IMG/VR virus record: IMGVR_UViG_3300031216_000012
Span: 1,845 to 65,844 of that record
DNA from: a virus
Taxonomy: Duplodnaviria; Caudoviricetes
Strand: one strand, 5' to 3'
DNA: 64,000 bases
The position numbers and the translations under genes are program-made. Below the pieces are notes generated by a model, which had not been told where the DNA came from, did no database searches, and saw nothing but the letters and a program-made list of their open reading frames with translations. Shown here one piece after another: positions 1 through 64,000 of the stretch (position 1 is its first letter; each line of letters starts with the position of its first letter).

Positions 1-267
1 GGGTTTTGCTACTCAGATGGCGTCGGCAGCGCAACAGACGAGAATCCTTTTAGGCTCGTTGAGATCCAGCACGACAACGGGCAGGTAGGGAGGTATCTCT
101 ACATTGAGCCGCTAGTGGGTGCCGGCGATCGCGTAGCTCGGTTTGAACCTATTGGCCGGGTACAAGACTTGAATCGACGACTAAAAAACATCACGCCTCA
201 TGTACATGTCGATGTAAAAATCAACGACAAAGTAGTCGCCCCTGATCAGTGGTTCAAGGAGAGTTGA
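1..267 (+). CDS. M23-family peptidase endolysin, 5'-truncated by the window edge
   Basis: My frame-1 translation (not in the ORF track) reads ...VGAGDRVARFEPIGRVQDLNRRLKNITPHVHVDV...*. It has the M23 V-x-x-G-D-x-V...IG segment and the HxH motif, and lies directly before holin- and spanin-like genes. Confidence 0.7.
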   Translation, partial: GFCYSDGVGSATDENPFRLVEIQHDNGQVGRYLYIEPLVGAGDRVARFEPIGRVQDLNRRLKNITPHVHVDVKINDKVVAPDQWFKES

Positions 268-268
268 C

Positions 269-613
269 ATGCTAGATACGGTTTCGAGTTGGTTTGACTG
301 GCTAGGGCTGACTTCAGCGCACTTGGTTGCTGTTGTTGTCGCCCTGCTGATCTCTCAAGGTGTGACCCAGGCAGTCAAGTCCGCGACGCGCGGTACTCTT
401 TACGCTCTGCACGGCAACTTGGCCCGGCTTTTGGCGTTTTTGCTGGCGTGTGCGGCCGCGTTCACTATTTGCCCCCAGCCTCGCGGATGGCTGGAGTTTT
501 GGCTTTCGATCGCAACCGGACTTCTCGCGCCAGCGCTTTACAAGGTATTCGTCCACTTCGCCGGCAGCCGCTGGGAGTGGGTGGCCAATCTGTCAGGTGA
601 TCGAGATGGTTAA
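269..613 (+). CDS. Putative holin
   Basis: 114 aa with three hydrophobic segments, between the endolysin and spanin-like genes. Confidence 0.6.
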   Translation: MLDTVSSWFDWLGLTSAHLVAVVVALLISQGVTQAVKSATRGTLYALHGNLARLLAFLLACAAAFTICPQPRGWLEFWLSIATGLLAPALYKVFVHFAGSRWEWVANLSGDRDG

Positions 614-1061
614 GCTCATATTCACGGTTGTTTTTGTGGCGGTTGCAGCGGCGATTCTTTTCGCGGCCGTCTCCCCATGGCTGCCTACGCAGTGGCTCGA
701 CAAGATCAAGCCCGCAAAAGTGCTCGTGGCCAAGGTCTGGGGCTGGGTTCAACGGAACCTGACCACCGTTGCCGTCGGCGCTGCGGCTTTGGTGGCTTTA
801 TTCTACGGGAGCAAAGCAGGTCTCTACCGTCGGCGCCAGGCGAAACACGTCGAGAAAGCCAGGGAGGCAAAGGTAGACAATTTGGAGAAAGCCGCTGTCG
901 AGCGGGATAAAGCGGTAGCTGCAGCTGGTAAAGCCAGCGAAGCTGTTAAGAAAGGCCAGACGATTATTGAGGAACTAGCGAATGAACCAAAAATTGCCAA
1001 TTCTGCTCGTGTTGATCGCATCAATCAGCGGCTGCGTAACGCTGCCAGAACCAGGAAGTGA
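606..1061 (+). CDS. Membrane-anchored coiled-coil protein, i-spanin-like
   Basis: ATG at 606 overlaps the holin stop. N-terminal hydrophobic segments precede an Ala/Lys/Glu-rich helix; the 3' end overlaps a lipoprotein gene. Confidence 0.5.
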   Translation: MVKLIFTVVFVAVAAAILFAAVSPWLPTQWLDKIKPAKVLVAKVWGWVQRNLTTVAVGAAALVALFYGSKAGLYRRRQAKHVEKAREAKVDNLEKAAVERDKAVAAAGKASEAVKKGQTIIEELANEPKIANSARVDRINQRLRNAARTRK

Positions 1062-1404
1062 GCTGCGTGGCTACCAACCACAAACCAGCACTCTTCCTGC
1101 CGCCATTCCTTTGCCTTTGTTTCAAACCGAGGCGGTCAACGAGATGGTGTGCGCCACTGAATCTGTGGAGTTTGAGCAGTTCATTGTTGCTTGCGACGCA
1201 AACACGGCCGCATTGATGGACGCTGCCGACGCATTTGCAGCAAAAGCTCGTGAGGCTGACTTTTTGCTATTGGCCGGCCGCCAAGCCGAACTACAGGCCG
1301 AGATTTACCATGCAGTTGCGAACGGCCACTCTGCTACAATTCAAGCGCTGGCTTGGCCGGCTACAGGGCTAAGTGCCCTCATAATCTTACTCATTGCACT
1401 ATAG
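982..1404 (+). CDS. Lipoprotein spanin (o-spanin, or u-spanin architecture)
   Basis: Signal peptide with lipobox ISGC and a C-terminal hydrophobic tail (WPATGLSALIILLIAL). Confidence 0.55.
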   Translation: MNQKLPILLVLIASISGCVTLPEPGSELRGYQPQTSTLPAAIPLPLFQTEAVNEMVCATESVEFEQFIVACDANTAALMDAADAFAAKAREADFLLLAGRQAELQAEIYHAVANGHSATIQALAWPATGLSALIILLIAL

Positions 1405-1412
1405 GATTGAAA

Positions 1413-1814
1413 ATGTCAGATGCCGACCAAGATGTTTTTGAGCGCCGCATACAGTTTGAGCGCCACATACAAACCTTCGGGCTGGCTGTAATCACAGTTA
1501 TGCTCGGGTTTATGTGGGCAAACCTGGATGATGTACGGGTAAACCAAAACAACTCTGCGATCAATATTCGTGGCCTGGAGACTGCGCTAGGCAGTATCGA
1601 GAGAACACAATCTTCCCTTTCAGAGCGTCTGGATGAGCTCGCCCGAGACCGATTTACTGGCGCTGAGGCGCGAGTTCTTCAGTCGACTCTTTCATCAGCG
1701 CTGGCAGAAATTCGCGCAGAAGCGCGCGCAGAGATCCAAGCAAATGATGCCCGGATTCGACGGATTGAAGCACTTATTGCAAACTATCACGGCACCAACC
1801 CTAGACTAGATTGA
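1413..1814 (+). CDS. Single-TM coiled-coil hypothetical protein
   Basis: ATG at 1413 after AGGA; TM segment FGLAVITVMLGFMW followed by heptad-like sequence. Confidence 0.55.
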   Translation: MSDADQDVFERRIQFERHIQTFGLAVITVMLGFMWANLDDVRVNQNNSAINIRGLETALGSIERTQSSLSERLDELARDRFTGAEARVLQSTLSSALAEIRAEARAEIQANDARIRRIEALIANYHGTNPRLD

Positions 1815-1859
1815 TTTCAGGCCTTAGCGGCCCCCACCCCAGAGACCAGGAGCACAACC

Positions 1860-2459
1860 ATGAACGAACGAGACTTTGTAATTCAACTGCTTCGCGACCT
1901 GTACCTGTCTGCGGATTTGAAGGGGGAGAACATCACAGTGTTTGGTGCCCCGGTCGCCGAAGGTGAGGCAGTAACGGCGATGACTCCTGAAGGGGGTCGA
2001 GAGATTCCTGCTCTGGACGCGATCCGAGAACAGCACGCCAAGCTGTGCGAAGCTCTGAGGCCTTGGGGCTTTAATCGCGATCCTATCGTCAAGTATCACA
2101 TCTACAACAACGACCCAGGCAGCGCACCAGCAAACTATTTTGCTACAGGGTATCGGTACTTCTTGGAGATGATCACCAACGAGCACGCACTTAACGATGT
2201 GCTGAATAGTTTCGAGCGAGCTGCGCTCACGTTCAGCAACTTCCGCGTACGCCACTGGAACACATTCATCACTATCTACGATGATGCGGGCAAAATGGTT
2301 ATGGTCCCTGATGACGCAGGTACTGGCGTACGGCCGGCCGTGATGACAGACCATCGTGTCTGGGGTCCGTTCAGCTCACCGGCGGATATTTTGGAGTATT
2401 ATAATAATGAGATGGTGTTTTTGAAAGAACGCCTCGATTTCTTCACCGGCCGGAAATGA
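1860..2459 (+). CDS. Hypothetical protein
   Basis: 199-aa ORF with AGGAG RBS. Confidence 0.65.
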   Translation: MNERDFVIQLLRDLYLSADLKGENITVFGAPVAEGEAVTAMTPEGGREIPALDAIREQHAKLCEALRPWGFNRDPIVKYHIYNNDPGSAPANYFATGYRYFLEMITNEHALNDVLNSFERAALTFSNFRVRHWNTFITIYDDAGKMVMVPDDAGTGVRPAVMTDHRVWGPFSSPADILEYYNNEMVFLKERLDFFTGRK

Positions 2460-2520
2460 GAAAAATCTCAGCAGTATTCATTGTCCGGGAAACACATTGA
2501 TGTATTCATGGAAATAATCG

Positions 2521-3009
2521 ATGCCGGATGTAGTAACACTTGCTGACAAAGAAAATGCTAGGGCGCGACGGCTAAGAGCGATCGAAGCCGTCGCCGTCCA
2601 CGGCATGAATTTCAAAGAAGCTGCAGCGTTCGCCGGGGTTTCTTCGGCGACCGTTTCGACCATGATGAAAGACCCGCGGGTTCAGAAATACATCAAGCAG
2701 GTACAGGAAGCGCACGCCCAGGCGCTGAACATCCGCCGCGAAGATGTGCTCCGAGGCATGTTGGATGCGATCGACCACGCAAAGATGATGAGCGACCCCA
2801 ACGCAGAGCTGCGCGGCTGGGAAGCGATTGCAAAAATTCAAGGGTATAATGCCCCAGAACTTCGTATTATCGATTTGCCGGAGGACACAAAACGCTTGAT
2901 GGAGACAATGCAACAGATGTCAGACACCGAACTTGCCAAACTGGCAAACGTGGACAACATGTTGGAGTTGACCAAAGGCGTTGATTACGACGTGGCCTCC
3001 AATGAATAG
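2521..3009 (+). CDS. terS: Terminase small subunit
   Basis: N-terminal HTH-like segment (FKEAAAFAGVSSATVS...DPRVQKYI) then REDVL...AWEAIAKIQG-type oligomerisation region; overlaps the TerL start. Confidence 0.75.
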   Translation: MPDVVTLADKENARARRLRAIEAVAVHGMNFKEAAAFAGVSSATVSTMMKDPRVQKYIKQVQEAHAQALNIRREDVLRGMLDAIDHAKMMSDPNAELRGWEAIAKIQGYNAPELRIIDLPEDTKRLMETMQQMSDTELAKLANVDNMLELTKGVDYDVASNE

Positions 3010-4615
3010 GATTCATTCCACCGCGGCGCAGCGAGAGTTAGCAGCGCGAGAGCTCGCCAAAAAGCGGCTTCTTCCGTTTGCCGCCCGCTTTCATGAGAGT
3101 TACAACGCTGGGTGGGCGCACAAGGTTATCGCTGCTCGGCTTGAAAAATTCCTCGACGACGTAATTCACAAGCGGTCTCCCAGGCTGATGCTGTTTATGC
3201 CTCCGCAGACCGGAAAGTCGCTGCTCGTATCGGACATGTTTCCGTCCTGGGCACTCGCTCTGCACCCTGAGCTCCGATTTATTTTGACGTCGTACAGCGC
3301 ATCTCTTCCGATGCGTTTTTCTCGATACATTCGAGAGCGGCTGAAAATGGACAGCTATAGATCCTTGGCGCCGGGGACAGTTCTCCACCCAGAGATCCAG
3401 AGCGCTGAGCACTGGGAAACAACTGTAGGCGGGGGATTCCGTCCGGTTGGTGTTGGAGGTTCGGTGACTGGCCACGGTGCCGAGATCATCATCATCGATG
3501 ATCCGTTCAAGGACTGGGAAGAGGCGAACTCTGAAACGATCCGGTCGACAGTTCATAACTGGTATCCGACAACGCTTCGAACTCGTTTGCAGCCTGGTGG
3601 GGGCATAATCAACATTAACACCCGCTGGCACGACGATGATCTTTCCGGCTGGCTGCTGCGGAGAGATAAAGAAAATTTAGACGAAGGTATTCCAGAAGAC
3701 GAACTCGAGAACTGGGATGTTGTCTCGCTCACCGCCCTGGCAGAGCGAGATGAATACGTGGACCGCACGTTTACGATTCACAGCAAGCCTTCTCCTGGCG
3801 CGGTACAAGTTCGATCTGCGGGCGGGGCGCTGCACCCGGCCCGCCACACAGCCCAGGAATGGCGCCGGCGTCGGGCCAATGCTACGAGCCAGCAGTGGTC
3901 AGCGCTGTATCAGCAGAATCCGGTCCCAGATACCGGTGAGTTCTTTACCCGCGACGACTTCATGTTTTATTCGTCGACTCCACAGCTTCACGACTACCCT
4001 GTGTTTCATGCGTGGGATCTGGCTGTGGGGGAGAAAAAGAACAACGACTACACTGTCGGACTCTGCGGGGCACTGATTCCTTATGGCGACCGCAACGCGC
4101 TATACCTTCTGGACATGTTCCGCGGCCGGGTGCGCGACAAAGAGCTGTACGAAGCCGTGGTGAATATGTGGATGAAGTACAAGCACAACTCGTCGCGGAT
4201 CGGGATGGAGTACGGGCAGCTCTTTTTGTCTGTCGAGCGCCCGATTCTTGAAGCGTTTGAGAAAGAGAACATCACACCTGGTTGGGATCGAAAGTTAATC
4301 CCTCTGTCAGATAAACGAGTCCGAGCGACGCCGGCGCGCACTTGGATGCAGCACCACCGAGTCTTTCTACCTAAGAATGCTCCTTGGATTGAGACGTTTC
4401 AGAGCGAACTGTTGCGCTTTGATGCTGGCGTCAATGATGATATTGTAGATGCGCTGGCTTGGCTCGTCCGCATGGTGCACAAAATGCCCACGGTGACTTC
4501 GAACACGTTGGGCAAGCCGCGAGACATTTATGGAGTAAAACCTCTGCAGGATCAGCTTCGTGACTACGCTTGCGGGCAGGATCGCGGAAACAACACAGGA
4601 TACATGGGCGCATGA
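3002..4615 (+). CDS. terL: Terminase large subunit
   Basis: Walker A MPPQTGKS, Walker B IIIIDD, TRWHDDDL motif, LYQQNP, nuclease domain WDLA...DYT...DDIVDA. Confidence 0.95.
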   Translation: MNRIHSTAAQRELAARELAKKRLLPFAARFHESYNAGWAHKVIAARLEKFLDDVIHKRSPRLMLFMPPQTGKSLLVSDMFPSWALALHPELRFILTSYSASLPMRFSRYIRERLKMDSYRSLAPGTVLHPEIQSAEHWETTVGGGFRPVGVGGSVTGHGAEIIIIDDPFKDWEEANSETIRSTVHNWYPTTLRTRLQPGGGIININTRWHDDDLSGWLLRRDKENLDEGIPEDELENWDVVSLTALAERDEYVDRTFTIHSKPSPGAVQVRSAGGALHPARHTAQEWRRRRANATSQQWSALYQQNPVPDTGEFFTRDDFMFYSSTPQLHDYPVFHAWDLAVGEKKNNDYTVGLCGALIPYGDRNALYLLDMFRGRVRDKELYEAVVNMWMKYKHNSSRIGMEYGQLFLSVERPILEAFEKENITPGWDRKLIPLSDKRVRATPARTWMQHHRVFLPKNAPWIETFQSELLRFDAGVNDDIVDALAWLVRMVHKMPTVTSNTLGKPRDIYGVKPLQDQLRDYACGQDRGNNTGYMGA

Positions 4616-6735
4616 ACTACGACGAGACCGAACTGGAAATTGCGCGGACAAACCGCGATCGCTTTCTGTATGCTCACACTCGCGGCCACGAAGACTTTGT
4701 TGCCAAAGCTATTCAATGCGACGATTTCTTTTTCAGCAAGCAGTGGAAAGAAGACGTAAAGGCAGGTTTGGAGAAGGTCGGTCGACCGGCGCTGACGATT
4801 AACAAGATCAAGCCGATCATCAAAGATATGACTGGCGAGTACCTAACTAACCGGGCAGAAGTAAAATTCGTTCCGTCGGGCGGGGGAGAAGCGGCTACGG
4901 CCGACGCTCTAAATGCGATTTACCTCCACATTGCCAATGAGCAGGACTTTGACGGAAAAGAACTGACATTGTGGCTTGACGGGATTATATCGTCCCGTGC
5001 GTACTACGACGTGCGCATCCAGTTCGACGATAACGACCAGGGCGAAGTCGAGCTGGAAGTGCTCAACCCGAAAAACGTTATTCCAGACCCCGACGCCGAC
5101 GATAAAGATCCTGACACTTGGAACGACGTTACTCGAATCGGGCACTACACGATTCAGGACATCGAACGAGATTATGGACCTGAAAAGGCAAAAGAGCTCA
5201 AAGATTTTCCCAACGAGTTCGAAGATTATGACGTCACCCACTACAACGAGTCCGACACGTTTGCCGGCCCGGATTTTGCCGAGTCCAGCAAGGGCGACGG
5301 GAACGGAGACCCGAAAAACCAGCGCCTGTATTTTGTAGTCGACCGCCAGTATAAGTGTATGGAGGAAGTGTCTGTACTGGTCAACGAAGAAACCGGGGAC
5401 GTACGGCGCATTCCGCAGTCGTGGAAAAGCGCTCAGATCAAAGAAGCGCTGCAGGATGAGAACATCATCCGCGAAACCCGCCGTATTCAGGTAATTAAAT
5501 GGACGGTGTCCTGCGGTACGATCTTGCTTCATGATTCGATCAGTCCTTATGACAAGTTTACTATTATCCCGTTCTTCCCGATCTTCCGCCGCGGCAAAAC
5601 GGCTGGCGGGGTTGAGGACCTGATTGATCCGCAGAACAATTTCAACAAGCAACGCAGCCAAGAACTGCACATCGTCAACGGGACGTCGAACTCGGGATGG
5701 AAAGTCAAGCGTGGCTCACTGACCAACATGACGACCGAAGAGCTGGAGGTCAACGGTGCCAAGACCGGACTGGTCATTGAGTACGACGGCGATGAGCCGA
5801 AAGCGATCGAGCGGATTCAGCCGGTCAGCATCCCTCAAGGGCTCGACCGGGCAAGCGAAAAAGCAGACCGGGATCTCAAAGTGGTGTCCGGGATCGACGA
5901 CGAGGCTCGCGGAGTAGCTCGGGCCCAGACTCCAGGAAAGGCGATCCAGGCGCGGCGGGAAGCCGCACTTGTCAGCATGACGATGTATTTTGAGAGCCTT
6001 GCTTGGACGCGCAAAAAGCTGGCCAACCGCGTGTTGGCCCTGGTCCAAAAATACTACACCGAACACCGCCACTTTCGCATTACCCGATCGAACGTGCGCG
6101 ACAACACTGTCGATGTCGAGGTAAACGTTCCGCAAGAAGACAACACGTTTTTGAACGATTTGACCTTGGGTGAGTACGACGTAGTCGTTACCCCGACCCC
6201 GGTTCGTGACACTCAAGAGCAGGAGCAGTTCGAACAGTTGCGCCAACTTGCTGAGCTTGGGTGGAGCATTCCAGTTCACCTGATGGTTGAGTCGATGCAC
6301 CTGTCCCGCAAGCCGGAAGTTGTACAAGAACTACTGGCTGCGAACGGGATGGGCGAACCGTCCGAAGAAGAGAAGCGGCTGCAGCAGATGGAGCGCGATC
6401 TCAAAATGGCAGAGCAGGAGGCCAACATCGAGAACCGCCGTGCTCAGGCGGCGCTTTCCCAAGCCCGAGCCAAGAAAGTACTGGCCGAGATCGATCGGAT
6501 GGACTTGGACGAACTTACCAAGGCCGAAGAGCAGCTGCTTAAAGCTCGCGGCATTGACGTCACCGAACGGCACAATGCGGACAGCACAGCAATCCGCCAC
6601 CGGGCAATCGACGTGGATGCGGCAAAGGCCGGTTTGAGCGACATTACCAAGAACCGAGAAATTGACGCGAAACTTTTGGAGCGCCGCATGCAGGAACAAC
6701 CCACCGCAGGAGAAGATGAAGATGCCACCGATTAA
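4612..6735 (+). CDS. Portal protein (P22-like)
   Basis: About 707 aa after TerL; GRPALTINKI and DLIDPQNNFNK motifs; C-terminal coiled-coil barrel. Confidence 0.9.
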   Translation: MNYDETELEIARTNRDRFLYAHTRGHEDFVAKAIQCDDFFFSKQWKEDVKAGLEKVGRPALTINKIKPIIKDMTGEYLTNRAEVKFVPSGGGEAATADALNAIYLHIANEQDFDGKELTLWLDGIISSRAYYDVRIQFDDNDQGEVELEVLNPKNVIPDPDADDKDPDTWNDVTRIGHYTIQDIERDYGPEKAKELKDFPNEFEDYDVTHYNESDTFAGPDFAESSKGDGNGDPKNQRLYFVVDRQYKCMEEVSVLVNEETGDVRRIPQSWKSAQIKEALQDENIIRETRRIQVIKWTVSCGTILLHDSISPYDKFTIIPFFPIFRRGKTAGGVEDLIDPQNNFNKQRSQELHIVNGTSNSGWKVKRGSLTNMTTEELEVNGAKTGLVIEYDGDEPKAIERIQPVSIPQGLDRASEKADRDLKVVSGIDDEARGVARAQTPGKAIQARREAALVSMTMYFESLAWTRKKLANRVLALVQKYYTEHRHFRITRSNVRDNTVDVEVNVPQEDNTFLNDLTLGEYDVVVTPTPVRDTQEQEQFEQLRQLAELGWSIPVHLMVESMHLSRKPEVVQELLAANGMGEPSEEEKRLQQMERDLKMAEQEANIENRRAQAALSQARAKKVLAEIDRMDLDELTKAEEQLLKARGIDVTERHNADSTAIRHRAIDVDAAKAGLSDITKNREIDAKLLERRMQEQPTAGEDEDATD

Positions 6736-7750
6736 AACAGCTGAAGAAGATCTGACTATCCCGTTTGACGAGGATGGAGACGGCGAGGCGTCAAATGAAG
6801 TTGACACCGACGAAATCGAAGATGAAGTCGACACGGATGAAGTCGACACGGATGAAGTCGACACGGATGAAGTCGACACAGATGTAGACGACGCTGACGA
6901 CGACGCTGACGACGACGCTGACGACGACGCTGACGACGCTGACGACGCTGATGACGACGCTGACGACGACGCTGACGACGCTGACGACGCTGACGACGCT
7001 GACGACGACTCCGCTGACGATGCGGACGACTCGGACGACTCGGACGACTCGGACGCCGGCCGAACGGTCCCTTTGACCCGGTTAAAAGCAGAAACCAAGA
7101 AACGTCGGGAAGCAGAAGAGCGCGCCGCAAAGTACGAGATCGATCGACAGAAAAAGTCTTCCAGCAAGACGGAACAGATTAACGGAAGACTGACCGAGCT
7201 GGATGCGGAGATGGCAGAAGCGTCGCTTGAAGGCGATCAGGAAAAGTTTACGGCTCTTCGCAAAGAGGAACGGAAACTGAACTCGGAACTGCGAGAGCTT
7301 GAGATCAGCGAGTCTCAAACGCAGGCGCGTACCCAGGCTCGATTCGACGCGGCGCTTGAAGCGGCGGAAGAAAAATATCCAATGCTTAATCCCGACTCAG
7401 ATCAGTTCAGCGAAGACGTCGAAGCAGAAATTACGGATCTGATGACTGCATACGTGGCGGCAGGACAGCCTTTGGACATCGCGCTCAACAAAGCAATCCG
7501 ATATGTTGTTCCGCAGTACTTTGTACCAGAGGCTGAGGCGGAAGCGTCTCAAGAAAGTCTGCGAGCCAAGTCCACAACGAAAAAGCCCCCTCGCAAACCA
7601 AACGTAGGCGACCGCAATAAACAGCCTCCGAAAACGCGCAGTAAATCGACGTCAACCCCGGCAAAGAAAGACGTTTGGGACATGTCGGACGCGGAGTTTG
7701 ATAAGTGGGAAAAGACTGACGAGGCGAAAAAGATCCTCAAAGGCGCTTGA
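6722..7750 (+). CDS. Capsid scaffolding protein with an acidic low-complexity N-terminus
   Basis: Between portal and capsid genes; VPLTRL motif, coiled coil, C-terminal DMSDAEF. Confidence 0.75.
   Translation: MPPIKTAEEDLTIPFDEDGDGEASNEVDTDEIEDEVDTDEVDTDEVDTDEVDTDVDDADDDADDDADDDADDADDADDDADDDADDADDADDADDDSADDADDSDDSDDSDAGRTVPLTRLKAETKKRREAEERAAKYEIDRQKKSSSKTEQINGRLTELDAEMAEASLEGDQEKFTALRKEERKLNSELRELEISESQTQARTQARFDAALEAAEEKYPMLNPDSDQFSEDVEAEITDLMTAYVAAGQPLDIALNKAIRYVVPQYFVPEAEAEASQESLRAKSTTKKPPRKPNVGDRNKQPPKTRSKSTSTPAKKDVWDMSDAEFDKWEKTDEAKKILKGA
6823..7055 (+). repeat. Coding tandem repeats in the scaffold gene (EVDTD 15-bp units, then DDA/DDDA/DDS units)
   Basis: gatgaagtcgacacg and gacgacgct units are directly visible. 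Confidence 0.9.
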
Positions 7751-7782
7751 CACCGTGCAGCGGAGTGTTCTACACTCCGCTG
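7747..7782 (+). promoter_or_regulatory. Sigma70-like promoter for the capsid operon, overlapped by an 11-bp inverted repeat
   Basis: TTGACA (7747)-N18-TACACT (7771); stem cagcggagtgt/acactccgctg with a 3-nt loop. Confidence 0.55.
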
Positions 7783-7902
7783 TAATTCGTTAGAGACGAC
7801 GACACAGTCTCAGTGCGCGATCACTTAAAACATTGGTTCCGTTGGCTGGCGCGATAGACAGCAAGGCAAGTTCATAAACTTAATTGCAAAGGAGACGCCC
7901 TC

Positions 7903-9012
7903 ATGGCGAATACCGACTTTGCGGCCTTGACTGACAATGAGCTGACTGTATGGATGCGCAAAGTCGTTCGAGCCGCCCGAGAAAAATCCTTCATTACCAA
8001 GTTTGAAGGTTCCGACGAAAACGCGATGATCCATCGCATCAATGCCTTGACCGAAACGACTGGCGGCGCTAAAGCTGTCATGACGCTTGTGACCGACCTG
8101 GAAGATGACGGCGTTGCAGGAGACCGTAACCTCGAAGGTAACGAAGAGGCGATGGTATCCAGCGACATCGTAATTCAGATCGATCAGCTGCGTCACGCTG
8201 TCCGCAACAAGGGCCGCATGGCGAATCAGCGTTCAGTCGTCAAGTTCCGCGAAGTAGCGATGAACAACCTGTCTTATTGGTTGGCCAACCGTTACGACCA
8301 GATGGCACTTTTGACGCTCAGCGGCATTTCGTACACCCTCTTCAACAACGGCGCGACCCGTCCGAAGCAGGAGATGGCGAACCTGGCTTACGCTGCAGAC
8401 GTCACCGCTCCGAGTGCGAACCGGCACTACCGCTGGAACGGCACCTCGGGCCTGTTTGAAGCCGGCAATACAGCGAACGTGGAGGCAACCGATACGATGT
8501 CTTACGACTTCGTTGTCAACGCTCGCACTCTGGCCGAAGACGCTTACCTGAAGCCCCTGCGCATGAACGGCGACGTCGAATGGTACAACTTGTTCCTGAC
8601 GCCCCACCAGATTGCTCAGTTGAAGCTGGACGACGACTTCAAGGAAGCCTATCGGAACGCGATGCCACGTACGCCGGATAACCCGCTGTTCAAAGGCAGT
8701 GACGTGATCTGGCTCGACGGCATGGCGATTCACAAGCACCGTTACGTATACAACACTCGTGGCGCGGCTTCTGGCTCGAAGTGGGGTGCTGCCGGCGCGA
8801 TTGACGGAGCACGCGCACTGCTCTGTGGTGCCCAGGCACTCGGTAAGGCCGAAGTTGGCCGGCCGATCTGGGTCGAGAAAGACTTCGACTACGATAACCA
8901 GCCGGGTATTGCTTCTGGCCGTATCTGCGGATTCCGCAAGCCGAAGTTCCAGTCCATCTACAGCGATTCAGTCGAAGATTTCGGCGTCATCGCTATCGAC
9001 ACTGCCGGATAA
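7903..9012 (+). CDS. Major capsid protein, N4-gp56/DUF4043-like
   Basis: 369 aa with DGVAGDRNLEGNEE, IQIDQLRHAV, RALLCGAQAL, FDYDNQ and DFGVIAIDTA; strong RBS and codon bias. Confidence 0.9.
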   Translation: MANTDFAALTDNELTVWMRKVVRAAREKSFITKFEGSDENAMIHRINALTETTGGAKAVMTLVTDLEDDGVAGDRNLEGNEEAMVSSDIVIQIDQLRHAVRNKGRMANQRSVVKFREVAMNNLSYWLANRYDQMALLTLSGISYTLFNNGATRPKQEMANLAYAADVTAPSANRHYRWNGTSGLFEAGNTANVEATDTMSYDFVVNARTLAEDAYLKPLRMNGDVEWYNLFLTPHQIAQLKLDDDFKEAYRNAMPRTPDNPLFKGSDVIWLDGMAIHKHRYVYNTRGAASGSKWGAAGAIDGARALLCGAQALGKAEVGRPIWVEKDFDYDNQPGIASGRICGFRKPKFQSIYSDSVEDFGVIAIDTAG

Positions 9013-9023
9013 GGAGACCCATC

Positions 9024-9422
9024 ATGGCTATCACTCGAACAGACGACTACCAGTGGCCCTTGACGAAGGTGAAACGCTTTACCTTTGCCGATCTGGTAGA
9101 TGACGAAGCGGTCAACGCTCACTGGATTCCTCCGGGAGCCATTGTGGTCGGCGGCGCTTTAGTTGTTGAAACCGCCTGGGACAGCGCGACTACCGCGACA
9201 TTGGACATCGGAGATTCCGTTGACCCCGACCGCTACACCGCGTCTCCTATTGACCTGAAGACGGCAGGGCGCACTGCGTTGACGTTGACGGGCCACAAGT
9301 ACGCTTCTCCGACCAACCTGCAGTTTTTCTTGGCCGAGGCCGGAACTGCTGCTACGGAAGGCGAGGCGTACGTCGAACTGACGATCGTGTTGGAAGATCG
9401 TCAGAACGAGCAGGCGTCGTAA
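9024..9422 (+). CDS. Putative capsid decoration/virion protein
   Basis: Directly after the capsid gene and before its terminator; IPPGAIVVGG...LDIGD beta-rich pattern. Confidence 0.6.
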   Translation: MAITRTDDYQWPLTKVKRFTFADLVDDEAVNAHWIPPGAIVVGGALVVETAWDSATTATLDIGDSVDPDRYTASPIDLKTAGRTALTLTGHKYASPTNLQFFLAEAGTAATEGEAYVELTIVLEDRQNEQAS

Positions 9423-9434
9423 GATCCCTACCAC

Positions 9435-9465
9435 CTCTCCCGGCGCCCTGCCGGGAGAGTTTTTT
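9435..9465 (+). terminator. Rho-independent terminator
   Basis: ctctcccggc/gccgggagag stem followed by a T-tract. Confidence 0.85.
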
Positions 9466-9480
9466 CACGAGGAACCCGTA

Positions 9481-10023
9481 ATGCCGCAATTTAATTCCGC
9501 AGTAATGACCTGCAGCACCCACCGCCGAGTGGCAACCACTGCTGGCCATATAATTATGTTTGTCCCTAATGAACCGACGTTTGTGCCCGCTCTAGCCGTT
9601 CAAGCGTGCAGGCAGGCAGGAGCCACCGTTGTCAAACAAGCTTCAAACACTTCTCAGTCAATGCCTGCTCCTGGGTCGAAAGGCCGAATCGAAGCAGATG
9701 TAACTATCTACGAGGACGACCTCAACACCAAAATCGAAGATTTTGAATCTTTGGAAGACGTGGATTTTTCTACTGAGGACGAGCCCGTCCCACAGACCAA
9801 GGTGTTTACCGAAACCGAAGAGCGCGTCCGTCAAGGCATTCTCAGCCTGCTGAGCGACTCTTCTCCTGAGCATTGGACCGGCGACAATCGACCGAAGATT
9901 GGTTCGCTCAGCAAGGCGTGTCACGGCGCGTCGGTGACAGGCAAGATCCGCGACCGGGTCTGGAACAAGATGGAAGAGCAAGGCGAGATCCCTGAAAATT
10001 ATGCGTACCTTCTGGGACTGTAA
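9481..10023 (+). CDS. Hypothetical protein in the structural module
   Basis: 180-aa ORF with GAGG RBS. Confidence 0.6.
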   Translation: MPQFNSAVMTCSTHRRVATTAGHIIMFVPNEPTFVPALAVQACRQAGATVVKQASNTSQSMPAPGSKGRIEADVTIYEDDLNTKIEDFESLEDVDFSTEDEPVPQTKVFTETEERVRQGILSLLSDSSPEHWTGDNRPKIGSLSKACHGASVTGKIRDRVWNKMEEQGEIPENYAYLLGL

Positions 10024-10026
10024 ACA

Positions 10027-10722
10027 ATGACCCCTGAAGAGCTCCGCAACAGGTTTCGCCGGGATGTTGATGATTTGGATGAAGACCCGTCCGACCAGTC
10101 AGATCTTCTGTTCACTGACGACGAAGTCAATGAATTTATGGAAGAAGCGTACCAACAATTTGTTGCGGAGACTCTTTATTACCATCGTGTACTTGAACTC
10201 GAGGTTGTTCAGGGAGAGGCGGACATTACTCTCCCGGAAGAGTTCTTGCAGACGCGAGGGGAAAAAGGGTATCTTGTAGACGCCAACTGCAGCGTGTTTA
10301 TGCAGTCGTTGCAACCGCTCTCAAGCATCGTCGATGATTATGGAGTGCGCTCTTTTGCTCCAGGGTTCAACTCGACGGTTTCTGGGACGCCTCGGATATT
10401 TACGCTTGATTTGGAGTTCAACACTCTTCGTTTGTACCCGACCCCTGAAGTCGACGACACGCTGCAGATTCCGATCTATTCGAAGCCTCCTCGAATTGCT
10501 GATTTCGACGCCGGCCCATTTGTCATTACAGACTCAATGCACGTCCGCCATTTGCTGCCGGGCATGAAAGCCTTGGCCTACGCCAAGCAAGACGCCGACG
10601 TGTACGACCGCAATACTGCCGACCGCTATGCCGGCGCGTTCGATCGCAAGATTCTGGATGTGTATTCAGAACGCATGAGACGCCGCCGCAAGCCGCAAGA
10701 GATCCGGTACGGTGGCTTTTAA
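10027..10722 (+). CDS. Head-tail adaptor protein
   Basis: Position plus N-terminal helix (LFTDDEVNEF), LRLYPTP and C-terminal KALAYAKQDA, typical of adaptor proteins. Confidence 0.65.
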   Translation: MTPEELRNRFRRDVDDLDEDPSDQSDLLFTDDEVNEFMEEAYQQFVAETLYYHRVLELEVVQGEADITLPEEFLQTRGEKGYLVDANCSVFMQSLQPLSSIVDDYGVRSFAPGFNSTVSGTPRIFTLDLEFNTLRLYPTPEVDDTLQIPIYSKPPRIADFDAGPFVITDSMHVRHLLPGMKALAYAKQDADVYDRNTADRYAGAFDRKILDVYSERMRRRRKPQEIRYGGF

Positions 10723-12001
10723 GAGCCGCACAAAAGCGTTTGACGGTTTCTCTGACGGCGTCAATAACGTATATCGCGAGGAGTCTGTTCCAGACTCGGC
10801 GCTGCGCTCAGCCAAAAACATTGATTTACTGTCGGGCGGGAAAATACGCCGTCGGCAGGGTTTTCTGCGGCGCTCTTCGCTGACGGACGCCCGCTCGGCA
10901 GTCTTTTTTGCAGGCGACATTTATTTGGCAGACCAGGGAGATCTAAAGAGAGTATCTCTTGTAGACTTTTCTGAAGAACCAGTCGCGAACGTAGACGCCA
11001 ATGCGTTTTTGTCGTTTGCAGAGATCAACGGTCAGCTCTATATCACTGACGGGGTCAACGCGGCGTATAAGATTGCTGCTGACGGCGCGGCTACAGCCTG
11101 GGCGGTTGAGCAGCCAGCATTCCCTCCTGCCCTGGCCGCAGCTTCTCTTGGAGGGTTGCCCGCAGCAACGTACCAGGTAAATGTGACGTATTTTCGCGGG
11201 CGCGAAGAGTCGGGCACCGGGCCTTCTTCTTCAGTGACGCTGACTCAAGAAGGCGGAATCGAACTGACCGACATCCCAGTCCCTCTGTCGGCCCAAGTCA
11301 CGGCTGTTCGAATCTACGTCTCGACGCCGAGCGGCGAGCTCATGTACGCGCACCGGGACGTTGCTCCTGGCACGACGTCGGCGGTCATCGCAGCTTTGCC
11401 GTCAGGCAAAGCGCTGGAAACTCAGTTTTTAGAGCCTGTGCCTGCAGGGCACATTATTCGCGGGTTCAATGGAAGGTCGTACTCGGCTGTTGACAACGTG
11501 ATGTATTATTCTCAAGCGATGCGGCCGGCGCTGTTAGATGCGGCGCACGACTACATCGATTTTGAATCCCGGATTCGAATGATCCGCCCAGTAGAAGGAG
11601 GCGTATTTGTTTCGACTGAAAAACGGGTGGTATTTCTTGCCGGGGAAGATCCAGAGAATTTCCAACTTTCAGTAGCTCATACCTCCCCCGCAGTGGAAGG
11701 TTCTGACATTATGGCCCCGGCAAAGATGTTTTCTTTTGAGAACATGTCGACAGGTGAAGTCGCGGTTTGGTGGGCGGCATCCGGTATCATGGTCATTGGT
11801 TTTCCGAACGGGCAAGTCGTGCCTGTTCGGGAAGGAGAGCTGGCACTTCCCGAATACGCTCGCGGAGATGTTATGATCCGAGAGGAAAACGGAGTGCGCC
11901 AGCTTGTATCTGTGTTGCAGCGGCCCAAAACGCCTACGGCGGGCTTGGCCATGCAGGACGAAGCAACGGTGACAGTCCACCGACGAGGCATTGAACTTTA
12001 G
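10712..12001 (+). CDS. Tail nozzle/tubular protein
   Basis: F-x-x-GVNN...AKNIDL...G-x-I-RRRQG N-terminus typical of podovirus nozzle/stabilisation proteins; beta-rich. Confidence 0.6.
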   Translation: MAFKSRTKAFDGFSDGVNNVYREESVPDSALRSAKNIDLLSGGKIRRRQGFLRRSSLTDARSAVFFAGDIYLADQGDLKRVSLVDFSEEPVANVDANAFLSFAEINGQLYITDGVNAAYKIAADGAATAWAVEQPAFPPALAAASLGGLPAATYQVNVTYFRGREESGTGPSSSVTLTQEGGIELTDIPVPLSAQVTAVRIYVSTPSGELMYAHRDVAPGTTSAVIAALPSGKALETQFLEPVPAGHIIRGFNGRSYSAVDNVMYYSQAMRPALLDAAHDYIDFESRIRMIRPVEGGVFVSTEKRVVFLAGEDPENFQLSVAHTSPAVEGSDIMAPAKMFSFENMSTGEVAVWWAASGIMVIGFPNGQVVPVREGELALPEYARGDVMIREENGVRQLVSVLQRPKTPTAGLAMQDEATVTVHRRGIEL

Positions 12002-12010
12002 GAGATCATC

Positions 12011-12592
12011 ATGAAAAGTCAACTGAGACGGGAGCTGAACCGCGAGCTTCGGGATTTTAATTATGAGAACACGGATGAAGGACTTCTGTTTCCACGACAG
12101 GGTCTCCAGATTTGCGGCGTGTTCGAAGTGGAAAACTTGACCCAAGGCGGCAAGTCTGTCGCAGCCAACCTGGTTGTGAACCAAGGGCTTGATTTTGTCG
12201 TAGGCGTAGCCCTTGGCAGCACGTCTGCTATTGCTACCTGGTATCTGGCGCCGTTTGCCGGCAATGCCACCCCTGCAACTGGCTGGACAGCCTCGAACTT
12301 CGATTCGAACTCGACGGAGTTTACCAACTACACGGAAGGCACTCGTCAGGCGTTTAGCCCAGGCTCTGTAGCGTCAGGCGCGATCGGCAACCTGAGCTCG
12401 CGAGCAGAAATCACCATTGGCAGCAGCGCACAAGATACGATCTACGGCGTCGGAGTAATCAGCTCCAGCGGCAAAGAGGCGACTTCTGGCGTGCTGTTCT
12501 CTGCCGCCCGGTTGAGCTCGGCCCGAACCGGCCTGCTTGAAGACGACGTCATTGCTTTGGGCTACACGCTGCAGGCGTCGGATGCCAGCTGA
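12011..12592 (+). CDS. Virion structural protein
   Basis: NLVVNQGLD...WYLAPF...LFSAARL pattern; AGGAG RBS. Confidence 0.55.
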   Translation: MKSQLRRELNRELRDFNYENTDEGLLFPRQGLQICGVFEVENLTQGGKSVAANLVVNQGLDFVVGVALGSTSAIATWYLAPFAGNATPATGWTASNFDSNSTEFTNYTEGTRQAFSPGSVASGAIGNLSSRAEITIGSSAQDTIYGVGVISSSGKEATSGVLFSAARLSSARTGLLEDDVIALGYTLQASDAS

Positions 12593-14916
12593 TGAGATAC
12601 ACCGGCCCTGCCCGGTTTAGGTTTTCGGGAGATATAGGCCGAGCCCAACGGTACACGGCACAGGCACGGACTCTAGTTGCGCAGCTGTTCGCTTCTAGTT
12701 CCGTGCCTTTGTCTACCGTCTCAAGAACGTTCGAAGATGGGACAGTGATCGCTGCCCGCTATTTTGGTCAGCCTGCAATCATCGACCGGAACTGGGCAGA
12801 TGACCCTACGGCTATGGTCTATTCTGGCCAAATGGTCGTTTCGGTCGAGATTTACTCGCCTCCTGTTGCTGTTTCGATTCCCGAGTTCACCGGTTTTGTT
12901 TTGGAGCACCCGAATGCAGCAGCGTTCGACAGCGAGGTATACGGGGTGTTCTTTGATTCTACTCGCACTCTCAATGTAACGTCTGCGTCTAGCGACCTGG
13001 ACGCCGCCCTGTCTCTACTTGATTTTTTTCCAGGGTCTCCCACGTTTGCCGACGAATATCCAGAAGGGCTTTATGATGACGTAGCCAGCTTGGAACACGT
13101 TGACTGGCACAATACCGACCACTCGATTTGTTTGACCGTAGCGGCCGTGACGGGGGACCGACGCCTTCCTCGATACCACAGCGTGCCGGTCGACAGGAAG
13201 ATCTACCGAGACGGCGAAGTGTTTGTCAACGTCCCGTTGGGGGGAGTGCTTCGTGGTTGGGGTATTCGTTCTGGCGAACCGGACGTGTTGGTAGTAATAA
13301 TGCAGTCGGCAGACGTTCTCGCGGCATTCCAATGTCCAACGACTCTCGACATGACTGTAGTTGAAAATTGGATACTTATCAGCAGCTATGTCAAGAACTC
13401 AGTGCAGGTGCTTGATGGATGTTTTCTTTTTTCTACTGACGGTTCGCAGGCAGTAACTTCTTTGTGGAGCAGCTTTGATGACTGGCAAGAGATTCTGTTC
13501 AAAGACAACGCTTTTGAAGTTGGACCAAGTCGCTACAATCCGTTCCAGTTATTCCAGGCACAGCGAGAAGTCTATGATAATTACGACCCTGTGTTCGATC
13601 CTGCCTTTGGAGACCAAGAGAATTTTCAGTTGTATTCGACCGGCGGGAACTTGATCGAACAAGAATTCCTCGATCGTCCCCCAGGATCAAATCCAGGCGT
13701 TGGAGCTCCTGACGACTACACCAACCCAATCGTTACTCCATTCGAAGTGTATCGCCGCGGAGAGTTCAATTATGTTCCTGAGTTGGAGATCGATGATTTT
13801 GACTACTACAGCAAAAAACTTCTGGCGGTGGACTTCATAACAGGGACAACGACACTCAGCCGCTTGGAAGTGGATTACAGCGACTACCTTCTTGAATGCG
13901 GATACCAGGCAGACCATTCGGGAACCGGAACTGTTACGGATACCTACTCTGGCGCCGGCCCGTTTGAAGGGTTGGTATCTACGCGAACCCAGCAAACAGT
14001 GAATGGCAGCGGCGAGGTTTTGGGGAGGCTTCAGGAAGGAAACATTCTGATTAACGACGTGTCGGCCGGCTGGGTGCTGGACGTAGATTCTGTTTTTTCC
14101 CATACAATATTTACCGAATTTGACAGGACACAGTTCTACCCCGGAAACTTGACTGGGAATGGAACAGGTGCTGGGTTGGCAGAGAACCTGACGTTGCGGA
14201 AAGGGCGCACAGTAATTGCTTCCGACCTCAGACACAACTACGTCGCTGTTGTAGAGATGGACCAGAGGTTCGAATACCGCATCAGCGAGGATCTGGTTTG
14301 GACGGCAGGCACTTCGACAGCGACCAGCACCTTGGACGCTGACCGGACATTGACTCCCAACGGGACGTACCAGCGCCTGCGGTTGATTGAGCTGAAGAAT
14401 GAGACTGAGAACGTAGTCAGCGAACTATCTCTCCCGACCCGGTACAACAACATCGGACTTGACGACTCTATTCAATCCAGCACGGAGGAGTTTACAGGAG
14501 CGTTTGGAGGAGAACCATCGTTTTTGGTCTCCGGGTTTGGCCCTCACTTCTTCTTCTCAGGACTGCGCCAGCTGGTGCCCTACCCTACGGGGCTGCTGGG
14601 GGACACCTTTCCAGGATGGAAAAGTGGCGCGTCGGAGACACTTCGAGCCCAAAACTTTACTCTTTACGAAAAGCCGTATAATCGATTTGGCTATTTTCGT
14701 GAAGGGGCTATGCGGATCATGTACCCGCTCCAATCGCAGAAAGTAGCGTCTATGGCTTCGCGCCGCGGCGCCCAAGCGGTGGCGTTCTACGGAAACTTGT
14801 ATAATGGCGAAGGCGAGGTCAAAGAACTGGTGTTGGACGGCCGCACGCTGTCAACGTTTTTCCGTGACGGTGCCGAGGACTTGTATGATGATCTCCCCCC
14901 AATAGGAGTAGTGTGA
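12592..14916 (+). CDS. Large putative tail protein
   Basis: 774 aa, acidic and beta-rich, coupled to its neighbours. Confidence 0.55.
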   Translation: MRYTGPARFRFSGDIGRAQRYTAQARTLVAQLFASSSVPLSTVSRTFEDGTVIAARYFGQPAIIDRNWADDPTAMVYSGQMVVSVEIYSPPVAVSIPEFTGFVLEHPNAAAFDSEVYGVFFDSTRTLNVTSASSDLDAALSLLDFFPGSPTFADEYPEGLYDDVASLEHVDWHNTDHSICLTVAAVTGDRRLPRYHSVPVDRKIYRDGEVFVNVPLGGVLRGWGIRSGEPDVLVVIMQSADVLAAFQCPTTLDMTVVENWILISSYVKNSVQVLDGCFLFSTDGSQAVTSLWSSFDDWQEILFKDNAFEVGPSRYNPFQLFQAQREVYDNYDPVFDPAFGDQENFQLYSTGGNLIEQEFLDRPPGSNPGVGAPDDYTNPIVTPFEVYRRGEFNYVPELEIDDFDYYSKKLLAVDFITGTTTLSRLEVDYSDYLLECGYQADHSGTGTVTDTYSGAGPFEGLVSTRTQQTVNGSGEVLGRLQEGNILINDVSAGWVLDVDSVFSHTIFTEFDRTQFYPGNLTGNGTGAGLAENLTLRKGRTVIASDLRHNYVAVVEMDQRFEYRISEDLVWTAGTSTATSTLDADRTLTPNGTYQRLRLIELKNETENVVSELSLPTRYNNIGLDDSIQSSTEEFTGAFGGEPSFLVSGFGPHFFFSGLRQLVPYPTGLLGDTFPGWKSGASETLRAQNFTLYEKPYNRFGYFREGAMRIMYPLQSQKVASMASRRGAQAVAFYGNLYNGEGEVKELVLDGRTLSTFFRDGAEDLYDDLPPIGVV

Positions 14917-15350
14917 TGGCGATTCGAGTAAGCAGCGGCTTAAAAAACCAACTGCTCATTTCATCTTCTGTGCGAGAGGCGTTGGAGTACGGCGTCATCG
15001 ATGTGTACTCAGGCGCTCAGCCTGTTACGGCAGAGACTTCGCCCACAGGGACTTTTTTGGGTCGAATTACGGCCAACGGAGATCCCTGGGTAGAAGGCGC
15101 AGAGGATGCGGGCCTGTTGCTCGCTGGGGTTCCGTCCGCTAACATGCTCATAGCCTACCCTACCCAGACGTGGACATTGAGAGTAGTGGCGTCTGGAATC
15201 GCAGGGTGGTTCAGGTTTCGATCGAATGCGTCGAGCGCGACGTCGTTTGACGGAGAAATATCAGCTCCTTTTGAAGAGCTGTTTATAGGAGATCCGAGCT
15301 TGGTTGTTGGACAAACCCGCGCTATCGAATCTTTTTCCATTACGTTCTAA
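14913..15350 (+). CDS. Virion protein, paralogue of the next gene
   Basis: SSGLKNQLL...GVIDVYSG...GIAGWFRF resembles STGLRQALL...GFIHIYG...GTAQFF in the next ORF. Confidence 0.6.
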   Translation: MMAIRVSSGLKNQLLISSSVREALEYGVIDVYSGAQPVTAETSPTGTFLGRITANGDPWVEGAEDAGLLLAGVPSANMLIAYPTQTWTLRVVASGIAGWFRFRSNASSATSFDGEISAPFEELFIGDPSLVVGQTRAIESFSITF

Positions 15351-15363
15351 AGAGGATACGACA

Positions 15364-15843
15364 ATGCTTCAATTTTCGACCGGACTACGACAAGCACTGC
15401 TGACCACTGGGGATTTCAAAGCCCAGATGGACGGCGGATTTATTCACATCTACGGTTGGGGCACAGCCTCTGCAATTCCCGGCCGAGACGACGCGATCGA
15501 CACGACTCCGACCACTGGAGATTATATCCTGTTGGCAACGATCTCTGCGTCGGGCGGAACGAACGTGACAGGGCTGAACTTTGCTGAGCCCGTCGATGGC
15601 GTTGTCTCGAAAGACGCAGGGCAGACGTGGAATAACTCGACCACTGAAAACCTGGCAACGGGCACCGCACAATTCTTCGTCCATCACGCGACTGAGCACG
15701 ACGGCGACGACATCGGTAGCGCGGCGGCAGAAAACCGGATTATTGGCACGATTGGGCTGGTCGGCGCAGACATGAATCTGGTGAGTACGACGCTGACGGA
15801 GAATCAGGTGCAGGCAATCACCTACTACAACCTGACGTTCTGA
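15364..15843 (+). CDS. Virion protein, paralogue of the preceding gene
   Basis: ATG at 15364 after GAGGA; shares motifs with 14913..15350. Confidence 0.6.
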   Translation: MLQFSTGLRQALLTTGDFKAQMDGGFIHIYGWGTASAIPGRDDAIDTTPTTGDYILLATISASGGTNVTGLNFAEPVDGVVSKDAGQTWNNSTTENLATGTAQFFVHHATEHDGDDIGSAAAENRIIGTIGLVGADMNLVSTTLTENQVQAITYYNLTF

Positions 15844-16148
15844 TGACTCTGCTCAGCGCCAATACGGTCATTGTAAAAGTCCCAAACACGGTGTTTGTGC
15901 CCGCCCAGTATGAAGTAGCAGAAACTCAGGTGTGTTCGATGGTTGGCGGGCCTGGGCCGGGAGACGATGAGGGCGACTGTTTTCGCTGGGTAACGATCAT
16001 AATCAGCTGGCTGAACCCTGAAACGCTTCAGCCGTCCGGTCGGCCCAGCACCGAGATAGAGCGGTTCTTACCATGCGTCGTCGCTCCCGCAGGAGTTTTG
16101 CTTTCGTACCAGTTTGACCCGCCTGGGCTTGTAGGGGAAATTACGTGA
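15843..16148 (+). CDS. Hypothetical tail-module protein
   Basis: Coupled by TGATG and GTGA overlaps. Confidence 0.5.
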   Translation: MTLLSANTVIVKVPNTVFVPAQYEVAETQVCSMVGGPGPGDDEGDCFRWVTIIISWLNPETLQPSGRPSTEIERFLPCVVAPAGVLLSYQFDPPGLVGEIT

Positions 16149-16537
16149 CAGAGCAAGTATGCTTCGACTACACGATCCGTCGCCTGATACCGGGGACTGG
16201 TGTATTTACGACGGTCCCGGACGATAATTGGGAAGCCTACGGAATCTCGGCGCTACCTGTAGACCCGGCTGAGCACTGGGAGTATTCATTTATCCCTCGC
16301 CGGAACTCTATATTTAAAACCGGTTTGTTCGACGAAGCGTTAGACCCGGCCCCCCGAGTTAGCACGTACGTTTTTGGAATAGAGTTTTCATTGTTTCGCT
16401 TGTACCCTCTTTTGAACGGAGTGCGAGCGGGCAGCGCTATTTCTTGGACGGACGGCCAAGTGGTGGAGATGCGAGCAACCCCATTTGAGTATTTTATTTC
16501 GGTGAATGGGATCGAACGATGGTCAGCGCAGAGGTAG
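16145..16537 (+). CDS. Hypothetical tail-module protein
   Basis: GTG start overlaps the previous stop; aromatic, beta-rich. Confidence 0.5.
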   Translation: MTEQVCFDYTIRRLIPGTGVFTTVPDDNWEAYGISALPVDPAEHWEYSFIPRRNSIFKTGLFDEALDPAPRVSTYVFGIEFSLFRLYPLLNGVRAGSAISWTDGQVVEMRATPFEYFISVNGIERWSAQR

Positions 16538-16544
16538 ATAGAGC

Positions 16545-17078
16545 ATGACTGATATTATCGACTTAATTGCTACGGAAGAAATAGCCTTAGTCACGGGAGT
16601 AGGTGGGGGTTCCGCAACAATAACGTTCGGCGGGGGAACGGTTAGCTTTTCTAGTCCTGTGAGTGATGGGTTTACCGGGGCGGTCGGATTCCTGATAGGG
16701 AGTAGCGCTTACGAAGATCGGACCATCGAAAAAGTGGTTTGGAGGCTTTCCTCGGTTTCTACGTCCGCCGGATACGACTGGGATGCCACGTCAACGTCTG
16801 ATGGTTCAGTGGGCATAATTCCAGGTAGTAATTGGCCGACTCCTCTTGATACTCCGGTAGCTATAGCAGGGTCAGTCATTTCCACAGGAGACCGTGAGAT
16901 TGTTATGGCAGGCACTTTTTTAGCCGTGCCCGGCCTTTGGCTTCTTGGGTTAGGGCCAGATACAGGCGTAGATACAGACTCAGGCTTCGTCATCAGTAAG
17001 TTCGAACTCCACCTTGTGTCTGAAGATTCTGATTTGTTCTGGGCAGTCCGCAGAGGAGCGTTGGAGATCGATTTATGA
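16545..17078 (+). CDS. Hypothetical tail-module protein with atypical codon usage
   Basis: 177 aa, Gly/Ser/Thr-rich; more A/T-ending codons than its neighbours by eye. Confidence 0.55.
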   Translation: MTDIIDLIATEEIALVTGVGGGSATITFGGGTVSFSSPVSDGFTGAVGFLIGSSAYEDRTIEKVVWRLSSVSTSAGYDWDATSTSDGSVGIIPGSNWPTPLDTPVAIAGSVISTGDREIVMAGTFLAVPGLWLLGLGPDTGVDTDSGFVISKFELHLVSEDSDLFWAVRRGALEIDL

Positions 17079-18667
17079 GCAACATCGGAATCAACATCTG
17101 GACGACCGGCCCCGCGCTTGAGCAGCCAGAGCTGCTGGCGGGCGCGATCACCAACGATGTCCGCAACACGACAGTTCAAATCCCAGTCCAGCTTTTTTCC
17201 GGTGATTCGGCGGGAGGTCACGTTGACGTTGTCGTTGCCCCTACTCTGGACGCCGGTGAATACAACTCAGGGGGCGTAGATGCTTCCCGTCCAATGCTGC
17301 TCAGCGGCGGAGACGCAGAGAACGGGGTGTTCGGTACGTTTCCCCCGTTCAGGCTTTTTGCCGGTTCTGAAGCACCCCCGATCGAAGCTGGCGTTCAGGC
17401 AATTGCATCTCCTACGGCGACCATCTACGGATACACCTGGAACATTGGAGGGGTCGACACAGAAACAGGCACCCTCTCGCGCATAGGGGATCTCCCTGGC
17501 GCGGTGATGGAGGGAGAGTTTCCGCCTTTCACGTTGTCAGCGCTTTTATTCGACGGCGCTTTTGGGATAGGAACCATTGAGCTTCCGTTGTTCGGAGTCG
17601 AAAATGGATTTGTTCTGGCGCAAGACACATTGAACTTGTCGTCTTCGGTGGATTCAGAGCTTGTCGTTCTGATCCGCGAAGCCCTGGCGCTGAATGCGAC
17701 GGAAGACACCACAGGCTCATACCAACTCGTAACGGGGTCGGACACGCTGCTTGTGCGGGCGATTCTGAACGTCCCGTACATGGTACAGCTGGTTGATCAG
17801 TTAGGACTGGCTGGAACCCAAGAGGTTACAGCTGAAAAGCTGATTACTTTGATCGACACTCTGGGGCTCACTGCGTTGGAAGACACGGAAGCCAGCACGC
17901 TGACAGTCACACTTGCGGCCGCGCTGGCTTTGAATAGCGCGTCAACGACCGCGTTGAATCTGACGTTGAGCGACGCTTTGGGCCTTATAGGCGAAAACTC
18001 CAACCTGCTCAGACAGAACGCTGATCTGATCGACGCTTTGGCATTGACGGCGGTGGACAACACCGCCTTGTTTGCAACGGATGACGTTCTCGACACCCTG
18101 GGGCTCGATGATACTGCCTCCACCGGGGCAGTGCTTCAGGTACTTGTCGAAGAGGGCATGGGCTTTTTTGTGTCTGTGCGTGTCGGAGAAGACGTTATCC
18201 ATGGGTGGGTCGTCAACACGGAGCTGCAGGCGTTTTCAGAATATGAAAACTTCCCCTTCAACAGCCTGGTTTCAGCCAACGGCCGCTACTTTGGTGTGGC
18301 TGCGGACGGCCTATATGAGCTGACTGGCGACACGGACGAAGGCAGCGACATCGCCGCTTCGTTCCGAACAGGACTGACCGACCTGGGGACTCATAGCCTA
18401 AAGAATATCAAGGCTGCGTATATTGGGTATACTGCGGATGATAAGCTGGTATTGAAGGTCTCCACCACAGCGAAAGGGCAGAAGGAAGAGTGGTGGTACG
18501 AACTCAAGCAGTCAGACGCGGCATCCCTGCGCGACGGCCGGTTCCGAGTAGGGCAGGGATTGCGAGCCAAGTATTGGCAGTTTGAAGTGGCAAACACAAA
18601 CGGTGCGGACTTTGAAGTCGACGATCTTCAGTTCATGTACCAAATTCTTTCTAGGAGAATTCGATGA
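17075..18667 (+). CDS. Tail/virion protein
   Basis: 530 aa with degenerate D-x-L-x-L repeats and a C-terminal WVVNTE...YENFPFNS...YWQFEV region. Confidence 0.6.
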   Translation: MSNIGINIWTTGPALEQPELLAGAITNDVRNTTVQIPVQLFSGDSAGGHVDVVVAPTLDAGEYNSGGVDASRPMLLSGGDAENGVFGTFPPFRLFAGSEAPPIEAGVQAIASPTATIYGYTWNIGGVDTETGTLSRIGDLPGAVMEGEFPPFTLSALLFDGAFGIGTIELPLFGVENGFVLAQDTLNLSSSVDSELVVLIREALALNATEDTTGSYQLVTGSDTLLVRAILNVPYMVQLVDQLGLAGTQEVTAEKLITLIDTLGLTALEDTEASTLTVTLAAALALNSASTTALNLTLSDALGLIGENSNLLRQNADLIDALALTAVDNTALFATDDVLDTLGLDDTASTGAVLQVLVEEGMGFFVSVRVGEDVIHGWVVNTELQAFSEYENFPFNSLVSANGRYFGVAADGLYELTGDTDEGSDIAASFRTGLTDLGTHSLKNIKAAYIGYTADDKLVLKVSTTAKGQKEEWWYELKQSDAASLRDGRFRVGQGLRAKYWQFEVANTNGADFEVDDLQFMYQILSRRIR

Positions 18668-20496
18668 GTACGCCTCCAATTCTTGATCCTGCAGGGCTAG
18701 TAAACGAAGGGTGGAACACGTTTTCGTCCAAGGCTCTCCTGGCGTTTGACCAAGGGTTGCAATTTGCCAATTCTCTTGGCACGTTCAATATCAACCCGGT
18801 CAATTACGACGCAACGTTCATTCCTCCGTCGGGCAACGGGCTGGTGTTCAATCGCCCGCTACGTCCTGACGAGCCCCAGTTTGACTATTCGATCTCGCTC
18901 CCTGATCCTCTGCAGTTGGAAATTCCGCGGGTTCCAGGGTTTCCAAGCGCGCCTGAGTTTGAATCAGAACCCCCGGTTCTCGATTTCAGCGGCATGCCTA
19001 AGGTTCCTGATTTTGGATCGCCTCCTGCGGCGCCAGAGCTGGACCAGGTAGACATCCCGGACGCGCCTACCCTGGTAATGCCGGATGTACCGCCGCTGAC
19101 AGCGTTGAACCTCCCCCAGCCCCCAGAACTTCTTGATATTGAGTTCGAAGGCATCCGACCCCGCTTTGATGGGGTAGTGCCCGACGCGGCGATCGACTTC
19201 GTTGAAGAGGACTACCAGAGCGAGTGCTTGGACCGGATCAAGGTTGAAATCAAACGCATGCTCGATACCGGCACCGGCATGCCGGCTGCGCTCGAGCAGA
19301 TGCTGGTTGACCGGCTTTCGCAGCGCGAAGATCGTGAGTCCACCCGCGCCGTGCAGGAAGCGATGGAGGAGGCGTCAAGCCGCGGCTTCAGTTCACCTCC
19401 GGGGCGTACGATGCGTCGTGTGCAGCAGGCTCGCCAACGGAATCAAGAGCTGAAGTCTTCCCGTCACCGCGAAGTTTTTGTTCAGCGCCGGCAGGAAGAG
19501 ATCCAGAATTTCCAGTTTGCTATTGCTCAGGGCATCGGCCTCGAAAACATCCTGATTAACCTGCACCTGAACGTGATGCAGAGGGCATTTGATCTGTCAC
19601 GCGCTGTAGCGGATTTGAAATTCCGGCAGCTCGAAGCCGAAGTCACGATCTATAACGCCGCTCTCCAAGGCTACCAGGTCGACGCTCAAGTTTACGAGGC
19701 CCGCCTCCGAGCTGAGCTGCAGAAGCTTGAGCGGTTCCGCCTGCAGATCCAGGCGGAGGCACTCAAGCAGGAGATCGATCGTAACAAGGTGGCCATTTAC
19801 ACGGCACAGCTCGAAGCGGTGCGGAACGTGGTGGACATTTATCGGGCTCAGGTAGAAGCCGCACGCGCTGTTGCCGAGAAGAACAACGCCGAGATCCGGG
19901 CCTACATTGGCCAGATCGAAGGGTATCGCGCTGAGATTGACGCCTCTCGCACCGAGTTCGAGCTGTGGAACGCGAAGATCCGAGGTGAGCTGGGCAAGGT
20001 TCAGGCATACGAAGCAGAGACCCGAGGTTTCCTTGCTCGCGTGCAGGCGTACGACACTGAAGTGCGGGCGGCGACCGTCCAACCTCGTTTGGAGATCGAC
20101 ATTGAATCGCTTCGATTGCAGGAGTTCACTTCTCGGCTCGACACGGTGCGGACTCAGATCCAGAACGAAGGACAGCGGGCGACCGCGCTGGCGTCGGTCT
20201 ACGGCTCCCAAGCGCAGATGTATGCGGCCGACGGGCAGCTGGCGGAGAATGAAACAGCAGCACGCGACCGAAACTTCCGCTCGGCGCTCGAATCACGACG
20301 TACCGAGTCTGAACGGGCACTGGCCCAGGCACAGCTTGATATTGAACAGGTGCTTCGGGGAGCGAACATTCTCTCCAGCGCACTGGATTCGGCCGGTCGC
20401 ATATCTTCCCAGCTTAGCGCCGGAGCAATGAGTGCGGTATCATTGAGCGCAGGTATCAATGGTTCGGTTGGCACCAGCTACAACTACCGCTTCTAA
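18664..20496 (+). CDS. Putative internal virion (ejection) protein
   Basis: Pro-rich N-terminus, long helical coiled coil and SRGFSSPPG; first of three large genes after the tail genes. Confidence 0.6.
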   Translation: MSTPPILDPAGLVNEGWNTFSSKALLAFDQGLQFANSLGTFNINPVNYDATFIPPSGNGLVFNRPLRPDEPQFDYSISLPDPLQLEIPRVPGFPSAPEFESEPPVLDFSGMPKVPDFGSPPAAPELDQVDIPDAPTLVMPDVPPLTALNLPQPPELLDIEFEGIRPRFDGVVPDAAIDFVEEDYQSECLDRIKVEIKRMLDTGTGMPAALEQMLVDRLSQREDRESTRAVQEAMEEASSRGFSSPPGRTMRRVQQARQRNQELKSSRHREVFVQRRQEEIQNFQFAIAQGIGLENILINLHLNVMQRAFDLSRAVADLKFRQLEAEVTIYNAALQGYQVDAQVYEARLRAELQKLERFRLQIQAEALKQEIDRNKVAIYTAQLEAVRNVVDIYRAQVEAARAVAEKNNAEIRAYIGQIEGYRAEIDASRTEFELWNAKIRGELGKVQAYEAETRGFLARVQAYDTEVRAATVQPRLEIDIESLRLQEFTSRLDTVRTQIQNEGQRATALASVYGSQAQMYAADGQLAENETAARDRNFRSALESRRTESERALAQAQLDIEQVLRGANILSSALDSAGRISSQLSAGAMSAVSLSAGINGSVGTSYNYRF

Positions 20497-20507
20497 AGGA
20501 TACGATT

Positions 20508-22064
20508 ATGGCAACAGACAACCGATCAAAAGGGCAAGTTTCTCAGGCAGTAGAGCGCGGCGAAGAGGAAGGAATAAGTTCTTTCCGGCGCCGGTTTGGC
20601 GGAGGAGCAGCTGTAGATACTGGCCAAGCGGCGCAGGTGTTTAACGACGACAACACCGAGCAGCCTCGTTTGGCAGATCGCATGGCGTCAAACTACTACC
20701 CTCCAAACTTCGAAATGGACGGCCGGCAAGACAGACAAGCCCCTCGCGGGCTGCGGGCCGCGCAGCCTGTTATCGGCGCTACTGAGATGAGAGAGCAGGA
20801 ACGACGTGCTGGCATCGATGCCAGCATTGCCGGGTCGCGAGCACGGCGCGATGCCGGACCCCGCATGAGCCGAGGGTACACCGGTAGTCAGCAGCAGACC
20901 CTGGCGGGTGCTCCGAACGCTCAAGACTTTCTTTCTAAGCGCTTACAGAACCGGATGGCTGCTCGGACGCCTGACCCGCGAATGACCGACGCCCGCGATG
21001 CGCAGATGCGCCAAGACGAGTCCTTGCGAATGCAGAAGACGGCCCGCGAAGGCCTCGCTGCCGAGGAGCGGATGGGGCTGCGCCAGATGGGATCGAACGA
21101 GCGGATCGCTGATGTGGATGCGGAGTCGCGACGTGAAGTGGCTGAGATTCGTAATGCAGGCCAAGGCGGTCCGAGAGGAGGGCGTGGCGGGGGAGACGGC
21201 CAAGGAAACAGCCAAGGAAACAGCGGCTGGTATACGTCGGGTGAAGAAGGTTCCCAAGTCAACTGGGAAGGTCTTAGAAACAGTCCTGAACTGGCGCAGG
21301 AATCAGGCACGTTTATTGCCGGCCGTACGGCCGCAGCGCTCACTGCCTCGAACATGTTCGACCCAGAGACTATCAATGAAGGGCAGATTGGACAGCTTGC
21401 AGGCAGCTGGATTCAGAACTCGGCCCGAGAAGAGTTTCCTGGTAGGCCCAGCACTCCCGAAGGGCTGGAACGCTTGTTTGTCGGAGCGCAGGTACTCGCT
21501 CGGATGGGCGGAGAAGACTTTACTCCTGCGAGTTCTGCGAAAGGATCAGTAGAACAGTTTCTCGACATGGCGCCGTCCGAAAATAATAGGTGGTTTAGAT
21601 CAGGCACTACTGCTCGTGCGGGAGGGGCAGAATTTGATCTTAGTGACCTGCAAGGTCCAGCTCGTACCGCATTCAATGAGCTGCGCGATGTCAGCAAAGA
21701 AGCGGCAATAGCTATGCACGCTACTGATCCGAAGAGGGCTTTGAAGGCACTGAGTGCTATAACCGAACTGGAAGTAGCAGAAGCAGAAGCAGCTTTCGAA
21801 GAGACTTCAGGGATGGGCACGCAGACCGCTCGGCTTCTTTTTTCGGCGATTGCAGCTGGGGAAATTGACGGCCGCCTGGCACCCGGCGTGCGAGAGTCAG
21901 CACAAAGAGTGCTGGATCTTCAAAACCAAGTTTCAGCTCTTGAAGATGGAGATTGGCGGGCTTTTGATCAGGCAAGAACCCAAGGCGCGGATGAAGACCT
22001 CCAGGCTCAGGCCAGCGCTGCCGGCGAACTCGGAAATTCTAGGGAGCGCCGCGGCGCACCGTAA
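20508..22064 (+). CDS. Putative internal virion (ejection) protein
   Basis: 518 aa, Ala/Gln/Arg/Gly-rich and helical; position before the giant gene. Confidence 0.55.
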   Translation: MATDNRSKGQVSQAVERGEEEGISSFRRRFGGGAAVDTGQAAQVFNDDNTEQPRLADRMASNYYPPNFEMDGRQDRQAPRGLRAAQPVIGATEMREQERRAGIDASIAGSRARRDAGPRMSRGYTGSQQQTLAGAPNAQDFLSKRLQNRMAARTPDPRMTDARDAQMRQDESLRMQKTAREGLAAEERMGLRQMGSNERIADVDAESRREVAEIRNAGQGGPRGGRGGGDGQGNSQGNSGWYTSGEEGSQVNWEGLRNSPELAQESGTFIAGRTAAALTASNMFDPETINEGQIGQLAGSWIQNSAREEFPGRPSTPEGLERLFVGAQVLARMGGEDFTPASSAKGSVEQFLDMAPSENNRWFRSGTTARAGGAEFDLSDLQGPARTAFNELRDVSKEAAIAMHATDPKRALKALSAITELEVAEAEAAFEETSGMGTQTARLLFSAIAAGEIDGRLAPGVRESAQRVLDLQNQVSALEDGDWRAFDQARTQGADEDLQAQASAAGELGNSRERRGAP

Positions 22065-22096
22065 TCAACCGGGCGGGAAGACTGGTAAGGAACACT

Positions 22097-25000
22097 ATGG
22101 CAACTGATGACCGCAAGGCGGACAGCGAAAGCATAAACCGATCGCTTCGATCGTTCAATATCGACGCGCCTGCAATTCCAGACGGCGGATATACCGATGC
22201 ACAGTTCGATGCTCTTGACAAGGTCCATGTCGAAGCAAACCGTCGCAGAAACGAAGGCGGCTCTTATGTGCAGCAACGCCAAGCAGAACGAGACGAAGTA
22301 GCTCGGGCGCAACAAGAAGCGGAGCAGTCCTTGTTGCGTAACCTGCTGGACACGGCGAGACAACCCCAAGAAACGGCCCAAACAAACCCCGCAGAGTTCG
22401 CCAATTTCGACGCTCAGGTCGACAGCGATCGCCTCGATGATATGGCCTACCGCGACCGCACCAGCCAGTTCGGCAAAGGGCTGCGCTCAGCTGGTCAGCA
22501 GCTTCTGGCGACGGGTCCAGGCGTTGAGGCTATCGCTCGAGGGTGGGCAGGCGACGAAGAGGGTGCTACGGCCGCAGCACGACGTGCTGGAGATCGCCTG
22601 AACCGCGCCGCAGAGCTCGGCCCGCAGCAGAGCTTGTCAGGTGTTATGGACGGCGACGATGAGTTCGGCGACTGGGTAGCAGGCGCCCTGGGGCAGCAGG
22701 CGCCGATTCTGGCGACATTCATCGGCACCGGTGTCGTCGGTGGACTTGCCGGCCGCGTTACTCAGAAAAGCATCGAGCGGGGCGTACTCCGAACAGTGAC
22801 TGAGCAGCGTGGAGCTGCGGTTGCTGCACGCAACGTGCAGCAGGAAGCGCTGCGTCGAGCAAGCCAAGCCTATGTGTCTACTCAGAGCCGGCGGTCCGGG
22901 GGGCAAGCAGCGCGAGCTGTATCACGCCGTGATACAGCAGACAACGCCGTTCGACAGATCCAGCAAGAAGGTCAAGAGTGGATTCGTCGCACGGCGGCAC
23001 AAGGCCCGAGGCGCGAGACGGTCTACAGCACGGTGGCGGCAGGGGCAACAGGAGTGCCGCTGTACAGCGCTGACACCAGCCAGTTCCTCATTGATCCTGA
23101 TGCTGAAGGGTCGATCCGGTACAAAGCCGCGGTGGCGCTCACGGGCGCGACGATCGCCTCCCTCGCCTCGATCGCTCCGACCGTCGCCGTGCTACGGAGA
23201 TTAGGGCTGGGCACGCAGGCCGCTCACATGCAGCAGCTGGCTGCGCAGAGCGCGTTCCGTCGTCTGCCGGCCGAGGGCGGCAAGCAGGCGCTCCTCGAAG
23301 GCTCAGCTGAAGTTGCGGCGGAAGTCGGTAAGACGTGGACGCACAGCTGGATCAATGACAACATCGACGTGTTTGGCGCTGAGCAGATGGCGGGCTACAT
23401 CGAATCGGCCGCAGTCGGCGCGATGCTCGGCGGCGGGCTGGGTACGGCAACGTCGGTACGCCCAGGCGACTTCAAGGAGCTGGGCAGCTTCATGATGCGC
23501 TTCCGCGAGCCTGGGCCGACTGAGATGGCGACGATGGAGCGCCGGGGCGATGCGGAGACCGCTCACAGCCGGAAGAAGAATGCACCGGAGAATGCTCGGG
23601 CGCAGGAGCAGTACGACTCGCTCGACGACGACATCCGTGCGCAGATGAGCTTCCCTGAGTTTTTGAACAGCCTGAGAACGGACCAGGGCCGCACGATTGC
23701 CCTCGGCCGACTGGTCGAAGGGATGGACAGCACCGAGGCCGGCACGTACCTTCGGCTGCTGATCGACCCCGACGCAGAGAACATTGCAGCAACCGGCGTG
23801 GATATGCCGGGGGGCGCACAGTCGATGGGCGATACCGCGTATCAGCGTCTCGCCCAGTCAGTAGGCGAAGAGAACATGGCGGTGCTGCTCGAAGCTGGCC
23901 GGCAGCAAATGACAGCTTCAACCGTCACGATGCTCCGCGAAGATTTGAAAATGCTCAACACGATGGAGCTGACACCTGAGCAGGCACGAGCAACGAATAC
24001 TAGAATACAGAATGCCCGCGATCTGCTGGCACGCCTCGAGCAGCAGGCAGCAGACGCTGGCATGCCCGAGTCTCCGATGGCGTCGCAGATCGACGAGCTG
24101 ATCCCCGGCCTGTACCGCGACGCTTCCGATACGTCTGAGACGACAACTCCACGAGGTGTGGAGGATGAGTCGACGCAGGATACCCAGGCGGTGCAGGAAG
24201 GCATCGAGCGGGCTGACGCTGGCCGGGAACAGAACGACTTCCTTGCCGGTACGCAGGAAGCTGAGACGAACCTGACACTGCCGTTCGCTGAGAACGATCG
24301 AGCCGCAGGGGTGGATGCACGGACTGCGACAAAGGCGGGCCGCCAGCGCTTGGGTACGGTCGGCGCAGTGTGGGCCAAAGGCGGCGACGCTGCCAAGAAC
24401 GCTCAGAGTATCAACAAGGATGCAGGCGGCGATCCGGCGAACCCCCCAGCGCGGGTTGAGACGCTCGACCGTGCGATGGATCTGGCCGAGCTGTCGGCTG
24501 AGGATAAAATTGCTGCCGCCCGCGAACTGTGGGACGGCAAGAACAAGTTTCAAAGAGGGCAGCTGCAGGAGCAGACCGGCAGAGAGGCTGAAACTTCGAA
24601 AGAGGCGATCCAGTCGGTCGAAGAAGCTAACATCATGCTCGGGCAGTTTGAAACCGTTGTTTCAGAGCGCCTGCCTGACGGGCTCTCAGGCCGCGAGCAG
24701 CGCTCGTTCTCTGCGCGGGAAGTGGACAGCTTTGTCATCCCCGAAGGCAAACGTCTCGACAACGTGGGGGTGGCTGAGGCGACTACTCCGAAAGAAACAG
24801 AAGAGAGCGTTGTTGCGCGGGAGGCAGCATCACAAGAAGGTCGGCCTGAACCCAAACCAGTGATGAAAGACGCCCCAGTCCGTGTCAACCTGATCAGTGC
24901 TGTCCAGCGCATGATTGGCCGACTCGATGACATGGAGCGGACGGGGCCGAAAGGAGACAAGAGCAAAACCAAGGGTGCAGCGGAGACCAGCGAGACGACC

Positions 25001-28000
25001 GACAACACTGGCAACATCTCCATGAGCAACATTGCCCGTGCGCTGAACCAGGCAGTGGCCGACCTGCGCGAGAAGGGCATCAACATCGACGTTGACTCAC
25101 TGCCTGCCGACACAGTCGTCTTCAAGCGGGCAGGCAGGGAAGCCGTCACTGCCGGTGAAGTGCTGACTCGGGATAAAGGCCGCAGAGAGACAGCTCAAAA
25201 GACAGCGGCAGCATCGATTCGTGATCTGGAGACACAGAAAGCTGGCATCGAAGCGGCGCTGAAGGAGGGCGGGAATAAAGAACGTGTTGCCAAGCTGCGT
25301 GCGGATCTGAAGCGGAATGAACGAGCGTTTGCTGCGAAGCGGAAAGAGCGGCAAAAGGTGGTCAATGAGCTGAACGCCCGAGCACGTCAGTTGGAGTCTG
25401 AACTTGACAGGGTTGAGCGGGCGCTTGAAACAGACAGTAAGGGAGAGTTGATAGGAGAAATCAGCAAGGGCATTAAAGCTTTCCGAGGTACTTCGGACAG
25501 AGACCTCTCTACTCAAGAGCTTTCGGTAAAGAACGCGCTACGCATTGCAATGGACATCCTCACTGCACCAACTGTAGAGAGATCGAAGTCCGCTCTCATG
25601 CGTGCCCGAAAACGGATTAGTGACGCGGAAGCCAAGATTGCTGCGCATGACCTGTTGGGTGCGCTTGATCGACTGACGTTGAAAGCCAGATTTTACAACG
25701 GCGGTATGCGTCGCAAAGCTGTCATGCGTGAGTTCGTAGCCAATGAACTGAAGGGATTGAATGAAATTTCTTTCAACGATCCGTTTGCCGTAGAGACCGC
25801 AGCGTTTGGCGACCAGGTTGCCAGCAGCTCGGAGGTATTGTCTTCGGCAGAAGCAAATACGCTGCAGGTAGAAAACAGGATTGACCAGTTGAGAGAATTG
25901 ACTGATGCGCTTGACGGACGTATAGAAGCGGCTGAAACTCCAGAAGTGCGCGCAGAGCAAGAGCGGCTCAAAGAAGAACTTATGGAAGAGCTTGACTTGC
26001 TGGTCAGCCTGACTGACGATAAAGCCAAGTACGAGCTTGAGTCCCGAGAAGCGTCGCAGTTTGAAGGTCCAACTAAACGATCAGGTAAAGGCAGTAAAGG
26101 TAACGCAGCAGAAAAACCTTCAGCCAAAAACACCGACCTGGACGCCTTGGTTAAAAGCGGGAAAGCCATACTAAAAGATGACACGTACTACGTTACAGAC
26201 GCTGAGGCCACACCTTACGTTGCTGGATCTACAAGCGACGGAAAGATTTATGTAAACATAGCGCTTTCAAAAAGCCAGCCACTGGAAATCTATATTCAGA
26301 ACAGCGACCAGAAAGTAGAGATGCTGCGTCGGCTAGGCGTGTCGGCCGCGCAGTTTGCTTCTCTGTTTAAAAGCCAAAGAGAAGTAAACGCTTTTCTGAG
26401 AGATCACGAAAGGAGTCACCTCCAGAACCGTGATAGAGAAGTGTACCCTCGAAAAGAAGATGGGTCGTTTGACTTAATGCACCCCGATGCTGTTGCAATT
26501 GAGGCGCGCGCTACGATTGACGGTCTTACGGCAGCACAAAAACAACAGCTCGAAAAAATGCAGGCTCCGTCTGCTAAAAAACAACGCGCCCAAGTCAAAG
26601 CTCTCGAAGCTGTAGCCTCCCGGATGAGCAACGAGACATCGACAGAACAACGCCAAGCCGAGGCGAAGTTCGCTGACGGAGTCATCAAAGGGCTTAAGCT
26701 GGCGCAGGTGACGATGGGTAGCGTGCTATCTAACGCCGAAGCCGCTGAGCGGGTCCAAGGCAAGAATATCGATCTGAACGCACACGATGGCCTATCGTTC
26801 ACCACGATGAACCGCGACACTGGCGAGATCACGGTAGACATCTGGGTCAACGAGTCGATTACCGACCCGGCAGAGCGCATGGGCGTGCTGAACCACGAGA
26901 TTGGTCATGCGGTCGTGACAAGCTCAGCGTTCAAACTGAGCACGGAGGACGCTCGCAGTCTGGTCGGCGCCTACAACAAGTGGCGCAAGGAGAACAAAGA
27001 GGGCAGCGTCGGCGCGACGATCAAGAGTAAGCGCAGCCTGCTCAACATGCTCGATGCGCGAGTCAACGATCCACGGCAGCTCAAGGATCTGAGCCAGGTC
27101 GAACGCGACAACCTGCTCGATTTCCAAGAGTGGTTCGCGGACAACGTGGGCCGCTGGATCGAGACGAACAAACGCCCGCGTGGCGTGATCGAGAAGTTCT
27201 TCTCATCGATCGCCCAGGCGCTGCGTATCTTGATGCGTACCAACCGTGATGCGGGTCTGCCTGACAGCACGGTGGCGAGTGTCCTGAACAACATGTGGGA
27301 CAGCAAGCAGCCCAACGGTCATGTGCGGAAGTTCAGCTTGTGGAAGCGGCTGGAGCAGCACACTGAGCTTAGCAAGATAAAAGTTGAAGGGGCCACAGCC
27401 AAGCCGCTGCGAGTAGAACTACCTAAAAAAACGCGGTTTGCGGCGAAGGATCAGAGAAAAGCAGACCTTGCTCTTACTTGGGCGCGTGACGGTGGGGGAA
27501 GAAACCTTTTCATTGGTAGAGGGTCAGCAAGTTCTTCAACCAATGCGTACGCCAAAGCCTACGGAAAAAACGCCAATGTAGGCCGTTACAAAGACGGGGA
27601 TGCTGTTTTTGTTTCGGCAGAAGGCAATCGAGGGGGGCGCATCGGGCCTGACTTCAAGGAGCTCAAAGCAGCCGCTGACGCTGGCGTTGTTTTTATTACA
27701 GATAACAAAGCGAACCGAAACCGCCCTTACAATAAAGGGGAGCGAGAAGTCGCAGATTTCTTATTGGAAAATGGGTACAAAGAGGGAGTACAAGAAGGCG
27801 TATGGCACAAAGAAGGAAAGCCAAGAAATAAAAAGCCTTCTTTCAGCGAGGTCTACGAAGAGATCCGTGCGCAGTACAAGGGCGAGATCGATCCGAAGCG
27901 CGCGCTGACCGGAGCGGTAGAGGCCGCAGTCTCACCGAGCAGCATCGAGGCGTTTTGGGGGGTGCGTGACTACATCATCGGAAAGATGTCGAGCAAAGAG

Positions 28001-31000
28001 CGGATGACGATCGGCCGTGCGCTAACCTCATCGAAGGTCCAGCGTCAGATGAACCAGGCACGGGCGCATGCTGCGAAGAAAGGGCAGTTCTATCCGAGCG
28101 ACCCGCACAGTGAAATGGCACTGGCTTACATCCTGCACAGCCAGGGTAAGCTGGATCTGACACCAGCGCAGGCGGCACCACTGCGTGCAGCGACGCGCTG
28201 GTTCCACGAGATCACCGGTAAGGTCCACCAGAGCGACCAGGCGGTCGAAGTGCTCAACGCAATCCAACAAGACTTGTTTGGCGCACGGACCAACGAGGTG
28301 CAGGCCCAGGCGAAGAAGGGCAGCAAGTTGGCGAACGCCGAATACGTGCTGGAGTCGGCCCAGCTGCAGAAGCTCGCCCAGCTCGAGGCGCTAGGTCGGC
28401 TGGACGACACCAACTCGCCTGAGCGGATCGACCAGATGGTCGACGCTCTGCCGAACCACCTGTTCCCGCAGCGGATGAAAGATGCGCTGAAGGACGACAT
28501 CAAGGCTGGGGTCTTTACCAAGAAGTTCCTGGACCAGTTCAAGAACGAGAGTGATTTCGTGCTCAACCCGGACAAGCAGTTCGCCGTCACGGAGTTCGTA
28601 GGTACGGCGCCGCTGCAGAACTCCGCCAGAGCGGTGTACAACAATCTGGCCGGCGCGAAGCAGTACCTGCGTAACAGTCTGCTTGGCCGAGGCGTGCTGG
28701 GGCAGGCGATGCGCAGCCGCGGTTCACGGAGCGCGGCGGTGCAGTCGTTCCAGCAGGCGCTCTACACGGACGTGCTGCAGGAGGGCGGAGCAGAAGGCTT
28801 CGTCAATGCCAAAGACCGCGCCTCGGGCGCACGGCAGTCGGAGTGGGAGTCGATTTACGACACCCTGACTGTTGAGCAGCAGAAAGCGTTCCGCGAAGCG
28901 TTCCTCGGCCGCGAGACGCCAACAGACCCTGCCGTCAAAGCAGCGATCGCCCGGACCAACCGCTTCATGCGCAGCATGCACAAGTACGGACAGGAAGTGG
29001 GCCTGCTCAAGCGGACCCGCTTCGATGAGAACTACCGGCCGTGGAGCTTCGACGCCGGCAAGGTCGATCGGCATGCCAACAAGCTGCTCGAAGCCTGGAC
29101 GCACAAGCGCTACCGAAAAGAGTGGTGGAACGTGTACGCCGACCACTACCCGGAGCGTGTGGGCGACGCCAAGGACTTCGCCTCGGACACGGAGTTCGAG
29201 ACCTACGTGCAGGCGTACATCGCCAGCATCGCGCTGGAGAACGGCTTTGTGGACGCTGCGCGGCCCGATCAGGATGAGATCGGTACGCGCCCCTACGTCG
29301 CCAACCTGAACCGCAGAGAGCTGGCGTTCCTAGACAACGAGAAGCTCGCACCGCCTGCTGACCGCAAGCTGCTTGCCTCCCTGTTCGATGACTCGATCAA
29401 CACGACGATGGCGAAGTACATCGGCAGCATGGTGAAGCGGGTCGAGTACGTGCGGAAGTTCGGTGCCAACGACGAGAAGTATCTACAGCTGCGTGCCCAG
29501 GCCAAGGAGCAGGGCGCGACGCGGGAAGACCTCGCACTGATGGACGATATGATCCGCTCGGCAACAGGCCGGATCGGTCTCGAGGTGGCACCATTTTGGA
29601 AGAAGGTCGCCAGTCCGTTCAACTCGATGCTCCAGCCGATCCGCAACGACGACGGTACACCGTTTGCGACGAAAGAGGACGCGATGCGGGTGCAGAAAGC
29701 CGAAGGTGTTCAGGGCACGGTCGAGAAAGTCGAAGGTGGCTTCGAGATCAAGCGTGATATTACCGCGGACCCACGCCGATTTAGACAGAATATGAGTTGG
29801 CTGGTGGTGTATCAGAATTGGAGGATTTTGGCCTTGGCTGCGCTGACGAACGTGGCAGACTTGGCAGGCATCGCGTTTCGAACGGGCGACCTGCCCGTGG
29901 CATTTGGAGCGTACAAGGAAGGCGTGGGGAGGGTGTTCAAAGATGTGCGCGACAGGAAGCAGAGCCCGGAGACGCGCAAGGCGAACATGGACAGCGCAGA
30001 GCGCTTGGCAGTGGAGCTGGGGGCCGTAGCGCACGCGACGGTGTCGGAGCACCTGGGGCTGCAGTACGGCTCGGTGCACATGACCGGCAAGGCGAAGCGC
30101 TGGAACGACATCCTGTTCAAGTACAACGGAATGGAGTACCTGACGCGCGCGACGCGGATCATGGCAGTCTCAGCCGGCCGAGAGTTCTTGGCCAAGCAGG
30201 CCGCAGGCGCGGCGCGGGGCGACGCTGCGAGCATCGAAGCGCTGACCGAGCTGGGCCTGGACCCCGCCGACCTGCGCCTGACCGAAGAGGGCGGGCTCGA
30301 CCTGCTGACGGGAGATGAGGTAAGAACGGCGCTGGAGGGGACGGAGTTCGGTTCGGCGCAGGGTGCATCCGCTGCCCAGGCAGAGGGGCAAGACGTAGGT
30401 GTCGCGGCGGCTGAGGTGGCTCGAGACGAGCGGGTGAGACGGGCATTGGCCCGTATGGTGGATGAGAGCGTGCTGCGGCCGGCGAGCTGGCAGCGAGCGA
30501 CGTGGATGAACGATCCGAACTGGCAGCTGTTCAGTCACCTAAAAGGGTTCATGTACACCTACCACGAGCGGGTGCTGCGTCGGATCATTGGGAAGGGGGT
30601 CTCAGGGAATCTGGGGCCGCTGGTGATGGCTGCAGGGTACGTGGGCACGATGATGGCCGCAGACCTGCTGCGAGAGATGATCCAGCACGGGCCAGAGGGG
30701 GACGACCGGAAGGAGCGCTGGGGCGTCAAGGAGCGGGTCGCAGACGGTATCCACCGCTCAGGGCTGTTGGGGATGTACACCGTGGTCCCTGACATGATGA
30801 AGACGCACGAGTTTGGTCGGTCTCAAATCGCTCAGGTAGGCGGGCCATTTACGAGCCAGCTTGAACAGCTGTACCGGGGGATGTTTGGCGCGGGCGATCC
30901 GTCTACGGCGCTCAAACGAGCGCTGCCCGGAAATCAGATTTACACAGATCCGTTTGTCAGTTGGGGTTCGTGGATCGTCGATCCTCGCGCTGCTGACCCG

Positions 31001-31066
31001 GCAAGTGGAGCTTTAGATGTGCCGCTAATACGCCCCGAAGTCTCTGAGGCTTTGGGCTCCAACTGA
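22097..31066 (+). CDS. Giant internal virion / polyvalent-type protein (2989 aa)
   Basis: N-terminal hydrophobic Gly/Ala helices (ALLEGSAEVAAE), two HExxH motifs (HERSH, HEIGH) and a C-terminal QLFSHLKGFMY region, as in podovirus ejection proteins. Confidence 0.75.
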   Translation: MATDDRKADSESINRSLRSFNIDAPAIPDGGYTDAQFDALDKVHVEANRRRNEGGSYVQQRQAERDEVARAQQEAEQSLLRNLLDTARQPQETAQTNPAEFANFDAQVDSDRLDDMAYRDRTSQFGKGLRSAGQQLLATGPGVEAIARGWAGDEEGATAAARRAGDRLNRAAELGPQQSLSGVMDGDDEFGDWVAGALGQQAPILATFIGTGVVGGLAGRVTQKSIERGVLRTVTEQRGAAVAARNVQQEALRRASQAYVSTQSRRSGGQAARAVSRRDTADNAVRQIQQEGQEWIRRTAAQGPRRETVYSTVAAGATGVPLYSADTSQFLIDPDAEGSIRYKAAVALTGATIASLASIAPTVAVLRRLGLGTQAAHMQQLAAQSAFRRLPAEGGKQALLEGSAEVAAEVGKTWTHSWINDNIDVFGAEQMAGYIESAAVGAMLGGGLGTATSVRPGDFKELGSFMMRFREPGPTEMATMERRGDAETAHSRKKNAPENARAQEQYDSLDDDIRAQMSFPEFLNSLRTDQGRTIALGRLVEGMDSTEAGTYLRLLIDPDAENIAATGVDMPGGAQSMGDTAYQRLAQSVGEENMAVLLEAGRQQMTASTVTMLREDLKMLNTMELTPEQARATNTRIQNARDLLARLEQQAADAGMPESPMASQIDELIPGLYRDASDTSETTTPRGVEDESTQDTQAVQEGIERADAGREQNDFLAGTQEAETNLTLPFAENDRAAGVDARTATKAGRQRLGTVGAVWAKGGDAAKNAQSINKDAGGDPANPPARVETLDRAMDLAELSAEDKIAAARELWDGKNKFQRGQLQEQTGREAETSKEAIQSVEEANIMLGQFETVVSERLPDGLSGREQRSFSAREVDSFVIPEGKRLDNVGVAEATTPKETEESVVAREAASQEGRPEPKPVMKDAPVRVNLISAVQRMIGRLDDMERTGPKGDKSKTKGAAETSETTDNTGNISMSNIARALNQAVADLREKGINIDVDSLPADTVVFKRAGREAVTAGEVLTRDKGRRETAQKTAAASIRDLETQKAGIEAALKEGGNKERVAKLRADLKRNERAFAAKRKERQKVVNELNARARQLESELDRVERALETDSKGELIGEISKGIKAFRGTSDRDLSTQELSVKNALRIAMDILTAPTVERSKSALMRARKRISDAEAKIAAHDLLGALDRLTLKARFYNGGMRRKAVMREFVANELKGLNEISFNDPFAVETAAFGDQVASSSEVLSSAEANTLQVENRIDQLRELTDALDGRIEAAETPEVRAEQERLKEELMEELDLLVSLTDDKAKYELESREASQFEGPTKRSGKGSKGNAAEKPSAKNTDLDALVKSGKAILKDDTYYVTDAEATPYVAGSTSDGKIYVNIALSKSQPLEIYIQNSDQKVEMLRRLGVSAAQFASLFKSQREVNAFLRDHERSHLQNRDREVYPRKEDGSFDLMHPDAVAIEARATIDGLTAAQKQQLEKMQAPSAKKQRAQVKALEAVASRMSNETSTEQRQAEAKFADGVIKGLKLAQVTMGSVLSNAEAAERVQGKNIDLNAHDGLSFTTMNRDTGEITVDIWVNESITDPAERMGVLNHEIGHAVVTSSAFKLSTEDARSLVGAYNKWRKENKEGSVGATIKSKRSLLNMLDARVNDPRQLKDLSQVERDNLLDFQEWFADNVGRWIETNKRPRGVIEKFFSSIAQALRILMRTNRDAGLPDSTVASVLNNMWDSKQPNGHVRKFSLWKRLEQHTELSKIKVEGATAKPLRVELPKKTRFAAKDQRKADLALTWARDGGGRNLFIGRGSASSSTNAYAKAYGKNANVGRYKDGDAVFVSAEGNRGGRIGPDFKELKAAADAGVVFITDNKANRNRPYNKGEREVADFLLENGYKEGVQEGVWHKEGKPRNKKPSFSEVYEEIRAQYKGEIDPKRALTGAVEAAVSPSSIEAFWGVRDYIIGKMSSKERMTIGRALTSSKVQRQMNQARAHAAKKGQFYPSDPHSEMALAYILHSQGKLDLTPAQAAPLRAATRWFHEITGKVHQSDQAVEVLNAIQQDLFGARTNEVQAQAKKGSKLANAEYVLESAQLQKLAQLEALGRLDDTNSPERIDQMVDALPNHLFPQRMKDALKDDIKAGVFTKKFLDQFKNESDFVLNPDKQFAVTEFVGTAPLQNSARAVYNNLAGAKQYLRNSLLGRGVLGQAMRSRGSRSAAVQSFQQALYTDVLQEGGAEGFVNAKDRASGARQSEWESIYDTLTVEQQKAFREAFLGRETPTDPAVKAAIARTNRFMRSMHKYGQEVGLLKRTRFDENYRPWSFDAGKVDRHANKLLEAWTHKRYRKEWWNVYADHYPERVGDAKDFASDTEFETYVQAYIASIALENGFVDAARPDQDEIGTRPYVANLNRRELAFLDNEKLAPPADRKLLASLFDDSINTTMAKYIGSMVKRVEYVRKFGANDEKYLQLRAQAKEQGATREDLALMDDMIRSATGRIGLEVAPFWKKVASPFNSMLQPIRNDDGTPFATKEDAMRVQKAEGVQGTVEKVEGGFEIKRDITADPRRFRQNMSWLVVYQNWRILALAALTNVADLAGIAFRTGDLPVAFGAYKEGVGRVFKDVRDRKQSPETRKANMDSAERLAVELGAVAHATVSEHLGLQYGSVHMTGKAKRWNDILFKYNGMEYLTRATRIMAVSAGREFLAKQAAGAARGDAASIEALTELGLDPADLRLTEEGGLDLLTGDEVRTALEGTEFGSAQGASAAQAEGQDVGVAAAEVARDERVRRALARMVDESVLRPASWQRATWMNDPNWQLFSHLKGFMYTYHERVLRRIIGKGVSGNLGPLVMAAGYVGTMMAADLLREMIQHGPEGDDRKERWGVKERVADGIHRSGLLGMYTVVPDMMKTHEFGRSQIAQVGGPFTSQLEQLYRGMFGAGDPSTALKRALPGNQIYTDPFVSWGSWIVDPRAADPASGALDVPLIRPEVSEALGSN

Positions 31067-31078
31067 CGGAGAACCATC

Positions 31079-32326
31079 ATGAAGATCGATTTTGACATCC
31101 CGCAGTCTGTGCGGGACGAGTTGACTGGTGCCCAAATCGAAGCACTGGAAGCGGTGTATCGGTACGGTAATCCCAACGCGGCGGGCGGAGCGATAGGTAA
31201 AAACCCCAGTTCCTTTACTCGGCTGTACAAGCGGGCTCAAAAAGTGTGCACGCGGCTTGGGTGGTCGCCTGAGCACAGCCTGGTAAATCCTATTGCGCCT
31301 GGTAACAAGCTGGCGCGCCATTCGCAGTATTACGACGCAGACGGAGTACCTACGAACCGCTGGGTGATCCAGACACCGGATGACCGGCAGAAAGAAGCAG
31401 TGCTGCTCGCTGCTGCCGAGGCGATGGCAGAGGATCTGCCCGACATCCCAGTGTCGAAAGGGCCGACGAAAAAAGGGCTGGACGCTGACATCATTCCGTG
31501 GATCAACATTGGTGACGCGCACATCGGCATGGTGGCGCACGAGGCAGAGACCGGCGCCAACTTCGACCTAAAGATTGCTGAGCGGGAGCTGTGCAAGGCG
31601 GTAGCAATCCTACTCGAAGAGACAGGCAACCACGAGCGCTGTGTGATCAACGATCTGGGGGACGCGACACACTATGAGAACTTTGCCGGCATTACGGAAG
31701 CGGGCGGGCACGCGCTGGATTACGACGGTCGATTCCCGAAGATGATTAAGACGTATATTCGAATCATGCGGTTCATCATCGAAAAAGCACTTCAGAAATT
31801 CAAGCAAGTCGATGTCATTGTGAACCAGGGCAACCACTCTCGGACCAACGACATTTGGATGGCCGAGTATATACGAGGGGTATATGGGCACTCCGATCGA
31901 GTTAACGTGCTCAACAACGATACGGTGTTCATCGGCTATCGAATGGGGAACACGTTTGTGTTGTCGCACCACTCAGACAAGTGCAAGCCAGACAGGCTGG
32001 CTGAAGTGATGAGCACAGACTTTAGGCAAGACTGGGGCGAAACAGAGTACCACTATATTGACATCGGACACATCCACCACAAGATGACAAGCAAAGAACA
32101 CCCAGGAGTGATGATTGAATCATTTAACATTCTTGCGAACAAGGATCTCTACGCGCATGACAATGGGTACAGGTCGCGGCAGTCGATCACAGTGATTGAT
32201 CGGAGCCGAAGTTGGGGAGAGTTAGGCCGAAGACTTCTGCCCGTCGAAAAAGTACGTCGAGCGCTACAGCACGAGACAGGGTCTGGAGTTTACATGCCTC
32301 CTGAAAAACGGGCATACACCGTATAA
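31079..32326 (+). CDS. Calcineurin-like metallophosphoesterase with N-terminal HTH-like region
   Basis: GDAHIG, DLGDATH, QGNHS, SHH and IGHIHH metal-binding motifs in canonical order. Confidence 0.8.
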   Translation: MKIDFDIPQSVRDELTGAQIEALEAVYRYGNPNAAGGAIGKNPSSFTRLYKRAQKVCTRLGWSPEHSLVNPIAPGNKLARHSQYYDADGVPTNRWVIQTPDDRQKEAVLLAAAEAMAEDLPDIPVSKGPTKKGLDADIIPWINIGDAHIGMVAHEAETGANFDLKIAERELCKAVAILLEETGNHERCVINDLGDATHYENFAGITEAGGHALDYDGRFPKMIKTYIRIMRFIIEKALQKFKQVDVIVNQGNHSRTNDIWMAEYIRGVYGHSDRVNVLNNDTVFIGYRMGNTFVLSHHSDKCKPDRLAEVMSTDFRQDWGETEYHYIDIGHIHHKMTSKEHPGVMIESFNILANKDLYAHDNGYRSRQSITVIDRSRSWGELGRRLLPVEKVRRALQHETGSGVYMPPEKRAYTV

Positions 32327-32328
32327 GA

Positions 32329-32392
32329 TTTGCCCCCTCCCAGGCCGGGTAGCGTGTGAACCCCGGCTGAGGGTAGGGTGGGAGGGGGCAAA
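32329..32392. terminator. Long hairpin where the + and - strand operons converge
   Basis: tttgccccctccca/tgggagggggcaaa 14-bp stem with an inner gccggg/cccggc stem. Confidence 0.6.
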
Positions 32393-32503
32393 AGCAAATC
32401 GTAATAGTTGTCGAATTAGCAGCTGAACGCCGCGTAAAACGTCAGATGTGGCGTCTTCGGCCGGGAACTCCCAACTCTATCGACTTCCGCCATTGCCGCG
32501 CCG

Positions 32504-32860
32504 TCAGGCGATGCCGTATTCTAAATCAACTCCAGTGACGTCGCCGTTCTCATCGGTCACCTCGAAAAACGTTGCATGAGAGTCTGGATCTTGCATAATC
32601 TTTTTCGCTTGCTCAGCAGCTTCTTTCGGGGTGTAAGCGTCGATGTCGATTTTCCACTCCACGATATAGTTAAAAGGGCCGCAAGCAAACACAACACCGA
32701 TGTCTCTTTCGAACTCCCACTTGCCTATTAAGTCAGTGTTTTTTGCTACGGCTACAATTTTGCGAAAGTCGTGTTCAAAGCGAGCGGCGCCTGAATCAAT
32801 GCAGGCACGGCTCCATTTTCCGATAGTGCCATACAAAATATCATGATCTTCCATCATCAC
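32504..32860 (-). CDS. Hypothetical protein
   Basis: GGAG RBS; C-terminal W-x-IDIDA-x-TP-x-EAA...DPDS pattern seen in phage early proteins. Confidence 0.6.
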   Translation of the reverse strand: MMMEDHDILYGTIGKWSRACIDSGAARFEHDFRKIVAVAKNTDLIGKWEFERDIGVVFACGPFNYIVEWKIDIDAYTPKEAAEQAKKIMQDPDSHATFFEVTDENGDVTGVDLEYGIA

Positions 32861-33159
32861 TCTCCAATCAGTAATTTGTCGGGGTCAACGCCCAAGGAAC
32901 GCGCCAAGGCACGATCTTCATTTTTGCGTACAGCAAAGCGGTTTTCTTGTTCTTTGTTTTGCTGAATGGAACTACCGGCACGGGTAGCCGCTGCTGCAAC
33001 AGCCCGCCGTTTGTGGTCAGCAGCGTCGCCTTTCCAGCCCATCGGGGTAAAGGCCGACGCTGTCTTAGGCGCTTTGTCCAGCTTTTCTTGCCGGTCTTGA
33101 TCGTACAGGCGATCGGCGGCGTCGCCAAAGTCTTCGCCGGGGTAGGGTTGGTTACTCAT
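32857..33159 (-). CDS. Hypothetical protein
   Basis: ATG at 33159 after GAGG; stop overlaps the next start. Confidence 0.55.
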   Translation of the reverse strand: MSNQPYPGEDFGDAADRLYDQDRQEKLDKAPKTASAFTPMGWKGDAADHKRRAVAAAATRAGSSIQQNKEQENRFAVRKNEDRALARSLGVDPDKLLIGE

Positions 33160-33328
33160 CTTCGATGTCCTCAATAGAAGTTGATTCGCAGTTTATGCAG
33201 TATTGCTCATCGAGCTCGATACACTCAGGCATGTCAAAACAGTTCTTAGTAGGGTTCCACCATAAAGTGACGTCGAGCCCGATAATGGCTTCGTTGTCGT
33301 CGCACTCGGTGCAGCGTTTGATAGTCAT
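33152..33328 (-). CDS. Small zinc-ribbon protein (58 aa, below the ORF-track cutoff)
   Basis: My translation is MTIKRCTECDD...YCINCESTSIEDIEDE*: two CxxC motifs, with coupled start and stop overlaps. Confidence 0.6.
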   Translation of the reverse strand: MTIKRCTECDDNEAIIGLDVTLWWNPTKNCFDMPECIELDEQYCINCESTSIEDIEDE

Positions 33329-33648
33329 GGTATGAAGATGTCCTCTTTCGTTGCAAAGTCTTGGTCGTCAGGCCACGTCGAGCCTTCAGGAATCAGCCAG
33401 ACATCACCGTCTTGATAAAGCTGAAACCTCTCGCCGGTATGACGGTCGGTAATTACAGCGGCGTTTTCGATGCGGTCCCAGGTTTCCCAGTACCACTCGT
33501 GGCCTGGGCCTGCTTCGAGGATGGCCCACTCTTCGTCGCTAACGCCGTCGACAGAAGCGCGGTCGATGACGTGAGCAAACGCTTGGGGGATGTACTGCCC
33601 TCTTGATCCATCAAGGAACAGGACGGAGTTTTTCGGTCTGTTGGTCAT
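33325..33648 (-). CDS. Hypothetical protein
   Basis: AGGAG RBS; RGQYIPQ...GPGHEWYWETW...LYQDGDVW. Confidence 0.65.
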   Translation of the reverse strand: MTNRPKNSVLFLDGSRGQYIPQAFAHVIDRASVDGVSDEEWAILEAGPGHEWYWETWDRIENAAVITDRHTGERFQLYQDGDVWLIPEGSTWPDDQDFATKEDIFIP

Positions 33649-33920
33649 ACGTGTTCTCCTTCAGTGGTTGGCAGTCCGTCGATAATCTCGATACCGTCGC
33701 TGCGCATCTGGTTGATCAGCGTTTCGCCGAGCCAATAGATGGTAGCTGCAGATAGTTCGACGGTCGCCGCAGTGTCGCTATGAAGCCGGCCGGAATGGAT
33801 GGCGTAGGGGAGCGGAGCCTCCCACGTGTGTTCTCCTATGAAGCGCCAGACCAGCCATTCATCGCCGTCCCACGTCACAATCAGGTTCAGGTCGGAGTCG
33901 ATGTACTCGGTCGGTGTCAT
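33645..33920 (-). CDS. Hypothetical protein flanked by 20-bp direct repeats
   Basis: gtcatacgtgttctccttca at 33644-33663 and 33916-33935. Confidence 0.6.
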   Translation of the reverse strand: MTPTEYIDSDLNLIVTWDGDEWLVWRFIGEHTWEAPLPYAIHSGRLHSDTAATVELSAATIYWLGETLINQMRSDGIEIIDGLPTTEGEHV

Positions 33921-33980
33921 ACGTGTTCTCCTTCACCCGTAGGCGTGGTATAACGCTGTCGAGCAGTATTTGTTTTCTGT

Positions 33981-34277
33981 TCATATTGAGTTCTCCCTTG
34001 GTGTAGACAATGACCAGTCACCGTAGAACTTTCCGTCTGCTTCTATCATGTCGTCTCTAAACGACATGCGCAGTTGGTTTTCGTCCCAGCTATCCCAACC
34101 TGTGATTTTTTTTGCTTTCAAATACGCTTCGCGATTTTCAAAAGCAATTGTATAGTCGGTCATGTAGGTGACGATAAAAGATGTAACCCCTTCGATGGGT
34201 TCAGCCTCAAAGCCCCAATCGTCCATTACTTGGCCTGAATCATCTCGGCCGTGATAAAGCTGCAGCGTCATATTCAT
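33981..34277 (-). CDS. Hypothetical protein
   Basis: GGAG RBS; LYHGR...MDDWGF...YGDWS. Confidence 0.6.
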   Translation of the reverse strand: MNMTLQLYHGRDDSGQVMDDWGFEAEPIEGVTSFIVTYMTDYTIAFENREAYLKAKKITGWDSWDENQLRMSFRDDMIEADGKFYGDWSLSTPRENSI

Positions 34278-34561
34278 GACCGTTCTCCCCAGTTGAGTTG
34301 GTGGTGCCACTGGGTCAGCGTTCCGATAACATCGGCGCCGCTAACGTCTTCGTCATCTGCCTCCAACCAAGGAAACCGATCGACCAGCACTGCGGCCAAC
34401 TGGTCGGGCGGGAACGGGCCGATGTAAGTCGGCAAGTAGCCTGTTTCTCGGCAGTGGTCGAAGTATTCTTCTGTATTGTCGAACTCAGAGACTTCTCTCC
34501 ACTCTCCCTGCCCTCGAAACTGGCCAGGGCCGGCGCGTTTAATCCATTGCTTGTTATCCAT
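34274..34561 (-). CDS. Hypothetical protein
   Basis: Coupled ORF ending in DVSGADVI. Confidence 0.55.
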   Translation of the reverse strand: MDNKQWIKRAGPGQFRGQGEWREVSEFDNTEEYFDHCRETGYLPTYIGPFPPDQLAAVLVDRFPWLEADDEDVSGADVIGTLTQWHHQLNWGERS

Positions 34562-34856
34562 TCTGCGTCTCCACGATGTCGATGATGTTATGAGGTACGG
34601 TGATGATCACCAGCACCTCGTCGTCTGCGTTCTTGATCTTGATGTAGCCGGAAGGCCCAACAACAGGCATGTCGCCTACGCCTGCTTCGAGAACAAACTT
34701 CTCATCTACGCAGGCTTTGGCAAACTCACCGAAGGCTTTGGCAGCACGCTTGGCTTGCGCAGCGGTCGTTTTGCTCGCTTTGCTTTTGTTGAGGATGATG
34801 CTGAAGTTGGACTGACTACCCGCTTCTTTCACGAGGTCGTACAGATTGTCGCTCAT
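34554..34856 (-). CDS. Hypothetical protein
   Basis: ATG at 34856 after AGGA. Confidence 0.55.
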   Translation of the reverse strand: MSDNLYDLVKEAGSQSNFSIILNKSKASKTTAAQAKRAAKAFGEFAKACVDEKFVLEAGVGDMPVVGPSGYIKIKNADDEVLVIITVPHNIIDIVETQNG

Positions 34857-35070
34857 AAAAATCGATTCCTTTGTAGGTTTTGAGGAACTTCCACTTGCCG
34901 AGAGCAACGTCTCGCGTGTGCAGGTCGATGATAGCCCAGGGCACATCACTTGTTCGAACGAGTTTTAAAGTTCCGATTGTTTTGGTGTGTAGACTTTTCT
35001 CGCCAACGAGCATTCTGCTCACCACCTCTCGAAGTTTTTCCTTGTCCGAACTTGCCAGGGAAGCGCTCAT
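34816..35070 (-). CDS. Hypothetical protein
   Basis: 84-aa ORF within the dense minus-strand operon. Confidence 0.4.
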   Translation of the reverse strand: MSASLASSDKEKLREVVSRMLVGEKSLHTKTIGTLKLVRTSDVPWAIIDLHTRDVALGKWKFLKTYKGIDFYERQSVRPRERSG

Positions 35071-35183
35071 GGTGATTTACCCGACTAATTTGACGAAGAA
35101 AGAGATCAAGGAAATGCAGTCCAGTATAAATGTAATCCAGGGTACGATGGAGGCCATATAGTTTTCTCCTGTTCATGGGAACC

Positions 35184-35624
35184 TTAGTTGTTGATGTTTT
35201 GGGTTGTTTCTCTCACTTGTTCATAACTCATCACACCTGCTTTTGAAAAAGCAGGCCCGTCAGCTTTTATTCGAAAGAACAGGTAGGTGTCTCGCGTTTT
35301 AAACCCGCACAGCACGTAGCAGGCGAAGCCCATTGCCGCTTTCCCTTTGAGCCATTTTCGTTGGAGTGCGGAGCACAGTGAATCCCACACGTACATTACG
35401 TCTTCATCCTTGCCGACTACGGATTGTTTTGGCCAGTGCTTGCCTTCCACAAACGCAGTTTGCGCAGGCCAGTGAATGCTGCCACCCTCTTTCAAGGGGA
35501 AAAACATGTCCCAGTCTGGTCGACCGCCACGAAATGCGTTATTGGTCTTTTCGATTTCAATGCCAAGATCAGCTTCGAGCTTCTTCTTGACGCGGTTAAG
35601 CATCGTGTTCTCTGGTGTTGCCAT
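35184..35624 (-). CDS. VRR-NUC / Holliday-junction-resolvase-like PD-(D/E)XK nuclease
   Basis: N-terminal PE, GRPD, FVEGK and SALQRKWL motifs. Confidence 0.7.
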   Translation of the reverse strand: MATPENTMLNRVKKKLEADLGIEIEKTNNAFRGGRPDWDMFFPLKEGGSIHWPAQTAFVEGKHWPKQSVVGKDEDVMYVWDSLCSALQRKWLKGKAAMGFACYVLCGFKTRDTYLFFRIKADGPAFSKAGVMSYEQVRETTQNINN

Positions 35625-35627
35625 ACA

Positions 35628-36266
35628 TCACCTCTCCAGCGCCGCGGAAAATACATGCTCAACGCTGCCCCGCTCTTCAAAGTTATCCCAGATAGCTCGA
35701 ACGGTTTCATCGGAAGTCACGAGAAGCTTGGCGCCGTCGAGCCAGTCGAAGTACCAGAACTCAGCACGGTGCAGGCGCCAGCCGCTGTGACCCTTGCTGG
35801 CGTAGAAACGGATCTCTTCAGACGGTCCGCCCCAGCTGATCTGATAGCGCCAGTAGCCTTCATCTTGATCTCCGAACGTACCGGGCTCAACGTAGTCAAA
35901 CGACAGTCCGTAGTCGTACCAAGCCTCGCGGCTCGCTTCGCGGATGTCGTCTTCGTACTCGTCGAATAAGCGTTCAAGTAGCGCGTCGATAATGTCAGAA
36001 TTACCGTCGTCGCCAAGAGATACACCGGCTAAAAGATCAAGCGGTGCCCAGCGCTCAGGCTCGTAACTTTCAACAAGCGCTTTGAGTAGGTGTTCGTTGG
36101 TAAGCGTTGTAACAGTAGCTTCGTTGCACGTCACTTCATACCACTGCCCGACGTAGGCTATGTCAAGATCTCCCGCTTCAGGATCGAGCATCGCTCTGAT
36201 GTCGTTGAGCCGGCCGGCGCACGCATCAGCTACTTTGTCTACGCATCTTAGTTGTTCAGCTTTCAT
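35628..36266 (-). CDS. Acidic hypothetical protein
   Basis: AGGA RBS; YGLSFDYV...RYQISWGGPSEEIRF. Confidence 0.65.
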   Translation of the reverse strand: MKAEQLRCVDKVADACAGRLNDIRAMLDPEAGDLDIAYVGQWYEVTCNEATVTTLTNEHLLKALVESYEPERWAPLDLLAGVSLGDDGNSDIIDALLERLFDEYEDDIREASREAWYDYGLSFDYVEPGTFGDQDEGYWRYQISWGGPSEEIRFYASKGHSGWRLHRAEFWYFDWLDGAKLLVTSDETVRAIWDNFEERGSVEHVFSAALER

Positions 36267-36790
36267 CAGTCTGTTCCTTGAAATTGGGGGTTTGAAGTAT
36301 ACAAATGATCTAGTTCTTTAGTTTGAAGAAGCGGAGGTCTGGGCGCACCCATCTCAAACGTTGATACTTTTACGCCGTATGGAGCAAAAGCACCGACAAC
36401 CATTCTGGTTTGAAGTTCTCCGCTGGCGATGGAATACACAACTGCGTTTGGGTATAACCTGCATATAACAGATTGCTTTATCCAATTGTATGTCCGTTCT
36501 GACTGCAAACAAGACTGGCCTTCCGGGGGGATAAGATCATCTAAAATTACTAGATCTAGTCCTATACTACACATTGCAGAACCTGTTCCATACGAACGAA
36601 CTTGCGGGTCTTCCGACTCGGTATTAAACTGTTTCACTATGTACTGTGAAAGCTGCATGGAATAGGAAACATACCCTACTTTTTTTGAAGGGTTCGCACT
36701 TAAAAAAGAGCTTACCCTTTCAATGCAGCTGGTTGTTTTACCGCTGCGCGGAGGGGCAATAATATGAGAAACATCGAAATTCATCTTCAT
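36266..36790 (-). CDS. Stand-alone truncated homologue of the terminase large-subunit ATPase domain
   Basis: APPRSGKTT, SYSMQLS, GLDLVILDD and YNW...RLYP are collinear with MPPQTGKS, SYSASLP, GAEIIIIDD and HNW...RLQP of TerL at 3002..4615. Confidence 0.65.
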   Translation of the reverse strand: MKMNFDVSHIIAPPRSGKTTSCIERVSSFLSANPSKKVGYVSYSMQLSQYIVKQFNTESEDPQVRSYGTGSAMCSIGLDLVILDDLIPPEGQSCLQSERTYNWIKQSVICRLYPNAVVYSIASGELQTRMVVGAFAPYGVKVSTFEMGAPRPPLLQTKELDHLYTSNPQFQGTD

Positions 36791-36800
36791 TCTCCAGAGA

Positions 36801-36834
36801 TAAAAAAGCCCTCAGCACACGAGGTACTGAGGGC
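36801..36834 (-). terminator. Rho-independent terminator
   Basis: Minus strand gccctcag...ctgagggc followed by TTTTTT. Confidence 0.8.
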
Positions 36835-36859
36835 GTGGGTTTACCAAGATCTAGCCAGG

Positions 36860-37405
36860 TTATGCGTCGAGTTCTGATTCGATCGCTTTGACGCGTTCCT
36901 GGTTGGTCTTGGCTGCGGCGACGACCTTCTTGGCAAAGCGGGTCAGCTGGGTGTCTAGCTTCTTCGCCGTGCGCAGCTCAGCCTTCAGAGCGTCGACATG
37001 TGCCGTTGAGTTGATCGCCTCACCGATGGAGCCCAGCTCCTGCTCCAGTTCGCCCAAGACGCCGTTGGTCGGCGCCGCTTTGGGTGCAGGGGGCTTGCGC
37101 TTCGCTCCAGGCTTGGGACCGCGCTTCTTCGTTGCGGGCTTGTCTTCCGGCTCTGGAGCCTCCTCAACCACTTCGACCTCTTCGGCCTCTTCCTGGACAG
37201 GCTCAGCAGGTTTCGCTGCGGCTTTCTTCTTGCTCGCTTTCTTCTTGCGAGTGACCGGCTTGGCTTCTTCCTGGACAGGCTCAGCAGGTTTCGCTGCGGC
37301 TTTCTTCTTGCTCGCTTTCTTCTTGCGAGTGACCGGCTTGGCTTCTTCTTCGTCGCCCTCTTCGCCTTCGAGTTCGTTGAGAAAATCGTCAAATGGATCG
37401 GACAT
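36860..37405 (-). CDS. Lys/Ala/Pro-rich, histone H1-like protein with an internal 26-aa duplication
   Basis: KPVTRKKKASKKKAAAKPAEPVQEEA occurs twice (78-bp repeat, about 37188-37347). Confidence 0.65.
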   Translation of the reverse strand: MSDPFDDFLNELEGEEGDEEEAKPVTRKKKASKKKAAAKPAEPVQEEAKPVTRKKKASKKKAAAKPAEPVQEEAEEVEVVEEAPEPEDKPATKKRGPKPGAKRKPPAPKAAPTNGVLGELEQELGSIGEAINSTAHVDALKAELRTAKKLDTQLTRFAKKVVAAAKTNQERVKAIESELDA

Positions 37406-37423
37406 GTTTTGTACCTCTGCGGA

Positions 37424-37657
37424 TTACAGTGAATGTAGATGGTTATCGATGTGCTCCAGGCTTACTATCCTGATGCGCTTGATGAGCCGATCAACCAGTG
37501 CTTGTCTGTTTTGACCGGCTCGTTCTACACGGAGAGCTCCGTATAATTCCTTTAGCGACAGCGAACTGACCGCGTTGTTGAGTTGATGGTAAGACGACAA
37601 GGCCGCTCGAACTTTGGCCTTGTCGAAACTACCAACGTGGAAGAACTCAGGCTTCAT
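37424..37657 (-). CDS. Hypothetical protein
   Basis: ATG overlaps the upstream gene's 3' end. Confidence 0.55.
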   Translation of the reverse strand: MKPEFFHVGSFDKAKVRAALSSYHQLNNAVSSLSLKELYGALRVERAGQNRQALVDRLIKRIRIVSLEHIDNHLHSL

Positions 37658-38369
37658 CGCCAACACCGAAGCTGGGCTCGCGAGTTACGAGCTCCGTAGC
37701 CTCCGGCAGCTTGGACAGGAAACCTGCAGCATAGCTGTTGCCGTCCTCGTCTTCCTCAGCGTACTCCTTCGTGCTCTTGGCGTCGGCCGAGAACTCAAAC
37801 TTGACGTAGTCTACGCTGCTGTCAAACGTGATGACAGTGACAACTTCAGCAATGTCCTTGCCGGCTTCGGCCAACTTGCTGTTGTACTTCTTGAACGCCT
37901 TGAGCGACATCGGAGGGACAGACAGGAAGTAAATCTGATCGTCTTCCTCTTCTTCGTCCCAGCGCAGCACAGCCAAGTTGACGGAGTTCTTGCACGCCTT
38001 GCGGTTGCCACCACCGGAACCGAACTGGTTCTGAGGGCAGGTAGCACAAGTGTCGTGCTGACGGTCAGGCGCGGAGGCAGGTGGCCCCATCGTGGCGGCA
38101 TTCTGACCCACAGCGGCACACACAGGCGCTTCAGTGGCGTTAGGGTTGTAAGCTCCAGACCAGAAGCCGTTGTGGAAGGCCCAGTCAAGGACAACGACCG
38201 TCATCTCGTTGGGGATGATGATGTCTTCGCCGATGCGGAACTTGTTGGCTTTGACCTTGATGAACGACATGCCGCCGCCATCGCCACCGAGACCGGCGAG
38301 ACGTTCGGCCATGTTCTGTTTACGCGCTGCCAACTGCGTGTTGACGGTTTTGGAGAGTGACTTGCTCAT
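37647..38369 (-). CDS. Putative ssDNA-binding/annealing protein
   Basis: PVC...CATCPQNQFGS...KACKN, LSVPPMSLK and an acidic C-terminus; replication module. Confidence 0.6.
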   Translation of the reverse strand: MSKSLSKTVNTQLAARKQNMAERLAGLGGDGGGMSFIKVKANKFRIGEDIIIPNEMTVVVLDWAFHNGFWSGAYNPNATEAPVCAAVGQNAATMGPPASAPDRQHDTCATCPQNQFGSGGGNRKACKNSVNLAVLRWDEEEEDDQIYFLSVPPMSLKAFKKYNSKLAEAGKDIAEVVTVITFDSSVDYVKFEFSADAKSTKEYAEEDEDGNSYAAGFLSKLPEATELVTREPSFGVGDEA

Positions 38370-38392
38370 ATTCTTTGTACCTCTTTGTGTGC

Positions 38393-38620
38393 TTAGAAAA
38401 AGTCCGGTTGTGCAACCGAACGGGTCAGGGCCATGAGACCTGTCTGCAGGTTAGTGGCACCGATGCTTACCCATCGCTGATCAAGATCGCTCTGGGCTCT
38501 TAGTTTATCAACCAGTTCTCCGAGTTCTACTCCTTTTTGTTTGATTTCGTTCATGGCGTCAATCTCTGCTTGTGACAGCTCACGATAACCTTTAATCTTT
38601 CTATGTTGGTTGTCTACCAT
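38393..38620 (-). CDS. acb2: Anti-CBASS cyclic-oligonucleotide sponge, Acb2 homologue
   Basis: MVDNQHRKIKGYRELSQAEIDAMNEIK...RWVSIGATNLQTGLMALTRSVAQPDFF matches the Acb2 signature as I recall it (NQH-x-KIKGYR-x-LS...RW-x-x-IG...QTG-x-MA...AQP). Confidence 0.85.
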   Translation of the reverse strand: MVDNQHRKIKGYRELSQAEIDAMNEIKQKGVELGELVDKLRAQSDLDQRWVSIGATNLQTGLMALTRSVAQPDFF

Positions 38621-38621
38621 T

Positions 38622-39005
38622 TTACAATTTCCTCAAGTTGACGCGGACCTGCTCATGAGACTCGAGACCAGGGATACCGCGGGGGTTGTCTTCCAACAGC
38701 TCGCGGTAGCGAACAGGTGAAAGGCGTTTTTGAAACAGGTTGAGTTCCTTGTGGCGAAGTACCCACGGGTTGACTTTACCCCAGTCAACAGCGACGGGCA
38801 CGATGGACTTGGAGATTGACATGGTGGCGAGCGAGCCGGTGGCTTTGGACAGCCCCTGCTTGCCGGCGGATTCGAGGATCATAGATTTGATCTCTTCTTC
38901 CTTGGCGCTGCATAGACTGACCTTTTCGTTCAGCTCGCGTTTCTTGTCACGGACTCGATCCAGCATATCAATCAGCTGGCCGAGAGTAGGGGTGTCTGCG
39001 GACAT
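38622..39005 (-). CDS. Conserved replication-module protein (coiled coil plus VDW...LFQKRLS...IPGL)
   Basis: Motif pattern and position next to the SSB-like gene. Confidence 0.6.
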   Translation of the reverse strand: MSADTPTLGQLIDMLDRVRDKKRELNEKVSLCSAKEEEIKSMILESAGKQGLSKATGSLATMSISKSIVPVAVDWGKVNPWVLRHKELNLFQKRLSPVRYRELLEDNPRGIPGLESHEQVRVNLRKL

Positions 39006-39055
39006 GGTTGTGCTCCTTTTGCGTGTGCTAAGTTACCAGATGAAACTGGTGGGTG

Positions 39056-39265
39056 TCAAGACTTGGAGAGGCGCTCGAGGTCGACGAGGACGTCTTCCAT
39101 GCGTGCGATTTCTTCTTTCAATTCTTCAACTGCCTCATTGTGTTCTGCTTCCCGATCCGTCCACCGTCGGGCCAGTTCTTGACCTAGATCAATTTTGTCG
39201 AATTGAGTTAGCTGAGACAGGCTCTCATTCATCAGTTCGTTGTCAGTCAGATGTTGCGGTTTCAT
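39056..39265 (-). CDS. Hypothetical coiled-coil protein
   Basis: AGGAG RBS, 69 aa. Confidence 0.55.
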   Translation of the reverse strand: MKPQHLTDNELMNESLSQLTQFDKIDLGQELARRWTDREAEHNEAVEELKEEIARMEDVLVDLERLSKS

Positions 39266-39362
39266 TTTGTTCTCCTAATCAATGCACAAATCGCATATGA
39301 GAATCTTTGACGGGTCTCCGGGCTCCAAAGGATGATGTTCTTCGCACCAAGCGTTGATAATC

Positions 39363-39941
39363 TCATACAACCTTCGGTTCTTCGATAAATTCTTCTCTAA
39401 TGTAAACGCAACTGCCGATCGATTCTCGGAGCTCGTCTATGTCGCCGAGGTAGGTCCAGCTGGGAAGCAACACGCTGAGCTCGTTAGCATCCCAAACGTC
39501 CAGCGGTTTCTCTTTGTAGCCTTCTACAAAGTCATCGTAGAAACTGGCAAATCCCGGACGGGACTCGAACATCTCCTTGACGTCTTGACCTAAAGATTCC
39601 AAGCCAAGAGTCGCCCATCGAGCCATACGCAGATCTTCTACCGGGCCGGTGTATTCTGCCAACAGCTGGTCAGTCGTGAAGTTGTACTCCCGCGGAGAAA
39701 TCAACTGCTTGAAAAGAAACTCGCCAGAAAAATCGTACTCTTCACGGAGCGCATTTTGATACCACTCAAGGTATTCCTTAGTTGCCTGTTCGAAATTATA
39801 TCCGATAGAATCATACTCTAACGACTCGTCTTCTTCGAGAATGCACTCTGCTCCCCAGTCAAGCATGTCGGACAGTTCGCTTTCATAGAAACCTGGAAAT
39901 GGGATGAATACTTCTACGTGTTCTTCGTTGTTCTCTGTCAC
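39363..39941 (-). CDS. Acidic hypothetical protein
   Basis: IPFPGFYES...SPREYNFTTD; GTGA overlap with the polymerase stop. Confidence 0.6.
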   Translation of the reverse strand: MTENNEEHVEVFIPFPGFYESELSDMLDWGAECILEEDESLEYDSIGYNFEQATKEYLEWYQNALREEYDFSGEFLFKQLISPREYNFTTDQLLAEYTGPVEDLRMARWATLGLESLGQDVKEMFESRPGFASFYDDFVEGYKEKPLDVWDANELSVLLPSWTYLGDIDELRESIGSCVYIREEFIEEPKVV

Positions 39942-41797
39942 TTGATGTACCTCTCAGTGATTTTACCTTCGGATGCCAGTGGAATTTTCGGGTTCCAATC
40001 TGGCGGGATTGACATGATTTCTGTCGCGTCGCGCAGGCACTGTTCAGCCTGGTGGTTAGGCACGCACATGATGACCTCATCGTGTACGAGCAGCACAACT
40101 TTGTAGAACCGACTCATCTCGAGCGCGTGGCCGGTAGTGATTGTCCTGCAGCGGCTCTGGATGATGTTCTCAAGCCATGCGCCGCCGTAGAGCTTCTTGG
40201 TGACGGCTTTCCTGTACCGCGGGTGGTAGGCGCGGTAGGTGAACTCTGCCGTGCCGTACTCTCCAATCTCGAGCTGCAGGTCCGGGTACTGCATCGTGAG
40301 CCCGTTGGGCATCAGCACCTTTCCTCCAGGCTGGATGACCAGACCACGAAACTCGATCTCGTGTCGAGCGTCAGGCATCATGTACTGGATCAGGCTCTGC
40401 AGCTGGGACCACGTATCCTTGATCTTGTAATACTTGGCTCGGTACATCTGAACGATGCGCTCAGCTTCATCCATATTCAAGTGAACAGCTGGCCCCATCG
40501 CGCCAGTCTCAAGCATCGATTGGAACTTGAAAGCTCCGCACTGATAGCCCAGACCGAGAATACCGGTCTTGCCGACAAAGCGCTCTTGCCAATTGTCATC
40601 CGCGTTGACTTCGAAACCGTAGAGCTCCGAGGCGAACGATGAGTAGACATCGACGCCTGCCGCGAACTCATCGACCAGATCCCACTGTTCACTGAACACT
40701 GCGTTGTCTCGAGCCTCAATCTGCGAGGCATCGATCACTACGAACGTGTGGCCTTTGGGTGCGGTCAGGCAGGAGCGCAGTCGGCCGTCGCGAGGCAGGT
40801 TCTGAGGATTGAACTGATCGCCGCCAGTAAAGCGGAACGTATGCGCTCCGCAGTAGCCCAGATAGATCGGCAGCGGGTGGCCTGACTTGACAATCATCTT
40901 CTTGGCACGGGTCTCGTTGATGCTGGTCTTGTTCGTGATGCGAGCGTCCATCAGCGAACGGACCCGAGGGTCTTCGTGCTTCATCAGCCGTTGGAACGGC
41001 AGGTCGTTCTTGGCGAACGCGAAGGTATCCTTGCCAGTCGTCGGGCTGACCTTCATCGGCACTTCGACATCGAGCAACTCGAGCAGCTTGGCAAACTGCG
41101 GGTTCGAGCGGACCATCGTGCGGACCTGATCGATCTTCTTGTCAGAGAAGATCTCAGCCAGGGCAGCATCCTTGATCTCTTTCTCCTCGTCGATGATGCG
41201 CCGGGCGCCTTCCTTGTCAATGATAATCGCCGGGTCGGTAAACATGCGGATGGTCAGGTCGATCACGTCGAACTCGAAGCGCGGGAAGCCTCGCGCCATC
41301 AACAGGAACAGCTGCTCGGTCAGCGCGGTGTCCTGGTTGTTGTACCGGCGCATGTCGGCTTGCTGCTCAGGCGTGGCGTCGTCCCAGCGCAGCCCTTCCC
41401 AGCCCTCCAGCACGCCGGAGACCTTACCGTCCAATCCGTAGTAGCCTGCGACGGATTGGAGGCTCGTGGAGCCGTGCTGACCCCACAGCGGCTTGGCCAT
41501 TGCCATTGTGCAGGTGTAGCGGCCGGGGAGGAAGCCGAAGCAGTGGGAGATTGCATAGCCGTCGAACTGCATGTGGTGGCCGTTGAGGATGACCTCACTG
41601 GCGTAAGGCTGAAGATCATCGAAAAACCGGCGGATGTCGTCGCCTACGATGAACTCAGGCTCCGCCATATCGAGCGTCTTCCACGACATTGTCATAACTT
41701 CGAAGTCGGGATGCTGCACGTAGAGGCTGGTGCCGAGCTTCTTGATACTGCACTTCTTGTCGTAGTAGGTTTCGAGGTCAAGCGTGATGAATTTCAT
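39938..41797 (-). CDS. polA: Family A DNA polymerase with 3'-5' exonuclease
   Basis: Exonuclease DLETY; motif A DASQIEAR; motif B RFVGKTGILGLGY; motif C VHDEV. Confidence 0.93.
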   Translation of the reverse strand: MKFITLDLETYYDKKCSIKKLGTSLYVQHPDFEVMTMSWKTLDMAEPEFIVGDDIRRFFDDLQPYASEVILNGHHMQFDGYAISHCFGFLPGRYTCTMAMAKPLWGQHGSTSLQSVAGYYGLDGKVSGVLEGWEGLRWDDATPEQQADMRRYNNQDTALTEQLFLLMARGFPRFEFDVIDLTIRMFTDPAIIIDKEGARRIIDEEKEIKDAALAEIFSDKKIDQVRTMVRSNPQFAKLLELLDVEVPMKVSPTTGKDTFAFAKNDLPFQRLMKHEDPRVRSLMDARITNKTSINETRAKKMIVKSGHPLPIYLGYCGAHTFRFTGGDQFNPQNLPRDGRLRSCLTAPKGHTFVVIDASQIEARDNAVFSEQWDLVDEFAAGVDVYSSFASELYGFEVNADDNWQERFVGKTGILGLGYQCGAFKFQSMLETGAMGPAVHLNMDEAERIVQMYRAKYYKIKDTWSQLQSLIQYMMPDARHEIEFRGLVIQPGGKVLMPNGLTMQYPDLQLEIGEYGTAEFTYRAYHPRYRKAVTKKLYGGAWLENIIQSRCRTITTGHALEMSRFYKVVLLVHDEVIMCVPNHQAEQCLRDATEIMSIPPDWNPKIPLASEGKITERYIK

Positions 41798-42039
41798 TCG
41801 TTGTAAAGTCTCCAAGCGTAGTGAGCAAAAGCCGCTTCGAGTTTATCGTGATACTCAGATCGTGACTCACCCATGTGTTTACAAACGTAGAAAACTTTAC
41901 TGCTCATGTTTTACTCCCCACTCGTACTTAGTAGCTGTATCCATGTCGTGCTCTCCAAATGAATTTACTCAGTGATTCGAGCTTCATGACGATGCTCAGT
42001 GCGAGCCATACAATTTTTACAAAGATCATTTGGTTTCTC

Positions 42040-42804
42040 CTAGCAGATGTTTCTTCTACAGTGGCCAGTACCAGCGTAGGCGCGTTTACCGCGGCCGACT
42101 GTACCGGCTTTGAATGGGCAGAATCGGCAGGCAAACTGCGAGGGCTTGGCAGGGAAGATGGTGGCGTTGAGCACTTTCTCGTGACGCTCTCGAACTTTTG
42201 GCGTAGCTTGCTCGACTTGGGTGCGGGTAAACGTGCGCTTCATCAGGTTCTCGCCTGGGTGCAGGTCGAGATACCCGATCGCCACATCGAAAATCTGAAT
42301 AGCAGGATCGACGTTGGCAACGCCGACTGCATATTCCATCAACTGATCGTGGTGCTTTACCTCGTTGCCCTTCTTCTTACCTGTTTTCCAGTCAAGGATG
42401 TACACACGAGAATCTGACACCGTGACGGCCACGTCGATGATCATGCGGTACACCGTGTTGGCAAAGTCATCGCCGGCTGAGATCTCCCAGTTAGCATCGA
42501 AAGCGATCGGTATCTCAAGGTCAACCTTCCCTTTCTCATATCCTGCACGGAATGCGTCGAGTAACGGCAGCTGGTGCCGGAGCTCGTGCTGCGGTTTGAT
42601 CAGTGGATTCTGGACGTAGTTCTCACAGAGTGAGTGGATGCGCGACCCGCGATCCATTGGATGCTCATCCCCTTCGGGGAGCTCAGGCGCCGGGTCAAGG
42701 ATCTTGTCCAAGTGCTTATACTTGAACATGAGCGGGCAACGGTTAAAGTCACTAGCCCGTGAGAACGATGTGGACTTGACAATACGATCAGGTTCGATAG
42801 CCAT
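42040..42804 (-). CDS. PD-(D/E)XK exonuclease (RecB/Cas4-like)
   Basis: SFSR...CP, RGSRIH, IID...ILDWKTGK, QL-x-x-YA and a C-terminal CRFC...C. Confidence 0.85.
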   Translation of the reverse strand: MAIEPDRIVKSTSFSRASDFNRCPLMFKYKHLDKILDPAPELPEGDEHPMDRGSRIHSLCENYVQNPLIKPQHELRHQLPLLDAFRAGYEKGKVDLEIPIAFDANWEISAGDDFANTVYRMIIDVAVTVSDSRVYILDWKTGKKKGNEVKHHDQLMEYAVGVANVDPAIQIFDVAIGYLDLHPGENLMKRTFTRTQVEQATPKVRERHEKVLNATIFPAKPSQFACRFCPFKAGTVGRGKRAYAGTGHCRRNIC

Positions 42805-43036
42805 GATGTTCCTTACCTCGTGCGTAGTTGCGTGCATACTCTCTCAAGCGCTCCCAGGCCGGGTCGTCTTTGCGCAGACGATGAGGCAAGACGCGGATGC
42901 AGCGCCCCGTCTCTTTGTTGAAGGCGAACGATGCGGCGGTGAATGGCAGGCGTGTGTTCTGGTCTGCGTTGAACCGGCTGAAGTCGTCAGCGTTGACTTC
43001 AACAAGGAAGTAGTTTTTGCGTCGGACGAGTTTCAC
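42788..43036 (-). CDS. Hypothetical protein
   Basis: GTG at 43036 after GGAG, overlapping the previous stop. Confidence 0.5.
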   Translation of the reverse strand: MKLVRRKNYFLVEVNADDFSRFNADQNTRLPFTAASFAFNKETGRCIRVLPHRLRKDDPAWERLREYARNYARGKEHHGYRT

Positions 43037-43215
43037 GCTACATTCTCCTCCATTGCCTGGGTAAACAGGATGCCTGAGTGAACGTCGCATCCTGTACAGT
43101 AGATTTCATCTTCTGAATAACCGCGCTTATTCAGCTCGTTGAGCTGGCGTTCGTTCAGTGGGGTGAACACGAAGCCTTGTTGTGCAAAAAGTTTTTGGCA
43201 TTCTGGGTAGGTCAT
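43033..43215 (-). CDS. Hypothetical protein
   Basis: ATG at 43215 after GAGG. Confidence 0.5.
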   Translation of the reverse strand: MTYPECQKLFAQQGFVFTPLNERQLNELNKRGYSEDEIYCTGCDVHSGILFTQAMEENVA

Positions 43216-43306
43216 TAGTTGTTTTCCTCTTGTTCTACCATACGGTTTTCCCACAAAAGTCCGCACAATCCTAGCTCTAAAAAACCTACTTCGTCTGGGT
43301 ACTCGT

Positions 43307-44680
43307 TCATTTCAACATCCTCATCAGTTCGGTCATAGCGTCCAACTTCTCGTTGGTTCGTTCATACATTTGTTCTTCAAGCGTGCCAACGGCGCACACT
43401 CTGATGCTCTCAGTCGCGAGCTTCTGGCCACCGCGGCGAATGCGAGCGTCGCCCTGGACGAGCAGGTCGGCCCGGTCGGTGGGTGAGCACCAGATCGCTG
43501 AAGTGCCCTTGGTAAGCGTCAGGCCGTGTGCGCCCGACTGCGGGTGCATCAGGACGGTCTGGTACTTGCCGGCCTGGTACTCCTGCACGATCGAGCGTCG
43601 GTCAGCATCCTTGGTGTCGGAGCCGATCTCAACGAAGTCGACCTTCTTAGCCGTCAGCGACTCGACGAGCGCTTCGCGCTGGTGGCGCCAGTTCCAGAAC
43701 ACCACGCTGTGCGCACGCCCCAGGATCAGCTCGACAATGAGCTCGTTGCGGCCGCTGTCAAGCGTATAAGCACCGCTGGCGCCGTAGACGCGGCCCGAGG
43801 CCACCTGCAGTAGCTTCTGGCGCAGAGCAGCAGCGTTGACAGCCGTGACGTCGCCCTCTTTGAGCTCGAGCAGGCACTCCTTCTTCATCTCTTCGTAGAG
43901 CTTCATGAGCTTGGCTGACGGACGGTAGTTGAGCACGCGCTTGTCTTGATCTGGAATGTCTTTCATCACGTCGTCGAACTCGTGGCGAACCGTGATGTCG
44001 GCCAAGATCTGAGAGACGCTTTCTTGTGCCTCGGGCTTGTCCTGCCACTTGATCCAGGACGGCTGCATCGGGTTGGTGATGACTGGCTGGCATACGGCGT
44101 CGCGGAATGCGGCAAAGCCTGTACCGAGCCGCTCACCGCCGTCGATGATCAACGTCTGGTGCCAGATGTCAGTGATGCTGGTGCTGGTCGGTGTGGCTGT
44201 CATACCAACTTTGTACTTGAAGTACGGTTCGTTTTTCCGGTGCAGCGGCGTGAGTAAGGCAATCTTTTTAAGCGCCTTAGAGCGCTGCGACGTGCGGTGC
44301 TTGAAGTAGCTGATCTCATCAATGATCAACGTGTCGAACTTTTCGAAGAACGTGCGCTTCTGCTTGGCGATCCACTTGACAGCGTCGGTGTTGGTGATGT
44401 AGATGTCAACGTCGGCATCGAACGCTTTGGCCCGATTGCTGGCGTAGGCCACAGAGAACGTAAGCTGCGGGTGGAACTTGGCGATGTCTTCTCCCCACGC
44501 TGGATCGAGCAGCGCTTTGGGGGCGACGACCAGGGCGCATTTACCGCTGTTCTTGCGACGGAACGCGAAGGCATCAAGTGCGGCCAAGGTCTTGCCGGTG
44601 CCGGCGTCAGACAGGTCAAGAAGAGTCGGTACTTTAAGTTGCTTTTTACTGGTCTGGATTTGATGCGGCCAACGTTTCAC
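43307..44680 (-). CDS. SNF2-family helicase
   Basis: DAGTGKT, VVAPK, IIDEIS, MTATP, HGLTL and Q-x-x-ARI-x-R-x-GQ motifs. Confidence 0.92.
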   Translation of the reverse strand: MKRWPHQIQTSKKQLKVPTLLDLSDAGTGKTLAALDAFAFRRKNSGKCALVVAPKALLDPAWGEDIAKFHPQLTFSVAYASNRAKAFDADVDIYITNTDAVKWIAKQKRTFFEKFDTLIIDEISYFKHRTSQRSKALKKIALLTPLHRKNEPYFKYKVGMTATPTSTSITDIWHQTLIIDGGERLGTGFAAFRDAVCQPVITNPMQPSWIKWQDKPEAQESVSQILADITVRHEFDDVMKDIPDQDKRVLNYRPSAKLMKLYEEMKKECLLELKEGDVTAVNAAALRQKLLQVASGRVYGASGAYTLDSGRNELIVELILGRAHSVVFWNWRHQREALVESLTAKKVDFVEIGSDTKDADRRSIVQEYQAGKYQTVLMHPQSGAHGLTLTKGTSAIWCSPTDRADLLVQGDARIRRGGQKLATESIRVCAVGTLEEQMYERTNEKLDAMTELMRMLK

Positions 44681-46995
44681 TTAACTGCCTCCAGTTGTGC
44701 TTTGTCTTCGATGCCGAACTCTGGCACCTGCCATTTAACCTCCAGCCCGAGCTTGCCGCCGTAGCGTTCGAAGAAGACGCCGTGGTGCTTGAGCATCTGA
44801 ACGAACTTGGGCGTAGTGATTGGGACGGAGTCTCCGCTGACGGTGCGCAATAGAACGTGCAGCGCGTCGCGGCTGATGAAGTGCTTTTCCCCACGCTTGG
44901 CCGCTCTCTGGGCCTCGACGATTGTGCGCGTCGCGTTGTCTACGGCGATGCGGTCGACGTCGTGGCCTTGAGGCGATTGCTGCGTAGGGGCTACGTCGAG
45001 GATGCTCTGCAGGTCGCCCTGCTGCACAGCGCGAAGTACCAGGTGGACTGCAGAGCTGCTGAGCTCGTGCATCAGGTGCTTCTGCTGGCTGACGATCGGG
45101 GTGCGGAGCACTGAATGGTCAATGTTCCATTTGTACAAAATTGAGGTAAAGTCGAACAGTTCGCTTTCGATCGAAGCGATCTCAGCGTCGCTCATAATGA
45201 GCCTTGTCTCTTGATAAGGTGCCACGTTGAAGCGTCTGTCCGTGTCGCTGATTGCGACGGCTGATCGAGCGTTAGACGCTAGTATCAGATTCATGTAGTT
45301 TTTGGCTTCATAGTAATCAGTCCTCATTTTGCGAATTGGAACGACAGGGTCAGTAATGGCTTGCTTGAGCTTGGCCATCGGCTTGCTGTTCGCGTCAAGT
45401 TGTTTCTGCTCTGTTTCGTCGAGCATGAGAATGACGCAATCCTCCATGAATGAGTTGAAGTTTTCGTTGAGCGCTGACATCAACGTGACGTTGACGTAGT
45501 TGTTCCCGATAATAGGTTTTAGGATGTTGTGAATCAAAAGTCCTTTGCCTGTTCCTTCGCAGCCGCTCAGCACCCAAGCCGTTTCAGTTCTTCGCCGTTT
45601 CTGAACAATGAACGCTAACCAGTTCAAGAACCGCTTGACGACGTCCATGTCGTCTCCGAGCGCTGACTTGAGGATCTTGGCTATGGTAGGAGGGAACTGT
45701 CCTGGCGAGGGGTTGAGCCTCGCATCGCGAAGGTACGGGGACTCATAGAAGCGATTAAGAAATCGCTCTTCTGGTACACACACGCGGTTATCATCGAAGC
45801 GGAACACGTAGTCCCACTCTTCCACAAACTCCCCGACCCACTGGTTGTGTTGTCGGAGGAAGTCTTCGAGCTTTTTGACAGCGCTGGTGGCATAAATGTC
45901 CAAGTTGGTTGTTTCGGGTTCGAAGGTGCCGCGGTAGTATACGTCCGAGCGGCGGTCGAGGAACGCAAGGTAAACGGTGTCTTGATCTTTAACGCCTTCT
46001 TGCTGAAGCTTTTTGTAATTCTTGTAATACTCAGGGACAATCTCTTTGGTGAGGTAGTTGGGCTCACCTTTGAAATTGAACAGGATCTCCGGGTTCTCAA
46101 GCGGGTGGTAGTAGCCCCAGCTGTCTCCGCCATTGAGGTTCAGGTACATGAAGCCCCGGCCTTGTTTGTAGCCAGTGACTGATACCACCCCTGGCTTGCT
46201 GACGACTTCGATACCACTGATCAGCTTGGTGTTAAACGTGCGGTGCTTGAGCCCTTTCTTTTTGCGAAGCTCAGAGAGCTTGGTATTCTTCTTTTCCTCA
46301 ATAACTGCCGAGTCAATTTGAGCAAGCTGCTCTTTGAGATTGACCTTATCGTTTTCTTTTCTTACAAGACGGAGGCGATCTTCAGTAGGAACTGGGTCGT
46401 CCATCCCCACGCACTCGGGAGGTGCGATGTAGATCAACATGCCGTTGTGGGCAACAGCAACGTCGAGAGGCCATTGAAGCGCCGCGTTACTGCGTGTCAA
46501 ACTGATCGATTTTTCAAACTCAGACAATGTCAGGTTCTGGTTCATCAACCAGTATTTCAACGTCTCTGGCAACACTTCGTGTTCGAGCATGAAATAGAGG
46601 TGCGCAGAAAACGGCTTATCTATCTTGTGGCCGGCGCCGTACTGCACGATGTAAGAGACGTCGCTCAGGCCCATTTGGGAAAGTAGCGAGTTGACCTGGT
46701 CTTCTGATTTGAGGTAGTCAAAGTCTAAACAAATCCAAGATGTAGGTGCCATTGGGTCTGTTTCAGAAGCCCTCGATTCTAATACCAAGTCTCGTTTAAG
46801 TTCGCCTTTAAGAAGGCAATGCCCGTTTCTGCTGTGATAACGCAAAGCGCTCAGCATCTGATCGAGTGTGTGGACTTGTTCGCGATGAGACGTGACGTGC
46901 TTGACCATCGGGTAGGCATCTTTCTTGACGCCTTCGTCAGTCTGAGTGTACGTTTTGACCAGCGGAACGCGGGCTTCAAGAAAATGAAGCTCCAT
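44677..46995 (-). CDS. Primase-helicase with a C-terminal DUF5906/SF3-like NTPase
   Basis: N-terminal CLDFD and SAHLYF (AEP-like); Walker A GCEGTGKG, MLDE, ASN and DRRF. Confidence 0.85.
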   Translation of the reverse strand: MELHFLEARVPLVKTYTQTDEGVKKDAYPMVKHVTSHREQVHTLDQMLSALRYHSRNGHCLLKGELKRDLVLESRASETDPMAPTSWICLDFDYLKSEDQVNSLLSQMGLSDVSYIVQYGAGHKIDKPFSAHLYFMLEHEVLPETLKYWLMNQNLTLSEFEKSISLTRSNAALQWPLDVAVAHNGMLIYIAPPECVGMDDPVPTEDRLRLVRKENDKVNLKEQLAQIDSAVIEEKKNTKLSELRKKKGLKHRTFNTKLISGIEVVSKPGVVSVTGYKQGRGFMYLNLNGGDSWGYYHPLENPEILFNFKGEPNYLTKEIVPEYYKNYKKLQQEGVKDQDTVYLAFLDRRSDVYYRGTFEPETTNLDIYATSAVKKLEDFLRQHNQWVGEFVEEWDYVFRFDDNRVCVPEERFLNRFYESPYLRDARLNPSPGQFPPTIAKILKSALGDDMDVVKRFLNWLAFIVQKRRRTETAWVLSGCEGTGKGLLIHNILKPIIGNNYVNVTLMSALNENFNSFMEDCVILMLDETEQKQLDANSKPMAKLKQAITDPVVPIRKMRTDYYEAKNYMNLILASNARSAVAISDTDRRFNVAPYQETRLIMSDAEIASIESELFDFTSILYKWNIDHSVLRTPIVSQQKHLMHELSSSAVHLVLRAVQQGDLQSILDVAPTQQSPQGHDVDRIAVDNATRTIVEAQRAAKRGEKHFISRDALHVLLRTVSGDSVPITTPKFVQMLKHHGVFFERYGGKLGLEVKWQVPEFGIEDKAQLEAVK

Positions 46996-47065
46996 ATTTA
47001 CACTCGGTCTTTTTGTGTGGTAACATTCAAAAGGGTCATGATGTGCTCTTTCACATTATGGTTTA

Positions 47066-47099
47066 GAAGCCCTGACAGCTCGGCGGCTGTCAGGGCTTC
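47066..47099. promoter_or_regulatory. Perfect 14-bp inverted repeat upstream of the primase-helicase gene
   Basis: gaagccctgacagc-N6-gctgtcagggcttc with no clear T-tract. Confidence 0.5.
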
Positions 47100-47108
47100 A
47101 ATCTTACC

Positions 47109-47396
47109 TCACTCTTCAGCCCCTTGCAAACCCTTCCAACTATCAACAACTTGGGGGCTCCCCCATGCCCTGGCGGGCACGTAGTTGAGGAAGTAGACCA
47201 TCAGATCGGGGAGCGCTGCAAGGATGTCCGTGTTGCGAAAAGACGCCGAAAACGTGCCTTGCAGATCGTTAGTTGCGATCAGCTTAAGAACGCCGCTCAA
47301 CGGCACACCGTGATTGAGGTAGCCGTCAAGCGAGGTGGTGAAATGCTTCGGAATTCTGCCACGCAGCACCGTGCGCTGTTCTTCGATGGTAGTCAT
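47109..47396 (-). CDS. Hypothetical protein
   Basis: NDL...P-x-x-AWGS...V-x-x-W pattern; AGGA RBS. Confidence 0.6.
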   Translation of the reverse strand: MTTIEEQRTVLRGRIPKHFTTSLDGYLNHGVPLSGVLKLIATNDLQGTFSASFRNTDILAALPDLMVYFLNYVPARAWGSPQVVDSWKGLQGAEE

Positions 47397-47638
47397 GAAA
47401 TGTCCTTTGTGTAGTGCAGTCTTTCATACCAGTGATCAAACAACCTCTGCGCGTGCGTAGCGGCCTGTTTGGGCGATGTGTGCGTTTCAATGTGCCTCCC
47501 GACGCAGAGAGGTACGGTCTCTGGCAGGCTGGAAACGAGCTCGATGTTGTCTCCTACTTTGATGAGGTGGAAACACTCGACGTCTCCGACAGTTCCGACA
47601 ACCATGCGGTCATAGCTCTTGGTCCATTGGATCTTCAC
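47393..47638 (-). CDS. Hypothetical protein
   Basis: GTG at 47638 after GAGG; GTGA overlap. Confidence 0.5.
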   Translation of the reverse strand: MKIQWTKSYDRMVVGTVGDVECFHLIKVGDNIELVSSLPETVPLCVGRHIETHTSPKQAATHAQRLFDHWYERLHYTKDIS

Positions 47639-47988
47639 CGAACTACGACCTCCTCTCCGTTCTCGCTGAGGGCGCGTAGGGGGAATTTTGGGACAGTTGG
47701 TTTCCAAAGCACCCCGTCGATACTGATCCAGCATTCATCGCAGCAAATGAACTCGAGGCCATTATCCATGCTTTTAAAAGCCCGATACCCCGAATCCCAA
47801 GCCTCTAGGTGGCTGTGATAAAGCGTCGGCTCCAGCTTGGTATCACGCTGCCGGACGAACATTCCTTTTCCTGGTCCTGTCATCGTTTCTTTCTCCTGCT
47901 GTGGTGTATTCAGCGCGATGGTCTCGGCTGCGTTTAGCTCGTCAAGTTTCGCCTCGGTGCCTACCGGGTGGACCTCGAAGTCAGTCAT
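47635..47988 (-). CDS. Hypothetical protein
   Basis: ATGA overlap with the upstream repeat gene. Confidence 0.55.
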   Translation of the reverse strand: MTDFEVHPVGTEAKLDELNAAETIALNTPQQEKETMTGPGKGMFVRQRDTKLEPTLYHSHLEAWDSGYRAFKSMDNGLEFICCDECWISIDGVLWKPTVPKFPLRALSENGEEVVVR

Positions 47989-48431
47989 GATTCACCCCAC
48001 TCTATGATGGTTTTTCCGTCTTCGTGGCTGATCCGCACACCAGACGCGAATATTTCTAGGCGGCAAGGCGATTTCCATTTGGTATGCGGCAATTTTCGCC
48101 CTTGTCTTTCTACGTATTCAGCAATCAACTTATCAGGCGGACAGAGAGGCCGGTTTGCCATCACCCGTTCTTTGTCGGCTGGACTAAGTCCAGTCAAGTC
48201 GATCGGACAGTCAGGCCGTTTAGCCATCACCCGTGCTCGGTCGTATGAATCAAGTCCAGTCAAGTCGATCGGACAATCCGACCGGTTTGCCATCACCCGT
48301 GCTCGGTTGTATGGACTAAGTCCAGTCAAGTCGATCGGACAGTCAGGCCTGTTGATCATCACCCATGCTCGGTCGTATGAATCAAGTTCAGTCAGGTCGA
48401 TCGCTCGCCCGTCTTCATTTGACGTTGTCAT
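47985..48431 (-). CDS. 22-aa repeat protein (4 units plus a unique C-terminus)
   Basis: RPDCPIDLTGLxxxxRARVMxN units. Confidence 0.75.
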   Translation of the reverse strand: MTTSNEDGRAIDLTELDSYDRAWVMINRPDCPIDLTGLSPYNRARVMANRSDCPIDLTGLDSYDRARVMAKRPDCPIDLTGLSPADKERVMANRPLCPPDKLIAEYVERQGRKLPHTKWKSPCRLEIFASGVRISHEDGKTIIEWGES

Positions 48432-49575
48432 TTTATCTCCTCGAGTTCATTGTCAATTGGACAATCCGACCGGTTTGCCATCACCAGTTCTTTGTCGGTT
48501 GGACCAAGTCCAGTAAGGTCGATCGGACAGTCTGACCGGTTTGCCATAACCCGTGCTCGGTGATGTGACTCAAGTTCAGTCAGGTCGATCGGACAGTCAG
48601 GCCTGTTGATCATCACCCGTTCTTTGTCGGCTGGATCAAGTCCAGTCAAGTCGATCGGACAGTCAGGCCTGTATGCCATTACCCATGATCGGTCACCTGA
48701 ATCAAATCCAGTCAAGTCGATCGGACAGTCGGGCCTGTTGATCATCACCCGCGCTCTGTCGGTTGGACCAAGTCCAGTAAGGTCGATCGGACAGTCTGAC
48801 CGGTTTGCCATAACCCGTGCTCGGTGATGTGACTCAAGTCCAGTCAGGTCGATCGGACAGTCAGGCCTGTTGATCATCACCCGTACTCGGTCGTATGAAT
48901 CAAGTCCAGTCAAGTCGATCGGACAGTCAGGCCTGTATGCCATTACCCATGATCGGTCAGATGGATCAAGTTCAGTCAGGTCGATCGGACAGTCGGGCCT
49001 GTTGATCATCACCCGCGCTCTGTCACGTGAATCAAGTCCAGTCAAGTCGATCGGACAGTCAGGCCTGTCGATCATCAACCATGATCGGTCGTATGAATCA
49101 AGTCCAGTCAAGTCGATCTCTTCGTGGTTTAAAGTTGTCATTTTATCTCCTCGAGTTCATTGTCAATTGGACAGTCGGGCCTGTTGATCCTCACCAGTTC
49201 TTTGCCTGCTGGACCAAGTCCAGTAAGGTCGATCGGACAGTCGGGCCTGTTGATCATCACCCGTGCTCGGCGCCATGAATTGAGTCCAGTCAAGTCGATC
49301 GGACAGTCAGGCCTGTTGATCATCACCCGTGCTCGGTCGTATGAATCAAGTCCAGTCAAGTCGATCGGGCAGTCAGGCCTGTTGATCATCACCCGTGCTC
49401 GGTCAGATGGATCAAGTTCAGTCAGGTCGATCGGACAGTCTGACCGGTTTGCCATAACCCGTGCTCGGTGATGTGACTCAAGTCCAGTCAAGTCGATCGG
49501 ACAGTCTGACCGGTTTGCCATAACCCGTGCTCGGTGATGTGACTCAAGTTCAGTCAGGTCGATCGGACAATCTGG
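48150..49575. repeat. 66-bp coding tandem repeat array spanning three genes
   Basis: agtccagtcaagtcgatcggacagtc-type cores recur every 66 bp within each gene. Confidence 0.95.
48428..49141 (-). CDS. 22-aa repeat protein (10 units)
   Basis: In-frame 66-bp repeats; GGAG RBS and ATGA coupling. Confidence 0.8.
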   Translation of the reverse strand: MTTLNHEEIDLTGLDSYDRSWLMIDRPDCPIDLTGLDSRDRARVMINRPDCPIDLTELDPSDRSWVMAYRPDCPIDLTGLDSYDRVRVMINRPDCPIDLTGLESHHRARVMANRSDCPIDLTGLGPTDRARVMINRPDCPIDLTGFDSGDRSWVMAYRPDCPIDLTGLDPADKERVMINRPDCPIDLTELESHHRARVMANRSDCPIDLTGLGPTDKELVMANRSDCPIDNELEEIK

Positions 49576-49722
49576 GAAATGAGTCATAGCCCAGACAGCC
49601 CAATCAGGTCTGTGTCCTACTAACTCTGTCCAAGTTCTGGGCTGCTCACGAAGCCACTCAATAGCTTTTAAGGAAGCTTGTTCTTTAACAGCTTGTTTAA
49701 TCATCTTATTTGTGATTCTCAT
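49138..49722 (-). CDS. 22-aa repeat protein (N-terminal cap plus 6 units)
   Basis: N-terminus nearly identical to that of 56918..57349. Confidence 0.8.
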   Translation of the reverse strand: MRITNKMIKQAVKEQASLKAIEWLREQPRTWTELVGHRPDWAVWAMTHFPDCPIDLTELESHHRARVMANRSDCPIDLTGLESHHRARVMANRSDCPIDLTELDPSDRARVMINRPDCPIDLTGLDSYDRARVMINRPDCPIDLTGLNSWRRARVMINRPDCPIDLTGLGPAGKELVRINRPDCPIDNELEEIK

Positions 49723-49727
49723 GGTGG

Positions 49728-50015
49728 TTATTCTTCTGCAAGTCGGTGGACTTCTTCTTGGACAAGGTCTTTATACCGTTCAATAATTATCGGGCGGCTA
49801 AGCGTCGTTCCACCTCTGTCTAGTGGATACCCCGGCTGGACCTTGAAGCGCCCATTGCCAATATTTTCCACCAGCTCCGCGCCATAATCGCCGCCGTATA
49901 CCGCGTTTACTACGGCGCTCAATTCCATTCTTCTGGGCGGGTTTGGTAGATTGTTACTTGAGATAGTAGCGAATGGTGAATTTTCGTTCATGTGAAACAG
50001 TTTATAAGTTCCCAT
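49728..50015 (-). CDS. Hypothetical protein
   Basis: TAATG coupling and GGAG RBS. Confidence 0.55.
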   Translation of the reverse strand: MGTYKLFHMNENSPFATISSNNLPNPPRRMELSAVVNAVYGGDYGAELVENIGNGRFKVQPGYPLDRGGTTLSRPIIIERYKDLVQEEVHRLAEE

Positions 50016-50737
50016 TATGTCAACTCCTCGATGTCTGCGGGCTGGTAGCTGACGCTGCTGACCGGCTCCATGAAATGTACAGCTTTGACGGTGTCCAAGT
50101 CAACGTGGTCTGCAATGCCGTTGGTCTTGTAGTCGCGGCCGTAAAAGCCCCAGCAGGAGAGGTCGCTATCGACTTCCTCGCCGTGCTCGTCGACCAGAAC
50201 GAAGCCGTACACATCGCCGGTGAGGTACTGGTCGTACATCTCAACTTCGCGGCGCAGAATAGCTTCGATGTGCTTTTCAAGCGTGTCATGACCGTGTGCG
50301 GGGTACTCCGACGTAAACTCGCGCTCTACCTCATCCCGACGCACGTAGATGAATCCGACCTGTCCCGAGTCCCACGAACAAGTGAATGCTCCGGTGCTCA
50401 TGGTGATGCCACTATGGTCGTAAAGATATAGCGGCAGCGAGATGTAGAAATGGTCGAACATGCGGCCAGTAAACTCGTTGCACTGTTCTTCGATGTGATC
50501 CCCGTCTTGGGTCAGCGTATACAGGTAGTCAGCGTACTGCTTGAGCCAATCCTCAAAGTCAGGCTCCATCTCGCACACCAGGTTGATGCGGTGTTCTTGT
50601 GGATCGCCAAGAGGCTGCTTGTCACCGAGGATGTAGCGGCCATGCCAGCAGGCCATCGTGCCGAGGTTGTCCCATTCACGAGGTGACTCGGGTGAGCTGT
50701 CTCGGAATATTTGAAGGGTGTGGATGCGTTGGGTCAT
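50015..50737 (-). CDS. Acidic hypothetical protein of a phage/mobile-element family
   Basis: SPREWDNLG...LPLYLYDHSG...WDSGQVGFIY...YLTGDVYG...SCWGFYG. Confidence 0.7.
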   Translation of the reverse strand: MTQRIHTLQIFRDSSPESPREWDNLGTMACWHGRYILGDKQPLGDPQEHRINLVCEMEPDFEDWLKQYADYLYTLTQDGDHIEEQCNEFTGRMFDHFYISLPLYLYDHSGITMSTGAFTCSWDSGQVGFIYVRRDEVEREFTSEYPAHGHDTLEKHIEAILRREVEMYDQYLTGDVYGFVLVDEHGEEVDSDLSCWGFYGRDYKTNGIADHVDLDTVKAVHFMEPVSSVSYQPADIEELT

Positions 50738-50970
50738 TGTTCTGGTCTCCAAAAGCGAAAGCCCTTCAGCAGTTGTCTGCCACGCTGAAGGAATGTGGTG
50801 TGGCTACCGTCGATCTTGGCCCAGTAAGCCATCACGTTCTTACACTGCACACAGGCCGCTTTGGGGTCTTGGCCTTGGCTAACGTGCATGTCGTAGAGCT
50901 TATGGGCTTGCTCGATAATCTTGGCCGGGTACTTTTTACGTCGGCCGTAGCGGGTGAGTTGGGATTTCAT
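50734..50970 (-). CDS. Hypothetical protein
   Basis: AGGAG RBS. Confidence 0.55.
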   Translation of the reverse strand: MKSQLTRYGRRKKYPAKIIEQAHKLYDMHVSQGQDPKAACVQCKNVMAYWAKIDGSHTTFLQRGRQLLKGFRFWRPEQ

Positions 50971-50992
50971 GTCGTAGTCTCCTGATGGACAT

Positions 50993-51024
50993 AAAAAAAC
51001 CCCAGACCGCGAACGGCCTGGGGC
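50993..51024 (-). terminator. Rho-independent terminator
   Basis: Minus strand ccccagg...ctgggg followed by T7. Confidence 0.8.
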
Positions 51025-51072
51025 AAAAAGCTGGCTAGGAGTGTCTGAAGTACAGCCAGCTTGAGGGAGTCG

Positions 51073-51852
51073 TTAGATGGTAGCAGATTCCTCCTCCTCG
51101 CGCTCAGCGACTTCGTCGGGCTGAGGTGTACGTCCGCCCCAGAGCATCTCGCGGGTCGTGTTCTGAGCGGCGCGGCGGTGCGGACCGGAACTCTGGTTGT
51201 TCTGCAGGCTCCACGCTGCGAGGTTGAGGCACTGATCGACGCCGCGGGTGATGTTGACAGTGGCCCCGGAGTCTTCGCACCAGTCGAGGACACTGGCAAT
51301 CTTCAGCGCCTGGTTACGGCTCGCTTCGAGGTTATAGAGCGAGGACTCAGCGGCATCCTCGTTGCCGTTGTTCTGATAACGCTCCACGTTGCGGGCGTGG
51401 ATGTCGACCCAGCGAATAGCGCCAGCCAGCTGCTGAGCGTACTGCGGAGCCAGGTTGTAGGCGAGCGACGAGCCGCCCAGGAACTGGTTGGACCGGCCCA
51501 GGTTCGCTACGAGGGAGTCAAGAATCTTGTTGAGCTTGGTGTCTGTCTCGACCTCTTCCTCGCGGAACTCGCGAGCGCCGAAGAACTCAGCGGTAAGCTC
51601 AGTCAGGTCTCGGACGCTCTCCATCGTCGGCTTGATGCGCAGTTCGCGCTTGCCGTTGACCGTGACGTGCATCCAGCGGAAGCCTGGGGGCAGCTGGATC
51701 TTGGTCTGGCGCTGCTCTTCGAGCAGGTTCTCAGCGGCCTCTGTCGCTTCGCGGTCGTCGCGCTGGCCCGCATCGCGCTGGTGCTGTGCACTGATTTCGT
51801 TGAAAGGGGCGGTGCCGGCTGATGTTGGTGGATTGAGTGCTGCGTTGTTCAT
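51073..51852 (-). CDS. Hypothetical protein, probably highly expressed
   Basis: 259 aa with strong codon bias, GGAG RBS and its own terminator. Confidence 0.7.
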   Translation of the reverse strand: MNNAALNPPTSAGTAPFNEISAQHQRDAGQRDDREATEAAENLLEEQRQTKIQLPPGFRWMHVTVNGKRELRIKPTMESVRDLTELTAEFFGAREFREEEVETDTKLNKILDSLVANLGRSNQFLGGSSLAYNLAPQYAQQLAGAIRWVDIHARNVERYQNNGNEDAAESSLYNLEASRNQALKIASVLDWCEDSGATVNITRGVDQCLNLAAWSLQNNQSSGPHRRAAQNTTREMLWGGRTPQPDEVAEREEEESATI

Positions 51853-51916
51853 AGATATTCTCCGTAAATTCTAAATGACGGTTCAAAAGCGAACCACTAA
51901 CTCGCATGAGACCAGA

Positions 51917-52378
51917 TCAGACAGATTCACCGTCTGATCTGCGTATGCCCTTCTCCGCTGCTGACAAAAACAGAGGAGTGGCCACGTCTACGAGCGTTTG
52001 GATTGCATTTATAGCGGCCGATAATTTTTCAGGGTTCTGTTTCAAGTCTTGTTCGATAGACCGCACAAACAAGGCCGTGTCAAAATGGAGTGCTTTGACT
52101 TTTTGCAGTGCTGAAATTAAGTCAGGACCAAAAGTAGACGTGTCTTCCTGTATTTTTACAACGCTTCCTGTTTCGAGGTCGGCGCGGGTAGCAAAACACC
52201 ATCCTTTGACGTTATCTTCGCGTGGAAGTTCGCCGCGCCATAAAACGTCACGGCTCCAAGCGTTGCCGTTTTCGTCAACGTGATGACACGTTGCGCCTTC
52301 TGGTGGAACTGATAAATCCGCAGATTCCATTATCTCTAACTTAGCAGCCTTGTACTTTTCGTTTACTTCAAAGTTCAT
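51917..52378 (-). CDS. Hypothetical protein
   Basis: AGGAG RBS; ends inside a cagatcagac/gtctgatctg hairpin (51912-51940). Confidence 0.55.
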   Translation of the reverse strand: MNFEVNEKYKAAKLEIMESADLSVPPEGATCHHVDENGNAWSRDVLWRGELPREDNVKGWCFATRADLETGSVVKIQEDTSTFGPDLISALQKVKALHFDTALFVRSIEQDLKQNPEKLSAAINAIQTLVDVATPLFLSAAEKGIRRSDGESV

Positions 52379-52393
52379 CCGTGATCTCCTTGG

Positions 52394-52726
52394 TCATTTC
52401 CTTCTCCAGATTGGTGGAATAGCGACCCAGACGAACCGGGTCTTGAGGACCGTGGCTGTGCCTTGGGCAACACGGCCGCGGTGGATCATGGGCTTGTCAT
52501 ACCCGAAGAGAACTTTCGAGATCCACAGCATGCCACTGAAGATCAGCCCTCCGAATACTGCAGCGATCATGCCGCCGAGTGTCCCGGCGAACATGAGCAT
52601 GAGGGCCACTGTTACGGCGATGTCTAGGTAGAGGTCAAGCCCTAATAGTTTGGAACGTAGGCTCTTGGGTGTCTTGAGCAGCAGGACATACAGGGCAGTT
52701 GCACTCATTAGTCCGATAAAAACCAT
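52394..52726 (-). CDS. Membrane protein
   Basis: ATG at 52726 after AGGAG; three hydrophobic segments. Confidence 0.6.
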   Translation of the reverse strand: MVFIGLMSATALYVLLLKTPKSLRSKLLGLDLYLDIAVTVALMLMFAGTLGGMIAAVFGGLIFSGMLWISKVLFGYDKPMIHRGRVAQGTATVLKTRFVWVAIPPIWRRK

Positions 52727-52907
52727 TTGAATCTCCTTCAAGTAGTGCAAATAAAGTAAAGTAAGCGAGTAAAATTAAAACGGCTACGCTTGCTGTATAG
52801 ACGTACATAGGAAAGTTATAAAACTTCTCGCATACTCGATCGAGTAGGTACATACTGAAAGCAAATCCTATAACGACTCCAATTAAATAAAGTGCGAGTT
52901 TTAACAT
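52635..52907 (-). CDS. AT-rich small membrane protein
   Basis: AGGAG RBS; two hydrophobic segments. Confidence 0.45.
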   Translation of the reverse strand: MLKLALYLIGVVIGFAFSMYLLDRVCEKFYNFPMYVYTASVAVLILLAYFTLFALLEGDSNGFYRTNECNCPVCPAAQDTQEPTFQTIRA

Positions 52908-52912
52908 TTTAT

Positions 52913-53809
52913 TTACTCCTTTGTGAATTTGGAAAACGATGCTTTGCCAGTAAGTTCGGTCAGAGGAATTTTGTCGTTATTTCCAGGCGTTAAAGTTACG
53001 CCTTCATTGTCAATCGGACAGTCAGGCCGTTTAGCCATCACCCGCGCTCGGTTGTATGGACTAAGTCCAGTCAAGTCGATCGTGTACCACGAACTGTCCA
53101 TGTCGGTGTCTTCGACGAGAATGACGGCGCCAGACTGGAGTTCAGAAGGTGATGCAACAAACCAGCCATTGTCGCCACTGTTTACACCAGCGTATCCAAA
53201 CCTAGACACTTTTTTTACTGTAAATGTGTCGTTGAGTTTTGGGCTAATTTCTTGGCCAGGGGGGCAGTAATTATTGTAGTCTGTGGGGATCTCGAAGTTG
53301 TACCAATCTACGACGCGGTAAGTTTTTCCTATTTCGTATCCCATGACATTGTCTTTTTGTGGCTCGCTGAAGTCGAACCTCGAAGCTGTCCAGTCGATGT
53401 TATTGAGGAAGGGGATGAACCGGGGGTTTGGGTGGCTGCGTTCGTAGGAGGAATCTACTCGAGCGCAACACCAAGAATTACTGCTGCGCTTAGGCAGACT
53501 ATCGAACTTAAACCATGTATCGTCTCCATCTTTCGCAACGAAGCGATGAGAGCCAGTCAGCGCAACTTCGAATGCCTTCTCAACGAGCCTCTTGATGACT
53601 GGCGAGTCTTTATGCACGGCGTAGTTGTGTCTGAGGTCGGAGAATCCGTATCCGTAAGAGCGTACTAGACAGCGCCATTCGGTTAATGTCGGGCTCCAGT
53701 ACATAATGTTGCCTGCATAGGTCGATATGGTGTTGTCCGGTAGCGAGTTGAGCAGCTCGCCCGATCCGACGTAGATGTAGTCGGCAGGTAATTTAGTAGT
53801 GCCCATCAT
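52913..53809 (-). CDS. Mosaic hypothetical protein carrying one 22-aa repeat unit
   Basis: IDLTGLSPYNRARVMAKRPDCPIDNE near the C-terminus. Confidence 0.6.
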   Translation of the reverse strand: MMGTTKLPADYIYVGSGELLNSLPDNTISTYAGNIMYWSPTLTEWRCLVRSYGYGFSDLRHNYAVHKDSPVIKRLVEKAFEVALTGSHRFVAKDGDDTWFKFDSLPKRSSNSWCCARVDSSYERSHPNPRFIPFLNNIDWTASRFDFSEPQKDNVMGYEIGKTYRVVDWYNFEIPTDYNNYCPPGQEISPKLNDTFTVKKVSRFGYAGVNSGDNGWFVASPSELQSGAVILVEDTDMDSSWYTIDLTGLSPYNRARVMAKRPDCPIDNEGVTLTPGNNDKIPLTELTGKASFSKFTKE

Positions 53810-53991
53810 TTATCTCCGTGCATTTTGTTAAGGTGACGTTCTACGTTATCTAACGTGCCGTTCCGGCCGGTAGGATAGGCAGGGCGCTTTTTTGTCGCGC
53901 TGCCTTGTTTCAACGTCATCTGAGCGTACGCTGCAGCAATACGTTGGTCTCTTTTGGTGTGGCCAGGATGTATTGTTCTGCGCTTGGGCAT
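53806..53991 (-). CDS. Small basic hypothetical protein
   Basis: AGGAG RBS. Confidence 0.5.
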   Translation of the reverse strand: MPKRRTIHPGHTKRDQRIAAAYAQMTLKQGSATKKRPAYPTGRNGTLDNVERHLNKMHGDK

Positions 53992-54028
53992 GTCGTTTCT
54001 CCTTAGATGAATTGGTTGTTTACGTTGT

Positions 54029-54436
54029 TCATTTGGACTCCTCGAATACTACTCCAGGGTTAGCGCGGATGAACGCCGCGATCTCGGGCCATGTTGCCCC
54101 CCCGTCGTTGGCGTCTGAAAGGGTTTGTACTCCTTTGGCTGGGCCGACTTTAAGTTCTTTGTCGTCTTGAAAGTTTCCAAGAGGCCCCCGAAGCCCTAAT
54201 GCTTCGAAAGCGTCGTCTGCTAATTCGCTACGGTCGCCATTGACCAGATAGGTGTGGGCGTGTTTTGGCTGCTCGTTGCCCCACTGGCCTATACCGGCGA
54301 TAATGGCCGCTTCGCCCAAGCAGCAGGCTTGGTAGCTGCCGTCTCCATTCTTTTTAGCGAGCTGTCTGATGCACTGACGCTCTGCGTTCTGCTCTAGCGA
54401 CTGGAGCCAGCGTTCTTGTAATGGCCCGATTTTCAT
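54029..54436 (-). CDS. Hypothetical protein
   Basis: WL-x-x-L...CCLG...L-x-x-AND-x-G-x-TW-x-EIA-x-FI pattern; AGGAG RBS. Confidence 0.65.
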   Translation of the reverse strand: MKIGPLQERWLQSLEQNAERQCIRQLAKKNGDGSYQACCLGEAAIIAGIGQWGNEQPKHAHTYLVNGDRSELADDAFEALGLRGPLGNFQDDKELKVGPAKGVQTLSDANDGGATWPEIAAFIRANPGVVFEESK

Positions 54437-54491
54437 GTTGTTTCTCCTTAGATGAATTGGTTGTAGGCGCGGATCATGTTGTTCACGTTGT

Positions 54492-54535
54492 TCATTTGGA
54501 TTCCTCGAATACTACTTCAACGGTCCGATTTTTAT
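54492..54535 (-). pseudogene. Internally deleted remnant of a 54029..54436 paralogue
   Basis: ATA AAA ATC GGA CCG TTG (cf. MKIGPL) is joined to GTAGTATTCGAGGAATCCAAATGA (cf. VVFEESK*), behind its own AGGAG. Confidence 0.7.
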
Positions 54536-54656
54536 GATGTGTTCTCCTTGTTAAAGACACAAACCCACATTGATCCTGAATAAACAGATCCACCGTTTAT
54601 TCAGAGGAAGCGAGCACTTCGTTTCCATACCGAAACAAATCAACAGACGTTTCTCC

Positions 54657-55460
54657 TTAGTCAGTGAGCCAAGTGGCGAAATCTTCTTGCGCATCGTACT
54701 CGGCAGGGGATGCGACGATCTGCGATCGATGCTGGTTGAATGCTTCGAACCAGTACGGATCGCGAGAATGTTCGGGCCAGGGCACCCGTCGCTGCGCGAG
54801 GGCCATCTGGATACGGTTGGTTTCATTGGCCAGTTTAGGGATAAGGTGGGTGAGCTCGAGGTCGAGCCCCATCCGGCGGGCCAGGATGTGATAGTTCCAC
54901 ATGCCGGCCGTGCGGCCACCGCCGCGCCATCGACAGTGCTCCGGCTCCCAGGTGATCTTGGAGGTCTGGGGGTGGAACCAGCACAGGTCTGACCAGTGGA
55001 ATCGTTGGATTTGGTGCATGAAATAGTTATAGCCTTGCGTACCGTTTTCTTGGAGCTGCTTGCTCGGCTGAGTGTCGGCATTGTAATTGGAATAGAACTT
55101 GAGAATCTCTACTGCAGCGTTGCCGTGGGACGGATAAAAGAATACTGGGCCTGGTGGTGGTTTGCGGTATTTCAGAGTGTAGATGATGTCGAAAATGCAC
55201 GTTGGATGTTCGTGCTGATTACGCGACAAGAGCTTATTGATGTCGACAAACCACGGTTGAGGACCGAGTTCTTTGTAAAGAGGATGCACTCGAGAGTGGA
55301 GTTTGTGCATACCGCTACGTTGCGATGTGTAGATTGAGTTCATGAATGGAAGGCGTTCAGTACGAGAATAAAGTACGCCTTTGTGCGGTGCATAGATGAA
55401 ATACTTGTTCAACGTGGTGTATGAAGGGAGGCAAGTTGTTGATTGTGAACGTGTTTTCAT
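54657..55460 (-). CDS. Hypothetical protein next to the putative origin
   Basis: 267-aa ORF, aromatic- and His-rich. Confidence 0.55.
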   Translation of the reverse strand: MKTRSQSTTCLPSYTTLNKYFIYAPHKGVLYSRTERLPFMNSIYTSQRSGMHKLHSRVHPLYKELGPQPWFVDINKLLSRNQHEHPTCIFDIIYTLKYRKPPPGPVFFYPSHGNAAVEILKFYSNYNADTQPSKQLQENGTQGYNYFMHQIQRFHWSDLCWFHPQTSKITWEPEHCRWRGGGRTAGMWNYHILARRMGLDLELTHLIPKLANETNRIQMALAQRRVPWPEHSRDPYWFEAFNQHRSQIVASPAEYDAQEDFATWLTD

Positions 55461-55471
55461 GGTTATACCTG

Positions 55472-55801
55472 GCTGGTTTTACATGAGTAATGCTAAGTGC
55501 TTGAAAGTATACAGGAAATACGGGGCATATCAGTGCATCTGAGCAGTTTTTTGAAAGTTGGTTTTACATGAGTAATTTCAAAACGCTGTAAGTTGTTGTT
55601 TTTATTATTATTATATATATATACTATACTAATATATACTATTAAACTTTAAAAAGTGGCTTTTTCAACTACGAGTTTTTCATTATCTCTCAACCACCAT
55701 TGTTCCCTGAATTGAAAAAGCGCGTTTTTACAACATAGCACCCCCTGCGCACCTTATCCCATTGATTTATAAGTACTAAACATTACTCATGTAAAACCAG
55801 C
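55472..55801. other. Putative replication origin: AT-rich core bracketed by 21-bp inverted repeats
   Basis: gctggttttacatgagtaatg (55472-55492) and its exact reverse complement (55781-55801); a third partial direct copy at 55559-55576; AT-rich tract near 55600-55650. Confidence 0.6.
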
Positions 55802-55871
55802 AACCACGAAAGCTAAGGAAATCAATAACTTAGCTTGCCACCCGCAAGTGGCGTACCAAACCTGACACCGG

Positions 55872-55983
55872 CTGGTTGCAACTGACTGGTTGCGCTTTGT
55901 TGCCACTGACTGGTTGCAACTGACTGGTTGCAACTGACTGGTTGCGCTTTGTTGTCATTGACTGGTTGCAACTGACTGGTTGC
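55872..55983. repeat. Iteron-like tandem repeats (ctggttgc x7)
   Basis: Cores at 55872, 55886, 55910, 55924, 55938, 55962 and 55976 (spacing 14 or 24 bp). Confidence 0.9.
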
Positions 55984-56035
55984 AAAAACGGTGTTCCCCT
56001 CGAACCCCACGCTGCGCGCCGCGCTCTCGGCCTCC

Positions 56036-56179
56036 GGCATAGTAGTAAGTTGGCCGTAGCACCCTTTGCAGGGCCGGCGGGTGGGCGAGGTGCGCAGCAC
56101 GAGTCTACCCTGAAGGCCCAGGGGGCATAGTAGTAAGTTGGGCGTAGCACGAGTCTACCCTGAAGGCCCAGGGGGCATA
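56036..56179. repeat. Non-coding repeat units bounded by ggcatagtagt/aagttgg
   Basis: ggcatagtagtaagttgg at 56036 and 56124; 34-bp direct repeat at 56096-56129 and 56146-56179. Confidence 0.85.
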
Positions 56180-56211
56180 AAAAAAGCCCCTGAGCCCGAA
56201 GGCCCAGAGGC
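56179..56211 (-). terminator. Rho-independent terminator of the first early operon
   Basis: Imperfect GC-rich stem followed by T7 on the minus strand. Confidence 0.7.
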
Positions 56212-56217
56212 GGTGAG

Positions 56218-56418
56218 TTACTTGCGTTGTCTCTCCTGCTTATTCCACTCGGCAATGTCGTCGAGTAGCTTGGGATCGCACATCTTGGTAGAGCGCGGGA
56301 TGCGAGTAGCCCACCAGGCACCACCAGCAGCTGCGCCGGCCAAGAGACCGACGAGTGGGAAGATTGCTCCCACTACGAAGGCGGCGATGATGTAGACGCT
56401 TGCCTTATTGCCGTTCAT
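56218..56418 (-). CDS. Small membrane protein
   Basis: MNGNKASVYIIAAFVVGAIFPLVGLLAG...; ATGA coupling. Confidence 0.5.
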   Translation of the reverse strand: MNGNKASVYIIAAFVVGAIFPLVGLLAGAAAGGAWWATRIPRSTKMCDPKLLDDIAEWNKQERQRK

Positions 56419-56567
56419 GAGCGAGCGACCATATACCCGCCGCCGAGCACTGATAATGCCCAGGGGGTGAGCCATACTGGGCTGATGAACGTCCCGGCAA
56501 GAACCGAGGCGACTGGGATGGCTGCCCATGCAAGCCATGTGAGTTTGTACTTGGCGATCTCGCTCAT
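56415..56567 (-). CDS. Small membrane protein (50 aa, below the ORF-track cutoff)
   Basis: MSEIAKYKLTWLAWAAIPVASVLAGTFISPVWLTPWALSVLGGGYMVARS*; AGGAG RBS and ATGA overlaps at both ends. Confidence 0.55.
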   Translation of the reverse strand: MSEIAKYKLTWLAWAAIPVASVLAGTFISPVWLTPWALSVLGGGYMVARS

Positions 56568-56719
56568 GATTTCTCCTTTGCAGCCTTGGCGACTGCGCTT
56601 GCAATGAGGGCGTCGAGTGCCGCGCGGCGGGCGCGACGTTGTTCGATCTTGGCCTGGGCGCCGTTCAAAGCCGCTTTGATGTCGGCGAGAGTAGGAACGG
56701 TAAGGATGATCTTACGCAT
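56564..56719 (-). CDS. Small helical protein
   Basis: MRKIILTVPTLADIK... after GGAG. Confidence 0.55.
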   Translation of the reverse strand: MRKIILTVPTLADIKAALNGAQAKIEQRRARRAALDALIASAVAKAAKEKS

Positions 56720-56861
56720 AGTAGTTCTCCAGTGCAGTGTGAAGTGAACCTCCGAAGAGGTGGAATGTGGTGCGCTCGGCAGCGGCTGCGTGCCAGGCTT
56801 TGATGAAGCGGGAGACCGGGTTGCCTTGGTCGTCGATGTAGTTGACTGTGAAAGTGCACAT
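56712..56861 (-). CDS. Small hypothetical protein (49 aa)
   Basis: MCTFTVNYIDDQGNPVSRF...YYA*, starting from the AGGAG/ATG inside the 73-bp repeat. Confidence 0.55.
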   Translation of the reverse strand: MCTFTVNYIDDQGNPVSRFIKAWHAAAAERTTFHLFGGSLHTALENYYA

Positions 56862-56931
56862 GATGTACTCCTAAGTTGGTAGAGCCGCTTACCGGGATTG
56901 GCAGGCGGCATAGTAGTTCATGCTCCGTAGA
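56859..56931. repeat. 73-bp direct repeat, copy 1 (stop + hairpin + RBS + start)
   Basis: One mismatch against 57347-57419. Confidence 0.95.
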
Positions 56932-57349
56932 CGTCGGGCCGGTTTGCCCTAACCTCCGCTCGGTCACCTGAATAAAGTCCGGTCAAGTCGACCGGACATC
57001 CAGGCCTTTCTATCATCACTCGTGCTCGGTCACCTGAATCAAGCCCAGTCAAGTCAACTGGGCAGTCAGGCCTTTCTATCATCACTCGTGCTCGGTCGTA
57101 TGGACAAAGTCCATCTAAGTCAATCTGACAGTCAGGCCTGTCGATCATTACCCATGATCGGCCCCCTGAATCAAGTCCGGTCAAGTCGATCGGGCAATCT
57201 GGGATATGAGTCATAGCCCAGACAGCCCAACCAGGTCTGTGTCCTACTAACTCTGTCCAAGTTCTGGGCTGCTCACGAAGCCACTCAATAGCTTCTAAGC
57301 AAGCTTGTTTTTTAACAGCTTGTTTAATCATATTATTTGTGATTCTCAT
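56918..57349 (-). CDS. 22-aa repeat protein (N-terminal cap plus 4 units)
   Basis: Paralogue of 49138..49722, flanked by the 73-bp direct repeats. Confidence 0.8.
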   Translation of the reverse strand: MRITNNMIKQAVKKQACLEAIEWLREQPRTWTELVGHRPGWAVWAMTHIPDCPIDLTGLDSGGRSWVMIDRPDCQIDLDGLCPYDRARVMIERPDCPVDLTGLDSGDRARVMIERPGCPVDLTGLYSGDRAEVRANRPDVYGA

Positions 57350-57419
57350 GATGTACTCCTAAGTTGGTAGAGCCGCCTACCGGGATTGGCAGGCGGCATA
57401 GTAGTTCATGCTCCGTAGA
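57347..57419. repeat. 73-bp direct repeat, copy 2
   Basis: catgatgtactcctaagttggtagagccgcctaccgggattggcaggcggcatagtagttcatgctccgtaga. Confidence 0.95.
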
Positions 57420-57789
57420 GCGTTATCCAGTGTGCCCCGTTGCGATCGAGGCGAGGGAGGCGATGCCGTCCGTTGAGGGTGGCGTTTAGCTCTTTTGCCA
57501 GCGCCTGGACCTGCCGGTCCTCCAGATTTTCGATTTCGAAGATGCTCGGGTCGATGTCCTTGGCCAGCTGGCAGTTGTAGACGACGCCGTACTCGTTAAT
57601 AGATTTGAACACCTTGGTGAAGATGGACTCTTCGCGGCCTTTGCTCTTGGCCTCTGCTTCGTTAAGGCTGAGCTCTGCCTGCTGGCAGTGCTGCTCTAAG
57701 GTCTTGGCCTGGGCGGATCTGAGTTCTGCTTCGAGCTGAGCGACGTGGGCCTGCACCCACTTGGCTTGCTTGCTGAGGTTGTGGTGCAT
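57406..57789 (-). CDS. Hypothetical protein, first gene of the early strand
   Basis: AGGAG RBS; N-terminal coiled coil. Confidence 0.65.
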   Translation of the reverse strand: MHHNLSKQAKWVQAHVAQLEAELRSAQAKTLEQHCQQAELSLNEAEAKSKGREESIFTKVFKSINEYGVVYNCQLAKDIDPSIFEIENLEDRQVQALAKELNATLNGRHRLPRLDRNGAHWITLYGA

Positions 57790-58149
57790 GGTTGCTTCTC
57801 CTATGTCTATCTATGGCAGTGTCCAGCTAGCCTATCTAACTGAATCACAAACCCACATCGGACCTGAGCGAACAGGTTTATCGTTCGCGAAGTATGGAGA
57901 GCAGCACTGCAGCCTGAGATGTCTGCGCTGTAAGTTCGGGCAAAGGTTCCATAGAGCGGGTGGGACTCAAGCACCTGGAATGAGCGAAGCGAAATTTTAA
58001 AGGGGGGGAGGGTTCAGCGGAAGTAGGGGAGAGACCTCTCCGCACCTCACCCATTAAATTTTCCCAACTTTTTAAGCGCTCAAAATTATCATTTTTTTTC
58101 TGGGGTATACTCCCCAAAAATTTTCTAAATTTTACTGGGGATTTTTAGC

Positions 58150-58437
58150 ATGCCTTCATCACCGAACTACAAACGCAACTACAAGCAAGAAGCCGGCACC
58201 GCCAAGAAACGAAAAGAGCAAGGAACAGGCAGGGACTCTGGATCGGCCACCCGGCACCGGGCTCGACGCAAAATGCTCAAAAAAGGAAAAGTCAAACCCG
58301 GCCAAGATGTCGCGCACAAAAAGCCCATATCGAAAGGCGGGACCAACGCTGTCTCTAACCTGAGAGCGGAAAGTCCGTCAAAAAACCGATCGTTCCCGCG
58401 CAATAGGAAAGGCGGACTTCGTAGCTACCGCAGCTAA
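58150..58437 (+). CDS. HNH endonuclease
   Basis: DVAHKKPISKGG-x-N-x-x-SNL...NRS motif. Confidence 0.85.
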   Translation: MPSSPNYKRNYKQEAGTAKKRKEQGTGRDSGSATRHRARRKMLKKGKVKPGQDVAHKKPISKGGTNAVSNLRAESPSKNRSFPRNRKGGLRSYRS

Positions 58438-58444
58438 AAAACGC

Positions 58445-58486
58445 TTGCGCTGCGTGTTTAGATGACTTACACTCCTGTGTAAGTCA
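58445..58486 (+). promoter_or_regulatory. Sigma70-like promoter overlapped by a 10-bp inverted repeat
   Basis: TTGCGC (58445)-N17-TACACT (58468); stem tgacttacac/gtgtaagtca. Confidence 0.45.
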
Positions 58487-58502
58487 CTCTAAGAGCACGA
58501 AA

Positions 58503-58808
58503 ATGACCACTTTTTTCAGTAACACTACGGCTGCAGGAACGTCGACCGCGTACCCCGTCAACATCAACGGGGGAGAGCTGATGGCGTTTAACGTTGAAGG
58601 TCTTGGCGACGCTACGATCCAGCTCCAGCGACTCGCCCCCAGCGGCAATTACATCCCCGTGCTCTATAACGGCGCCGCAGACATTGACACCGACGGCCAC
58701 TACATTGTCGACGGTCTATCCGGCACGTACCGCGTCGTGCAGGCAGGAACATCCGACGGTCTGTACGCCAGCCTGGAGACTGAAAACGCAGCCCGAGTAG
58801 CCCTGTAA
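58503..58808 (+). CDS. Small beta-rich putative virion protein
   Basis: 101 aa with ATIQLQR...GTYRV; TAATG-coupled to the LRR gene. Confidence 0.55.
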   Translation: MTTFFSNTTAAGTSTAYPVNINGGELMAFNVEGLGDATIQLQRLAPSGNYIPVLYNGAADIDTDGHYIVDGLSGTYRVVQAGTSDGLYASLETENAARVAL

Positions 58809-59749
58809 TGCGCAGCGCTTCTCGTAACGCTCTGGGCCTGGCGCTTGGTTCGGCGCTTCGGGTTGGGCTTGGCGGTGGGGCCACCAGTGCGCCAGCCTTT
58901 ACCTTTGTCATGCGAACTACGGGCGCGTCTGAGACTGTAACGCTGCCGATGACTGGCAGTGTCAATACCGTGATTGATTGGGGCGATGGATCACCGCCTG
59001 AAACCGTCACCACAGATAGCATAACGCACGTTTACGCCACGGCTGATGATTACACGATTGCGATAACGGGAAGCTGTGATGTCTTCGCGTTTGACAACGC
59101 TGGTGACAAGCTGAAGCTTATTGAGCTCCTGGCATGGGGTACGGACTTTACCTTTTCGGACCTTGACTTCTTTGGCTGCTCAAATCTGGTTACAGCCAGC
59201 GATCTTGGAGCAAGTGGAGCAACGCCGACCTATCTTTCAAACGCGTTCCGAAGCTGCACAGGCCTGACCAGTCTTGATCTCACTGGTTTTGACACATCTT
59301 CCTGTACAGATATGAATAGCATGTTCGCTGGCTGCTCAAGCCTGACCAGTCTTGATCTCACAAGCTTTGACACATCTTCCTGTGCAAGTATGAATAGCAT
59401 GTTCCTTGTCTGCTCAAGCCTGACCAGTCTTGATCTCACAAGCTTTGACACATCTTCTTGTACAGATATGAATAGCATGTTCGTTTTCTGCTCAAGCCTG
59501 ACCAGTGACCCAGGCATAGTCGGGTTTAATGTTGAGTCTTTGACGACAGCGGCAAGCATGTGCTTCATCGCAAACTCTATGCTCTCAACCGCAGAGTACA
59601 ACGCCATCCTCGTTGCATGGGAAGCGCAAGCGGTCCAGAACAATGTTAACGTTCACTTCGGCGACGCGACTTATTCAGGCGCAGGCGCAACAGCACGGGC
59701 TGCCTTGATCGCTGATGGCTGGACGGTGAGTGACGGTGGGGAAGCCTGA
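58808..59749 (+). CDS. BspA/DUF285-type leucine-rich-repeat surface protein
   Basis: IDWGDG...HVY (PKD-like); three 26-aa LTSLDLTxFDTSSCxxMNSMF repeats; YNAILVAW...GWTVSDGG C-terminal cap. Confidence 0.85.
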   Translation: MRSASRNALGLALGSALRVGLGGGATSAPAFTFVMRTTGASETVTLPMTGSVNTVIDWGDGSPPETVTTDSITHVYATADDYTIAITGSCDVFAFDNAGDKLKLIELLAWGTDFTFSDLDFFGCSNLVTASDLGASGATPTYLSNAFRSCTGLTSLDLTGFDTSSCTDMNSMFAGCSSLTSLDLTSFDTSSCASMNSMFLVCSSLTSLDLTSFDTSSCTDMNSMFVFCSSLTSDPGIVGFNVESLTTAASMCFIANSMLSTAEYNAILVAWEAQAVQNNVNVHFGDATYSGAGATARAALIADGWTVSDGGEA

Positions 59750-59828
59750 TGCGGCTAAGGCATGGAAGAACCGCAATGCATGAGCGGATGCAAACCAAGG
59801 GGCTAACATTTGAGGAGGCGATTGCCGC

Positions 59829-60362
59829 ATGAGCCAAGAAATCAACAAACCAGCAGAACCCACATACTGGAGAGCATACGGCCCCGATGGCACTATCCAT
59901 GAGGGCGTAACGGAACCCAATCAGGTCACCACCACCGGACAGCCCGACTTTGTGTTTTCAGCAGACCCAGCTGAGTACGCTGGCATGGTGGCAGCATCAG
60001 GATCAACCGTACAGCCCATGCCGCCACCGCCTGTAGGGACTGCTCTAGGTGAGGCCGTAATTCGAGGTCAGGTATACGATTTCAACGGAACCGTGTATAT
60101 CTGCGTACAAGACCACAACCGGATGCAGTTCCCGCCCGACCAGACACCGGCGCTATGGACACCTGCCCGCTTGCAAGCGGAACCATGGGTGCAGCCGACA
60201 GGGGCGCAGGACGCATACGCCGTAGGTGATCGAGTAACACACGACCGACCAGCAGATGGCGGTGCTATCTGGCTGTTTGAAAGTAAGATTCCTGCCAACA
60301 CCACGCAGCCCGGCAGAGATGGCACATTCGACCGATGGTGGGAGCCCGTGGAGGCCGTATGA
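59829..60362 (+). CDS. Protein with CBM5/12-like carbohydrate-binding modules
   Basis: YICVQDH...PPDQTPALW and WVQPTGAQDAYAVGDRVTH...N-x-x-x-PG...WW. Confidence 0.7.
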   Translation: MSQEINKPAEPTYWRAYGPDGTIHEGVTEPNQVTTTGQPDFVFSADPAEYAGMVAASGSTVQPMPPPPVGTALGEAVIRGQVYDFNGTVYICVQDHNRMQFPPDQTPALWTPARLQAEPWVQPTGAQDAYAVGDRVTHDRPADGGAIWLFESKIPANTTQPGRDGTFDRWWEPVEAV

Positions 60363-60390
60363 GAGCACAGATGGATGCAGCATATTAGGC

Positions 60391-60588
60391 ATGATTGACC
60401 CCGACCTAGTTATAGAGATGCTTTCGGATCATCTTGACGATGTTTCTAGCCGGGATCGGTTGACCCGCCCGCAGTTCAGGATTGACGACCTTCGGCTTGC
60501 GTTTGAGCTGGGTGAGCGCTGCGGGCGCGAGAATGCGTTTGTTGATTATGCCGGCCATCTGAAGCGCCGGTTTATTTCGCTGCTGTGA
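60391..60588 (+). CDS. Hypothetical protein
   Basis: ATG at 60391; GTGA overlap with the endolysin start. Confidence 0.4.
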   Translation: MIDPDLVIEMLSDHLDDVSSRDRLTRPQFRIDDLRLAFELGERCGRENAFVDYAGHLKRRFISLL

Positions 60589-60947
60589 GCATCGACTGGT
60601 CTCGCGTGAAGCACTTCGAGCGCTCGGAGTTTGGCCACTCTAAAGGGGTTGATCCAGATTCAAAACTGGTCGAAATGCTTGACGAGGCGCGCACGATTGC
60701 CGGTGTGCTCTTTAACATCAATTCGGGAATTCGCACTAAAGCGCGGAATGCCGAGATCGGCGGGAAGCCCAACAGCTCCCACCTCGCAGGGTACGCGGTC
60801 GACATTGAGTGCAGAACGTCGAGGCACCGCTTCTTGATGACCCGCGCACTTCTAGAGGTGGGATTTACTCGGATCGGCTGGGGGGAGTCGTTTATTCATG
60901 TCGACACTGACCCCACGAAGCCTCAGAGCGTTGGCTGGCTGTATTGA
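60585..60947 (+). CDS. Peptidase M15-family endolysin
   Basis: HFERSEF, INSGIR...N...GG-x-x-NSSHL-x-G-x-AVDI and FIHVD. Confidence 0.9.
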   Translation: MSIDWSRVKHFERSEFGHSKGVDPDSKLVEMLDEARTIAGVLFNINSGIRTKARNAEIGGKPNSSHLAGYAVDIECRTSRHRFLMTRALLEVGFTRIGWGESFIHVDTDPTKPQSVGWLY

Positions 60948-60950
60948 ATC

Positions 60951-61187
60951 ATGACCGCAGCCGAATCAATCGAGCGCTGGAATCCCAGCTGGAAGAACAG
61001 ACGCCGCACGATATTTGCCACCCTGTCATTTTGCGCTGCGGTGATTGCCTATATCGTCTGGAAGGATTCGGGCAGCTCGCTACACGCTGAAGTCGCATCG
61101 TCGCTGACCATGCTGGCCGGATTCATCATTGGCTCGTATGTGTTCGGGGCGGTCTATCAAGACACGAAACTAAGGGAACCACGATGA
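60951..61187 (+). CDS. Putative holin (2 TM)
   Basis: WKNRRR, two hydrophobic segments and SYVFGA; follows the endolysin. Confidence 0.65.
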   Translation: MTAAESIERWNPSWKNRRRTIFATLSFCAAVIAYIVWKDSGSSLHAEVASSLTMLAGFIIGSYVFGAVYQDTKLREPR

Positions 61188-61270
61188 ACGAACTATTGAT
61201 TTTGCTATTCGGCGCACTATGCGGCGCATTCGGATACCGCTACTGCATCAATCGCAGGTAATGACTGGCC

Positions 61271-61717
61271 GTGACACTAATCGCGTGGATACCAGCATGG
61301 ATAATGATCAAGTCATTTGGAGCGGGCGCATGGGCTTTCCTTCTGGGCAATCGGTGGGCGCGTATCGCTCTGGCGGTCGTCCTTGCGTTGATGCTCGGCC
61401 GTTGCGGCTTGAGCTACGTAGAGGGACTGCAGACAGAACGCGACCAGTCGAAGGCGCGCCTTGTGATTTGCCAGCAGGCCAGCCAGACCCAGGTAGCGAC
61501 GATTGAAAGCCTACTGCGGGCAGAGCTTGAAAACTCGACAGCCTACGCGCAAGAACTGAAACGATCCAAGGGTCTGATTGATCATCTACGCAAGAACGAG
61601 CAAGAACGGGAAACACGCACAGATGAGACGATTGAGCAAGTACGGGAAGCAGCCAGCGGGAATGATTGCGCTGATCAGCCTTTGCCTGATGGCCTCCGGG
61701 TGCGCCTCCGTCCCTGA
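61271..61717 (+). CDS. i-spanin (Rz-like)
   Basis: N-terminal TM, coiled coil and C-terminal CADQPLPD. Confidence 0.75.
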   Translation: MTLIAWIPAWIMIKSFGAGAWAFLLGNRWARIALAVVLALMLGRCGLSYVEGLQTERDQSKARLVICQQASQTQVATIESLLRAELENSTAYAQELKRSKGLIDHLRKNEQERETRTDETIEQVREAASGNDCADQPLPDGLRVRLRP

Positions 61718-61928
61718 TTGCGAGCCTGTGTTTAGCACGGTAGTCGAGTACCGCGATAGGCTTGTGCCCGTAGCATCTGAACTCACGGAACCACAAGCAC
61801 CGCCAGATGTTGAGGTGGCGACTTGGCTGGACGCTGTGATTATCGGAATTCATTACCGCCAAAAGTGGGAAAGCGCAGAGTACAAGCTCAGCGTTATCCG
61901 TGAGACTCATGGCGACACGACGCAGTAA
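61623..61928 (+). CDS. o-spanin (Rz1-like lipoprotein)
   Basis: Lipobox ASGC, Pro-rich VPVASELTEP; overlaps the i-spanin 3' end. Confidence 0.75.
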   Translation: MRRLSKYGKQPAGMIALISLCLMASGCASVPDCEPVFSTVVEYRDRLVPVASELTEPQAPPDVEVATWLDAVIIGIHYRQKWESAEYKLSVIRETHGDTTQ

Positions 61929-61974
61929 CCCAAAGGGTTACAATCAACACGAACAAACATTAGGGGGTTGGATA

Positions 61975-62256
61975 GTGACGCATTTAGAAACAATCATTAT
62001 GGGCGTAGTCGTTGCGCTCATCGGTTTCTATTCAAAGATGGTTGGCGGTCGGGTGACAGACCTTCCCCGCGATTACGTCCCAAGGGTTCAGGTTGATGCA
62101 AGATTTAAAGACCTAGAGCAAAGACTAGAGCGCGAGATGGCCGCGATTGAAGGGCGCTCAGATAAACGATTCGATTCGGTTGACTCAAAGCTGGACAATC
62201 AAAGCGTGAAAATTGACCGAATACTAGCCCAACTCAGCACCAAGGTGGATAGATAA
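61975..62256 (+). CDS. Single-TM coiled-coil protein
   Basis: IIMGVVVALIGF then LPRDYVPR...KIDRIL. Confidence 0.55.
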   Translation: MTHLETIIMGVVVALIGFYSKMVGGRVTDLPRDYVPRVQVDARFKDLEQRLEREMAAIEGRSDKRFDSVDSKLDNQSVKIDRILAQLSTKVDR

Positions 62257-62515
62257 TGTCAGACCAACCGGCGATTACACCGTATGAACATTGTTGAGTC
62301 TGGGCGGTGGAGATTGGTCGGGGGAGTGACTGAGGGGGTTGCACACATGACCACCTCATCACTCAACCAGTATTACACGCTGTCGGGCGGCAAAGTGGCC
62401 GCGTGCGATGGCGCTGGTAATACGGAGCCACCAGGATCGCTTTTGATTCATAGCCTGCCAGACAAAGAGTCGCAGGCGCTCTTTAAGATACTCAAAAACC
62501 ACGAGGAAAATTGAC

Positions 62516-62989
62516 TTGAACCTTAAACAAAAGATTGACCGAATCGAAGACCCAGAGCGTCTTTTGCCTGGCTTTTTGGGTCATGTGTCTGATGAATTGC
62601 AGCGCATTGAGTCCACGCTAGAGGCTGCTACGCCTAGTGATGTGGCCCGACTTGCTGATATTTCAGTACGCGCTCTTGGCGCTATCTCCCAGAACTATGC
62701 TGATCCTCAGTCTGGGGATTACAGCAAGGATGGAGCAGAGCGGGCGCGGAAGGATGCTGTCAAGCTGACCAGAAACCTTTTGTCTAGGGTGCGGGAGGGA
62801 ATCAAGGTGACGACTCCTGACCTCTGCGCTGAGTATATCCAGACAATTGCGTCAATTGACTTCAAGGCCGGTATCAACGAGGTCACTCGCCGTCGCGGCA
62901 TCTATCTCAAGCAGAAGATGCGCGAAGAGGCTGAGCAAGGTTTTGAGAATGATGTCATCGAGCTGGAGGGCAAAGACGCAGCTCCGTGA
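62516..62989 (+). CDS. Hypothetical protein
   Basis: TTG start after GAGG; 157 aa. Confidence 0.55.
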   Translation: MNLKQKIDRIEDPERLLPGFLGHVSDELQRIESTLEAATPSDVARLADISVRALGAISQNYADPQSGDYSKDGAERARKDAVKLTRNLLSRVREGIKVTTPDLCAEYIQTIASIDFKAGINEVTRRRGIYLKQKMREEAEQGFENDVIELEGKDAAP

Positions 62990-63131
62990 TTCAGGTATCT
63001 CTTGACATTGGCGATTTGACCATGAGTACGGTCGACCAAGTTGTTGAGCGAGTACGCAGCAAGAGAATTGATAATTCAGTGGAACGCCCTCCAGGACGGG
63101 CGCTTAATGGAAATAACAGAGGATTAAGAAT

Positions 63132-63323
63132 ATGAATGATCGAGTGATTAACCTGAAACCGCAGGAGTTCCGCGACAATCACAACCGTCTTGAGGCGCGA
63201 GTTGCGCTGATTGAGGCTGCTCTTGGCGGCATCGAGTTTGACCTGACGGATCTTGCGAATAACGACCGCCTTCAATACAACGGCGCGACCGGCAAGTTTG
63301 AACCCGTGGACGCTCCTGCATAA
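63132..63323 (+). CDS. Hypothetical protein with a fibre-like LQYNG...KFEP motif
   Basis: GAGG RBS; TAATG coupling. Confidence 0.5.
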   Translation: MNDRVINLKPQEFRDNHNRLEARVALIEAALGGIEFDLTDLANNDRLQYNGATGKFEPVDAPA

Positions 63324-63673
63324 TGGCTAGGTTCATCAACAATAGAGAGCTTGAGACAGAAGCTCGATTGCGCGCACTGGAGTCCAAAGTGTTTGGAACT
63401 GTGCATGAAGATGAACTGCCGGCCCCGCCGCAGTCATTCCCTGGCCCTGCTCCGCATGTAGAGGGTAGTGCCGCTGCTGCAATTGAGCAGATGCGCAAGC
63501 AGGCGATTGAACGACTGAAGCCGGTTGAGCCGGTTGATCCGGTTGAGCCGGTTAGCGAGCCTGCCCCTGAAAAGCAACCAAAGGCGGTCAAAGATGAAAA
63601 GCAAGAAAAAGTGCAGGCCAAAGCCAAGGCCGAAGTATTGACAGTCAGTGACCACGAAGAGATTGCAGGATAG
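63323..63673 (+). CDS. Pro/Glu/Lys-rich hypothetical protein
   Basis: PVE/PVD micro-repeats. Confidence 0.5.
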   Translation: MARFINNRELETEARLRALESKVFGTVHEDELPAPPQSFPGPAPHVEGSAAAAIEQMRKQAIERLKPVEPVDPVEPVSEPAPEKQPKAVKDEKQEKVQAKAKAEVLTVSDHEEIAG

Positions 63674-63678
63674 AAGGT

Positions 63679-64000
63679 ATGGCTAGCAAGAAAAAGGCTG
63701 GCAAGAAAAAGGTCGGTCGCCCGCCCAAGTACAGCCCAGATGTCAAGGCAGAGATTTGCCGCCGACTCGCTGAAGGTGAGCCTCTTGTCAGAATTTGCAG
63801 AGACAAGGGAATGCCCGCGATTTCTACCGTCTGGAGTTGGGAGCGGGAAGACCCTGAGTTTTCAAATCTTTCTGCGCGCGGGCGAGAGGACGGGACGCAC
63901 ACGCTCGCCCATGAATGCCTGGTCATTGCTGACGAGGAAGAGGATGTTCATCGGGCTCGCCTGAAGATTGATACTCGCATTCGCCTGATCGGTAAATGGA
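63679..64000 (+). CDS. terS: Second terminase small subunit (Sf6-like), 3'-truncated by the window edge
   Basis: My translation (absent from the track): MASKKK...GRPPKYS...EICRRLAEGEPLVRIC...MPAISTVWSW...PEF...IAD...RARLKIDTRIRLIGKW. Confidence 0.85.
   Translation, partial: MASKKKAGKKKVGRPPKYSPDVKAEICRRLAEGEPLVRICRDKGMPAISTVWSWEREDPEFSNLSARGREDGTHTLAHECLVIADEEEDVHRARLKIDTRIRLIGKW

Follow-up and report, generated by a model that had tools for sequence, protein, structure and literature searches.

In an uncultured tailed phage, genes of the putative early region carry shortened repeats like those of the Leucine-Rich-repeat Variant (LRV), with the variable residues placed by modelling on one side of a helix, as expected of modular binders. 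The genes lie in a 64,000-nucleotide stretch of phage DNA, which was analysed as a whole (hereafter the window). We propose that they form a multigene phage family, whose products are small acidic proteins with a helical-solenoid fold and are probably early binders of host proteins.

Organization of the repeat genes

A script count revealed 25 full 22-residue units across five minus-strand genes (4+10+6+4+1 in genes A to E, Table 1), together with truncated terminal pieces that end just past the RPDCPI part of the motif. An earlier note, made from the DNA letters, had described four repeat genes and one fused unit with about 25 units, and all five open reading frames were found at the positions it gave. 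Tandem Repeats Finder located 66-bp arrays of 15.0 copies at 48138-49118, 6.2 copies at 49162-49569 and 3.5 copies at 56958-57187, and this period of 66 bp corresponds to 22 residues rather than the 24 of LRV. The scaffold is nearly invariant, as had been claimed, with D7 and L8 present in 25 of 25 units and T9, L11 and V19 in 24, and D3 and D7, both conserved, come back once per 22 residues. The structural register is IDLTGL-xxxx-R-xx-VM-xx-RPDCP, shifted by 5 residues against the RPDCPIDLTGL-first unit of the earlier note. The repeat itself is real, and we prefer the IDLTGL-first register because the first units lack RPDCP and the arrays stop right behind it.

Reading the unit list gave 14 distinct four-residue slots among the 25 units; the 12 types listed earlier are real, but SPAD and DSGG had been missed. 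The ESHH..AN unit occurs four times (B5, B9, C1 and C2), as reported. The suggestion that K16-E17 units cap the arrays holds in part: three of the four are terminal, but one (B8) is internal, the array of gene D ends with an R-AE unit, and the arrays read in related phages have units other than KE at the end.

The coding frame is that of the minus strand, as indicated by a scaffold pN/pS of 0.22 and by 4-nt start/stop overlaps, which chain genes C, B and A and the 117-aa ORF, the start of gene B overlapping the stop of gene C. The protein of gene A is identical to the library protein P0001, and gene D comes second in the first leftward transcription unit. The full unit of gene E is SPYN..AK, with the ruler unit starting at residue 239 and the motif at residue 244, and no family or Atlas lead was found for its N-terminal part. 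The 117-aa ORF gave no match in PHROGs, the sole library searched for it. The family proteins are acidic, with a pI of 4.52 for gene B (47 D+E against 28 K+R) and of 5.15-6.08 for the other members.

Table 1. Repeat genes and neighbouring features of the window.
Feature	Position	Strand	Description
Gene C	49138..49722	(-)	194 aa; 48-aa four-helix head, 6 units, truncated unit, short tail NELEEIK
Gene C unit order	within 49138..49722	(-)	ESHH, ESHH, DPSD, DSYD, NSWR, GPAG
Gene B	48428..49141	(-)	237 aa; 10 units, without head, tail NELEEIK as in gene C
Gene A	47985..48431	(-)	148 aa; 4 units, then unrelated C-terminal extension of ~55 aa
Gene D	56918..57349	(-)	143 aa; head and 4 units
Gene E	52913..53809	(-)	298 aa; unrelated N-terminal part of ~243 aa, one full unit, truncated unit, tail
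Four-unit duplication in gene B	48473..49000	(-)	B7-B10 (48473-48736) against B3-B6 (48737-49000)
Head-coding part of gene D	57206..57349	(-)	139/144 nt identical to gene C head (49579-49722)
Terminator-like hairpin	56186..56211	(-)	11 pairs, 8 of them G-C, T-run; closes first leftward unit with gene D
Second strong terminator-like hairpin	50999..51024	(-)	between gene E block and block of genes C, B and A
117-aa ORF	47635..47988	(-)	start overlaps gene A stop by 4 nt; neighbourhood context

Relationship to LRV

Judged by its sequence, the 22-residue unit is a shortened relative of the little-studied LRV (PF01816; solved structure 1LRV, from Azotobacter vinelandii). Searching gene C against 1.84 billion representatives with phmmer yielded 79 matches at E<=1e-3, LRV proteins included, and 35 at E<=1e-10. 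The true LRV protein P0040 was matched over the repeats with an E of 9.9e-11; it scores 181.4 bits on PF01816 and 46.4 bits on the HEAT model, and matches 1lrv_A at E 1.3e-6. Gene B aligns with P0040 unit by unit (BLASTP, E 2e-21), with short gaps (a few residues) in the window sequence, located in or beside the variable four-residue slot. Comparison of three-unit profiles by hhalign gave a probability of 95.9% and an E of 6.3e-9. In addition, two members, genes C and D, begin with a four-helix head that also stands in front of true LRV arrays in P0047, P0060 and P0061, with 45% identity over 65 aa to P0060. P0060 and P0061 score 35 and 22.7 bits on the LRV model, respectively, both above the Pfam gathering cut-off of 21.6 bits.

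The earlier note had found the repeat impossible to assign to a named family. The P0040 match and the profile comparison now identify it as a 22-residue LRV derivative of the HEAT-like helical-solenoid type. The comparison of the unit with Pfam and sequence databases, which that note had proposed, gave a mixed result: the Pfam LRV model was silent, matching none of the five proteins at E<=1 and nothing at E<=10 against the whole record in six frames, but the library-wide search found P0040. A profile search with alignment A1 (17 sequences) against PDB sequences did not find 1lrv.

LRV repeats have a period of 24 residues and form a right-handed superhelix of alternating α- and 3-10 helices. 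To our knowledge, LRV proteins have a solved structure and no established function, and the homology is therefore uninformative on the target. Searches of the literature turned up no work on LRV in phages, PADLOC and NCBIfam gave no significant match for the family, and tblastn with the low-complexity filter on gave 0 matches in 50,697 deposited phage records. The LRV kind of repeat is already known, and the phage-borne 22-residue version would be a variant of it.

Predicted fold and the variable face

The AlphaFold2 model of gene D, built from alignment A1, has a pLDDT of 96.0 and a pTM of 0.85. It contains a four-helix head followed by one 10-residue helix per unit (residues 61-70, 83-92, 105-114 and 127-136). 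Each unit consists of an α-helix at positions 13-22 and the conserved 12-residue connector RPDCPIDLTGL-x, which is neither helix nor strand in the model. A poor single-sequence model (pLDDT 56.6) showed strands and was discarded; in the pLDDT-96 model, strands of at least 3 residues are absent. A structure search of the ESM Atlas returned HEAT-repeat clusters in 5 of the 10 matches listed, with TM values of 0.54-0.57 by query. Foldseek found nothing at E<=0.001 in the PDB, 1lrv being absent from its 6 rows, and no match in BFVD.

On the predicted helix, the hypervariable positions 14, 18, 21 and 22 (with 12 and 15) lie opposite the conserved R16, V19 and M20. Among 188 units from 20 metagenome stretches, the entropies of positions 14, 18, 22 and 21 are 3.57, 3.19, 3.16 and 2.63 bits, respectively, against 0.05, 0.20 and 0.80 bits for positions 16, 19 and 20, and W, Y and F are the hypervariable aromatics at positions 14 and 18. 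The periodicity of the entropy is best at 95-100 degrees per residue, and the observed helical moment was reached by 275 of 20000 shuffles; for the 25 units of the window the same test is weak, as 1357 of 20000 shuffles got that far. Positions 14, 18, 21 and 22 are therefore predicted to share one helix face, a placement drawn from the helix limits and the periodicity rather than from coordinates or exposure. This answers in the affirmative the earlier question of whether the variable slots share one face, and the confident solenoid model fits the constant-scaffold, variable-surface design proposed for the repeats.

Selection and exchange between repeats

A crude pN/pS was taken over 20 core units of the 25, with unit pairs that are not independent. 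The scaffold gave 0.22 (bootstrap 0.15-0.30) and the slots 1.27 (1.04-1.59), the latter value being inflated because the slot columns were picked for varying. The scaffold is under purifying selection and the slots are not.

The two halves of the four-unit duplication in gene B are identical at 244 of 264 nt, compared with ~76% identity at other offsets. Genes C and D have near-identical heads, while their arrays diverge by 13-25 of 66 nt per unit, and exact tracts of up to 83 nt run across unit borders. As 83 nt is also the longest exact internal repeat, a short-read assembly could mis-join the duplication in gene B. Most units are 10-25 of 66 nt apart, indicating that most of the array is old. 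These patterns show that duplication, unequal crossing-over and gene conversion between 66-bp repeats shape the arrays, with exchange between genes. A search for reverse transcriptase (PF00078) gave 0 matches in the 65.8-kb record and was positive in 3 control genomes, which argues against a dedicated diversifier of that type. The idea of shuffled, recombination-diversified units is thus borne out for segmental duplication and exchange between genes, but the process is ordinary unequal recombination or gene conversion in a mostly old array.

Genomic context and proposed function

Tandem sets of the genes occur in three other virus records and in one contig assigned to a MAG, and 14 of the 20 metagenome stretches hold at least two such ORFs. 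In the window the family genes lie directly upstream of the primase gene, on the same strand as the primase-helicase-polymerase genes, and from this place early expression is inferred. In our proposal, the conserved side of each helix would pack the core together with C4, I6 and L8, and the stacked variable sides would form one continuous exposed strip serving as the binding surface. Each paralogue may have its own binding partner among the host proteins during takeover, perhaps one that serves in defence.

The same neighbourhood would also suit proteins that serve the phage's own replication machinery as scaffold or accessory factors, which bind phage proteins such as primase, helicase or polymerase and whose slots vary by neutral drift on an exposed surface. 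The genes stand immediately upstream of the primase in contig G002 too (primase 70% identical) and, in G001, between the divergent region and a gene for a primase/helicase, and the slot pN/pS is near neutral after allowing for the column choice. However, G001 has a different primase type, with no match to the window primase, and the relatives vary from 1 to 5 or more genes per contig and from 2 to 11 units, a spread that would be odd for a fixed replisome component. The genes of L029, moreover, adjoin recombination-type genes and lack the head. We therefore regard a replication role as unlikely.

The acidity of the proteins recalls nucleic-acid mimicry, and pentapeptide-repeat proteins mimic DNA. 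Rod-like mimics or nucleic-acid binders could block host DNA-targeting enzymes, and it fits such a role that the conserved D3 and D7 follow the 22-residue period and that P0041 and P0082 carry the family's head domain joined to pentapeptide repeats. The hypervariable aromatics on the helix fit protein recognition better than uniform mimicry, and we consider this reading quite improbable. That the repeats are selfish or DNA-level elements (iterons, recombination hot spots) with incidental open frames is very improbable: the arrays have open frames on both strands (such as a plus-strand frame of 182 aa at 47968-48516) and metagenome contigs often break in or near them, G002 ending inside one, but the scaffold is constrained in the minus-strand frame (pS 0.33), the protein motif is kept in contigs with DNA at most 76% identical to the window, 17 diverse sequences gave a high-confidence fold, and the genes are chained by start/stop overlaps.

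Binding of host proteins thus remains the reading that we prefer. Its boldest form, a natural phage-carried binder library in which the strip of each paralogue neutralises a different host defence or takeover target and unequal recombination re-assorts specificities fast, is put forward tentatively, as a conceivable but rather doubtful extension. If true, such a library would be the LRV-based equivalent of designed repeat binders, and LRV-type repeats would gain a first function. The compact LRV version, with 22 residues and one α-helix per unit, offers a tractable system for what LRV-type solenoids bind. It combines a very confident predicted fold that has no Foldseek match in the PDB or BFVD with an unusually clean split between scaffold and variable positions across ~190 natural units. 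A set of metagenomic 'hypothetical proteins', with 35 phmmer representatives at E<=1e-10, also receives a name. The family is a candidate place to look for factors of phage counter-defence or takeover, and it may offer a small natural scaffold for binder engineering.

Comparison with known systems

Classical LRRs, including the bacterial 20-22-residue LRRs, share the unit length and the logic of modular binders, but they were rejected since the pLDDT-96 model has no β-strands, LxxLxLxxN is absent and no LRR family matched. TALE and PPR proteins likewise have a constant scaffold with few specificity positions per unit; their units have 33-35 residues and two helices and read nucleic-acid bases, and the window proteins gave no sequence or family match to them. 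In targets of diversity-generating retroelements, variation also falls in few codons of a phage gene. Such a variable protein was rejected here, as PF00078 had no match and the variation lies between paralogous units rather than between a template and a variable copy.

HEAT-like and PBS-lyase HEAT repeats and the designed alphaRep binders, which are built on HEAT-like repeats, are similarly helical solenoids with a conserved core and few hypervariable positions on one helix face. HEAT units comprise ~31-47 residues with two antiparallel α-helices, whereas the window unit has 22 residues and a single 10-residue α-helix. Assignment as a HEAT repeat was rejected: the two-helix unit was not found, Pfam HEAT did not match the window proteins, and the Atlas TM values are the only resemblance. 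With LRV the window family shares a core pattern of a charged residue, V, a hydrophobic residue and x-P-x-C/x-P-x-x-L, and both are all-helical solenoids, by prediction for the window family. It differs from LRV in its period of 22 against 24 residues (the repeat anchors of P0040 are 24-27 residues apart), with the deletion in or beside the segment that matches the variable four-residue slot, and in being carried by phages, in multiple copies, with hypervariable positions along one face of the helix.

Kinship of the repeat proteins with LRV

Direct searches with the five repeat proteins of the window returned only sub-threshold noise from Pfam and PHROGs, and nothing significant from PADLOC and NCBIfam. 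Pfam's own model of the Leucine-Rich-repeat Variant (LRV, PF01816) does not score these proteins. Weak rows for Fn3_Dep-1_6th (PF24950) recurred, all under the cut-off (E 0.014-0.023 for the window proteins, 9.5e-5 for P0013, the sole result of a search for longer relatives), and this family, a tentative lead, is carried by 24% of the members of one structural neighbour cluster in the ESM Atlas. Comparison of gene C with 1.84 billion representative proteins by phmmer yielded 79 matches at E<=1e-3, 35 of them at E<=1e-10, the majority being small metagenomic proteins that are also built as a head (the 48-aa N-terminal part) followed by 3-4 units. Two of the more distant matches are true LRV proteins: P0040, matched over the repeats at E 9.9e-11, reaches 181.4 bits on PF01816, and P0047, matched best over the head at E 2.9e-9, reaches 52.9 bits. 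P0040 also matches 1lrv_A, the solved 'leucine-rich repeat variant' chain, at E 1.3e-6.

Gene B aligned with P0040 unit for unit by BLASTP (E 2e-21), and nearly every window unit required a gap, a few residues long, within or beside the variable slot. In addition, when a profile of three-unit windows (26 rows) was compared by hhalign with one of LRV windows (11 rows), the probability was 95.9% and E 6.3e-9, the LRV rows printed being all from P0040. Taken together, the LRV matches of the repeats and the shared head identify the window family, at the level of sequence, as a 22-aa offshoot of LRV that is too diverged for Pfam's LRV model. The earlier note had assigned the repeats to no named family and proposed a Pfam search; Pfam indeed gave no significant match directly, but P0040 and P0047 supply the link, and a name can be given. 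The architecture of 1LRV is a 24-residue alpha/3-10 repeat. The profile of the 17-sequence alignment built for gene D found one chance-level match among PDB sequences, ribosomal protein L23. The parts of the literature that were available held nothing relevant on LRV/PF01816 in phages, KPP25 early genes or HEAT repeats in anti-defence.

Repeat genes and genome setting

The source IMG/VR record, of which the window covers bases 1845-65844, is 65.8 kb long and rated 91% complete. On its plus strand lie the genes for the terminase large subunit, the portal, the major head protein and a virion protein of 2989 aa. The minus strand, from ~57.8 kb down to ~33 kb, holds small unknown genes first and then the replication genes. 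No tRNA genes were found, and a search of the window against Rfam returned no match. Only the last ~400 residues of the 2989-aa ORF (22097-31066, plus strand) match a PHROG family, phrog_30152 (E 6.6e-46), a virion structural protein.

Repeat genes, replication genes and terminator-like hairpins in the window
Feature	Position	Strand	Full units
Gene A	47985-48431	-	4
Gene B	48428-49141	-	10
Gene C	49138-49722	-	6
Gene D	56918-57349	-	4
Gene E	52913-53809	-	1
Primase	44677-46995	-	
Helicase	43307-44680	-	
DNA polymerase	39938-41815	-	
Strong terminator-like hairpin	56211-56186	-	
Strong terminator-like hairpin	51024-50999	-	

The unit motif was present in five minus-strand ORFs, genes A to E, with 66-bp arrays detected by Tandem Repeats Finder (TRF), and a script counted 25 full units, in agreement with the five genes and about 25 units of the earlier note. 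The four copies of its ESHH..AN unit were likewise counted. The variable four-residue slot is real, but the list of 12 types was short, as 14 distinct ones occur. Units with K16-E17, proposed as a cap, are terminal in three of four cases; the idea holds locally only, because the arrays examined in related phages do not end in KE. The first units lack RPDCP and the last unit of the arrays is incomplete, stopping just after RPDCPI; therefore, the natural unit is IDLTGL-xxxx-R-xx-VM-xx-RPDCP. Genes C, B and A and the ORF that follows them (47635-47988) are linked in series by start/stop overlaps of 4 nt. For the N-terminal part of gene E, the ESM Atlas offered no lead. Antisense open frames of up to 182 aa run over the arrays (for example 47968-48516, plus strand); these long plus-strand frames are by-products of the repeats and could be miscalled as genes.

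A gap of ~730 nt with no apparent gene (55460-56186) follows a strong minus-strand terminator. It contains two copies of a ~37-nt motif (near 56176-56140 and 56126-56090), about eight iteron-like repeats of 14 nt (TRF 55872-55985; periods 24 and 52 also scored) and an AT-rich stretch near 55600-55660, and looks like a replication origin or regulatory hub.

Predicted fold and head module

The AlphaFold2 model of gene D built on the 17-sequence alignment has a pLDDT of 96.0 and a pTM of 0.85. It shows four head helices and then one 10-residue helix per unit (residues 61-70, 83-92, 105-114 and 127-136), corresponding to unit positions 13-22, with no strands of at least 3 residues. A single-sequence model of gene C (pLDDT 56.6, with strands) was discarded for the alignment-based model. 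Foldseek with the gene D model revealed nothing at E<=0.001 in PDB and BFVD. In the ESM Atlas structure search, which used the Atlas's own model of this protein, HEAT-repeat clusters made up five of the ten matches listed (TM 0.54-0.57 by query), and a 'YdhT_N' feature match scored 0.84, below the usable level.

The head of genes C and D is 45% identical over 65 aa to the N-terminus of P0060. Its pattern, AC-x-EAL-x-WL...PRTW-x-EL, belongs to no Pfam family, and the head alone (residues 1-52) as query gave no word-sharing candidates. In P0060 and P0061 the head precedes repeats above the LRV cut-off, P0047 has three heads with LRV-like repeats after each, and in P0041 and P0082 the head is fused to pentapeptide repeats. 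The head is thus joined to 22-aa units, to true LRV repeats and to pentapeptide repeats, three kinds of array in all, and may serve generally as the module that starts a solenoid array.

Variation and selection

Among the 25 window units, entropy was highest at positions 14 (2.69 bits), 12 (2.22), 15 (1.60) and 22 (1.54), and D7 and L8 showed zero entropy. Contigs elsewhere vary in the same pattern. The metagenome set comprised 188 units from 20 stretches, retrieved by a pattern that constrained positions 6-11, 16 and 19 and left 12-15, 17, 18 and 20-22 free; here entropy reached 3.57 bits at position 14, 3.19 at 18, 3.16 at 22, 2.72 at 12, 2.63 at 21 and 2.30 at 15, and was low at 16 (0.05), 19 (0.20), 20 (0.80) and 17 (0.94). 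Inside the predicted helix, entropy rises and falls with the period of an alpha-helix, the best fit being at 95-100 degrees per residue, which would place the variable residues on a common side of the helix, opposite R16, V19 and M20. Shuffling reached the observed helical moment in 275/20000 trials for the metagenome set and in 1357/20000 for the window units. A single face for the variable slots, which the earlier note proposed to look for by structure prediction, is favoured by the helix limits and the metagenome periodicity, but the signal is weak in the window alone.

Nei-Gojobori counts made on 20 core units, without the first unit of each of the five genes, gave pS 0.282 and pN 0.359 for the slots, a ratio of 1.27 (bootstrap 1.04-1.59), against pS 0.325 and pN 0.072 for the scaffold, a ratio of 0.22 (bootstrap 0.15-0.30), where the slot columns were selected for being variable and unit pairs are non-independent. 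Over all 25 units the ratios were 1.24 and 0.37, respectively. The scaffold is strongly constrained and the slots are unconstrained or mildly diversifying, a result that falls short of proof of positive selection.

Changes in the arrays

The arrays are not young, because most unit pairs differ at 10-25/66 nt. Superimposed on this are signs of recent events. Units B7-B10 match B3-B6 at 244/264 nt, whereas other offsets give ~76%. Perfectly identical stretches that span unit borders, 83, 78 and 67 nt long, are shared between B9/B10 and B5/B6, B9/B10 and C1/C2, and B5/B6 and C2/C3, respectively. Only 2 nt separate B4 from C4, against 10-12 for the units next to them. The heads of C and D are identical at 139/144 nt though 7.6 kb apart, with arrays differing at 13-25/66 nt per unit. 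These patterns reflect duplication, unequal crossing-over and gene conversion, as the proposal of recombination-diversified arrays had anticipated. Retroelement-driven diversification of the DGR type is excluded, because no reverse transcriptase was found in the record.

Distribution among other phages

A degenerate DNA pattern for the core motif matched three other IMG/VR records and 20 metagenome stretches; the latter contain 45 open frames that bear units, and at least two such frames occur in 14 of the 20. It also matched SCSZ01000034.1, filed under a Patescibacteria MAG, which has two tandem head-less genes beside phage-like genes; this contig is possibly viral DNA that was binned with the MAG, and so no evidence on the host. 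Megablast and tblastn against 50,697 deposited phage records gave no match, and a related-locus search with gene C found nothing. Population polymorphism is not readable from the metagenome contigs, because none is >76% identical to the window arrays.

In one virus record, G002, the primase is 70% identical to that of the window and the repeat genes lie just upstream, the contig ending within an array. Another, G001, is complete with terminal repeats and has three family members between a divergent region and its own primase/helicase; the window primase found no match in it. Among its repeat genes the window also encodes a phrog_6186 protein, whose function is unknown (50015-50752, minus strand, E 1.5e-30), and so does the otherwise different G001 (10241-10933 of its stretch L027, minus strand, E 9.6e-20).

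Possible function and comparison with KPP25

The repeat genes lie on the replication strand upstream of the replication genes, gene D coming second in the first leftward unit, a position that supports early expression. A scan for sigma-70 promoters detected 6 sites where 7.0 were expected, and so was uninformative. From the class of fold, the putatively exposed strip of variable residues, the occurrence in several copies of varying length and the place in the genome, our best guess is that the proteins are host-protein binders made early in infection, and the interpretation of the earlier note is partly supported overall. Rival explanations are an acidic nucleic-acid mimic, with which the pI of 4.52 of gene B agrees, and a scaffold of the phage replisome. 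DNA mimics are known among pentapeptide-repeat proteins. That the genes are incidental frames over DNA repeats is contradicted by both the scaffold pN/pS and the confident predicted fold.

The nearest cultured relatives of the phage are the KPP25/phiR18-type Pseudomonas phages, whose primase is just 36.6% identical. In the equivalent early region of KPP25, ~10 kb upstream of the primase, ORF032 (2738-3814 of its stretch L007) encodes a pentapeptide-repeat protein, and the head motif was absent from its translation as judged by eye. KPP25 thus differs from the window in having another solenoid, of pentapeptide repeats, at a similar place.
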